From Felis catus (lineage: Eukaryota), in NCBI RefSeq assembly GCF_018350175.1, contig NC_058368.1, positions 84,074,001 to 84,138,000 of the forward strand: DNA of 64,000 nucleotides, given 5' to 3'. Below the pieces are notes generated by a model that worked only from the letters and a program-made list of their open reading frames with translations, was not told the origin of the DNA and made no database searches. Below are positions 1 through 64,000 of this stretch, piece by piece. A program made the position numbers and the translations under genes. Within the stretch, counting starts at the first letter, position 1. The number at the start of each line of letters is the position of its first letter.

Positions 1-1328
1 TCCAAAGGCAAGAGAGATAAAAGCAAAAATAAACTATTGGGACCTTGTCAAGATAAAAAGCTTCTGCACTGCAAAAGAAACAATCAACAAAACTAAAAGG
101 CAACCAGTGGAATGGGAGAAGATACTTGCAAATGATATATCAGATAAAGGGTTAATATTCAAAATCTATGAAGAACTCAACACCCAAAAAGAAATGGGCA
201 CAAGACATGATTAGACACTTTTCCAAGGAAGACATCCAGATGGCCAAAAGACACATGAAAAGATGCTCATTATCACTCATCATGAGGGAAATATAAATCA
301 AAACCACCTTGAGGGGCACCTGGGTGGCTCAGTAGGTTAAACGTCCAACTTCACCTCAGTTCACAATCTCATGGCTTATGAGTTCAAACCCCATGTCAGA
401 CTTTGTGGTAATAGCTCAGAGCCTGGAGCCTCCTTTGGATTCTGTGTCTCTGTCTGTCTGTCTCTCTGCCCCTCCCCCAATCATGCTCTGTCTCTTTCTC
501 CTTCAAAAATAAATAAACATTAAACAAAAACTTTTTAAACAAAACCACAGTGAGATACCACCTCAGACCAGTCAGACTGACTAAAATTAACAACTCATGA
601 AACAACAGATCCTGGCAAAGATGTAGAGAAGTGGGAATCTTCTTGCACTGTTGGTAAATGCAAACTAGTGTAGTCACTCTGGAAAACAATGTGAAGGTTC
701 CTCAAAAAATTAAAAATAGAACTACCCTATGACCCAGCAATGGCACTACTAGGAATTTATCCAAAGGATGCAGGAGTGCTAATTCATAGGGGCACATGTA
801 CCCAATGTTTATAGAAGCACTTTCAGCTATAACCAAATTATGGAAAGAGCCTAAATGTCCATCAACCGATGAATGGGTAAAGAAGATGTTGTTTATATAT
901 ACAATGGAATACTATTTGTCAATAAGAATGAAATACTGCCATTTGCAGCAACATGGATGGAATTGGAAAGTATTATGTTATGTGAAATAAGTCAGTCAGA
1001 GGAAGACAGATATCATATGTTTTCACTCATATATGTAACTTCAGAAACTTAACAGAAGACCATGGGGGAAGGGAAGGGGAAAAACTAGTTTCAAACAGAG
1101 ATGGAGGCAAACCATAAGAGACTATTAAATACAGAGAACAAACTGAGGGTTGATGGAGATGGTGAGGGAGAGGAGAAAATGGGAGAAGGACATTGAGGAG
1201 AGCACTTGTTGGGATGAGCACTGGGGGTTGTGTGTAAGTGATTAATCATGGAAATCTACCCCCAAAATGAAGAGCACACTGTATACACTATGTTAACCAA
1301 CTTGACAATAAATTATATTTTTAAAAAT
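1..1328 (+). mobile_element. LINE-1 3' portion (ORF2 C-terminus + 3'UTR), carnivore/felid type, interrupted by a Can-SINE
   Basis: ORF2 C-terminal motifs (PMFIEALSAITKLWKEPKCPSTDEW), G-rich 3'UTR, AATAAA and A tail near 1310-1328. Confidence 0.9.
313..530 (+). mobile_element. Can-SINE (SINEC, tRNA-derived)
   Basis: ggggcacctgggtggctcag head, CT tract, aaaaataaataaa tail; degenerate TSD aaaaccac...gag. Confidence 0.92.
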
Positions 1329-2289
1329 AATGCTTAGCCATTTTAACAGTAATGTTTTAAAATTATGTAAGCATCTCATTTTTGTTGCCAATGATGCTAC
1401 ATAGTCATATTTTATCACTAGTAATGCCATTTCAGCATATCACATGGGAAATTTTTAGTTTATTCTAATATTTATGTGTAATTGTTTAACAGATGGGTAC
1501 TTTTGATTTTGTTTGTATGCTTTGGAATATAAATTATAATTTAGTCTAGTTAAAAAAATTATTGAAAAGTAATTAAAATGACAAAATTTTTTTTAAAAAT
1601 GCCAGTTTCAATAACTATAGTGTCTGAAAAGGTTTTCTCATTGATGGAATCTAAAGTACCTTCATTTCCTCTGTAGCCTCCATTTAAAAAGAATTATTTT
1701 TCCTGGTGCTGGAATTACTGTTTCTAAATGAGTCTGGTCAAGTTTCAGCTTGTCTACAGAGTAATCATCTTTACAACAGCTGTATATTTGTCAATTACTT
1801 CCTTGAAAACTCTACATGCTCCTTTACTCAAATTAAATGTAACCTTTTGTTCATTTTCTCTGCTTAATTACGCAAGAATAAGAGCCTCTGGTTGTTACCC
1901 CTACAAACCTCTTCTCAATTGTTCTTCAATAAATTTGGCTTATTTTTCCTCCTCAAGGTCCTGATTCTTATTTTTCTCTAGTTCCAATTAGTTTCTGGAT
2001 CCCTGCCAATATACTGAATATACCAGCCTTCTGGTACAAGCCTTCTAACACAAGAAGGTACCAGCCTTCTAACACAAGACTTCTCTTTCTGGCCTTTTAG
2101 TAAAACCAGTCAGTCTCCCACTGAGTGACATTCATATGGATGTGCTCTCAATAACTGATATACTTATAATAATTGATGTTTTTGTAAACTCTCTTAGTGT
2201 CAAAGTATCTCCTGAGAAGTTCTAGAAAGTCATTTCAGAATTCCTCTGAAAAATAATCCATAAACTGGTGCAGATTCTGAGATACTAGA

Positions 2290-3191
2290 AAATACTTATG
2301 AAAAAAAAATTGAAGAGGAAACAGAAAAATGGGAAAACATTCCATGTTCATGGGTTGGAAGAACAAATTGTGAAAATGTCTATACTACTCAGAGCAATCT
2401 ACACATTTAATGCAATCCCCATAAAAATACCACATTTTTTACAGAGGTAGAACAAACAATTCTAAATTTTATATGGATTCATAAAAGATCTTAAAGAGCC
2501 AAGAATTCTTTTTTTTTAATTTTATTTATTTTTGAGAGAGGGAGAGAGAGCACAAGTGGGGGGAGGGCAGAGAGCAGGATTTCAAGCAGTCTTCACACTG
2601 TCAGCACAGAGCCCAGTGTGGGGCTCAAACTCACGACTGTGAGATCATGACCTGAGCTGAAATCAGGAGTGGGATGCTTAACTGACTGAGACAACAAGGT
2701 GCTCCACAGCCAAGCATTCTTGATAAAGAAAAGCAAAGCTGGAGGCGTCACAATTCTGGACTTCAAACTATATTACAAAGCTGAAATCAACAAGACAGTA
2801 TGGTCCTGGCACAAAAGCAAAACAAAACAAACAAATAAACATAAAACAGACAAATCAATGGAACAGACTGTAAAACCCAGAAATGGATCCACAACTATAT
2901 GGTCAACTAAACTTCAACAAAATAGGAAAGAATAACCCATTGAAAAAAGTCTCTTCAACAAATGGTTTTGGGAAAACTGGACAACAACATGCAGAAGAGT
3001 TAAACAGGACCACTTTATTATGCCATACACAAAAATAAACTCACAATTGTTGGAACACCTAAATGTGAGACAAAAAACCATCAAAATCCTAGAGGAGAAT
3101 ACATTCAGCAGCCTCTTTGACATTGGAAGTAGCAACCTCTTACTAGAAACTTCTCCAGGGGCAAGGGAAACAGAAGCAAAAATGAATTATT
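2290..3191 (+). mobile_element. LINE-1 ORF2 fragment (host element; resumes at 6173)
   Basis: KAGGVTILDFKLYYKA...WSWHK motif; sequence continues colinearly after the nested L1. Confidence 0.88.
2508..2706 (-). mobile_element. Can-SINE
   Basis: Poly-T/tttattt, GA tract, reverse SINE body; agccaag...attctt TSD-like flanks. Confidence 0.88.
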
Positions 3192-3462
3192 AAAGGATGG
3201 TTGGTAAAATTGCAGAGCAGTAGGGTGACCCTGAGCTTGCCTCCTCCCTCAAGCACTGCTAGATAAAAATCAAATCATTCAGAACACCCAAGTGATCTAT
3301 AAGAAGTCTTAGAGAATAACGCTGCCCATTTGTAAACCAGAAAAATAACCCGTGGAAAGTCGGAACTGCATAGAGTTTGTGGGAGAAAAGCACGCTGGAT
3401 GCTCCCCCGGGGAGGGAAGTCTGACCATTCTGGGAGTAGCCAGAAAGAAGGATGAGAGAAAG

Positions 3463-3498
<36 letters not shown>

Positions 3499-6115
3499 GA
3501 GAAAACACACACAAAAGACTACACAAGAAAATTATTCCCCAAAATCTTTGACGGGGAAAAAAGGAGTTACATTAAGTTTTTATAAATATTTTTCCATAAA
3601 CTGTTTATAAAACTACTTTTTTATACATAGCAAAGAACATATTCTGAAGTTTTGAAGGTCTGAGACATTGCCAGGTTTGCACCTGGGAAGGTGAGCAGTG
3701 CTCCAGTGGGAAAGCAGAACAAAGCCCCTGCAGTGGGCAGCCTAAGGATCCTGAGGGTCACATAGAGAGAAGCAGTTGCCCTGCTTGGAGTGCTTTTGGT
3801 AAATGGTAATGGCCTCTCTGAGGACAAAGGACCCTGCAGGAGCTATCAAACTGTCTGACTCACTAATAGAGGAACAAAGACCCAGGTGGAGGCCTGCACA
3901 CCCTGGCATTGGCTGTGTGTTGTGATTTACCATAAACTCTGATCCACTGTACTGTCACATGTTTGTCTGCTGTGATAAGACAGCACAAGACGTAATGCAG
4001 GGAGGTCACCCTCCAGAAGATCAGGGCAGGTCCATGCCCTGGGATCTTTAAAGTCTGGAAATTTGAAACACAGCCACACCTGAGTTAAAACACAGAGTGT
4101 GGCACCATTTGGCAGATGACATGATGCTCTATGTAGAAAATCTGAAAGACTCCACCAAAGCATTGCTAGAACTAATACATGAATTTAGGAAAGTCACAGG
4201 ATATAAAATCAACATCCAGAAATCTGTTGCATTTCTATACACCAATAAAGGTTCAGCAGAAGAAGAAATCAAGAAATCAATCCCATTTGCACTTGTGCCA
4301 AATACAATTAGACACCTAGGAATAAACCTCACTAAAAAGGTAAAAAGATCTGTACTCTGAAAACTATAGAAGACTTATGAAAGAAACTGAAGAGGACACA
4401 AAGAAATGGCAAAACATTTCATGTTCATGGATTGGAAGAACAAATATTGTTAAAATGTCTATACTACCCAAAGCAATCTACACATTGAATGCAATCCCCA
4501 TGAAAATACCACCAGCATTTTTTGCAGAGCTAGAACAAACACCCCTAAAATTTGTATAGAACCACAAAAGACTCTAAGTAGCCAAAGAAATCCTGAAAAA
4601 TAAAAATAGAGGCATCATGATTCCAGATGGAAAGCTATATTACAAAGCTATAGTCATTAAGACAGTATGATACTGACACAAAAAGACACATAGGTCAATG
4701 GAACAGAATAGAAAACACAGAAATGGACTCAAAACTCTATGGTCAACTAATCTTTGACAAAGCAGGAAGAAATTACCAATGAGAAAAAGACAGTCTCTTC
4801 AACAAATGCTGTTGGGAAAAGTGGACAGCGACATGCAGAAACATGAAACTGGCTCGCTTTCTTACACCATACACAAAAATAAATTCAAAATGGATGAAAG
4901 ACCTAAATGAAAGACAGGAAACTATCAAAATCCTAGAGGAGAACATAGGCAGCAAACTCTTTTACCTCGGCTGGTGTAATTTCTTGCTAGATACCTCCCT
5001 GAAGGCAAGAAAAACAAAAGCTATTGTGGACCATCAAGATTTCATAAGATAAAAACTTTCTGCACAGTACAGGAAACAATCAACAAAACTAAGAGGCAGT
5101 TTATGGGATGGGAGAAGATATTGCAAATGACATATCTGATAAAGGTCATTATCCAAAATCTATAAAGAACTTATCAAACTCAACACCAAAACTTAAATAA
5201 TCCAATTAAGAAACAGGCAGAAGATATGAATAGACATTTTTCCAAAGTAGGCATACAAATGGCTAACAGACACATGAAAAGATGTTCACCATAACTTGTC
5301 AGGGAAATACAAATCAAAATCACAATGAGATACCACCTAAAACCTGTCAGAATGGCTAAAATTGACAACATAAGAAACAACAGGTCTTGGCAAGAATGTG
5401 GAGAAAATGGAATCCTCTTCCATTGCAGGTGGGAATGCAAACTGATGCAGTCAGTCTGGAGAACAGTGTGGAGATCCATTAAAAACAAAACAAAACAAAA
5501 CAAAACTCAAAATAGAACTTCCCTATGATCTAGCAATTGCACTATTAAGTATTTACCCAAAGGATACAAAAGCGCAGATTTAAAGGGATACATGCACCCC
5601 AATGTTTATAGCAGCATTATCAACAATAGCCAAACTATGTAAAGAGCATGAATATCCATTGGCTGACAAATTGATTGCACACACACATACACACACACAC
5701 ACACACGGAATATTACTCAGCCATGAACAATAATTAAATCTTGCCACTTTCAACAATGTGGATGGAGCTAGGATGTATTATGGAAAACAAAATAAGTCAT
5801 TCACGGAAAACCAAATACCATATTATTTCATTCATTTGTGGAATTTAAGAAACCAAACACATGAACATATGGGAAGGAGGGGGAAGAAAAAAAAGGCAAA
5901 CAACCCACAAGAGACTCTTAATGATAGAGAAAAAAAAGTAAGTGTTGATGGGACGAGGTGGGTGTGAATTGGGCTAGAAGGGAGTGGGTATTAAGGAGAG
6001 CATTGTAATGAGCACTGGGTGTTGTATGTAAGCAATGAATCACTGAATTCCACTTCTGAAACCAATACTGCACTGTATGTTAACTAACTAAAATCTAAAT
6101 TTAAAAATAAAGAAA

Positions 6116-6159
<44 letters not shown>
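3192..6159 (+). mobile_element. Nested, internally deleted LINE-1 (5'UTR fused to RT/3' half of ORF2) with 13-bp TSD
   Basis: TSD AAAATGAATTATT at 3179-3191 and 6160-6172; carnivore L1 5'UTR-like sequence 3192-4110; junction into LADDMMLY (RT FADD motif) at ~4110; (GAAA)n tail. Confidence 0.85.
3465..3496. repeat. (CA)n microsatellite
   Basis: Direct reading. Confidence 0.95.
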
Positions 6160-6160
<1 letters not shown>

Positions 6161-6172
6161 AAATGAATTATT

Positions 6173-6819
6173 GGGACTTCATCAAGATAAAAAGCTTTTG
6201 TACAATGAAGAAAACAGTCAACATAACTAAAGGCACCGTACAGAATGGGAGAAGATATTGGCAAAGAATATATCTGATAAGGGGTAGTATCCAAAATCTA
6301 TAAAGAACTTATCAAACCCAACACCCAAAAAACAAATAACTCTGTTAAGAAATAGGCAGAAGACATGAAGACACATTTTTCGAAAGAAGACATCCAGATG
6401 GCTAAAAGACACATGAAAAGACACTCAATATCATTCATCATTAGGGAAATACAAATCAAAACCACAATGACATACCACCTCACGCCTGTCAGAATGGCTA
6501 AAATTAACAACACAGGAGGTAACATGTCGGTGAGGATGCAGAGAAAGGGGAATCCTCTTCCAATGTTGGTGGGAATGCAGACTGGTGCAGTCACTCTGGA
6601 ACACAGTGTGGAGGCTCCTCAGAAAGTTAAAGACAGTGCTACCCTACAACCCAGCAGTTGCACTACTAGGCATTTATCCAAAGGATATAAAATATTTAAT
6701 TTGAAGGGGTACATGCACCCCAATGTTTACAGCAGTGCTATCAACAATAGTTAAATTATGGAGAGAGCCCAAATATCCATTGACTGATGAATGGATAAAG
6801 AAGTGGTGGAGCTGTGTAC

Positions 6820-6875
<56 letters not shown>

Positions 6876-7290
6876 TTAGTCATCAAAAAGAGTGAATCTT
6901 GCCATTTACAATGGCAAGGATGGAAGTAGAGTATACTATTCCAATCAAAATAATTCAGTCAGAGAGAGACAAATACCATATGATTTTACTCATATGTGGA
7001 ATTTAAGAAATAAAACAGAGGAACATAAGGGAAGAGAAGGAAAAGCAATATAAGATAAAAACAGAGGGAGGCAAACCATAAGAGACTCTTAACTATAGAG
7101 AACAAACAGGATTGCTGAAGGGGAAATAGGTGGGGGGATGGGGTAAATGTGTGATGGATATTAAGGAGGGGACCTGTTGTGATGAACACTGGATGTTATA
7201 TGTAAGTGATTAATCACTAAATTCTACTCCTGAAAACAAGACTATACTATATGCCAACTAACTTGACTTTAAAAAAAATCTTGGAAAGGA
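6173..7290 (+). mobile_element. LINE-1 3' end (continuation of host 2290-3191)
   Basis: [16 protein letters not shown] motif, (TG)n(TA)n, 3'UTR and A tail. Confidence 0.88.
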
Positions 7291-7299
7291 AAAAAAACT

Positions 7300-10200
7300 G
7301 TTTTCTGACTACAAAGGTATGAAATTAGAAATCTATTTCAGGAAAAATCTGGAATAAAATGAAAACAAGTGGAGGCTACACAGCATACTAGTAATCAATT
7401 AATGAATGAATGAATGAATGAATGAATAATAAAATTTAAAAATACATGAAAACAAGTGAAAATGTAAACAAAATGATACATAATCTTTAGAACATAGCAT
7501 AAGCAATTCAGAAAGGTAGTTTATACTATACAGGTTTACCAAAAACTGGAGAAATCTCACATAAACAACTTAACCATACTTCTAAAAGAACTAGGAAAAA
7601 GAGGGAACAGAGCCTAAATTTAGTAGAAGGAAAGAAATAATAAATATTATAGTAGATATATATGTAATGGAGACATAAAAAATAATATAAAAGAGCAATG
7701 AAACCAAGATCTGATTCTTTGAAAAGATTAACAAAAATGATAAACCTTTATTCACTCTTATTATGAAAAAAAAAGAGAAAGGACTTAATTTTTAATTAAA
7801 AAATCAATACCACTGAAATACAAGCAATTATAATATATTATAAAATTGGTATGTCAACAGATTAGACAATCTAGAAGAAATGAATAAATTTCTAGAAACA
7901 TGCAATATTCCAAAACTGAAAAGGAAACGATGGAAAATTTGAACAGATCAATTACTAGTAATGAAATTAAATTGATACTCAAAAAAACTACTAGCAAACG
8001 AAAGTCCAGGACCAGATAGCTTAACAGTTGAATCTACGAAGCTTTTAAAGAAGAGTTAAATTGTACTATTCTCAATATTCCAAGAAATAAAAGAGGAGGG
8101 GAAAACTTCCAAATTCATTTTATGAGGCCAGCATTACCCTGTTACCAAAACTAGATGAAGACACTAACAAAAGAAGAGAAAAAAAGAAAAGAAAAGAAAA
8201 AAGAAGAAAGAAAGGAAGGAAGGAAACTACAAGCTAGTATCTCTGATAAAGTAGATGTGAAAATTCTCACCAAAATGTTAACAAAATGCAATCAACAATA
8301 CATCACAATTATCATTTACCACAGTCAAGTGGAATTTATTCCAAGGATGCAATGGTGGGTCAATATCACAAATTAATCAATGAGATACATCATATTAAAT
8401 AGAGAAAGGATAAAAAATAATCTCACTAGAAGCAGAAAAGCATTTTACAAAATACAGCATCCATTCATGATAAAAACTGTCAACAAAGAGGGTTTATAGT
8501 AAACATACTTCAACATACCAAAAGCAATATATAAAAACCCACAACTAACATCATACTCGATGAAAAATTGAAGTCTTTCCCTCTCAGGTCAAGAATAAGA
8601 CAAGGATGTTCACTCTCACCACTTTTATTCAATATGGTACTGGAAGTTCTAGGAGCAGCAATCAAGAAAAAAAAATTCAAATTGGTAAGAAAGAAAAAAA
8701 CTCATTAGTTTCAGATGACATGATATTATCTATAGTAAACCCTGAAGACTTTACCAAAAACTATTATAACTAATGAATAAATTTGGTAAAATTTTGAAAT
8801 AATGGGGCACCTGGGTGGCTCAGTCAAGCATCTAACTTTTGGTGTCAGCTCAGGTCATGATCTCACAGTTTAGGGGATTGAGCCCCATGTCAGGCTCTGT
8901 GCTGGCAGTGCAGAGCCTGCTTGGGATTGTCTCTCTTCCTCTCTCTCTACCCCTCCTGAACTTCTGTGCACACTTTCTCTCTGTCTTTCTCAAAATAAAT
9001 AAACAATCTTTAAAAATTAAAAATTTCATACAAAAATCTGTTGCATTATTATACACTAAGAAGAAAGTAAGAGAAAGAAAAATTAAGAAAACAATCACAT
9101 TTATAATTTTACCAAAAAAATATATACCTAGAAATAAATTTAATCAAGGAGATGAAATACCGATATGATGAAAACTATAAGACATTAGTGAAAGAAATGG
9201 TACAAATGGAAAGACATATCATACTCATGTATTGGAAATATTAATATTGTTAACATGTCAAGAATACCAAGACAACCCACAGAGTCAATGCAATCCCCAT
9301 AAAAATACCAATAATATTTTTAAGAGAACAGAACAAACAATCCTGAAATTTGTATGGAACCACAAAAGTCTTCCAAAGCCAAAGAAATCTTCATAAGGAA
9401 GAAAAAAACTGAAAGTATAACAATCTCACATTTCAAGAAATATTGTAAAGCTATAGTAATCAACGCATTATAGTATTATAACAAAAATAGACACAGATAA
9501 GTGGGACACAATAGAGAACCCAGAAATAAACTCACACCTATATGGTCAATTAATTTATGACAAAGGAAACCAAATATACAACGGGGGAAAGACAGTCTCT
9601 ACAATAAATCGTGTTAATACAATGAAACAAACACATGAAAAAAAAAAAAAAAACAGACAACAAAAGTTGACCATACTCTTACAGCATACACAAAAATGAA
9701 CTCAAAATGTATTAAACTCCCAAATGTGAGACCTGAAATCATAAATATCCTCAAAGAAAACATAGATGACAATCTGTTGAACATTGGCCTTGCAACATAT
9801 TTATGGACAAGTCATTTCAGGCATACATACATACATGATGAGGATTAAAGAGTACACTTGTAATGAGCACCAGCGTTGTATCTAAGTGTTAAGTCACTAA
9901 ATTGAACACCTGAAACTAATATTACACTGTAAGTTAACTGGAATTTAAATTAAATAAATACATACATAAGTGATGGGATGCACTTGCAATGAGCACTGGC
10001 TATTGTATTTAAGTGTTGAATAATTAAATTGTACACCTGAAACTAATATTACACTATATGTCAACTAACTGTAATTTAAATAAAAACTTAAAAAAACAGA
10101 TAAATAAATAAATAAATATTTAAAAAACAAACTGTTTGGACTACATCAAAATAAAAAGCTTCTGCACAGCAAAAGAAAAAGTCAAAAAAAAAATTAAAAG

Positions 10201-10776
10201 GCAACCTACAGATTGGGAGAAGATATTTGCAAATGACATATCCAATAAAGAGTTGGTATCCAAAATGCATAAAGAACTGATGCAACTCCAAACCCCAAAA
10301 AATAAATAATCCAACTAAACATGGGCAGAAGACAATGCGTATTTCTTCAGAGAAGACATCCATATAGCCAACAGACACTTGAAAAGGTGTTCAAAATCAC
10401 TCATCATCAGGGAAATGCAAATCAAAACTGCAATGAGATGTCACCTACACCTGTTAGAATGGTTAAAATCAACAACAAAAGAAACAACAGGTATTTGTGA
10501 GTATGTGGAGAAAAAGGAACCCTCTTTCACTATTGTTGTGAATATAAAGTGATGCAGGCACTCTGGAAAACAGTATGGAGTTTCCTCAAAAAGTTAAAAT
10601 AGAAGTAGCCTATGATCCAGTAATTGCACTACTGGATATTTACCCCCAAAATACAAAACCACTAATTCAAAGGGATACATGCACCCTAATGTTTATAGCA
10701 GCATTGTCTACCATAGCCAATCTACAGAAACAGGCCAAGTGTCTATCAATAGATGAATAGATAAAAAAAAAAAGAG
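7300..10776 (+). mobile_element. Older degenerate LINE-1 ORF2 (linker, RT, C-terminus)
   Basis: Colinear ORF2 homology with many stops (e.g. QVEFIPRMQWW, cagatgacatgat, [15 protein letters not shown]). Confidence 0.85.
8804..9015 (+). mobile_element. Can-SINE
   Basis: ggggcacctgggtggctcag head, CT tract, A-rich tail. Confidence 0.9.
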
Positions 10777-10983
10777 GTCCTAGAGATTGGACCTTGTTTT
10801 TGTGCAGAAATTTATTTGAAATTTAAAAATTAATTATTCTTTGCCACTCAAATTTTGGTGAAAAACAGTGTAATTTTATTATCATCTTGTTCAAGAAGAG
10901 AGCCAGGCAGAATCAAACCTAAACCCCACTGTTAAGCTATCTGGTCCTGGACTTTTGTTTGTTAGTAGTTTTTTTGAGTTTCA
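10704..10983. repeat. Left arm of ~280-bp chimeric inverted repeat (partner 13209-13486)
   Basis: Reverse complement matches 13209-13486 with few mismatches. Confidence 0.92.
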
Positions 10984-11179
10984 ATTGAATTTCATTAATA
11001 GTAATTGATCTGTTTCATTTTTGGAATATTGCATGTTTCTAGAAATTTATTTCTTCTAGATTGTCTAATCTGTTGACATTACAAATTTTATGATATATTA
11101 TTATAATTGCTTGTATTTCGGTGGTATTGATTTTTTAGTGATTTTTTTATTAAAAATTAAGTCCTTTCTCTTTTTTTCA
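10928..11179 (-). repeat. Inverted local copy of L1 segment 7764-8028
   Basis: Reverse complement matches 7764-8028, including private features such as ggacttaatttttaat. Confidence 0.88.
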
Positions 11180-11220
11180 CCCTTATGTAGTTCTGGAACA
11201 TCTTTGTCACCTCAAAAACT

Positions 11221-11430
11221 GGGGCGCCTGGGTAGCTCAGTTGGTTCAGCATCCAACTTCAGCTCACATCATGATCTCATGGTTCATGAGTTTGAGCCCT
11301 GCGTCGAGTTCTGTGCTGACAGCTCAGAGCCTGGAGCCTGCTTCCGATTCTGTGTCTCCCTCTCTCTCTGTCCCTCTCCCCCTCACACTCTGTATCTTTC
11401 TCTCAAAAATAAATAAACGTTAAAAAAAAA
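11221..11430 (+). mobile_element. Can-SINE
   Basis: ggggcgcctgggtagctcag head, CT tract, aaaaataaataaacgttaaaa tail. Confidence 0.92.
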
Positions 11431-11840
11431 GAAGTAACATATATATGTACAATGGATTATTGTTCTGGCATAAAAAAAGGACATCTTGCCATTTGCAATG
11501 ACATAGATGAAGCTAGAGAATATACTGCTAAGCAAAATAAGAGAAAGACAAATATGTTATGATTTTGCTCATATGTGGAATCTAAGAAACAAAACAAGTA
11601 AAGAAAAAATAAAAGAGAGAGATACAAACCAGGAAACATATTCTTAACTATAGAGAAAAAAAGTGATGGTTACCAGAGGGGGAGGTTGGTGGGGGATAAG
11701 TGAAATAAGTAATGGGGACTAAGGAGTACACTTGTTTTGATGTGCACCAGGTCATGTATGGACTTGCAGAATCACTTTATTGCCTATATAAAACTAATGT
11801 AACACTGTATGTTAACTATATTAGAATTAAAATAAAATAT
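11431..11840 (+). mobile_element. LINE-1 3' end
   Basis: cttgccatttgcaatgacat... 3'UTR through gttaactat and A tail. Confidence 0.8.
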
Positions 11841-11843
11841 TTT

Positions 11844-12085
11844 GGGGCACCTGGGTGGCTCGGTCGGTTAAGCGTCCGACCTCGGCTCAGCTCATGATCT
11901 CATGGTCTGTGGGTTCAAGCCCCGCGTCAGGCTCTGTGCTGACAGCTCGGAGCCTGGAGGCTGTTTCAGAATCTGTGTCTTCCTCTCTCTGTGGCCCTCC
12001 CCCGTTCATGCTCTCTCTCTGTCTCAAATATAAATAAACGTTAAAAAAATTTTTTTTTAATGAAAAATAAAAAAATAAAAAAAAA
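11844..12085 (+). mobile_element. Can-SINE (felid type)
   Basis: Typical head/body/tail; TSD-like taaaatattt on both sides. Confidence 0.92.
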
Positions 12086-12099
12086 TTAAAATATTTTTT

Positions 12100-13208
12100 A
12101 AAAAGCTTTTGCTTGGCAAAGGAAATCATCAACAAGAAAAAAAGCAATGTAATAAATGGGAGGTGTTATTTGCAAATGGCATACACAATAAGGGATTAAT
12201 ATCCAAAGTTTAAAAATAACTATACAACTCAGCACCAATACAACAACCTGAATATGAAATGGACATAGGACCTGAATAAGCATTCTTTATGTCAAAGAAG
12301 ACATTCAGATGGCCAACAGAAACATGGAAAGAAAACTGAACATCACTAATCTTCAGGAAAGTGCAAATCAAAACCAAAATGAGATATCACCTCCCACCTG
12401 TATGAAAGGCTAAAATTAAACACAAGAAATAACAAAGTAGTAAGGGTATGAAGAAAATAAAAATATTTGCTCTCTTGGTGAAAATGTAAACTGGTACAAC
12501 TTGTGGAAAACAGAATGGATGTTCTCCAAAAAGTTAAAATTGGAAATACTATATGATCTAGTAGCTCTACTACTGGGTATTTATTACATAAAATCAAACG
12601 CTAAATATTTATTTTATGTTTATTTATTTTTAAATATTTATTTAATGTTTATTGCCACATTATTTGCAATAACCAAAATTTGGAAGTAACCCAAATGTCC
12701 ACTGGTAGATGAATTCTACAGAAGATGTAATATATAGCTACAATGGAACATTACAAAGCCAGAAATAAATAAGAAAGAGGAAAGAAAGAAAGAAAGAAAG
12801 AAAGAAAGAGGAAGGAAGGAAGGAAGGAAGGAAGGAAGGAAGGAAGGAAGAGATCTTGCCATTTGCAACAATATGGATGGAGGATATTATGCTAAGTGAA
12901 ATAAGTGAGATAGAGAAAGACAATTACCATATGATTTCACTTATATGTAAAATCTAGGGAAAAAAAACAAAAGCAGACTTTCAATTATAGAGAACAAACT
13001 GGTTGTTGCCAGTGAAGTAAGGGGATGAGCAAATAAATAAAGATATACTTAGGCACAAACTGCCAGTTATAAAATAAATAAGTCATGATATTAAAAGTAC
13101 ACCTTAGGGAAGGTAGTCAATAAGATTGTAATAACAATGTATGGTGACTACCCTTACATGGTGAACATGATCAATGTATAGAATTGTTGAATGATCATGT
13201 TGTAAACC
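12100..13208 (+). mobile_element. LINE-1 3' portion, older (L1MA-like) 3'UTR
   Basis: ORF2 C-terminal homology; ccagttataaaataaataagtcatg 3'UTR motif; cut at the inverted repeat. Confidence 0.8.
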
Positions 13209-13486
13209 TGATACTCAAAAAAACTACTAACAAACAAAAGTCCAGGACCACATAGCTTAACAGTGGGGTTTAGGTTTGATTCTGCCTGGCTCTCTTCTTG
13301 AACAAGATGATAATAAAATTACACTGTTTTTCACCAAAATTTGAGTGGCAAAGAATAATTAATTTTTAAATTTCAAATAAATTTCTGCACAAAAACAAGG
13401 TCCAATCTCTAGGACCTCTTTTTTTTTATCTACTCATCTATTGATGGACACTTGGGCTGTTTCTGTAGTTTGGCTATGGTAGACAA
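13209..13486. repeat. Right arm of the chimeric inverted repeat
   Basis: Reverse complement of 10704-10983. Confidence 0.92.
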
Positions 13487-14692
13487 AAAATTGAAATATA
13501 ATTGACATACAATTTTTTTTAAAAAAGGTTTCTTACTCTCCCATTTACTGCAGCCTCCATACTCTATAATGATCCCCACTGACTATATCACTTCTTTTTT
13601 TCTTAATTCTGTCTGATCCATGAAGATACATGAATTTATTTCATGATATACACTATTTCAACATATCCAAATGAATAGGAAACATGTGAAGTTAATTTGG
13701 ATAAATTTTGACCACATGGAAGCCCGCACATGGGTAATGTTAACCATTTGGATGAGTATCAGTATGCTCTTATGACTCTAGTTGTAATTGTAGAGACTTC
13801 TAGTGCTAATATAGATGAAATAGAATTTGGCCTCCTTCCCAAAATTGGGATGATGAGATAGGGATGTAAGTATCTGGCCTCTGTTGTCCTTTCTCCTTTG
13901 TATCCTGTGTTGACAAGAAACCCTTCTAACTCTGCTGGCTGTCCTGTGTCTTTTGTAGGACTCTTTTCACTCTTGCTCTGCCTCTCTGGTCTTAGAGTCT
14001 GGATTATACAGTTATCTCTCTAAAGAAAGAGCTTATGAGGTATTTCCTCCAAGATCAATTCCATTTTCAAATAATATTACATGCTAATATGGAAAAACCC
14101 TTTGGAAGTATTCTACAAAGGATGTCTTTAACTTTTAAGAAACACTAGTTTTGACCAAAAATATTGACTGGTTTTTGAAATTACATATTCTTAGGTGGAT
14201 GGGCAGCCCAAAATAACTATACAAGGTATTAGTCTCCATCTAGACTCTCATAGAACCTAAGTATACATAGGTAATAGTCATTTATGTCATTTGTTCACTA
14301 TCTCATCTCCTGAGCCCAGACTAAGAGAAATTTGACTGATTTATTCATCTTTTAATCTCAGTGCTAATAAATAGTGGCTGAAACACAATAATATCTCATA
14401 CTGAACAGGGAGGGGAGTGGGAAGAGAGAGAGGAGGATATATAGTGTAAAAAAGGGAGGAAGCAAACCCATTAGGGTTCTCTCCTAAGAATCCCAGAAAA
14501 ACTATCTTAAACACTAACCTGTGAGTTATAATTGTGGTATTTCTTAAGTCCACTTATGGGGAAAATAACTCTTGATTTTCCCAGAACATAACCATAAATT
14601 GGTCTTAAATGAGCCAGGATTGATAGATGCTAAAATGCATGAAGATCTATTATCTAATCTTCTCTGGAGGCTAATTTTCATTTTATTTGGAT

Positions 14693-14841
14693 GGTTTAGG
14701 TTTGATTCTGCCTGGTTCTCTTCTTGAACAAGATGATAACATAATTACACTATTTTTCACCAAAATTTGAGTGGCAAAGAATAATTAATTTTTAAATTTC
14801 AAATAAATTTCTGCACAAAACCAAGATCCAATCTCTAGGAC
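14693..14841 (+). repeat. 149-bp segment also present at 13267-13415 (direct) and 10777-10925 (inverted); probable source copy
   Basis: ggtttaggtttgattctgcc...ccaatctctaggac in all three; embedded in non-repeat flanks only here. Confidence 0.9.
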
Positions 14842-14929
14842 AGACAAGAGCTGAAATAGTGATAGTTAACTATACTTATAGTTAGTTAACTTACAGTTAA
14901 CTTATAGTTATATGTTAACTACAAGATAG

Positions 14930-15085
14930 TTAACTTAAGAGGAGGTCATTGTTGTAAGTACTTTGCACATACTAATTACTCTCATAAATAGTGTGTAGGT
15001 GTTATTTTGCAGATGGAAGACTCCAGCACAGAGGTTACCTCATGTGCCTAAGATCAGATAGATAACAAGCACCGAGTTCCATTTG
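14930..15085 (-). mobile_element. MIR fragment
   Basis: ttattttgcagatggaagactccagcacagaggtt MIR core-like. Confidence 0.55.
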
Positions 15086-16067
15086 GACCAGTAACTCCCA
15101 GTGATAGACCAACATAGCTATGATTTCCTCTTTGTCCCTCTCACCCAGGCTTTCTGACCCCTCCAGCTCCCATTGCATCCAGGACCACCTACACCTACAA
15201 TCATACTACCCTTTCTCACCTTGACTGAGAATCAAGTTAGGAATGTAGCATATGAGATGATGTTGAAGGAGTAAATGTGCAGCAGGAGGGATGGACATGG
15301 CTTGGCGGTCTTTCCTCCCTGTTTGCCCCAATGCCTGTCTTCCAGCCAAGGCCCAACCTACAGATGAGGTCTCTAGTCCCGACTCCTGTTTACTGTCTCC
15401 ATAAAGAACCAATACTTTGTTCAGATTACAGGTCTGGGATCCCCTAATTGAATCTTCGGGGGCTATGGAAATGAAAACCATGTAAAATGCTGAAGAAAGT
15501 ACAGCTAACTCCTGATCTGAATGTGAACTTCACTTCATGCTGGGCAAAGACCAGATTATCAGTCCCAAGATAATAGCCAGTTTATAAACATGCTTATGCT
15601 CAGTAAGTATTACCTCAGAAAAAGTAGCCTCCTTATAGGAATCAGGCCTATACTTTGTGGAAAACATACCCTGTGATTTACATAATATTCATGGAAGAAA
15701 ACAGCCTGACTGATGGATGCCACATTATAGCTGGGCTGTGACTCTCCAGGAAATAAAGAATAAATACAACAGTGTGCATCAGGCAAGGGAAATGTCTGAT
15801 GAAACTGTCTTTAGTTATGTAGCTGATGTGGGGGCCCTGTGACATTTGTCCTTTGGGTATTTTTCCCCAGACATTAATTAATTCTGTTTTCTATTAGTTG
15901 TTTGAATTTCTTCCAGATTTCAGCGTGACTGTCTAATCATGTGAGAGGAAAACAGTGATCATGCCTTTAGTGCTGCACCTGAGGAAACAGGGGACAGAAA
16001 TGATCAGGAGAAGTGCCAAACAGGGACATGCAACACTTCCAATTACACCTTAGGATTGGCTCCCTTT

Positions 16068-16275
16068 ATTTATTATTATCATTATCTTTAATGTTTAATG
16101 TTTTGAGAGAGAGAGTGAGATTGTGAGCCAGGGAGGGGCAGAGAGAGAGGGAGACACAGAATCAGAAGCAGGCTCCAGGCTCCAAGCTGTCAGTGCAGAG
16201 CCTGATGCGGGACATGAACCCAGGAACCACAAGATCATGGCCTGAGCTTAACCGACTCAGCCACCCAGGCTCCCC
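16068..16275 (-). mobile_element. Can-SINE
   Basis: Reverse SINE; TSD aggattggctcccttta / aggactagctcccttta. Confidence 0.92.
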
Positions 16276-18626
16276 AGGACTAGCTCCCTTTAAACATAGA
16301 CCTATGTCTTTACCCTCTTCCCTCCTTCATACAAGGATGTTCACTAAAGTTTCTTGCCCACCTGCCCATCAGGATTCCTACGAATGCCCACTCACCAAGG
16401 CTCTCACAGAATAAAGATAAAAACACAGAATATGCATAGAAGAGATGGGAGAGCATGTCATGTCTTTAAACCTGGGAATGATGCACTTGTTGTTTTGACA
16501 GTCCTTTAGAAAGGGAGCCCAATGTTCCTAAGGTAGGTAGGTCAGCAACAACAAGATGCTGTGACAGCAAGAGATTCCTCATTGCAGTTATGGACATGGA
16601 TGTGGAGGGAATTTATTAAATGATTGAGCTGTTATAGCTTACCTCAGTCTAGGATTGGTGTAGCCACCAGATCAGGTGTCCCTCTGGATCAGAGCAGTTG
16701 TGCTTTGGGAGAACATGTGGTGAGTCCTGGATATTTACAGCCAAGCTGGAGTTCAGAAAGCCCTGAGGTGAAATGGTGTAGTACAGTAGGATAACCCCTA
16801 TTCTACAGCCCTTGGTCCTATGGCACAGTTGGAAATCTCACACATATCCCAGAAGGTAGGTATCATCCAAGTCATAAGAAGACAGTTTATTGTGTGGTTG
16901 AGAGACTGAGGTTAGGACATTGATAAAACCACTGTCTGAGTTGATAGGAAATGAAAGTGTTAGGCATACAGTTCCTAGCAGTTTTGATGAAAGGAAAGTT
17001 CTGGGGAGCCCAGATCCTTTCCCTACCTGTTACAACCTTTATCTGAAATAAGTAAATGTTGGCTGAACTACATGTATTTACATGTGTCATTTCTGCTGAG
17101 CCAATTTTCGATGGGGTTCTTGTGCTCCAAAATTTACATGGTAAATATGTCAACCACAATTATGCATTGTTTAAAAAGGGGGTTCTTAGAAAGAGAAATA
17201 TAAAGAAAAAAATAACTTCATTGGTTAGTTAGAAACAAGGCAGCAGTGTTTGTGAATGCAATAACTGTTGCCTACATGATGGCAAATTTGGTGTCTGGGT
17301 GAGCTACAGGGATCTTTAGGTTTATACAGAAAGGAAATCAAAGATCATGCAAGTTTGGAAAGAAGCTGATGGCCACTTGGAGACAGGGGAATTGGAGATA
17401 AGACTTTTCCTTTCCTGTAAATGATGGAGATGTTTGCTTACAGATGGATGTGGAGTAGTGATCATCTCAGCCTACAGGGAGTTGGTGCCCACCCACTTCC
17501 CACAGTTGGCTTTCATTGTCACTCTGTGGCTTGCCTCTGGATCATGTACGTACAGACCATCTAAAAGTTGCAAAGACACTAAAGGAATCATCTTGAACAG
17601 TTCCTTGTGTTGTACTTCCAGAAATTAGGGGTCTTCTTGACCCCTGGTAAATATAGAGAGGAGAAACATAGAAGGTATTCTAAGAAATAAGGAAAGGTTC
17701 TGCTAGGCTGGGGAATGTGGCAGCATAGGAAGACGCTGGGCTCACCGCGTCCTGCTGATCACTTAGATTCCACCTACACCTGCCTAAATAACCCAGAAAA
17801 CCACCAGAAGACTAGCAGAACAGAGTCTCCGGAGCCAAGCGCAGACGAGAGGCCCACGGAAGAGGGTAGGAAGGGCGGCAAGGCAGTGCACGCTACACAC
17901 ACTGGCTGGAGGGAGCCAGGGCGGCGGGGCGAGCCGCTGGGCAAGTAGAGCCCCCTGAGTCTGGCTTGCAAAAGCGGAGGGGCTGGCCAGATTGTGTTCT
18001 GACGGCAAGAGGGACTTGACATCTGGAAGGTTAAAAGCTAACAGCTCTGCTCTGAGAATGGGAGGGCTGGAGGACAACGGGAGGGAGAGTTGTTGAGCCC
18101 TGGACAACAGAGCTCAGCTTGGCCGGGAACAAAGGCACTCACCAGCACCATCTCCCTCGCCCATCCCCCAGCCCAAATCCCAAAGGGAACCAGTTCCTGC
18201 CAGGGAACTTGCTTGTACCTCACAAACACCCAACGCTGTGCTTCTGCGGATCTGTCCCTCTGGTGGGTCTGACTCCCTCCAGGTGCCACAGGGCCCCTCA
18301 CAAAGTGGGTCTCCGAAGGAAAAGTGAGCTGAGCCTACCCCTCCCACCCCTTACCACCTTACCGATCCACCCCAGCTAATAAGCCAGATCCCCAGCACCA
18401 CAAGCCTGGCAGTGTGCAAGTAGCCCAGATGGGTCACGCCACCCCACAGTGAATCCTGCCCCTAGAAGAAGGGAAGAGAAGGTACACACCAGTCTGACTA
18501 TGGCCCCATTGGTGGGCTGGGAGCACACATCAGGTCTGACTGCGGCACCGCCCACCAACGCAAGTTAGTCAAGACAGCACAGGGGAAGTGCCCCAAAGTC
18601 CCACACCACTCAAGGGACTATCCAAA

Positions 18627-19519
18627 ATGATGAAACAAAAGAATTCCCCTCAGAAAAATGTCCAGGAAATAACAACAGCTAAAGAACTGATCAAAAACGA
18701 TTTAAACAATATAACAGAAAGTGAATTTAGAATAATAGTCATAAAATTAATCGCTGGGCTTGAAAACAGTATAAAAGACAGCAGAGAATCTCTTACTACA
18801 GAGATCAAGGGACTAAGGAACAGCCAGGAGCCAAAAAAAAGCTATCAACGAGCTGCAAAATAAAATGGAGACAACCACAGCTCAGATTGAAGAGGAAGAG
18901 GAGAGAATAGGTGAACTAGAAGATATAATTACAGAAAAAGAAGAAGCTGAGAAAAAGAGAGATAAAAAAAATCCAGGAGTATGAGGGGAAAATTAGAGAA
19001 CTAAGTGATGCACGAAAGAGAAATAATCTATGCATAATTGGTATTCCAGAGGAGGAAGAGAGAGGGAAAGGTGCTGAAGGGGTACTTGAAGAAATCATAG
19101 CTGAGAACTTCCCAGATCTGGGGAAGGAAAAAGGCATTGAAATCCAAGAGGCACAGAGAACTCCCTTCAGATGTAACTTGAATCGATCTTCTACACACCA
19201 TATCATAGTGAAACTGGCAAAATACAAGGATAAAGAGAACATTCCGAAAGCAGCTAGACATAAACATGCTCTAACATATAAATGGAGACCGATAAGACTC
19301 GTGACTGATCTCTCTACTGAAACTTGGCAGGCCAGAAAGGAATGGCAGGAAATCTTCAATGTGATGAACAGAAAAAATATGCAGCCGAGAATCCTCTATC
19401 CAGCAAGTCTGTCATTTAGAATCCAAGGAGAGATAAAGGTCTTCCCAAACAAACAAAAACTGAAGGAATTCCTCACCACTAAACCAGCCCTACAAGAGAT
19501 CTTAAGGGGGATCCTGTGA
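18627..19519 (+). pseudogene. L1 ORF1p (coiled coil-RRM-CTD), frameshifted
   Basis: MMKQKNSPQK... to ...ILYPASLSF...TTKPALQEILRGIL*; frame breaks in A-runs near 18835 and 18970. Confidence 0.9.
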
Positions 19520-19569
19520 GACAAAGTACCAGAGACATCGCTACAAGCATGAAACCTATGGACATCACA

Positions 19570-22500
19570 ATGACTCTAAACCCATATCTTTCTATAATAA
19601 CACTGAATGTAAATGGACTAAATGTGCCAACCAAAAGACATAGGGTATCAGAATGGATAAAAAACAAGACCCATCTATTTGCTGTCTACAAGAGACTCAT
19701 TTTAGACCTGAGGACACCTTCAGATTGAGTGTGAGGACATGGAGAACTATTTATCATGCCACTGTAAGTCAAAAGAAAGCTGGAGTAGTCATACTTATAT
19801 CAGACAAACTAGACTTTAAATTAAAGGCTATAACAAGAGATGAAGAAGGGCATTATATAATAATCACAGGGTCTATCCATCAGGAAGAGATAACAATTAT
19901 AAATGTTTATGTGCCGAACATAGGACCCCCCAAATATATAAAACAATTACTCACAAACATAAGCAACCTTATTGATAAGAATGTGGTAATTTCAGGGGAC
20001 TTTAACACTCCACTTACAGAAATGGATAGATCATCTACACACACGGTCAATAAAGAAACAAGGGCCCTGAATGATACATTGGATCAGATGAACTTGACAG
20101 ATATATTTAGAACTCTGCATCCCAAAGCAACAGAATATACTTTATTCCAGAGTGCACATGGAACATTCTCCAAGATAGATCACATGCTGGGTCACAAAAC
20201 AGCCTTTCATAAATATACAAGATTTGAAATCATACCATGCATACTTTCAGACCACAATGCTTTGAAGCTTGAAATCAACCACAGGAAAAAGTCTGGAAAA
20301 CCTCCAAAAGCATGGAGGTTAAAGAACACCCTACTAAAGAATGAATGGGTCAACCAGGCAATTAGAGAAGAAATTAAAAAACATATGGAAACAAATGAAA
20401 ATGAAAATACAACAATCCAAACACTTTGGGATGCAGCGAAGGCAGTCCTGAGAGGAAAATACTTTGCAGTCCAAGCCTATCTCAAGAACAAGAAAAATCC
20501 CAAATACAAAATCTAACAGCACACCTAAAGGAAATAGAAGCAGAACAGCAAAGACAGCCTAACCCAGCAGAAGAAGAGAAATAATAAATATAGAGCAGAA
20601 ATAAACAGTATATAATCTAAAAAAAAGGTAGAGCGGATCAATGAAACCAAGAGTTGGTTTTTTGAAAAAATAAACAAAATTGATAAACCTCTAGCCAGGC
20701 TTCTCAAAAAGAAAAGGGAGATGACCCAAATAGATAATATCATGAATGAAAATGGAATCATTACAACCAATCCCTCATATATACAAACAATTTTCAGGGA
20801 ATACTATGAAAAATTATATGCCAACAAACTGGACAACCTGGAAGAAATGGACAAATTCCTAAGCACCCACACGCTTCCAAAACTCAATCAGGAGGAAATA
20901 GGAAGCTTGAACAGACCCATAACCAGGGAAGAAATTGAATCGGTTATCAAAAATCTCCCAACAAATAAGAGTCCAGGACCAGATGGCTTCCCAGGGGAGT
21001 TCTACCAGACGTCTAAGGCAGAGATAATACTTATCCTTCTCAAGCTATTCCAAGAAATAGAAAGGGAAGGAAAACTTCCAGACTCATTCTGTGAAGCCAG
21101 TATTACTTTGATTCCTAAACCAGAGACCCAGTAAAAAAAGAGAACTACAGGCCAATATCCCTGATGAATATGGATGCAAAAATTCTCAATAAGATACTAG
21201 CAAATCGAATTCAATGGCATATAAAAAGAATTATTCACCATGATCAAGTGGGATTCATTCCTGGGATGCAGGGCTGGTTCAACATTGGCAAATCAAGCAA
21301 CGTGATACATCACATTAATAACAGAAAAGATAAGAACCATATGATCCTGTCAATCGATGCAGAAAAGGCCTTTGACAAAATCCAGCACCCTTTCTTAATA
21401 AAAACCCTCGAGAAAGTCGGGATAGAAGGAACATACTTAAAGATCATAAAAGCCATTTATGAAAAGCCCACAGCTGACATCATCCTCAATGGGGAAAAAC
21501 TGAGAGCTTTTTCCCTGAGATCAGGAACATGACAGCGATGTCCACTCTCACCGCTGTTGTTTAACATAGTGTTGGAAGTGCTAGCATCAGCAATCAGACA
21601 GCAAAAGGAAATCAAAGGCATCAAAATTGGCAAAGATGAAGTCAAGCTTTCACTTTTTGCAGATGACATGATATTATACATGGAAAATCAGATAGACTCC
21701 ACCAGAAGTCTGCTAAAACTGATACATGAATTTAGCAAAGTTGCAGGTTACAAAACGAATGTACAGAAATCAGTTGCATTCTTATACACTAACAATGAAG
21801 CAACAGAAAGACAAATAAAGAAACTGATCCCATTCACAACCGCACCAAGAAGCATAAAATACCTAGGAATAAATCTAACCAAAGATGTAAAAGATCTGTA
21901 TGCTGAAAACTATAGAAAGCTTATGAAGGAAATTGAAGAAGATACAAAGAAATGGAAAAACATTCCGTGTTCATGGATTGGAAGAATAAATATTATCAAA
22001 ATATCACTACTACCCAAAGCTATCTACACATTCAATGCAATCCCAATCAAAATTGCACCAGCATTCTTCTCGAAACTAGAGCAAGCAATCCTAAAATTCA
22101 TATGGAACCACAAAAGGCCCCGAATAGCCAAAGTAATTTTGAAGAAGAAGACCAAAGCAGGAGGCATCACAATCCCAGACTTTAGCCTCTACTACAAAGC
22201 TGTTATCATCAAGGCAGCATGGTATTGGCACAAAAACAGACACATAGACCAATGGAATAGAATAGAAACCCCAGAACTAAACCCACAAACGTATGGCCAA
22301 CTAATCTTTGACCCAGCAGGAACGAATATCCAATGGAAAAAAGACAGTCTCTTTAATGAATGGTGCTGGGAGAACTGGACAGCAACATGCAGAAGATTCA
22401 AACTAGACCACTTTCTCACACCATTCCCAAAAATAAACTCAAAATGGATAAAGGACCTGAATGTGAGACAGGAAACCATCAAAACCTTAGAGGAGAAAGC

Positions 22501-23378
22501 AGGAAAAGACCTCTCTGACCTCAGCCACAGCAATTGGCACATCCCCAAAGGCAAGGGAATTAAAAGCAAAAATGAACTACTAGGACCTCATGAAGGTAAA
22601 AAACTTCTGCACAGCAAAGGAAACAACCAACAAAACTAAAAGGCAACTAATGGAATGGGAAAACATATTTGCAAATGACATATTGAACAAAGGGCTAGTA
22701 TCCAAAATCTATAAAGAGCTCACCAAACTCCACACCCGAAAAACAAATAATCCAGTGAAGAAATGGGCAGAAAACACGAATAGACACTTCTCTAAAGAAG
22801 ACATCCAGATGGCCAACAGGCACATGAAAAGATGCTCAATGTCGCTCCTTATCAGGGAAATACAAATCAAAACCACACTCAGATATCACCTCACGCCAGT
22901 CAGAGTGGCCAAAATGAACAAATCAGGAGACTATTGATGCTGGTGAGGTTGTGGAGAAACGGGACCCCTCTTGCACTGTTGGTGGGAATGCAAATTGGTG
23001 CAGCCACTCTGGAAAACAGTGTGGAGGTTCCTCAGAAAATTGAAAATAGACCTACCCTATGACCCAGCAATAGCACTGCTAGGAATTTACCCAAGGGATA
23101 CAGGAGTACTGATGCATAGGGGCACTTGTACCCCAATGTTTATAGCAGCACTCTCAACAATAGCCAAATTACAGAAAGAGCCTAAATGTCCATCAAATGA
23201 TGAATGGATAAAGAAATTGTGGTTTATATACACAATGGAGTACTACGTGGCAATGAGAAAGAACAAAATATGGCCCTTTATAGCAATGTGGATGGAACTG
23301 GAGAGTGTGATGCTCAGTGAAATAAGCCATACAGAGAAAGACAGATACCATATGGTTTCACTCTTATGTGGATCCTGA
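19570..23378 (+). pseudogene. L1 ORF2p (APE endonuclease, RT, C-terminal domain), several frameshifts/stops
   Basis: [65 protein letters not shown] spread over different frames. Confidence 0.93.
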
Positions 23379-23989
23379 GAAACTTAACAGAAACCCATGG
23401 GGGAGGGGTAGGAAAAAAAAAAAAAGGAGATTAGAGTGGAAGAGAGCCAAAGCATAAGAGACTCTTAAAAACTGAGAACAAACTGAAGGTTGATGGGGGA
23501 TGGGAGGGAGGGGAGGGTGGGTGATGGGTATTGAGGAGGGCACATTTTGGGATGAGCACTGGGTGTTGTATGGAAACCAATTTGACAATAAACTTCATAT
23601 ATTGAAAACAAAACAAAACACAAAACAAAACAAAAAAAAGAAATAAGGAAAGGTTCTAACAAAGACATGTTTTCTGGAAATGACTATCACAAACGAATTA
23701 AATAGGGGAACCTCCCGACAAGTAATTAGATCAATTTATCTACCCTACATAAAATGTGTCCCAATACCGACTGCTTATGCAACACTCAATTACCAAATGG
23801 CATAATGGCATATAGGAAACATAGAAAAGAGTTGTGCCTAATAGCCAGTATTAGGTGTGACTAATACCAATGTCCAAGTACAATGCCAAAATTGTTGTGG
23901 CTGGTATTCACATCTGGTCGTGTTGTGGTACTTCCAGGAAGTATCTGCTCTTTCTATCAGTGTGAACAAAGCTTCAAATCAAGAAAGAA

Positions 23990-24900
23990 TGGTCTAGGAG
24001 GTGATATCAGCAAGAATAGTACAAGAAGAAGCTCCAATGGCCTGTCCTTCTACAGAACACTGAAAAAACTGGTTAAAAAAAAAACCTGCTAGAATATGGG
24101 AAAACAGTCAATGGTTTACAACAACCAAGCAAATGCTTCATCAAGATGAAGGTGACTGGATCTCAATGTCAAGGATTTGTAGTGTCTTAACTTACCCTAT
24201 CCTCATTCTCCTCCCCAGAACTCAGCAGCAGTCTTGAAGATGGCAGGCTATGTTCTTAGTCTGAAGTCCTGATTCAAGAGGGAACTAAGTGGACTTTATT
24301 CGCAAGAAATTGTGTTTTTGTGTTTTGTTCTGTCTGGAGTCTAGTCTCCTTGAAGTATCAACACATGAAATTCTCTCAGGAGAAAAAAACAGTATTTGAT
24401 GAAACTTGTTGCAGTAGCTTTGTCAAAAACAAATGAATGACTTTCTACCACTTGAAGCAAAATTTATAACTTGGGGAAAACAATAGAGTCATCAAAATGG
24501 CTGAGAGGAAAAACTGGACACTGAGATACCTTCAGGAATAAGGGTTTGAAAATGTCCAATATATGTTTAAAAATCTATAATATAATGCTATTTTAAAGCT
24601 TACATAAAAATTTAACATATTTATCAGTAACACCAAAAGTAGGTGGATAGGAGGAAAGTTTTATAGAAGGAGGAAATAATAGAAGACAAAATGAATCCAT
24701 AAAGAAGTGAAGAAAGTCAGAAGTGGTAAATAAGAAAGTTATAAAAGGAACTCCATAAATTTATACTTGTTATACATTGTTGGTTTTCTACTACACACAC
24801 ACACCGCATCTGTGTGTGTGACAATAATGTCAAAACTGTGTAAGTGGATAGGAACTATATAGAAATAAAATTTCTATATTTTATTGCAATATTGATGTAT
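23990..24900 (+). mobile_element. Ancient L1M 5'/inter-ORF remnant (tentative)
   Basis: Degenerate aagatggc-type 5'UTR motifs and A-rich L1-like composition. Confidence 0.4.
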
Positions 24901-24914
24901 GTCTGAAGTAGGAT

Positions 24915-25106
24915 TTTTTATATTTTTTAATTTAAATCCAGTTAATTTAACATTTAGTGTGATTTTAGTTTCAGGACTACAATCTAGTGATTCAACACTT
25001 CCATTACAACATCGTGTGCTCATCACAAGAGCACTCCTTAAATACCCATCACCTATCTCCCCTCTAATAACAATCTTTTTTTTCTCAATAGTTGAGTCAG
25101 TTTCTT
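24915..25106 (-). mobile_element. LINE-1 extreme 3' end
   Basis: ttagtttcagg...gattcaacact...gtgctcatcacaag reverse 3'UTR. Confidence 0.8.
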
Positions 25107-25325
25107 GGGGCCACTGGGTGGCTCAGTCGGTTAAACATTTGACTCTTGGTTTTGGCTCAGGTCATGACCTCATGGCTTTGTGGGTTTGAGCCCCACATTG
25201 GGCTCTGTGCTGGCAGTGCAGAGTCTGCTTAAGATTCTCTCTCTCTCTCTCTCTCTCTCTCTAGCTTCCCCTTTCCCATTCATGATGTCTCTGTCTCTCT
25301 CAAAATAAATAAATTTTTAAAAAAA
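25107..25325 (+). mobile_element. Can-SINE lacking matching TSDs
   Basis: Typical head, (CT)n, tail; left and right flanks come from different L1 regions. Confidence 0.9.
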
Positions 25326-26838
25326 TTAAATGTTTGGTAGAATTCCTGTGGAAAGCCATCTGGTCCTGGACTCTTGATTCTTGGGAAATTTTTGATTACT
25401 GATTCAATTTCTTCACTGGCTATGGGTCTGCTCAAATTTTCTATTTCTTCCTGTTCCAGTTTTGGTAGTTTATATATTTGTAGGATTTGTCTAATTTCCT
25501 CCAGATTGCCCAACTTGTTGCCATATAATTGCATATACTATTCTCTTATTATTATTTTTATTTCTGTGGTGTTGGTTGTGATCTCTCCTCTTTCATTTTA
25601 TTTCCTTTATTTGGGTTCTTTTTGATAAATCTGGCTAGGGATTTATAAAGTTTGTTTTGTTTTTGTTTTTAATTTTTTTAATGATTATTTTTTGAGAGAT
25701 AGAGACAGAGTGTGAGTGGGGGAGGGGCAGAGAGAGAGGGAGACACAGAATCTGAAGCAGGCTTCAGGCTCTGAGCTGTCAGCACAGAGCCCAATGCGGG
25801 GCTCAAACTCACAGACCATGCATTCATGACCTAAACCAAAGTCGGACTTATAACCGACTATCCAGCCAGATGCCCCTATATATTTTGTTAATTCTTTAAA
25901 AGAACCAGCTCCTGGTTTCTTTGATCTGTTCTACTGTTGTTTGTTTGTTTGTTTGTTTGTTTGTGTTTTTTTTAATGATATCATTGATTTCTGCTCTAAT
26001 CTTTATTATTTCCCTTCTGCTGGTTTTGGGCTTGTTTAAGTGTAAAGTTAGGTTGTGTGTATGAGACCTTCCTTCTTTTTTTAGCAAGGCCTGGATTGTT
26101 ATATACTTCCCTCTTAAGACCACCTTTGCTGCATCCCAGAGGTTTGGGGCTGTTGTGTTTTATTTTCATTGTCTTCCATGTACTTTTTAATTTCTTGGTA
26201 AACCCATTCATTCTTTAGTAGGATGTTCTCAAATCTCCAAGTATTCACAGTCTTTATTTTTTTTTCCTTGTAGTTGACTTCAGGTTTCATAGTATTGTGG
26301 ACGGAAAATATGCAAGGTATGGTCTTGATTTTTTTGTACTTTGTTGAGGGCTGATTTGTGACTGAGTATGTGATCCATTCTGTAGATTGTTCCATGTGTA
26401 CTTGAGAAGAATGTGTATTCAGATGCCATAGGATGATATTTTCTGAATATATCTATTAGTCCACCTGTGTGTGACATTCAAAGCCATTACTTTCTTGATT
26501 TTCTACTTTCTGTCCATTGCTGTAAATGGGGTGTTGAATTCCCGTAATATAATGGTATTATTATCAATGTGTTTATGTTTGTGATTAATTGATTTATATA
26601 TTTGGGTATCACATGTTGGGGGCATAAATATTTATAATTGTTAAATCTTCTTGGTGGATAGACACCTTATTATATAATGCCATTCTTCCTTCTTGTTGCA
26701 GTCTTTATTTTAAAATCTAGTTTGTATGAAATAATTGTGGCTACTCCAACTTTCTTTGGATGTCCATTGGCTTGATAGATGGTTCTCCATCTCTTAATTT
26801 CAACCTACAGGTGTTTTAGGTCTAAAATAAGACTTTTT
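25326..26838 (-). mobile_element. LINE-1 ORF2 5' part (EN/linker), reverse orientation
   Basis: Minus-strand [37 protein letters not shown]. Confidence 0.88.
25650..25876 (-). mobile_element. Can-SINE
   Basis: Reverse SINE body with GA tract and poly-T. Confidence 0.9.
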
Positions 26839-28740
26839 GGAAATCAAAGACACAAAAAATGGAAAAAGATTCCACGCTCCTGGATAGGAAGAACAAGTAT
26901 TGTTAAGATGTCGATACTACCCAAAGCAATCTACATATTCAATGCAATCCTTATCAAAGTAACACCAGCATTCTTCACAGAGCTAGAAAAAATAATCCTA
27001 AAATTTTTATGGAACCAGAAAAGACCCCGAATAGCCAAAGCAATCTTGAAGAAGAAAACCAAAGCAGGAGGCATCACAATCCCAGACATCAAGCTATACT
27101 ACAAAGCTGTAATCATCAAGACAGAATGGTACTGGCACAAGAACAGACACTCAGATCAATGCAACAGAATAGAGAACACAGAAATGGACCCACAAACATA
27201 TGGCCAACTAATGTTTGACAAATCAGGAAAGAATATCCAATGGAATAAAGACAATCTCTTCAGCAAGTGGTGCTGGGAAAACTGGACAGTGACATGCAGA
27301 AGAAAGAACCTCGACCACTTTCTTACACCATACACAAAAATAAACTCAACATGGATGAAAGACCTCAGTGTAAGACAGGAAGCCATCAAAATCTTTGAGG
27401 AGAAAGCAGGCAAAAACTCTTTGATCTTGGTCACAGCAACTTCTTCCTCAACACATTTCCAGAGGCAAGGGAAACAAAACCAAAAATGAACCACTAGGAC
27501 CTCATAAAAATAAAAATCTTCTGCACAGTGAAGGAAACAATCAGCAAAACTAAAAGGCAACCAACAGAATGGGAGAAGATATTTGCAAGTGACATATCAG
27601 ATAAAGGGTTAGTATCCAAAATCTGTAAAGAACTTATTAAACTCAACACCCAAAAAAAAAATAATCCAGTGAAGAAATGGACCAATGACATAGAGACATT
27701 TCTCCAAGGAAGACATCCGGATGGCTAACTGACACATGAAAAAATGTTCAACATCACTTATCATCAGGGAAATACAAATCAAAACCCCAATGAGATATCA
27801 TCTCCCACCTGTCAGAATGGCTAACATTAACAACTCGGGAAACAACAGATGTTGGCAAGGATGTGGAGAAAGAGGATCTCTTTTGCACTGTTGGTGGGAA
27901 TGCAAGGTGGTGCAGCCACTCCAGAAAACAGTATGGATGTTCCACAAAAATTGAAAATAGAAGTACCCTACAACCCAGCAGTTGAACTACTAGATATTTA
28001 TCCAAGGGATACAGGTATGTTCTTTCAAAGGGGCACATGCACCCCAATGTTATTGTTGATAGCACTTCTATCAACAATAGCCAAAGTATGGAAAGAGCCC
28101 AAATGTCAGTCAATGGATGAATGGATAAAGAAGATTATATTTATATAAAAATAAATTTATATATATAAATATTTATATTATAATAAATTTATATATATTT
28201 ACATTATAATAAATTTATTTATAAATACATATAAATATAAATTATATATATTTATAAATAAATTTATATGTATATAAATATATATAGGGATATATAATGG
28301 AGTATATTATTTATATTTATATATATATATATATATATATATAATGGAGTATTACTCAGAAATCAAAAAGAATGAAATCTTGTCTTTTGCAACTACGTGG
28401 ATGGAACTAGAGGGTATTATGCTAAGAGAAATTAGTCAGTCAGAGAAAGAGAAATCTCATATGACTTCACTCATATGAGGACTTTAAGATACAGAAAAGA
28501 AGAACACAAGGGAAGGGAAGCAAAAATAATATAAAAGGAGGGAGGGGTACAATACATAAGAGACATTTAAATATGGAGAACAAACAGGGTTACTGGAGGG
28601 GTTGTGGGGGGGGTGGATTAAATAGGTAAAGAGAATTAAGGAATCTACCCCCGAAATCATTGTTGCACTATATGCTAACTAACTTGGATGTAATTACATA
28701 AATCAAAATATTTTTAAAAATCAATAAAAATAAAAAATAA
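26839..28740 (+). mobile_element. LINE-1 3' half, felid-type 3'UTR
   Basis: [13 protein letters not shown]...[16 protein letters not shown]...; 3'UTR and A tail. Confidence 0.92.
28140..28345. repeat. ~200-bp AT-rich low-complexity expansion inside L1
   Basis: ataaatttatatata-type units and (TA)n; duplicated atataatggagtat. Confidence 0.85.
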
Positions 28741-29160
28741 TATCTACACATATGTAATATACATAATAAAGTAAAGTAATTATCACAATGATACTCTCTA
28801 GACATAATGAAAAGGTGGAAGACATGAAGGAGAGCCTAAACACAGAGGTAAAGAATAACATAGCTGAGATAATTGACTCAATAAATAAAAAATAAATAAA
28901 AAAAAAGAAACATGCTTGATAGAATGAACAGCAGGCTGGAAGAATCCAAGAAACAAATCAGTGACATATAAAGGATCAAGTTGAACAAAAGAGAGAAAAT
29001 AACTATAGAAAATCAGAATAGACTTAGTGACCTCAGTGACTCCATCATATGTAATAACAGTTGTATTACAGGAATCCCAGAAAAAAAAAAGAAGAAGAGA
29101 AAAGCAGGCAGAAAATATATATGATAAATAATAGCTGAAAACTTCCTTAATCTGTGGAAG

Positions 29161-30159
29161 GAAAGCTTCTGCACTGCAAAGGAAACGATCAACAAAATGA
29201 AAAGGCAACCAATGGAATGGGAAAACATATTTGCAAATGACATATTGGACAAAGGGCTAGTATCCAAAATCTATAAAGAGCTCACCAAACTCCACACCCA
29301 AAAAACAAATAATCCAGTGAAGAAATGGACAGAAAACATGAATAGACACTTCTCTAATGAAGTCATCCAGATGGCCAACAGGCACATGAAAAGATGCTCA
29401 ATGTCGCTCTTCATCAGGGAAATACAAATCAAAACCACACTCAGATACCACCTTATGCCAGTCAGAGAGGCCAAAATGAACAAATCAGGAGACTATTGAT
29501 GCTGGAGAGGATGTGGAGAAACGGGAACCCTCTTTCACTGTTGGTGGGAATGCAAACTGGTGCAGCCGCTCTGGAAATCAGTGTGGAGGTTCCTAAAAAA
29601 AAATCAAAAATAGACCTACCCTATGATCCAGCAATAGCACTACTAGGAATTTACCCAAGGGATACAGGAGTACTGATGCATAGGGGCACTTGTACCCCAA
29701 TGTTTATAGCAGCACTCTCAACAATAGCCAAATTATGGAAAGAGCCTAAATGTCCATCAACTGATGAATGGATAAAGAAATTGTGGTTTGTATGCACAAT
29801 AGAATACTACTTGGCAATGAGAAAGAATGAAATATGGCCTTTTGTAGCAACATGGATGGAACTGGAGAGTGTTATGCTAAGTGAAATAAGTCATACAGAG
29901 AAAGACAGATACCATATGTTTTCACTCTTATGTGGATCCTGAGAAACTTAACAGAAGACCATGGGGGAGGGAAAGGAAAAAAAAAGTTAGGGAGGAAGTC
30001 AAACTATAAAAGACTCTTAAAAACTGAGAACAATCTGAGGGTTGATGGGGGGTGGGAGGGAGGGGAGGGAGGGTGATGGATATTGAGGAGGGGACTTGTT
30101 GGGATGAGCACTGGATGTTGTATGAAAACCAATTTGACAATAAATTTCATATAAAAAAA
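29161..30159 (+). mobile_element. 5'-truncated young felid LINE-1 (~1 kb) nested in ORF1 of the older L1
   Basis: Very similar to 22600-23600 of the full-length element; A tail at 30152-30159. Confidence 0.92.
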
Positions 30160-31962
30160 CAGCAAGGCAAAGAAAAGGGTAACATACAAGGGAATTCTTG
30201 TAATGTTATCAGGGCGAGATTTACCAAGCCAGAAGGTAGTGACATGATATATTCAAAGTGTTGAATGGGAAAAATCTGTAGCCCACAATACTCTCTCCAG
30301 AAGGGCTATCATCCATAATGGAGGAAGACATAAAGAGTTTCACATACAAGCAAAAACTAAAGGAGTTCATTACCACTAAACCAGCCCTGCAGGAAATATA
30401 AAAACAGACTATTTGGGTGAAAGAAAAGACTATAAGTGACAATATGAATGTAGGAAACACAAAAGCAGAAAAAAAATGAATATTTCTGTACAATATCTGT
30501 TAAGGAACTGAAAAATAAAAGGATATAAAATATAACACCATTTACCTAAAATGTGGGGAGGAAAAGAGTTTTTACTCTTTGAACTCTATGGGTTCAAACA
30601 TAAATGACCATCAGCTTAATATAAACTGCCATATGCAGATATTATATACAAACCTAATGTAACCACAAATCAAAAATCACTAATAAATAGGCAAAGAATA
30701 TAGATAAAGGAATCCACTATACCCATAAAGTAAACTAGCAAAGCATTAAAGAAAGCAAGAGGAAAAAGAATTTGGGAAAAAGCACAGGAAAAAAAACCAC
30801 AAAACTAGTAACAAACTAGAAATAAATACACATCTACCAACAATTTCTTTGAAAATAATGGAGTAAATGTTCAAATCAAAAACCACAGAGTTATAGAATG
30901 AATAAAAAGACAAGACCCATCTATACATTGCCTGCAGGAGACTCATTTTAGACCTAAAATCTGCAAAATGAAAGTGAGAGGATGGAGAAACATTTATCAT
31001 GCAAATGGATGTCAAAAGGAAGCTGGAGTAGCGATAGTCATATCAGACAAAATAGATTTGAAACAAATACTTTAACAAGAGACAAAGAATACCATATAAT
31101 AATAAAAAGGACAATCCAACAAGAAAATATGACAATTGTAAATATTTATGCACCCAACATGAGAGAAACCAAATACATAAAACAGTTAATAACAAACATA
31201 AAGGAACTAGTTGATTATAATAATACAATAATAATAGGAGACTTTAACATTACACTTATATCAAAGGATGTATTGTCTAGTGAGAAAATCAACAAGGAAA
31301 CAATAGATTTGAATGATACACTGCAACATATGGATTTAACAGATACATTCACAACATTCCATCCTAAAATAGCGTAATACACATTCTTTTCAAGCGCACA
31401 CTGGATATTTTCCAGAATAGACCACATATTAGGTCACAAAACAAGCTTCAACAAATTCAAGAAGTTTGAAGTCAGACCACACACATTTTCTGACCATAAT
31501 GTGATGAAACTTGAAGTCAACAACAAGAAAAAATCTAGAAAGACCACAAATACATAGGGCTAAATTACATGCTACTAAACAATGAATGGGTCATCAGTAA
31601 ATCAAACAAGAAATTTAGAAGTACATGGAAATAAAATGCAAACACAATTGTTGAGAACCTTTGAGATGCAGCAAAAACAATCTTAAAACAAAAGTATATA
31701 AGAATACAGACTTATGTTCAAGAAGCAAGAAAAATGTCAAATAGATAACCTAATCTTAACCTAAAGGAGTTAGGGAAAGAACAGCCAAAGCCTAAGACAG
31801 CAAAAGGAAGAAAACAATTAATACTATAGAAGAAATAAATTATCTGGAAACTAATAAAACACCAGAACAGATCAATGAAACCAGTAGCTGGTTCTTTGAA
31901 CAAATTAATGCAATATATAAACCTTTAGCTAGAATTATCAAAACAAAAAGGAATAAGGAGAT

Positions 31963-32140
31963 GGGGTCTGGGTGGCTCGGTGTGTTGAGTGTCTGACTCT
32001 TGATTTCAGGTCTGGTCATGGGATCGAGTTCCACGTTGGGCTCCAGGCTGAGCGTGGAGCCTGACCCTCTACCCCCAGTCACATGCACTCTCTTTCTCTA
32101 AAACAAAACAAAACAAAAACAAAAACATAACAAAAAAAAT
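31963..32140 (+). mobile_element. Can-SINE (shorter/older type)
   Basis: ggggtctgggtggctcgg head, (CAAAA)n tail, aata(a)ggaga TSD-like. Confidence 0.82.
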
Positions 32141-32435
32141 AGGAGAAAGTACTCAAATAAATAAAATCACAAGGAGAGACAAGAAAAATCCACTAACACC
32201 AGAAAAACACAATTATAAGAGAATATTATGAAAAAAGCTATATGCCAACAAGTTGTAAAAACGGGAGGAAATGGATGAATTTCAAGAACATATAATGTAC
32301 CAAAAATGAAAAATAAAGAAATAGAAATTTTGAACATACTGATAACTAGCAAAGAAATTGGATCAGTAATCAAAAATCTGCCAACAAACTGTAGTCCAGG
32401 GCCAGATGTCTTCCCAGGTAGATTTTACCAAACAT

Positions 32436-32636
32436 CTTTTTTATGTTTATTTATTTATTTTTGAGAGAAAGAGAGCAGGGGAGGGTCAGAGAGAAAGAGA
32501 GAAATTGAATCCCCAGCAGGCTCTGTGCTGAGAGCACTGAGCCCAGTGCAGGGTTTGAACCCACGAATTGTGAGATCATGGCAGCAGCTGAAATCAGGAG
32601 TAGAATACTTAACTGACTGAGCCACCCAGCCGCCCC
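32436..32636 (-). mobile_element. Can-SINE
   Basis: Reverse SINE; TSD-like taccaaacatc / tatcaaacatt. Confidence 0.9.
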
Positions 32637-34797
32637 TCTATCAAACATTTAAAGAGATATCTATTCTTCTCAAACTATTCCAAAACGTATAAAAGGAAGG
32701 AAAACTTCCAAACTCATTCTATGAGGCAAGCATTACCCTGATACCAAAGCCAGAAAAAGATTCCTATAAAAAAAAACTACAGGCTGATATCCCTGATGAA
32801 TATAGATGCAAAAATCCTCAACAAAATACTAGCAAACTGTATTCAACAATACATTAAAAAGTAGGCTTTATTCCTGAGCTGCATGGGTGGTTCAATATTT
32901 GCAAATCAATGAACATGATACATCACTTCAATAAGAGAAAGGATAAGAACCATACGATCATTTCAATAGATGCAGACAAAGCATTTGACAAAGTACAACA
33001 TCCCTTCATGATAAAACATCTCAACAAATTAGGTTTAGAGGGAACATAACTCAACATAATAAAGGCCATCCATGAAAAACCCACAGTTAATATCATCATA
33101 AATGAAGAAAACCTGAGAGCTTTGACTCTATGGTCAAGAACAAGACAGAGATGTTAATTATCTCCACTGTTATTTAACATAGTACTGCATATCCTAAGCC
33201 ATGGAATCAGACAACAAAAAGAGATAAAAGGAATCTAAATTGTCAAGGAAGAAGTCAAACTTTCACTCTTCCCAGATGACATGACTCTCCACCAATAAAC
33301 TGCTAGAACTGATATACAAATGTAATAAAGTTGCAGGATACAAAATCAATGTACAGAAATATTTTGCATTTATATACATAAATAATGAAGCAGCAGAAAG
33401 AGAAATTAAGATATCAACCCCATTTACAATTGCATCAAAAACCGTAAGACCCCTGGGAATAAACCTAACCAAAGATATGAAAGATCTGTACTCTGAAAAC
33501 TATAAAACATTGATGAAAGGAATGAAGATGACACACAAAAAATGGAAAGGCATTCTTTACTCATGGATTGAAGTAACAAATATTGTGAAAATGTCTATAC
33601 TGACCACAGTCACCTACACAATTAATGCAATCTGTATCAAAATACCAGCAGCATTTTGGACACAGAAAGAACAAACAATCCTAAAATTGGTACAGTACCA
33701 CAAAAGACTCTGAATAGCCAGAACAATCTCAAAAAAGAAAAGCAAATCCAGAAGCATCACAATTCTGGACTTCAGGTTATATTAAAAAGCTGTAGTAATA
33801 AAAACAGTATGATCCTGGCACAAAAATGACACGTAGATCAATGAAAAAGAATTAAATACATACAAATTAATCCGCAACCATATAGTCAATTAATCTTCAA
33901 CAAAGCAGGAAATAATTTCCAATAGGAAAAACACTCTTCAAAAATAGCATTGGGAAAACTGAACAGCAACATGCAAAAGAATGAAACTGGGCCGCTTTCT
34001 TACACCATACACAAATATAAATTCAAAATGGATTAAAGACCTAAAAGTGAGACATGAAATATAAAAAGCTGAGAAGACAACACAGACAGTAACCTCTTGA
34101 CATCAACCACAGCAATTTTTTTTTCTAGTTATGTCCCCTAAGGCAAGGGAAACAAAAACATAAACAAGCTATTGGGATTTCATTTAAAAAAAAAAATCTG
34201 CACAGTGAAGGAAACAATTAAAGCCAAAAGGAACCTATGGCATCGGGGAGTATATTTGCAATTGAAATATCTAATAAATGATTAGTATCCAAATTTTTTG
34301 AAGAACTTATAAAACTCAACACCCAAAAGACACATAATCTAATTTAAAAATGGGCAGAAGACATGAATAGATATTTTTCCAAAGAAGACATCCAGATGGC
34401 CAACAGACACATGAAAAGATTCTCAACATCACTCATAAACAGGGAAATACAAATTAGAACTACAATGAGATATCACCTCACATCTGTCAGCATGGCTAAA
34501 ATCAATAACACAAAAAACTACATGTGTTGGCAAGGATACAGAGAAAAGGGAACCCTCTTGCACTATTGATGAATGCAAACTTGTGTATTCACTGTGGAAA
34601 ACAGTATGGAGATTCTGCAAAAAGTTAATAACAGAACTACCCTACAAACTAGCAATTGCACTACTAGGTATTTACCCCAAAAACAGAAAAAAATGCTAAT
34701 TTAAAGGCATATAGGCACTGATGTTTTTAGAAGCATTTTATGCAATAGCCAAATTATGGAAACAGCACAAGTGCCCATTGACTGATTAACAGATAAA

Positions 34798-34842
<45 letters not shown>

Positions 34843-35224
34843 CATTAAAAAGAATGTTGTTGTCATTTGCAATGACATGGATGCAGCTAAAAAATATTTT
34901 GCTAAGTGATTTCAGTCAGAGAAAGACAAATACCATATTATTTCACTTATATGTGGAATTCAAAAAACAACACAAGGGAGTAAAAGGAAAGAGAGAGAGA
35001 GGCAAACCAAGAAACAGACTCTTAGCTATAGAGAATCAACTGATACTTACCAGAGAGGAGGTGGGTGGAGAGATGGGTTAAATAGGTGATGGGAATTAAG
35101 GGATACACTTGTTGTGATGACACTACGTGTTGTATCGAAGTTTGAATTCCTATATTGTAGACCTGAAACTAATATAACACCATATGTTAACTAATTGGAA
35201 TTTGCTAATAAATTTAAAATAGTG

Positions 35225-35895
35225 CTATCCCACTTCTGGGTAGCTAAAGGAAATGAAATTTGGTTCAGAGATATGTACACTCCCATGTTCACTGAAGCAT
35301 TATTCACAATAACCAAGATATGGAAACATCTTAAGTATTCATTACAGATGAACAAAGAAAAAAATGTCATAAGGTGTTTATTATTCAATCTTAAAAATTA
35401 AGTAAATCCTGCCATTTGCAACAACATGAATACACAATAGGACATTATACTAAGAAAATAAACCAGATACACAAAGACAAATATGCATAATTTCATTTAT
35501 ATGTACAATCTAAAAATAGTAAAACTCATAGAAGCAGAGGGTTTAATGATGGTTCCAGGGTCTGGGAGAAGGGTGAAGTGGGGAGATGTTTATCAAAGGG
35601 TACAAAGTTTCAATTATGCAAGATGAATAAGTTCTGGAGATCTAATGTACAGCAATTACAACATGAGTTAACAAACTGTATTATGTACTTGAAATTTGCT
35701 AAAGGGTAGATCTTAAGTATTCTTTTCATACTCACAAAAAAATGGGAACCATGTTAATTTATGATTATATTAATCAACTTGATTGTGGTGTTTATTTAAC
35801 AATGTATACATATGTGAAGTCATCAAATTGTACAACTTAAATATGCACTATTTTTGTTTGTCAATAATACTGCAATAAACCTGGAAAAATTCATT
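35225..35895 (+). mobile_element. L1MA-type 3' end
   Basis: tgaataagttctggagatctaatgtacagc and gaaatttgctaaagggtagatcttaag motifs. Confidence 0.78.
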
Positions 35896-35949
35896 TAAAA
35901 ACGTTCTCATTTATTAAAAAAAAATCTCATGTTCTCCTCACATTAAAAA

Positions 35950-36600
35950 AATGGGGGTCCTCTTATATTTCTGGTGGTAATATAAAATGTTGCAGCTGCC
36001 GTGGAAAATTGTTTGGTATTTCTCAAATGTTAAACATAAAATTACCAAATGATCCAGCAATTGCAGTCTTAGATATATACCCAAAAGAACTGAAAATAAG
36101 AACTCAGATACTTCTATGCCTTTGTTTATAGCAACGTTATTCAGTAGTCAGAAGATTGAAAGGACCTGAGAGTCCATCAACAGATGACTAGAAAAACAAA
36201 ATGTGGTACAGACATATAAAAATGTGGTGGAGTATTATTTGCCTTTAAAAAGGATGAAATTCTAATACATACTACGACATGGATGAAACTTGAAAACAAG
36301 CAAAGTGTAATAAGCTAGGCATAGAAGGACAAATATTGTATGATTTTGTTTTTATAAAGCATCTAGAATAGGCAAATTCATAGAGACAGAAAGTAGAACA
36401 ATGTTTATAGAGGGACCAAGATGAGGGAAAAATTGGGAGTTATTGCAGTTTTCACATGGGATGATGAAAATATTTGGAAATGGTAGTAATGATTTCAAAA
36501 CATTGTGAATGTAATTAATGCCACTGAATTGTACATTTTAATATGGTTAAAATGACAATTTTATGTTATATATATTTTACTACATTAAAAATATTATAAC
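35950..36600 (+). mobile_element. L1MB-type 3' end
   Basis: ctagaataggcaaattcatagagacagaaagtaga and aatgccactgaattgtaca motifs. Confidence 0.78.
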
Positions 36601-36681
36601 AAGTAGCACTGTATCTTATGTCAGTCTCCAGTGGCATTATGTTTAGTAATTCTTGAGCACTTATGTATCTAACTGTGAACA

Positions 36682-36724
<43 letters not shown>

Positions 36725-36731
<7 letters not shown>

Positions 36732-37625
36732 TTCTTCCATTCTATGAGCATTGAATCTTTCCATTTGTGTCATCTTCAATTTATTTTTTTTAACGTTTAT
36801 TTATTTTTGGGACAGAGAGAGACAGAGCATGAATGGGGGAGGGGCAGAGAGAGAGGGAGACACAGAATCGGAAACAGGCTCCAGGCTCTGAGCCATCAGC
36901 CCAGAGCCCGACTCGGGGCTCGAACTCACGGACCGCGAGATCGTGACCTGGCTGAAGTCGGACGCTTAACTGACTGCGCCACCCAGGCGCCCCTCAATTT
37001 ATTTTATCAATATTTTATAGTTTTCAGAGCATAGGTCTTTCATCTTCTTTGTTAAATTTATTCCCAAGTATTTTATTCCTTTTGGTAAAACTGCAAATTG
37101 TATTTTTGTAAATTTTACTCTTTGTTACTTTGTTATTAGCATATAGAAATGCAACAGATTTTGCATATTATTTTTTTTTTCCTACAACTTACTGAATTTA
37201 TTTGTTTGTTCTAGTAGTATTTTGGTGGAATCTTTAGGATTTTCTAGTGTGGTATCATATCATCTGCAAATAATGACAATTTAACTTCCTTACCTTTTTG
37301 ATACATTTTACTTCTTTTGTTTGTCTTATTGCTGTGGTTAGGTCTTTCAATACTATATTGAATAGAAGTGGTAGGAGTGGATATCTTTGCCCTGTTTCTG
37401 ATCTTAAAGGAATAGTTCTTAGCTTTTCTTCATTGAGTAGGTTAGATGTAGATTTATCTATATAGCCTTTGTTATGGTGAGATAGAGTTCTTCTAAACCC
37501 ACTTTGTTGAGTGTTTTTATCATGAATGGATGCTGAACTTTGTCAAATGCTTTTTTCTGCATCATAATGATCATATGATTCTTATCTTTCCTTTTGTTAA
37601 ATGATGTATCACATTGATTGCAGTA
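36725..37625 (-). mobile_element. LINE-1 ORF2 RT fragment
   Basis: Minus-strand [15 protein letters not shown]; atcatctgcaaa (FADD region). Confidence 0.83.
36788..36993 (-). mobile_element. Young felid Can-SINE (SINEC_Fc-like) with 12-bp TSD
   Basis: Many intact CpGs; TSD TCAATTTATTTT at 36776-36787 and 36994-37005. Confidence 0.95.
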
Positions 37626-37857
37626 AGTTGTTAAATAAAAGGTACAATCAAAAAAGGATTCAGAGTACACTTATCTCCATAAGCACTGAGAAATATATAG
37701 AATTGTGAAATCTTTATATTTCATTCCTGAAACTAATATAACAGTATATTAATTATACTTGAATAAAATAAATAAATGGTGAGGCTTTTTGAGAGAAAGA
37801 AAATAAGAGAGATGAATTCTCTATCAGGTGCTTAGGTACTTATAAAGAGAGAAGATA

Positions 37858-38063
37858 GGGTCCCTGTGTGACTCAGTTAAGCATCCAACTCTTGATTTCG
37901 GCTCAGGTCATGATCTCATGGTTCATGAGATTGAGCCCCTTCATTGGGCTCCATGCTGACAGTGAATCCCTGCTTGAGATGCTCTCTCTCTCACCCCCCC
38001 CCCCGCCCTTCCCTGCTTTCTCATTCTCTCTCTCTTTCTCAAAAATAATAAGTAAACTTTTAA
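37858..38063 (+). mobile_element. Can-SINE
   Basis: TSD aaagagagaagata on both sides. Confidence 0.92.
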
Positions 38064-38109
38064 AAAGAGAGAAGATAATAACCACATAATTAAATATACA
38101 TTTTTAAAA

Positions 38110-38386
38110 AAGAAATAACAGGTGTTGGTGAGAATTTGTAGAAAAAAGAACCCTTATGTACTTTGGTGGAAATGTAAATTGGTACAGCCATTATGCAAGA
38201 GTATAGAAAAACCCTTAAAATTTGGGGGCACCTGGGTGGCTTAGTTGGTTAGGTGTCCGACTCTTGATTTCAGCTCAGGTAACGATCTCACAGTTGTAAG
38301 ATCAAGCCCCACATCAGGCTCTACACTGAGTGTGGAGTCTGCTTAAGATTTTCTCTCTCTCTCCCTTTTCCCCTCTCCCCTGCTCA

Positions 38387-38435
<49 letters not shown>

Positions 38436-39030
38436 ACAAAAAAATAGAGTTTCCTTTAAAAATTAAAAATAGAACTACCATATGATCCAGTAATTCCATT
38501 ACTAGGTATTCACCCTCCAAAAGTGAAAACATTAATTCAAAAATATATATGAACCTCTGTGTGTTTTCCAGCATTATTTACAGTAGCCAAAATATGGAAC
38601 AATGCAAGCATCCATCAATATATGAATGGACAAAGATGTGAGATGTACATATACATACAACACACAATGGAGTATTACCCAGGCATAAAAAATAATGAAA
38701 CCTTCCTATTTGCAACAACATAGATGGACTTAGCAGGTCCATGGAGGATGTAATGCTAAGCGAAAAAAATCAGTCCGAGAAAGACAAACCATGTGATTTC
38801 ACTCTTATATGGAATTAAACAAAACAATTAAAAAAAAAAAAGAAAGAAAAAAAGAGGTAAAAAAAAACCACTCTTAAATGTAGAGAACACATTGTGGTTG
38901 TCAGAGGGGAAGAAGGGTGGGGATGACAAAATAGATGAGCACTGAGAAATGCATAGAATTGTTGAATCATTATACTGTACACTTAAGACTAATATGACAC
39001 TACATGTTAATTATACTTCATTTTTTTTAA
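38110..39030 (+). mobile_element. LINE-1 3' end with nested Can-SINE
   Basis: aataacaggtgttggtgag..., tagaactaccatatgatccag, 3'UTR. Confidence 0.83.
38224..38445 (+). mobile_element. Can-SINE
   Basis: gggggcacctgggtggc head, long (CT)n, A tail. Confidence 0.92.
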
Positions 39031-40589
39031 AAATCACTTGATTATCCATATGAAAGCATCAATATATATTGAGTTTTCTGGTTATACAGGTGCCCCAGGG
39101 GGGCCTTGGAATTGTGTGTTCAGTTCCTCAGGTCCTCAGTGGTGCTGGCTCCCAGGGGCATGCTCTAATAATGCCCTCCACACCATGATTCTCAGTGGAA
39201 GCTGATTATCTTGAATTTGTGCTGCCTACTCAGGGAACATTTCTGTGTCTCAGAGCCACCCTCCAGGTGTAGTCCAACAGCACGGGCTGGGAGGGAGTGC
39301 TCTGAAGTCACCTCATGACTTCTCCAAAAAGCACACGGTTCAGAGCAGCTGGACATGTCCATGGGTCTGTGTGCATTATGATTCAACTTCCCTCATTCAT
39401 TTTATCAAAGACCAGACAGAAGTGACAGGTTCTGTCAGTTCTCTGTAGACACAGCCTGAACCACCATGGAAAATTCACTTTTCTGGGATTTAGTCCTCTC
39501 ACCATTAATTCAAAGTCTGGAGAGCAATTTCATACAAATAAAAATAATTATCTGAACTCTCTCCAATAAGACAGTGTGAAAATCAGCTTTAAGTTTTCCT
39601 CAATTCCTTAGGGATGAGATAAAGCCAAAATACCTTTTGTGGCAGATTATAACTAGAGTTAAGTCCAGATAAACAGACTGACATTTTAAATATTATTAAT
39701 GATTGAATGAATGAAAATAATCAATTTACATTATTATATTTACTATTTAATAAGTATTATGGTAATAATAATGGAAATAAAAGGTGAAAGAATAATCCAT
39801 CACTCATCATCTCAAGATTTAAATCCTCTTCCATATCTTTTCTGTATGAAATATGGAATTTTTATCATTGCAATTATAGTTTCATATTCTGCTTTATGGT
39901 TTCATTATTTTCATAAGATTCCTTTCACATTGCTAGATATTTTAAGTATATGTCATTTTCAAACGATTAATGATACTCCATGGGGTGAACCTAACAAAAT
40001 TTGTTTACTTATTTCCCTATAGCTAGGCATTTGTTTTATCCCATTTTGTACTAATTTAGGCTAAGCTATATGGACTATATTTATGCACATAACTTTACCA
40101 TCCTTATTAATAATTTATTTAGCATAAATTTCCAGAAATGAAACTAATGGATCAAAATGTTTTGTGAATGTTGTGTTAATTTACACAGCTACAAGCAAAA
40201 TTTGAATGTGTACACAAAATTTAGGTATGTACAATGTTGGCTTAGATATTTAAAAAACAGTACTTGGGGGTTGTTCCATCTGCAGGCTTATTTGAAAGAT
40301 CAGGACTGTTCCAGCTGTCTACTGTTTTGATGGGTTTGATGGACCTGAACATTCCAGCTCTTAAACTAGTCAGCTGAAGTCAGAATGAAATGATTACTCT
40401 TGAAAACTCTCAATTCTTCACTAATCATTTGAGTAAGTGGTTTTCATTGTTGGTGGTGATGTAGTGGTAAAATGTGTGTTTTCTGATTTGGTTTGGAAAT
40501 GCAAACCCAGTGAAAAATCCCCAAGACATTCTAGAGTCACTTAGTGGAAAACACACCTCTAACTAAATGAGGCTTTGGGGAACGACATT

Positions 40590-40815
40590 CCTTGCTTAAA
40601 ATCCTGGCTCTGCCTCCTGCTGATAGTGCAGGCTTGAGAAAGTTGCTTAAACTTTCCAGGCCTCCATGTTACCCACAGATGTAATAATCCATACTTCTTT
40701 ATGGTTGGTGTAAGCATGTAAAAATCATGGCTCAATGACTGACACATGGCTCAATGACTGACAATGACAATGACTGTGACTGAAGTGCACAACAAATGGT
40801 AGTTATTAATATTAT
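40590..40815 (+). mobile_element. MIR with internal 19-bp tandem duplication
   Basis: aaatcctggctctgcc...agttgcttaaact; catggctcaatgactgaca x2; aaatggtagttatta end. Confidence 0.6.
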
Positions 40816-41667
40816 TGGCATCCAGAATAATAATAGAAGTGATCAAAAGGCTTATAATGTATATTTTAAAATATCATGGTGACAAAAATATTTCAATGTG
40901 TATAAAAAATATGAGAATCACTGTATTTTATATAGGAATGTTCAGTTATTCACCTATGAAGAAATCCAGTAGTAATTAATGTAAGAGTGTAAACATAGGT
41001 TCAGAAACCTGGCAATGCAAAAATGGGATAAGGACAATTGGAATAAGTACAAGTAATAAAGCAAATAATCAGGGACATATATAGGCTACCATAAGCTAAA
41101 TAAGCCAAATTATGCAATGGAAGAATTAAAAACAAAAACAAAAAACTTGAAATTCAAAAGTGCAGAAGTCACCATTGTTTCTCTCAACATCAAAAATGAT
41201 TCAGGCATTGTGTTTAATTTAGGCAACCAAAACATACAGATATTATAAAGAAATTAAGGTTTATTGAGGTGAGTAGGAATGTGTTGAAGGGCAATGGAAA
41301 ACAGGCTTGCAAAGACAAGGTTTAAAATGTATTGGTGTTCAATGTCAGAAGACAGAAGCTGACTTTGTTACTCCCTCCTAAGCCGATCTGTCCTATTAAG
41401 AACAAACCAGGGAATATAAAAGTAATAGAGAAAGCAAGACTATGGCTGGATAATATTCCACTGTATATATAAACTGTTTTTTTAATCCTTTTATGATAGG
41501 AAAAGATAGTATTCAAGAGGAAGAAAGGGAAAGGATAAGACCTGAGGGAAAGGGAAAGGATGAGGTCCCTGCGTGGGGAAAAACACATATTTGTAATAAT
41601 TTTGGGAGGTCCCACACAGAAAAATCTCTCAGGCTTAAGATTCCTCTTAAAAATGTAACAGACATCT

Positions 41668-41892
41668 GGGGTACCTGGGTGGTTCAATCTCTTAAGTGTC
41701 CGACTTCGGCTCAGGTCATGATCTCGCAGTTCGTGGGTTGGAGCCCCGCATCGGGCTCTGTGCTGAGTGCTTTCTCAGAGCCTGGAGCCTGCTTCAGATT
41801 TGGTGTCTCCTCTCTCTGCCATTCATGCTCTGTCTCATTGTCTCTCAAAAATAAATAAATGTAAATTTAAAAAAATAAAAATTAAAAAAAAA
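41668..41892 (+). mobile_element. Can-SINE
   Basis: TSD aatgtaacagacatc on both sides. Confidence 0.93.
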
Positions 41893-41976
41893 AGAATGTA
41901 ACAGACATCACCTACTCCTCCTCAGGTTCCTCTCAGGAATTTGACAGTCAAAATACCATTAAAAAAGTAAACCATA

Positions 41977-42154
41977 CAAAACAGAAGAGACTCATAAATA
42001 TGGAGAACAAACTGAGGGTTGCTGGAGGGGTTGTGGGAGGGGGGATGGGCTAAATGGGTAAGGGTCATTAAGGAATCTACTCCTGAAATCATTGTTTCAC
42101 TATATGCTAACTAATTTGTACATAAATTTTAAAAAATTAAAATTAAAATTAAAA
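41977..42154 (+). mobile_element. Very short 5'-truncated felid L1 3' end
   Basis: Matches L1 3'UTR at ~28550-28730; TSD aaaaaagtaaaccata at 41961-41976 and 42155-42170. Confidence 0.88.
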
Positions 42155-42531
42155 AAAAAAGTAAACCATAAAACTTGTGCTATGTGAGGGACAGTATGAC
42201 CAGTCTGACTCCTCACACAATGGAGTCGAGCCAATCAGGAATGGACAGCCCAGCACCTAGGGCTATCCAGCCAGTAAGGGTAGAACCTGAGAAAGAACAA
42301 GGGGTAAGGAGGTCTGACCATAACCTTATAAAGCAAGGACCTTTTACTATAGTCTTCAGGCCTTCACTTTTGAATGTCCCCTCTCTGTAAAGAGAGCTTT
42401 CCTACTATTCTTCCTTTCTGATCTTATACTCTAATAAACTTCTGCCTGCTGCTCATTCTGTGTCCACCTCTTCATTGTCAAAGTGGTGAGACTATGAACC
42501 CCAGGGGCTAGAGGTAAAAAATCCTGCAACA

Positions 42532-42885
42532 CTTTCATTCAATGGACACTCAGGTTGTTTTCATATGTTTGCTATTGTGAAAAACACTGCAATGAACACA
42601 GAGTGCAAGCATCTGTTCAAGATCCTAACTTCAATTCCTTTGCATAAATGCCTAAAAATGGTATTGCTGGGTCATAGGAGCTGGGAGTATGAATGGAGAG
42701 ATGGGGCACAAGATTTTGGTTATTCATGATTAATAAATTCTGGAGTTCTAATGTGTAACATGGTCACTATAGATAACAATACTGTTACCTGGCTAATTAG
42801 CTTGATTGTGGTGATTATTTCACAATGTACACATACATCAAATAATCAAGTTGTGCACCTTAAATAATATAATAAATTTTGAAAA
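42532..42885. mobile_element. Short L1MA-type fragment with inverted 5' part (42532-42676 minus, 42677-42885 plus)
   Basis: Reverse ORF2-end motifs (attgctgggtcata) abut the sense 3'UTR (aattctggagttctaatgtg). Confidence 0.65.
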
Positions 42886-45067
42886 GACTGTGGCTGGACA
42901 TAACAGCCAAAGGAGACTCTGGAATGCACCAAAACAGCCCCCTCTTAAGGTAGCTTGGGTTTCCACGTGCAGAGAACTGAATCATATGATTTTGTGGTAT
43001 ATTGTCTCATGATTCCTCCCAGACTAGAACAGCTCAAAGATACAGTCCACAACTCCCACAATATAAGCCCACTCTTGGAGATACTAGTAAGCGTTGTTGG
43101 ATAAAAAAAAAAAAAAAAAAGTAGGATCACATATGAAAAACAGAGATACCATGTGAAAAGCAACAAACAGACTTCCCTGATTTAGTTGTAGACTAATCTT
43201 AAACATAAGTCATGTACATGTAGGTTATTCAGTGGGATTATTCAGTGGATAGAGAGCAGCATGCATGAAGCCTGTTAATCACTGTTTTCTCACTTATAGT
43301 TTCTTTGATCTCGGGTTACATCATGATAATGGAGACTGAGGATAGCTGAGGCTGAAGATAGAAGAACCACAATAAAGTAGAAAGAAATATGAGGGAATAG
43401 AGAAAACGTACCAATGAAAAGCTGACTTCATGATCTTAGCTATGGTGATGCCCACAGCACTTTAAATATGAAGGGAAGTTTGACAATGAGGCAGACAAAA
43501 AGATCATGAACTTTTGGAAAATAAACTCATATTATTTCATTTCCCACTCAAAATTCATGGTGACATCAGTGTGCATAGATACAACAGTTGCTGGTTGTAC
43601 TTTTTCTGTGTCCTAGACAATAAATGAGAAACTATCTCTGAATAGTATAAAATATATTACAAAATACAGTCCACATCCAATATCTCATTACCTGATTACT
43701 TCATTTTTTCTTTAGTCAACTGTACATCAGAGAGTCAACTGTTTACTGCTGCCAGTTGAATATGCACAGATTACAAAGACTATTGTGCTCTCACAATTTA
43801 TAATTTTCATTAATACAACAAAGTAAAGTCAATATTATTATTCCATATTATTATCTCTACTGTTAGAACAATACAGCAGTAGTCAGAAAATCACAGAAAA
43901 TAGCCTGGCAAGGCCTATGCTTAATGAAGAAAAAAGATTCTTTATCTATGGTCCTTAGCTTACACACTCTCCAGGACTATTTGAGCACTTGGAACCTTGG
44001 TACAGGTAAGACCTCAATATATAAATGATAAAAAAAGAAACACAATAGTTGCTATTAGATCTCTTAGGATCAAAAGTAGAATGTTCCATAAGTAACTTCC
44101 ATCTTTAAGAGTCAGAAGACCAATAATGCATCAGGACATGATCAGTGGTAAATAAGTATGTTTTGAATGAGTAAAAGCAAGAATTAATAAATAAAAATTC
44201 CTCAGCAACCATATAGGTTTAGGTCTGGTTAAAAAATAAAGTTTTCAGATTTGGGAGCCTTTACTGAATATAAACTCAGTGCTCCTGAGCAAGATGCTTT
44301 TCTTTCGAAGTCTCAATTTCTATATCTGCAAAATGGAATAATAATATTCACCCTACTTTGTTGTTGTATTAATTGAAATTATAAATTCTGAGAGCACAAG
44401 TCTCTATAATCTGTGCATATTCAATTGATGTACAATCTGATGTACAATTGCCTAAAGAAAAAACTGAAGTAATCAGGGAATGAGATATTGTATGTGGACC
44501 ATATTTTGTAATATTTTTTATACTATTCAGAGATAGGTTCTCATTTATTGTTTAGAACACAGATATCTGATGATTTTTTTGAGAAATAAACCAATTTCAT
44601 TGTTTTCACTCAACTAAATCCAAAATATCAATTCATTAGGCTTGTGTAGACACAAACACCAAACAGTCATGTTGTGGGGGTCTGTGCATATTAACATGAC
44701 CTAAATTCCCACATATATATGTAGGGCTAGCAGAGTGCACATAGTACATGCTGGCCACATGGTAGACCATGGAGGTCACAGGCTTCACTATGACACAGAC
44801 TTGGGATCACACCCCAAGATGATCTTCAACACTAAGCTGGTTAACCTTCTGAACTTCTATTTTTTATGTGTAAAATAATGATTTAGTATCTCTTTTATTA
44901 TATAAGGATAAAATGAGATAATGTGTTAAGTGTTTAATGCAAAATGAGAGATAAAAAAATATTAGTTTGATTCCCACTCTGATTACTCTTAGAATTGAGG
45001 AATAAAAACCTATTGCCATGGGACACAAAATAACTATAACTAAAATCAACTTCAGTAGATATTTTGA

Positions 45068-45170
45068 AGGAAGGGAAGACAGTAGGGAAGGAGGGAGAAA
45101 GAAGGGAAGGAAGCAAGGAAGGAAGGGAGGAAGGAAGAGAGGAATGAAGGAAGGAAGGGAGGAAGAAAGG
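45068..45170. repeat. Polypurine (GGAA/GAAG)n tract
   Basis: ~100 nt of almost pure A/G. Confidence 0.9.
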
Positions 45171-46054
45171 ATGCTTCTCCACATCTCTAACTGCTGACTG
45201 GGGAGCAGTTTCCCCTAGACACAGAGGTGACGTTATGTTGATCTAACCAATGATATCTAAGGCCTCTCACAAATACCCTTTGTATATAAGGCTTTGAAAT
45301 AATAGTGTGGGGGCCCTGGAGCTCCTGAAGACATAGCATTATGGCTGAGGAAGTATTCATGTGTTTTTCCATAGAAGCCATCACTTGTCCAGAAACCAAG
45401 AACTTTACCTCAGACCTTGATACTTGTGCTTATTTGGAATTCTTTTCAGTCTATATCATATCTCCTTTTTGAAGCCATTTAATTGCCTACACAATTTCCT
45501 AAGAAATATTTAGGAGCCTGCAAGGAGAGAATCACTGGCTCTCTGTTTTGGGAAACATCCTGTCCCACTTCAGGACCTCAAGTGTCCACACAGGTAAGGA
45601 GCTTGTTCCCCTATTTGTAAAGAATATCAAAGAACGAAGAGCCACAATCTTCATCAATCAGCTATTTTAGAAGAAAACAAATCTTCTCTGCTAGGACATC
45701 CTTCCTGTAACCCATCTCACTTTATATTCATTAATCATAGGGACTTTGTTAAAGTGCTAGTGGGGGAGAACTAAGAAGTGTGGTTAATTGCCCTTCACCT
45801 TCTTTTCTCTTGATCGTATATAAGAAGTTTCTTTAGATGTTTCCCTCTAGATTTTATTTGAGCAGAGTGTATAAATTACTTGGATTATAGTTAAAGTAGG
45901 TCTACTAACTGGCATTTCTACAATTAATTAGTTGAGTTACGCTGGCATTTGGTGGCCAGTTGCACAGCACTGTTGAAAAGGTGGGATTTCAGAGAACTAT
46001 AAGAATGTTGTCAAAACAAAATGACATGGCACAACAAGTAGTGGCTTCTGGTCA

Positions 46055-46200
46055 GACTGAATTTGAACCCTTCAGTCTTGTATTTGTTATCTCTGAATCT
46101 TGGCTTTTTACTCTGTAAAATGAAGATAATAATACCTAGAACACATGCATTTAGCACACTGAACACAATCCTGGCACATAGTAAAATAGTGGGTAGAAAT
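46055..46200 (+). mobile_element. MIR fragment
   Basis: ctctgtaaaatgaagataataatacct...cctggcacatagtaa. Confidence 0.7.
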
Positions 46201-46902
46201 ATTAAAGACATTTGTATATCTAGATGAAATCCCAATGCTGTGTTAAGCGGTGGAACAAAGAGATTTTTACCTCTCCCCAACCACTCCTCCCTGGCCTGTT
46301 TTAACAGCTGACAAAACTGCTCGCAGGTCAGTCACTCTCATTGTCTCCCTTGCACTGAGTCCATATTTTAGCCATGAACATCAAACAAGTCTGCAGAACT
46401 TTGGAAGTTTCATCAATAAAATAGTCCAATAGCAAGAGACCACAGAGTGGCAGTTTTTCCTTCATAGAGTCTGAGCCACATCCAGGAGCCACCACCACCC
46501 CTGTGTTATAAAAGAAAAACACCCGCCAGCGCTTCTGTGTATATCTCGCAAATCTAAATACTCATCAGAAGAATTGACTGTGCCAAGTTTGTCCATTGTT
46601 TAGGAAACACCTGACCATGTCTGTTTGGCTCCTATAAAACCCAGCTTAAGATTGTTTTAATGCTCTAAATAAACGTGAATTTTCACTACATCAAAAGCTC
46701 CTCCTTTAATCAATTGTATGAGCTTTGGCTTTTCCCTTCACTTCTATCATGAGTCTTGTTCATTCACTTAATCATTCAACAACCTCATGCAGCTGCCACA
46801 ATATGCACTATTCATCTTACTGCTCCATGGGGTACAGAATAAAAATACCCTCAGGTAACATAAATTTAGGCCATAATTGCCTAGGAAGCCAACACAGTTA
46901 GG

Positions 46903-47118
46903 AGCAAACTTTTCCAATCTTGGCACTATGGACGTTTTGGGCTGGTTAATTTTCTGTTTGGGGGCTATCCTGTACACTATAGGATGTCTAGAAGTATTCC
47001 TGGCTTCTTCCCACTATATGCCATCCCTACTTCTGAGTTGTGACAACCAAAAATGTCTTCAGCCACTGACAAATATCCCATGGGTGAGGGGGAAATCACT
47101 CTGGTCGAGAACCTCTGT
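46903..47118 (+). mobile_element. MER20-like hAT-Charlie MITE
   Basis: cttggcactatggacgttttgggc...gttgtgacaaccaaaaatgtct...gagaacc. Confidence 0.75.
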
Positions 47119-47122
47119 GCTA

Positions 47123-47500
47123 CAGAATAGTGGTTCTCAAACTTGAGCAAACATTGGACCAATTGGAGGTCTTGTTAAAATAGAGTTCTGAGCCACCACC
47201 CAGAGTTTCTGATTTGATAGGTCTGTGTGAGGCCTGAGAATTTGCATTTTGAAGAGGTGGCTGATCCATTTTTCTCTAAGGAGACCTAGGGGTTAGCCAT
47301 TGGCATATTTGTTATTTCTCTGCCTGTGAAATCCTTATTCAATGGTTTCCAGATTTGTCTGATTAGAATCACCTGGAAACCTTTAAACCTTCCAAAGACC
47401 TAGCCATAACCCAGACCAATTAAATCACTAATTCAGAAGATGGGGCACATACATCAACATTTTTGAAGCTCCTTAGATAATTCCGATGTGCAGATTTGGG
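47123..47500. mobile_element. MER5-like hAT-Charlie fragments
   Basis: agtggttctcaaacttgagc, cagagtttctgatt, gaatttgcattt; attagaatcacctgg. Confidence 0.65.
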
Positions 47501-48082
47501 GACCAAATATAAATGCCATTACCTCATCTGTGATTTGAAGTTTTGGGGCTAAGTAGCTTATGGCTGCAGCTCACCCTAATTATTGTAACTGTGGCTAAGT
47601 CACTCTGTAGAAAACAGGACTCTAGGGGGAAATGAGAAGCTATTAGGGGTGCCTTGTTGAATGGAGATGGATTATGGCCTCAGATTTCACAGCTTTCTAT
47701 ATGGACTCCCCAAGGGTCTGTTTCAGTTTCTGAGCCACAAGCTCGAGCCCAGGAAGGACATGAAGGAGGAGAAAAGTCAATAAGAGACTGAGCCTTCTAA
47801 TGGAGACTGCACATTGGGACAATGTGAGGTGAGTGAGAGAAAGATGAGAGGTCGAGAGATAGGGAAGTAATTTAAAAACTTCACCCCCATTTATGCAGCC
47901 CCACAATTGACAATGGGCAATTCCACAACTTGTCTTCTGTCAAATATTCCAGCATTTAAAATCTCTGACAATCTGAAAGTTGTTTGATTTTTGTTTTTGT
48001 TTTTCAACACTATCTTTCTCCATAAATGAGATGTCTTAAATTGTAAAAATCATTGTGTGCTCTACTTTAAAAGAAAAAAAAG

Positions 48083-48238
48083 TGGAGGACTGTGTGGTTC
48101 AGTTGGTGAAGCATCTGACTTCAGCTCAGGTCATGATCTCACAGTTTGTAAGTTCGAGCCCCATGTTGGGCTCTGTGCTAACCACTCAGAGCCTGGAGCC
48201 TGTGTCACCCTCTCCCTCTCTACCTCTCCCCAGCTTGT

Positions 48239-48281
<43 letters not shown>

Positions 48282-48310
48282 AATAAATAAATAAACTTTT
48301 TTTTTAAAAA
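48083..48310 (+). mobile_element. Can-SINE
   Basis: SINE body, (CT)n, aaaataaataaataaa tail. Confidence 0.88.
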
Positions 48311-49089
48311 AGCAGTTAAACTGTAGGGGAGTAGAAAAAAAAACATACCAGTAAGAAAAGTCATAGGGAGAGAGAATGAAGACTAGGTCTAGATATACTC
48401 AACAACACAAAATGTGTTGTTTACATTGAAGATGTCTTTTTTGTTCATTCTAGTGGTTTTCCTATGCCTACTGGGTACTAGTTCACATCTAAGTAAGCTA
48501 GAGGTGGCAGGAATAGAAAAACATATCCTCTTCCTCCTGGGAACAGTCTAAAAGAAAAGGAACCATCCTAAAAATTTATTCTGAGACACACATGTGCACA
48601 CACATGCACTTTATACACTGCAATGCAGATGGGTATGTGTGTTAATATTGAAAAAACTGCCATGAAAAGAAAAATCAATAATGTCAGAACAAAGAATAAT
48701 TTCTAAGAATAATTGCTTATGCACAGCTCCACAAAGGGGGTGTTAAATTCAACTGGCCATACCAAAAGCAGCCATAGAGGTAATAGTGTGTATGTGGGCA
48801 ATCACACATCCGGGGCCATATGAACTGCCTTCTGTGGAGAAATATACTTTGTGGCCAGAGTCCTTAGTCACAAGTAATACCCAGTGTAGATGGAGAGATC
48901 CAGTGTGCATTGGAGGAGCTCTTCCCATCACAACAAACACAACCCCTTCCAAGGTTTATGAGAACAAAATCTGTGGAAGGGAAATTTCCAAGCGAGAGGC
49001 ATTAGGAGTTCTTTGCAGGTGGGTACAATTATTGATTATATGATTATTTTGCAGAATTAATTTGCTTAAGTGAGGAAGAGAACTGTTAT

Positions 49090-49445
49090 AACATTTACTG
49101 AATACCTATCATGCAAAAGGCATAACCTCAACATTTTTCTTATTCAATACTAATAACAACCCTGAGGAGTGAGTATCATGACTCCATTTTATATAGAGAG
49201 ATAAGCAGCAGTTCAGGGCTATAAAAGTGGTAAGAGTTGTGTTGTTAATAGCAGGTGACAAACAGCATATTCTTCCTGTCTGACTGTGCTGCAAGCACTC
49301 TACCTGTATTAACCACTATTACTCCCAACAGATCCAACAATTTTGAGACAAGGAACCTGAAGCTGAGTAGCCTAAGTTGCAGAGCTGGTGGAGCTGGGTC
49401 TTGAACCCAAGCAACCTGACTCCAGAGACTAGGTCCTTACTCACA
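49090..49445 (-). mobile_element. MIR fragments
   Basis: acatttactgaatacctatcatg, ataacaaccctgagga, cttgaacccaagcaacctgactccagag. Confidence 0.6.
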
Positions 49446-49603
49446 ATGGCTTAAACTTGGTGAAATCTGCAAAGAACATTCAGCTGACTCTGGGTCAAAT
49501 TATTACAGATTCTGAACATGTGAGTTCCTATTGTGAGTTCCTTTTGCTTTTGTGGAGAAGAAAGGAGGAAAAGAAAGGTAACTGATAATAGAGCTCTAGG
49601 GAA

Positions 49604-49820
49604 CAGGTCTTCAATCAGGGGTAATTTTGCCCAGCAGGGAATATTTGGCAGTCTGCAGACATTTTGTTTGTTTGTTTGTCACAACTGTAGGGAAAGCTAT
49701 TGGCATCTAATGGGAGAGTTCAGAGATGCTGCTAAATGTACTGCAGTTTACAGGGTAGCCTTTCATAGCAAAAAATTATCCACAGTAAAATGTCCATTAT
49801 GCCAGGCTTGAGAAAGCCTT
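49604..49820 (-). mobile_element. MER20-like MITE
   Basis: ggggtaattttgccc...gtcacaact...ttggcatcta...gatgctgctaaa...ttgagaaa. Confidence 0.72.
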
Positions 49821-50079
49821 CTCTAGAACAGTTAGGAGGATTTTGGATCTTGCCTGGAAGTTCAAAAATTTGTTGATCGAGGCTCATGCTGCTTATGGAT
49901 AAAATTGGGATGATGGCTTAGGTTTCCTCCACCTATAAAATCTCATGGTTATGAGACTTTTGAGATACCAAACAACACAAAGTTTGCCTACAAGGTGACA
50001 AAACAGGGAAAACATGAGAAAATTCTCTTCAGAGGAATGTTTTCAAATGCACCTGGAATCTTGCTTTATGTCAGGTTGT

Positions 50080-50570
50080 GGTTATTATTACCATTAAGAA
50101 GGTAATCCACAGTTTGCAAAAGGAGGGGGCATGCCACATCATACAGGGCCACAGGGGGAAGGAAGCATCAGGGTTGGTAAGGAGGCAGAATTAGTGAGGG
50201 GAAAACATAGGTAAAAGTTTTACTGTATTTTTTGTGGGAAGGACTGGGTCAGGCACAGCTGAGCACGTTTAGGATTGAGTAGTTTGAATAATTTTAGTTG
50301 GCTTTGAGCTATGAGGTTGTCACTAGTTGTCTGGAATCTGTCCCTGGGGTGATTACAGCAGAGGGATAGTGTCCCACACTGATAAAGAGAGGCAGATGGG
50401 GGGGGGGGTATGTACTCAGGATTTGTTGGTTTTAACACCAAAGACATTAATTCTTGTAAGTTGTTCACTATGTCTATGAATTAGCAAATCTGAGAGGGGC
50501 AGTCCCTTGCAGGGTCTGCAAGGCCTCAAGATGTCAGAGCATCATAAATATAGAAAACATATGCAGTATA
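50080..50570. mobile_element. Ancient LTR relic (MER/ERVL-type; subfamily uncertain)
   Basis: tttaggattg...gtttgaataattt...ctagttgtctgg...ccctggggtgatt motif recalled from eutherian LTRs. Confidence 0.5.
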
Positions 50571-51279
50571 TTATATCTTCACTAAAAGCTCATGTTGAAT
50601 GTTTAGGTTTAACACTGTTAACTTCTTGTGCTCAGCTCTGGAGACAAGCTTTGGGATGGGCCCTGCTATAGTCTGAACACATTTGATTCATTTCTAAGGA
50701 ATCTGTATGTGTGGCATGAGCATCCTGGAAACAGTGATGTTTAAGGCCCTATGCATAGCAAGAAATTCCAGGATGAGCACTGTGGAAAACCTTTTCCTGG
50801 CAAAGCTTACTGAGATCTAGCTGTGTGAGACCTAGGAAAAAACCTGGATTCTAAGCTCCTATATACTTTCAACCAAAAGTTATACTTTCATCCCAAAAGT
50901 TCCGGGCACTGGATCTCAGCTCAGATCACATATCAGACTAGCCTGGGAGCCTTAAGAAGCAGAGGTGCTCAGGGATCACTGCCAAGAATTAGATTCAGGG
51001 AAACCGTAAACAGATGACCGAAAGATTGCAAATCTCTGCTGGTGATTTTAAAGGATATGCAGATTAGGGCCACAGTCTATCACATCTCTGACATGTTGTA
51101 CCTCCAAAACACTTTGCTGCCCCTCCAGTCCTTTCCCAGTGACCCAATGGTATCAGCCAGTCCCAACATTCTCTCATATTCTCAACTCATTATAGAATTC
51201 TGGGAAGTTCATTTTATTTATCTTTCATTTAAGCCATTTGTTATCATACACAAGCCCAAAAATATAAGCTAGAATTCAA

Positions 51280-51740
51280 AACATTCCCTAGGATTTTGGG
51301 TAGTGGAACCAAGAAAGGCAACAGGCCATGAAGTCTCAGGGATTTTGAGTGGTGGGAAGTTCTCTGCCAGCTGTCTTACCATGGAATGTGTGGTCTGAGT
51401 TTGTCCCTCATCCACATCTTCTAAAACTGCCTTTGACTTCTTTCTCATCATAGCTTAATTTGACATTCACAGAGATTGACTTTACTTGAAGAAAAGTAAT
51501 TTGATAAGGGAGAATTTTAAGGGCCTCTGATACTTCCAAAAGCAACTATTGAAACTGGTTTACCTACTCCTATTATGAAGTTCACAGATTTATAATGAGT
51601 CCCATTCTCTATCAAACAAGTTTATAAACTTCTTCACATGAGGTAACAGTACGGGGGATGAGGACAACGGACTTCCAGAAATCTACTTAAGAGCAATTCC
51701 TACATCTGAGCACAAAGGGCATGTTTAGGACTCCTGGGAG
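51280..51740 (+). promoter_or_regulatory. Candidate OR promoter: O/E (EBF)-like and homeodomain sites
   Basis: TTCCCTAGGA 51284, TCTCAGGGA 51334-51342, TAATGA 51593-51598, CTCCTGGGAG 51731-51740 around the candidate first exon. Confidence 0.35.
51638..51642 (+). CDS. Candidate coding portion (ATG AG) of an upstream exon of the OR gene
   Basis: cacATGAG|GTAACA donor at 51643. The phase-2 junction with acceptor 52818 gives ATG AGC GAG GCT TGG in frame (5+967=972 nt, 323 aa + stop). Inference only, no transcript data. Confidence 0.55.
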
Positions 51741-52033
51741 TCAAGGCAACAAGGGAAAGATGGCATGGCACAGCTTTGCTAGCTGATAAAATGCACCTGT
51801 CAGCCATAGCAAAAGATCTCACCTATTTCTAAGAAAAATTCGTCACATGGATCCTCATGTAAATAAGAATTTTGAAATATATAATTCATATATTTGTAGA
51901 TCTAGTTCTTAGTTTACACATGAAAGTAAATGTTTTATTTAAATTTTTTTTTCTTGTGTGCATATTTACTCATTTGTGTATTATTAGAAATATTGCTAAG
52001 TATGTATATTTCACAAAACATGGGCGTTCTAAT

Positions 52034-52085
52034 TTTTTTTCATGTTTATTTATTTTTTATAGAGAGCAGGGGATGGGGCAAACAG

Positions 52086-52121
<36 letters not shown>

Positions 52122-52247
52122 CCCAAGCAGGCTCCACACTGTCAGTACAGAGCCCAATACCAAGCTTTAAGCCACAAACCATGAGATCATGACCTGAGCC
52201 AAGTTCAAGAGTTAGATGTTTAACTGACTGAGCCACCCAGATGCCCC
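52034..52247 (-). mobile_element. Can-SINE in the predicted OR intron
   Basis: TSD aaaacatgg(a)g(c/t)gttctaat on both sides; (GA)n. Confidence 0.93.
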
Positions 52248-52374
52248 AAAACATGGAGTGTTCTAATGTACTGTGGTTCTTTTTCTGGCTTTTTACAATG
52301 GAAACTTTGATCATCAGTTTTTAGTCTTTCCTCTCTTTTAACACATACATTTTACATTACAAGTTCTCCTCTCC

Positions 52375-52578
52375 TGAGCCTGGGTGACTCAGTCAGTTAA
52401 ACATCTGACTTTTGCTCATATCATGACACACAGTTCCATGGGTTCAAGCCCTGCTCAGGCTCTCTGCTGACAGCTCAGAACCTGGAGCCTACTTTGGATT
52501 CTGTGTCTCCCTCTCTCTTTGCCCCTCCCCTGCTTGCATTCTGTCTCTCTCAAAAATAAATAAACACTAAAAAAAATG
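52375..52578 (+). mobile_element. Can-SINE in the predicted OR intron
   Basis: gcctgggtgactcagtcagttaa head, CT tract, A tail. Confidence 0.9.
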
Positions 52579-52818
52579 GGAAAAAAGTCTCATCTAAGCA
52601 CTGCTTTGGCTGCATGACATGTTTTTTTATAGTACTTTTTCATCATGAAATAATGCCAAACCTACAAAAACTTTAAAAAATATTAGGAAGAACTCCCACA
52701 GCCCCTCTGTCAGCTCACTTAATTGTCGCCGTCTGCTGTTTTCATCCATCACTCCACTCTCCGACTCAGAGTGGATACTTTATAGCCCATGATGAGTTGG
52801 TTTACTTCTTCCCCACAG

Positions 52819-53785
52819 CGAGGCTTGGCAAGAGGCAGGCAGAGGGCCCTGGAACCAGTCCTCCACCGGCGGCTTTGTCCTCACAAGCCTTTTTAATGAG
52901 AGCCCAATGCACCTGTTCCTCTTCAGCATGGTTGTGGTAGTCTACACACTTGCCATGGCTGGCAACACTGCCATGGTTTTCCTGATCTGGGCAGATGCCC
53001 GGCTCCACACACCCATGTATTTCCTCCTCAGCCAGCTGTCTTTTCTGGACATCTTCTTCACCTCAGTCACCATCCCCAAGATGATAGCAGGCTTCCTCTT
53101 TGGCTGGACTAGCATCTCATTTGTGGGCTGTGGAGCACAAATGTTTTTCTTCATGTTCTTTGGGGCCACAGAGTGCCTCCTGCTGGCCCTCATGGCCTAT
53201 GACCGTTACGTGGCCATCTGCAACCCTCTGCGCTACCCATCACTCATGAGTCATCAGACCTGTCTGCTCATGGTGGCTGCCTCCTGGCTGGGAGGGTCTC
53301 TCAATGCCTCCATCCAGACTGCACTGACCCTGCAGTTCCCCTATTGTGGCTCAAGAAAGATTGCACACTTTTTCTGCGAGGTGCCCTCACTGCTGAGGCT
53401 GGTTTGTGCTGACACAGCCTCCTACGAGCACGTTCTTTTTGTGACAGGTGTGGTAGTCCTTCTGCTGCCCATTGCCTTTATCACTATGTCCTATGCCCTC
53501 ATCTTGGCAGCAGTGCTTGGGATGCACTCTGTGGAGGGGCGTCGGAAGGCCCTAGCCACCTGCTCCTCCCACTTAACAGTTGTCAACCTCTTCTATGGAC
53601 CCCTCGTCTATACCTATATGTTACCTGCATCCTACCACTCTCCTGGCCAGGATGATGTAGTGTCCATCTTCTATACAGTCCTCACACCCATGCTGAATCC
53701 TGTCATCTACAGTCTCAGGAACAAGGAAGTGACAGGAGCAATGAAGAATGTCATAGGGAAGTGTGGGATGGGTAAGATTGCTTAA
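52819..53785 (+). CDS. Olfactory receptor, class II, family 2 (OR2Z/OR2V/OR2T-like); main coding exon. First in-frame ATG 52907 gives 292 aa; predicted spliced form 323 aa
   Basis: Uninterrupted ORF with OR motifs GN (TM1), LHTPMYFLLSQLS, MAYDRYVAICNPLRY, HFFCEVP, KALATCSSHL, PMLNPVIYSLRNKEV. The frame stays open upstream of 52907 (EAWQEAGRGPWNQSSTGGFVLTSLFNESP, with N-Q-S sequon) back to the acceptor ttacttcttccccacAG ending 52818. Confidence 0.96.
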
Positions 53786-53959
53786 CACTCAGGAGAGGGG
53801 GCCTTCCACCTCTAGGACATCTCTGTGGCTTCAGGAGCCCATTCTAGGATTTCCTCCTGAGAAGAGAAGTGGAGTCCCAAATCCACATAAATGGAAGTGA
53901 AAAGGCAACCCCTTATTCCCCTCCATCCACTGCCTTTCTCCTCAAAGAGTTGTCCAGAT

Positions 53960-55250
53960 TGTCAGTATCCACTTTTCACTCCCCTGCCTCACCTCAACAA
54001 ACTCCAGTCTGGTTTCTGTTCCAGCCATCCCTTGTCCAAAGGGCAATATTTCATCGCCTCTGTCACTAAATGTCCAAAAGCATCTCTTCTCCCCAAAGGG
54101 CCCCCAAAGCCCTTCTTCTCTGGCTATTTCCCCAAATTTCTCCTTCATCCCTGTCCTCCAGCCACACTGGCTGCCTTATTGATCAGAATTCCTAAGCACA
54201 ATCCCAGTTTGTGGTCCTTCAACACAGAGTTCCTGATGCCTGGGTGCTTTCCTCCACACTTTTGCATGTTTGCATGAGGAACTTCTCAAATATGATTATA
54301 TCAGAGATGCCTGTACTGGCCACACTGTCCAAGATGGTATCCCTATCCCATTCCACCATCTCTTTCTAACTTAATTTGTGTATTCAATGTTTCTTTTTCC
54401 CTTTAGAATGTGCAGTTCAGGGGAGTTGAGGTTTTGATTTGTAGTGTTGTACCCTCATCTCCCCGAAGACTGCCTGGCACACAGTCCATCAATAAACATT
54501 TGCTGAATAAATGGATAAACCCAATGAACATTTCTTACCTAATCCCAAAAGTGTTGGCACTGTTGCTAGTTCCTCCTTGAAAATCTTTTTTCCTTTGGTA
54601 GTGATACCACATTTCTGTTTTTGTTTTTTTTCCCTACTTTGGCCCATGCCTTCCCATTAAGTTACGAATGACTTAAAACATGGTGATAGACCCTTCTCTT
54701 CTCAGTCCACAGTCTCTCAGGTCACTCTCATTCATGGCGATGGTTTCAGTTACCACCTAACACCTAAGTCTGTCATACATATTATAGGCCAGCCAGATGT
54801 CTCCTCCAAGCTCAATATCCACACTGGATGTTCCAGAGGCACCTCAAATTCATCATATCAACAAAAAAATCATGATATCTCCTCTAGGGATGGTAACTGA
54901 GTGAATGCTCCACAAGGTCAGCAGGACTCTCACCGCCCATGCCTAATCCCTCACCAAATCCTGTCCATTTGACCATCACTGCTTACCTTTGGATGAGATG
55001 CAATCCTCGGTGTTGCAACTACCAACACCAGAGTCAAAAGATACAGTCAATCTTGACTGGGATGATGCAGGAACTTCCAAACAGGTCTCCTTGCTCTCTT
55101 TCTCACCCACCCCACATATACAACTTGTTTTCCAAGAGAGCCAAAAGAATCTCTAAACACAAATCTATTCACATGCCACCAACTCCAATCCTTAAGTTCC
55201 CCTTAAATACCTTTAGAAATTCTTATTCCTTTTACATGTATCACCATCTA
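53960..55250 (+). mobile_element. LINE-2 fragments, including a 3' end at ~54150-54520
   Basis: ccagccacactggc, tagaatgtg...tgcctggcacacag...caataaacatttgctgaataaatg L2 terminus; AATAAA at 54491 could serve as the OR poly(A) signal. Confidence 0.7.
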
Positions 55251-56261
55251 ACATAGAAGGAAGGCAACAGGAAGGCAGGGAAAGAGGAAAGGACTGTTCC
55301 TGATTGCAGTCTTGTACATTCCAGCTAGACCATACTTTATCATCCCAAGTCTTTATTATATAAAGAAATCTTCATAAGAGATGCCAAAATAACTTCTTGT
55401 TTTAAGACATCCCTAAAAGTCTTCAGAGACCAGAAGTCACCCTTAAAGTTCAATCTACATCCCTTTTACTGCAGTTGGATTAATTTTTTCTAAATTGACT
55501 CTTCATAAAAATCAAGAACAGAATAGAGAACTGCATTTCCACTTGAACACATCTACCACATTTTCTCTTCAAAGAAGACATTTACTCAGGGGAGAAATAT
55601 TTCTATTCCTGAAATATTTCTATTACAAGGAGTTATGTGGCCAAGACTGTATAGATACATACCCACCATCTGATTCCAGAACAGGATTCCTTCACCACCA
55701 CAGTCCCCGACCTCATGTTTCATATGCATGACCTTACACATCCTTTGACTCCTTAGCACTTACCCAAATAAAGAAGAAAGCCATAATTTGCCTTTAGTCA
55801 TACATCTTACCTCATGTCCATTAAACAAGTGGGCAAGCTTTGAAAAATGACATGTAGGAGGTCATGCTTACCCCTTCCTGTGATACAGGGAGTGAGTTGT
55901 TTCTTAATATATAGTTTTACTTTCTTTAAAAAATAACCCCAACTTTAACTGAGAATGCACTGCCTGAAATAAATATATTTTCCAGTCACCAATACAGGTG
56001 GGTATGGCTATGTACACAAGCTGTGGCCAGTGGCCAGTAAATATAAATGTATGTGCCTTCCAGTAATGTCTTTAGACATCAGGGTGGGATCAAACTCTTT
56101 ACTTCACCACTCTTTCTTATTGGATGACATGGTATCATGACAACTAGGGCTTCAGCGGACAGCTTGTACAAGAGGCAGCAGCAAGGAAATGAGAATGGCA
56201 AATTAACAACATAAATGGAAACATAGTTATTGAAAACATAGAGTTAAACAAGTATTCTGTG

Positions 56262-59200
56262 ATTTTTATTTTTTGTCTTTTTTTTAAATATGAAATTTAT
56301 TGTCAAATTGGTTTCCATACAACACCCAGTGCTCATCCCAACAGGTGCCCTCCTCAATGCCCAACACCCACTTTCTCCTCCCTCCCACACCCTCCATCAA
56401 CCGTCAGTTTATTTTCTGTTTTTAAGAGTCTCTTATGGTTTGCCTCCCTCCCTCTCTAACTTTTTTTCCGCTTCCCCTTCCCCATGGTCTTCTGTTAAGT
56501 TCCTCAACATCCACATAAGAGTGAAAACATTTAGTATGTCTTTCTCTGTATGACTTATTTCACTTAGGATAACACTCTCGAGTTCCATACACGTTGCTAC
56601 AAAAGGTCATCTTTCATTCTTTCTCATTGACAAGTAGTATTCCATTATATATATAAACCACAACTTCTTTATCCATTCATCAAATGATGGACATTAAGGC
56701 TCTTTCCATAATTTGGCTATTGTTGAAAGTGCTGCTATAAACATTGGGGTACAAGTGCCCCTATGCATCAGCACTCCTGTATCCCTTGGGTAAATTCCTA
56801 GCAGTGCTATTGCTGGGTCATAGGGTAGATCTATTTTCAATTTTCTGAGGAACCTCCACACTGATTTCCAAAGCGGCTGCACCAGTTTGCATTCCCACCA
56901 ACAGTGCAAGAGGGTTCCCATTTCTCCACATCCTCTCCAGCACCTATACTCTCCTAATTTGTTCATTTTAGCTACTCTGACTGGCATGAGGTAGTATCTG
57001 AGTGTGGTTTTGATTTGTATTTCCCTGATGAGGACTGATGTTGAGCATCTTTTCAGGCACCTGTTGGCATTCTGGATATCTTCTTTACAGAAGTGTCTAT
57101 TCATGTCTTCTGCCCATTTCTTCACTGGATTATTTGTTTTTCAGGTGTGGAGTTTGGTGAGTTCTTTCTAGATTTTGGATACTAGCCCTTTGTCTGATAT
57201 GTATTTGCAAGTACCTTTTCCCCTTCCATCAGTGGCCTTTTAGTTTTGTTGATTGTTTCCTTTGCAGTGCAGAAGCTTTTTATCTTTATGAGGTCCCAAT
57301 AGTTCCTTTTTGCTTTTAATTCCCTTGCCTTTGGAGATGTGTCAAGTAAGAAATTACTGTGGCTGAGGTCAGAGAGGTTTTTTTCCTGCTTTCTCCTCTA
57401 CAGTTTTGATGGTTTCCTGTCTCACATTCAGCTCCTTCATCCATTTTGAATTTATTTTTGTGAATGGTGTAAGAAAGTGGTCTAGTTTCATCCTTCTGTC
57501 CAGTTCTCTCAACACCATTTGTTAAAGAGACTGTCTTTTTTCCATTGGATACTCTTTACTGCCTTGTCAAAGATTAGTTAGCCATACTTTTGTGGGTCCA
57601 ATTCTGGACTCTGTATTCTATTCCCTTGGTCTATGTGTCTGTTTTTGTGCCAATACCATACTGTCTTAATGATTACAGCTTTGTAGTAGAGGCTAAGTCT
57701 GGGATTGTGATACCTCCTGCTTTGGTCTTCTTCTTCAATATTACTTTGGCTGTTCGGGGTCTTTTGTGGTGCCATACAAATTTTAGGATTGCTTGTTCTA
57801 GCTTCAAGAGTGCTGGTGCAATTTTGATTGGGATTGCATTGAATGTGTAGATTGCTTTGGGTAGTATTGACATTTTTGCAAGATTTATTCTTCCAATCCA
57901 TGAGCATGGAATGTTTTTCCATTTCTTTATATCGTCTTAAATTTCCTTCCTAAGCTTTCTATAGTTTTCAGCATACAAATCTTTTACATCTTTGGTTAGG
58001 TTTATTATTGGCATTTTATAACTTTTGGTGCAATTGTGAATAGGATCAGTTCTTTCTGTTGTTTCATTATTAGTGTATAAGAATGCAACTTATTTCTGTA
58101 CATTGATTTTGTATCCTGCAACTTTGCTGAATTCATGTATCAGTTCTAGCAGACTTTTGGTGGAGTCTATCGGGTTTTCCATGTATAATACCATGTAATC
58201 TGCAAAAAGTGAAAGCTTTACTTCATCTTTGCCAATTTTGACGCATTTGATTTCCTTTTGTTGTCTGATTGCTGATGCTACAACTTCCAACACTATGTTA
58301 AACAACATCAGTGAGAGTGGACATCGCTGTCATGTTCCTGATCTCAGAGGGAAAGCTCTCAGTTTTTCCCCATTGAGGATGATATCAGCTGTGGGCTTTT
58401 TATAAATGGCTTTTATGATGTTTAAGTGTGTTCCCTCTATCCCGACTTTCTCAAGGGTTTTTATTAAGAAAGGATGCTGAATTTTGTCAAACGCTTTTTC
58501 TGCACCAATTGACAGGATCATATGGTTCTTCTTTTCCTTTATTAATGTTATGTATCACATTGATGGATTTGCAAATGTTGAACCAGCCCTGCAGCCCAGG
58601 AATGACTCCCACTTGATCATAGTGTATAATTCTTTTTATATGCTGTTGAATTCGATTTGCTAGTATCTTATTGAGAATTTTTGCATCCATATTCATCAGG
58701 GATAATTCGCCTGTAGTTCTCTTTTTTTACTGGGTCTCTGTCTGGTTTAGGAATCAAAGTAATACTGGCTTCATAGAATGAGTCTGGAAGTTTTTCTTCC
58801 CTTTCTATTTTTTGGAACAGCTTGAGAAAGATAGGTATTATCTCTGCTTTAAATGTCTGGTAGGATTCCCCAGGGAAGCTATCTGGTCCCGGAGTCTTAT
58901 TTCTTGGGAGATTTTTTATAACTGATTCAATTTCCTCGCTGGTTATGGGTCTGTTCAAGTTTTTTATTTCTTCCTGTTTGAGTGTTGGAAGTGTGTGGGT
59001 GTTTAGGAATTTGTCCATTTCTTCCAGGTTGTCCAATTTGTTGGCATATAATTTTTCATAGTATTCCCTGATAATTCTTTGTATCTCTGAGGGATTGGTT
59101 GTAATGATTCCATTTTCATTCATGATTTTATGTGTTTGGGTCATCTCCCTTTTCTTTTTGAGAAGCCTGGCTAGAGGTTTATCAATTTTGTTTATTTTTT

Positions 59201-60061
59201 CAAAAAACCAACTCTTGGTTTCATTGATCTGTTCTACAGTTTTTTAAAATTCTATATTGTTTATTTCTGCTCTGATCTTTATTATTTCTCTTCTTCTGCT
59301 GGGTTTGGGGTGTCTTTACTCTTCTGCTTCTATTTCCTTTAGTTGTGCTGTTAGATTTTGTATTTGGGATTTTTCTTGTTTCTTGAGATGACCTGGATTT
59401 CAATGTATTTTCCTCTCAGGACTGCCTTTGCTGCATCCCACAGCATTTGGATTGTTATATTTTCATGTTCATTTGTTTCCATATATATATATATATATAT
59501 ATATGTATATTTAAATTTCTTGTCTAATTGCCTGATTGACCCACTCATTCTTTAATAGGGTGTTGTTTAACCTCCATGCTTTTGGAGGTTTTCCAGACTT
59601 TTTCCTGTGGTTTATTTCAAGTTTCATAGCATTGTGGTCTGAAAGTGTGCATGATATGATCTTAATACTTTTGTCTTTATTGAGGGCTGTTTTGCGACCC
59701 AGTATGTGATCTATCTTGGAGAATGTTCCATGTGCACTCTGGAAGAAAGTATATTCTGTTGCTTTGGGATGCAGAGTTCTAAATATATCTGTCAAGTCCA
59801 TCTGATCCAATGTATCACTCAGGACCCTTGTTTCTTTATTGATCCTTATAGATTGATCTATATATTGATCCTTTATTGATCTTTATAGATTGTCTAGATG
59901 ATCTATCCATTGTTGTAAGTGGGGTATTAAAGTCCCTGCAATTACCACATTCTTATCCATAAGGTTGCTTATGTTTGTAATTAATTGTTTTATATATTTG
60001 GGGGCTCCCATATTTGGCACATAGACATTTATAATTGTTAGCTTTTCCTGATGGATAGACC
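56262..60061 (-). mobile_element. 5'-truncated felid LINE-1 (~3.8 kb), ORF2 disrupted
   Basis: Reverse strand closely matches ~19870-23600 of the full-length element; poly-T tail at 56262-56285. Confidence 0.94.
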
Positions 60062-61034
60062 AGTGACAGAGAGAGAGCAGACACTTTTTGTGGCACAGAA
60101 GGAATTAGTATGTTGGCCCCAAAATGGAATGGAAAGAAAAAGCTTGCTGAAAAGTAGGTTCAAGTACACTAGGAAGCATACCAGGAAGCACACATCAGAA
60201 TGCAACTCAGGGACTATCAGAAGATCAGTAGCTGTTAAAATTTGATCTCCACCTGGAAAAAATGGCAAGCTCCAATTAGACCTTGAACTTACTTAAGAAC
60301 ATACATATCTCATAATTTCCAGTTTATGATGTAGGCCACTATCTTTTTTCCTCCTTTTATTAGAACCTGAAAATGCAAAAATGGAAAGATTTGAAAGCTG
60401 CGTTATCAGGGGATATTTGTCAAGTGACATGGTGAAGCTACCAAAATGAAGTGGAGAAGCTTGGGGGTAAATTTTGGGAACAATAAGGGGAGACCTGGGG
60501 CAAATACTTTTGCCTGAGAAGAAAATGGAGGAAGGATAGTAACAACTCAGGAGAAAGTGACAAAAGTACTTAATTACCAAACCCTTCCCAAAGCAAAGTA
60601 CATACAACTAACACATTACAAACTTTCCCATCATTTAACTCTATCCTTATCAACGTCTTTCATTTGAGCTCCCTGTGTGAGTTTCCCATCCCCCTTGGGA
60701 ATATACTTCTGGATTTGTGAGTCCAGTTGATGAGACAATGAGACAAATACAAGTTGTTTGCACACATTCTCCTTACAACAGGTTTTCTAAATGCATTTAA
60801 TAAGGCAACACCTACCTAGGGCTGTAGGCTCTGTTTTTTCATTGATTAGCCTCAATTTTTAGATCATCCTGGCTCATAGGAGGTAATAAATAAGTAGCTA
60901 TTTAATTAGTTTAAATTATCTGTCTGGCCAGTTTTTTTTTTTATCTTTTTAAAGACAAGATTGGAGCAAATTCTTAATTATAAACTGGAAGATAATACTT
61001 TTTTTATAAATATACAGTTTGAAATCACTTTGCT

Positions 61035-61625
61035 CCTATGTAAAAAAGTTTGGTGGTTCCTCAAAAAGGTATACATTCTTGGGTATACATCCAAGGTAAC
61101 TGAAAAAGTGTGTTCAAAAAAACTATTGTACATGAATGCTCAAGGCAGTATTATACACAGTAGCCAAAATGTGGAAGGAACACGTCTATCAATTGATGAA
61201 TGGGTAAACAAAATGTGGTATACTGATACAATGAAATATTATTCAATGATAAAAAAGAATGAAGTGTTGATACATGCTACAACAGCTTTCAAGGATGAAA
61301 CTTGAAAATATTTAGCTACATGAGAGAAGCCAGACACAAAAGACCACATATTGTAGGATTCCTTTTTATTAAATGTCCAAAATAAAGATAGATAGAGAAA
61401 ATTCATAGAGACATAGATAACTGCTAGAGGTTGGAAGGGCAGGAGAATGAGGTGTGACTGCTTAATCAATATAGAGTTTCCTTTTGGGGTGATGAAAAAG
61501 TACTGGGACTAGGTAGTGGTACTGGTTGCACAACACTGTGTGTTTACTAATGCCACTGGTGTGTACTTTAAGATGGTTGAAATGGTAAATTTTATGTTAT
61601 GTGTATTTTACCACAATAAAAATAA
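61035..61625 (+). mobile_element. L1MB-type 3' end
   Basis: gaagccagacacaaaagaccacatattg, aatggtaaattttatgttatgtgtattttaccacaataaa. Confidence 0.78.
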
Positions 61626-62619
61626 GGCACTGTTTTATTTAATCCTCACATCCAGGGCTGATGTCCTGATCTCTGACTACAAAACCCATAAAACTTCCAC
61701 CTTGTCCAAATGATGACTCCAACATGGAGCACTAATCATTGGACTAAAATGAGGGCCACCACAACCAGGCCACCATTTATCACCTCATTCCTTCTCAAGA
61801 TCTCATGCTGACTCTGCCATCTGGAGATGACATCTTAGTCTGGTGTTTATAGCCCTTCTCATCTGGCTAGCTTCTCACCAATGCTCTGCCAGCATTTTCC
61901 TTCCACTCCAAGTAGACATATCACTGTACCACCTTAAATACCTCCATTATTGCCTGACTATACATGTTCTCCTTTCCCTTTTCTATCTTTGAGAGCCTGC
62001 CACTCAATATATAAATATCACATAAAAGGCAACATTCTACCTCCCAGAATCTTTCATCATAAGGCCTATATTGTGAAATACATACTGTGTGAAAGTACAG
62101 ATATGTCTATAATCTCATTTTCCTAGTATGTTCTTTAATCTCTCCTCTAAGCACACCCAAGTAAATTATAAAATGAATAAATCTTATACTCTGTGCATTT
62201 ATCTATATCCATATCAATATCTATATTTATATCCATATTTATATCTATATTTCATCACCCCTTGGAGTGACAGAATTGTACAATTTTGAAAATCATACAT
62301 AATTGTATTATTTACCTGTGTAAAGCCTACAGTAGTTCAAAGCAAAGAAACTTATCAATGATAAATAAAGGACATTACATAATGATACAATGGTCAATTT
62401 TCCAAGAAGAAATAATTCTTAACATGTATGTGCCTAATAACAACACTAAACAATATGAAACAATAGTAACTGATAATTTTTCTAAATAATTGTTAGACCC
62501 CAAACCACAGAACCAGGAAAACCTGAAAACATCAAGCATGATAAATGCCATAAACATTATCATTTTATTTTCAAACTATAGAAAATGACAGGTAAAGAAA
62601 AAAATCTTAGAAGACAGAG

Positions 62620-63965
62620 AAGAAGAATAAAACTAGACCACTTTCTTACACCATATACAAAAATAAATTCAAAATGGATGAAAGACCTAAACAAGAGACA
62701 AGAAACCATCAAAATCCTAAAAGAGAACACAAGCAGCAAACTCTTGACCTCGGCCAGAGCAATTTCTTACTAGACACATCACTGAAGGCAAGGGAAACAA
62801 AAGCAAACATGAACTACTAAGACTTAAGATAAAAAGCTTCTGCACAGTGAAGGAAACAATCAGCAAAACTAAGGGGCAGCCTATGGAGTAGGAGAATATT
62901 TGCAAATGGCATATTTGATAAAGGGTTAGTATCCAAAATCTATAAAGAACTTACCAAACTCAACACCCCCTAAAAAAAAAATAATAACCCAGCTAATAAA
63001 TGGGCAAAAGATATGGATAGACACTTTTCCAAAGAAGATTTCCAGATGGCTAACAGACACATGAAAGGATGCTCAACGTCACTCATTATCAGGGAAATAC
63101 AAATCAAAACCATGATGTGATATGACCTCACACCTGTCAGAATGGCTAAAATTTACAACACAAGAAATAAGAGGTCTTGGTGAGGATGCAGAGAAAAAGG
63201 AACCCTCTTGTACTGCTGGTGGGAATGCAGACTGGTTCAGCCACTCTGGAGAAAAGTATGGAGGTTCCTCAAGAAATTAAAAATAGAACTCTCCTAGGAT
63301 CCAGCAATTGCACTATTAGATATTTACCCAAAGGATACAAAAATGTAGACTCAAAGGGGTACATGCACCCAATGTTTATAGCAGGATTATCAACAATAGC
63401 TAAATCATGGAAAGAGTCCAAATGTCCATCAACTGATGAAGGGATAAAGAAGATGTGATATATATATATATATATATACACACACGCACACACATATATA
63501 TATGTATATATATATATATATGTGTGTATATATATACACACACACATATACACAATGGAATATTAGCCCTTGTAAAGAATGTCACCTTGCCATTTGCATT
63601 GACATGAATGGAGCTAGAACATATTATACTGAGTGAAATAAGTCAGAGAAAGACAAATTCCATATGACTTCACTCATATGTGGAATTTAAGAAACAAAAC
63701 AGATGAACATATGGAAAGGGGGGAAAAGAGGAGAGAAGGAAGCAAACCACAACAGACTCTTAATGATAGAGAATAAACTAAGGGTTGATGGAAGGAGGTG
63801 GGTGGGAGATGGGCTAGATGGGTGATGGGTATTAAGGAGGGCATATGTTGTGGTGAATGCTAGGTGTTGTATGTAAATGAAGAATCACTGGTTCTACTCC
63901 TGAAACCAACTGCACTGTATGTTAACTAAATAAAATTTAAATTAAAAAAAGAAGAAGAAAAAAGA
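62620..63965 (+). mobile_element. 5'-truncated carnivore LINE-1 3' end
   Basis: [20 protein letters not shown]; (TA/CA)n; 3'UTR and A tail. Confidence 0.9.
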
Positions 63966-64000
63966 GTAAAAAACACTACCTATAAAGGAGAAAATAATTA

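Follow-up and report, generated by a model that had tools for sequence, protein, structure and literature searches.

A felid OR2Z2 olfactory receptor gene that probably takes its start codon from a nine-codon upstream exon

A minority class of olfactory receptor (OR) genes, in which the start codon is carried by an upstream exon, has already been described (PMC7055050). In its available text, the survey by Barnes et al. 2020 counts 13 human and 41 mouse split OR loci, with more than 90% of the introns located in the N-terminus or TM1, and applies a filter that removed genes with a downstream in-frame ATG giving more than 300 aa (PMC7055050). ORs usually carry a single N-terminal sequon, which the accessible part of another study treats as a mark of functional receptors, N-glycosylation being considered important for surface delivery (PMC4626375).

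The DNA considered here, hereafter the window, is a 64-kb stretch of the cat genome. Where does the receptor encoded in it begin? The original prediction held that the gene is an intact, spliced OR whose start codon resides in a separate upstream exon at 51638-51642. The first part of this proposal stands: the locus very probably encodes a split and, as far as its sequence can tell, most likely intact class II receptor of the OR2Z2 type. The start exon, however, is placed at 47800-47828 rather than at 51638. The features discussed below are collected in Table 1.

Table 1. Features of the OR2Z2 locus in window positions (a slash marks an exon-intron boundary).
Feature	Position	Strand	Remarks
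Possible non-coding leader exon	45489..45599	+	ends CAG/GTAAGG; donor 95.6, the best in 42800-52750
O/E (EBF)-like site	47708..47716	+	92 nt before ATG 47800; 24 such sites in 64 kb
Upstream exon, predicted coding part	47800..47828	+	ATG, nine codons METAHWDNV, then AG of the junction codon
Predicted splice donor GTGAGT (GAG/GTGAGT), phase 2	47829..47834	+	sequence; score 93.5
Inferred GT-AG intron, 4,990 nt	47829..52818	+	donor/acceptor phase match, open joined frame
ATG and donor-like site of the original prediction	51638..51648	+	present; unsupported as start exon
Polypyrimidine tract and CAG acceptor	52800..52818	+	14/18 pyrimidines; 20 nt before without AG
Main OR coding exon	52819..53785	+	last junction-codon base, 321 codons, stop TAA
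N-Q-S, canonical N-terminal glycosylation sequon	52853..52861	+	N22 in the 331-aa form; coincides in alignment with the sequon of consOR2
First in-exon ATG, about the start of TM1	52907..52909	+	292-aa form in public records begins here
Two AATAAA hexamers, candidate polyadenylation signals	54491..54511 (54491, 54506)	+	about 0.7 kb past the stop

The product of the main coding exon is an OR by Pfam (7tm_4, E 6.3e-55, 187 bits against a cut-off of 27) and aligns without gaps to residues 12-315 of consOR2, the family 2 consensus (E 1.5e-122). No second OR was found in the 64-kb window, either among ORFs of at least 150 aa or by tblastn. A puma protein matches the 292-aa core at every residue, those of lynx, snow leopard and clouded leopard differ from the core at one place each, and rat Olr1413 is 86% identical over 292 aa. 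In the portion of Olender et al. 2020 available to us, Or2z2/OR2Z2 corresponds to rat Olr1413, mouse Olfr30 (MOR281-1) and dog and cow OR2Z2, the name OR2Z2 being confined to these four rows (PMC7160942). A tree of 43 rows chosen from the retrieved proteins places the window gene in a 31-row clade with support of 100/99, apart from OR2Z1, 2T and 2V. Because branching within this clade is poorly resolved and the marsupials are misplaced, the tree was not used for polarity; the dog OR2Z2 peptide was compared with the window by eye only. On the strength of identity and tree, we assign the gene to the OR2Z2 orthogroup, as its representative in felids.

The receptor frame is open from 52796 to 53785, with a TGA just upstream at 52793, and its first in-exon ATG, at 52907, yields 292 aa up to the stop at 53783-53785. 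This in-exon frame lacks a canonical sequon and remains below 300 aa; in the consOR2 alignment its Met falls close to where TM1 begins, about 18 residues past the canonical sequon. N-Q-S and the FVLTSLF motif are indeed found upstream of this ATG, as predicted, and we likewise confirm the TGA at 52793, the AG ending at 52818, and the ATGs at 52907 and 51638, the latter followed by AG/GTAACA. Between the junction and ATG 52907 lie 29 codons; in all 16 therian orthologues compared, from fox to wombat, 15-25 of these 29 encode the identical residue. That this ATG-less stretch is conserved argues for coding constraint, and hence for the need of an upstream start. Taken together with the acceptor, the conserved N-terminal stretch is, as a sequence pattern, beyond chance.

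Could translation start at TM1 instead, at 52907 or 52928 (292 or 285 aa), the upstream exons being non-coding, or could the gene be a fresh start-loss pseudogene? Public record P0128 is identical to the in-exon ORF and is entered at 292 aa. Dog and cow OR2Z2 are also 292 aa long, and in the available part of the catalogue their peptides begin at TM1 (876 nt), at the same residue as window ATG 52907, and are flagged as non-pseudogenes (PMC7160942). ATG 52928, moreover, has the best start context among the candidates (A at -3, G at +4; product 285 aa). Yet a TM1 start would dispense with the whole extracellular N-terminus and its sequon, and would skip 29 codons that are conserved from felids to marsupials. 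As to a fresh pseudogene, the ATG-less state is common to several orders, which speaks against a recent loss of the start. We therefore regard this pair of readings as highly improbable, and P0128 as an instance of what the original prediction had anticipated, namely a split OR recorded in truncated form. Start-codon context cannot separate 47800, 51638 and 52907, since all three have C at -3. Felid records of this one gene span 292 to 400 aa.

As originally proposed, a 51642/52819 junction is in the correct phase and leaves a frame of 323 aa open, and the acceptor at 52818 with its phase-2 junction is borne out, fitting donor 47829 as well as the orthologue read-throughs described below. But how unusual is an ATG followed by a donor in the required phase? 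Of the 494 GT sites between 42800 and 52750, 113 are accompanied, within 40 codons, by an in-frame ATG in that phase. Four of the 113, the proposed site included, reach its score of 77.6 (donor scores derive from an approximate matrix). A combination of this type is thus expected by chance, and choosing by eye whichever ATG-donor lies closest is not a reliable guide. Within 10 kb, the proposed donor is equalled or beaten by three others that have an ATG and the right phase. A plateau pika model (P0015, 323 aa) does have the same Met-only geometry. This geometry accounts for 1 of 102 orthologue models, however, compared to 30 of 102 in which Met precedes the junction residue by exactly nine residues (Met + 8), and the other pika species carries the nine-residue exon (P0194); tblastn, for its part, cannot detect a Met-only exon. 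Around 51638 there is no good acceptor-defined open cassette, the nearby AGs having at most 13/18 pyrimidines. A start at ATG 51638 on an exon ending at 51642 thus appears extremely unlikely for the receptor, though it could serve a minor isoform alongside the main one.

The start exon that we favour encodes METAHWDNV at 47800-47826, with AG/GTGAGT next. A peptide taken from fox and ferret models is encoded exactly at 47797-47823, where its score of 54 is the maximum attainable and the next best in six frames is 25; following this match, the window continues with Val and AG/GTGAGT. An in-frame stop at 47761-47763 precedes ATG 47800, which is consequently the only usable ATG in its frame. To guard against circularity with carnivores, a 9-mer profile was built from 11 distinct non-carnivore peptides. 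Scored with this profile, 47800 comes first (26.1, the next reaching 16.4) among the 1,697 open 9-mers of both strands that start with Met, and also ranks first among the 46 plus-strand Met-started 9-mers that have GT at +29 (26.1 versus 5.5). The donor at 47829, scoring 93.5 with the same approximate matrix, is the best of the 113 ATG-bearing, phase-compatible donors and third of the 494 GT sites in 42800-52750. Joining 47828 to 52819 generates an open receptor frame of 331 aa, within the 300-350 aa range, with N-x-S/T sequons at residues 8, 22 and 36. The orthologue models, the stronger donor (93.5 versus 77.6) and the conserved nine-residue peptide all favour 47800-47828 over 51638-51642, so that a different donor, an outcome which the original prediction had named as counting against it, is indicated at the level of comparative models, as distinct from transcripts.

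Gene models that read through the end of the intron, from whale-like, rabbit, tree shrew, lemur, tarsier and snub-nosed monkey records, translate it as P/L-H/N-S. Such read-through in several orders fits a conserved acceptor like that of the window. Upstream of ATG 47800, the frame in which gene models align to the window varies among canids, mustelids and monkeys, the behaviour expected of a leader, whereas the distance from ATG to donor is constant at 29 nt. The start context of ATG 47800 is middling (C at -3, G at +4), and two other ATGs lie less than 100 nt upstream, 47701 (in frame with a stop) and 47760 (out of frame). The O/E (EBF)-like site at 47708, which we noted post hoc, is a weak hint of a promoter or a conserved leader. 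Homeodomain promoter sites were considered as a signal and dismissed, with 198 in 64 kb being too frequent to mean anything. Separately, a TTTTTAATGA motif is present inside the coding exon (52890-52899, plus strand), one of 6 such in the window; we take TTTTTAATGA to resemble the extended homeodomain site of OR promoters. Further upstream, the translation of 45489-45599 is 69% identical to an exon in a gene model of the sea otter, and there is a faint resemblance to a squirrel model as well. This segment may tentatively be a non-coding leader exon. A further strong donor is found at 44006.

How widespread is the nine-residue exon? With the exon-2 product as query, 8,000 candidates were scored and the best 120 of them listed; the orthologue-level set comprises 102 predicted proteins that match the core at 78% identity or better across 200 aa or more. 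The cross-species counts rest on predicted proteins, and predictions can be copied between species. The Met + 8 form occurs in 30 of the 102 models, from 24 named species in five placental orders (Carnivora, Artiodactyla with whales, Lagomorpha, squirrels, tree shrew); as several are paralogues or close kin, these are not 30 independent cases. E2 is conserved in 28 of them, W6 in 25 and V9 in 29. At their junction, S, R and G are found in 22, 7 and 1 models, respectively, all of which fit an AG or GG half codon at this constant position of the predicted proteins. In rhino, grey squirrel and one ground-squirrel paralogue the Met is missing and another in-frame Met is present on the same exon. 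Among the other 72 models, which lack the Met + 8 form, 31 show assorted different N-termini and 26 are fragments or begin no earlier than TM1; intron read-through accounts for 6, an in-exon Met for 4, absence of the sequon region for 4 and the Met-only form for 1. None of the five felid models among the 15 of 66 cluster members listed uses the nine-residue exon. Old World monkey models (P0008, P0020, P0185, P0204-P0206) translate the homologous exon (window 47712-47837) in another frame, and a mangabey model shifts frame just ahead of the junction, where there may be a small indel. In the cluster of P0001, dog UPAR/Ly6-domain proteins group with canid OR2Z2 models; this probably comes from a fused gene model, and may hint at a neighbouring Ly6/uPAR gene outside the window. 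A look for orthologous DNA among metagenome contigs gave 155 pattern matches, of which 0 were confirmed. Of at least 24 sequencing runs, 6 are RNA or possibly RNA; their word shares of 0.22-0.76 tracked contig sizes, as genomic DNA would.

Some models would start the receptor from yet another upstream exon. The puma model (400 aa) has exons near window positions 48909-49033 and 50072-50173 on the plus strand, and the lynx model (364 aa) one at 42220-42303, also on the plus strand, joined to an acceptor at 52769. The puma, sea lion and lynx models all map to the window, puma and sea lion (352 aa) share 50072-50173, and acceptor 52769 equals 52818 in pyrimidine content and is accompanied by a branch-point-like motif; it is in a different phase from 52818. 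These three models are mutually inconsistent, however. Their N-termini of 60-108 residues bring the protein outside or to the edge of the usual total of 300-350 aa, and none of their exons recurs across orders, unlike the nine-residue exon. A start in any of them accordingly appears extremely unlikely, and the exon at 47800-47828 remains our preferred start.

The intron predicted downstream of this exon holds three SINE-like repeats (48067-48309, 52030-52254 and 52378-52578), which resemble carnivore SINEs and show CT/GA runs together with A-rich tails; other parts of the window contain 14-16 matches to them. One SINE-like repeat sits between the donor of the original prediction and the acceptor. 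Long ORFs at 18900-22650, 26780-27500, 29360-29950 and 58670-59250 look to us like pieces of LINE-1 ORF1/ORF2, and much of the window appears to be repeat of this type.

In the model that we propose, transcription would cover the upstream exon that holds ATG 47800, and splicing from 47828 to 52819 would remove the 4,990-nt intron, AG and C together forming a Ser codon. The predicted 331-aa product would have a 39-residue extracellular N-terminus with the canonical sequon at N22. The Ser created by splicing would complete an extra sequon, N8-V-S10, and a third, N36, would lie near the membrane. Such a receptor would act as an ordinary odorant GPCR in olfactory neurons. Use of the junction in RNA, protein production, glycosylation and function are all inferred from sequence. 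The extra sequon is found in 21 of 32 models with the nine-residue layout. According to the accessible part of the glycosylation study, added sequons did not rescue trafficking of M71 (PMC4626375), which makes a benefit of the second sequon conjectural.

Mouse and rat Or2z2 differ from the window gene in having an in-exon Met five residues before W-N-x-S, giving a single-exon frame of 315 aa, where the window has Ala; vole shares this in-exon Met. We found no Met at the muroid position in the squirrels, lagomorphs, primates, tree shrew, laurasiatherians and marsupials examined. By parsimony, the in-exon Met is therefore a gain in muroid rodents, which suggests that the single-exon state of mouse and rat is derived. 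The original prediction would have taken an in-exon ATG in orthologues as a sign of lineage-specific start loss; it occurs in mouse, rat and vole only, and looks like a gain there, not a felid loss. Opossum, guinea pig and polar bear models with an in-exon Met (P0025, P0029, P0028) were also considered as real in-exon starts and rejected; those of opossum and guinea pig are not counted, as RefSeq has Ala at this position in its opossum model and Leu in its guinea pig model. In guinea pig and tarsier, a Met is located after the sequon.

Could the two-exon layout of OR2Z2 be as old as the therians? Wallaby and bilby models share the Met + 8 geometry. Null 9-mers score as high as the wallaby peptide in 2 of 1,696 cases and as high as the bilby peptide in 41 of 1,696, so that the latter was set aside as weak proof of homology and the wallaby peptide is the better of the two. 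The nine-residue form is absent from the possum, Gracilinanus, wombat, koala, opossum and Dromiciops models. A scenario that we consider possible but somewhat doubtful is that the layout is therian-old and arose through capture of a start in a leader exon after loss of the ancestral in-exon ATG, not through insertion of an intron into the frame, and that a new in-exon ATG partly undid it in mice, rats and voles. If this were true, mouse Olfr30 might have a hidden longer isoform, the splice-made second sequon might matter in trafficking, and lists based on mouse and human would systematically miss such genes, split ORs being commoner in other mammals than counted. Mouse Olfr30 is reported to respond to TMT and, at high concentration, to ACT, the latter presumably acetophenone. 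In the text available to us, Olfr30 was picked as a high-affinity receptor of the fox odour TMT (PMC5504302) and was the most enriched OR at 100% ACT (PMC7189481), and one of its transcripts is reported to extend 6.3 kb upstream of the in-exon ATG (PMC7055050).

For gene catalogues, our results imply a correction of gene models: dog and cow OR2Z2 and several felid records would lack 39 N-terminal residues and a glycosylation site. Ligand-screen constructs made from the short records would probably fail, given that they miss this N-terminus and its glycosylation site, and repertoire counts with a length cut-off may label the gene truncated. Since many automated records already include the correct exon, the result is better described as an amendment than as a discovery, and it opens no new mechanism. 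It does extend the split ORs beyond human and mouse, with a case that would have escaped the published filter.

How, then, does the locus compare with the split ORs already described? Olfr30/Or2z2 is absent from the whole table of Supplementary File 3 (PMC7055050), probably on account of the in-exon ATG of mouse and rat (315 codons). We found no earlier report of a split OR2Z2/Olfr30 in a search in which Olfr30 papers were judged by title and subscription literature was thinly covered. The Barnes cases have RNA-seq support, whereas the felid split is predicted here from sequence and gene models. In the window gene, no in-exon ATG gives more than 300 aa (292 aa), and the start Met holds a conserved relative position in 30 of 102 predicted models, two properties on which the Barnes assignments also rely. 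Mouse Olfr324/Or2ab1, located in the same chromosome 11 cluster as Olfr30, has a split isoform that, like the proposed model, measures 331 aa with an intron at residue 9. Orthology to this gene was considered and rejected, its peptide being unlike by eye and its rat partner being Olr1431, not Olr1413; the match in length and intron is a coincidence. Intron position 9 recurs in the unrelated split ORs Olfr1174-1177/OR5D3P, Olfr324, Olfr869-873/Olfr18/OR7E24 and OR10R2 (PMC7055050 Supplementary File 3) and again in the model of the window gene, reflecting either chance or a preferred N-terminal length. With the split ORs, as far as the available text of that survey describes them, the felid gene as modelled here shares an upstream start exon, an intron in the extracellular N-terminus, an intact length of 300-350 aa that is reached only after splicing, and truncated older records; its 4,990-nt intron falls inside the mouse range of 550-22,628 nt, and nine upstream codons are the commonest layout in the Barnes table too (PMC7055050).
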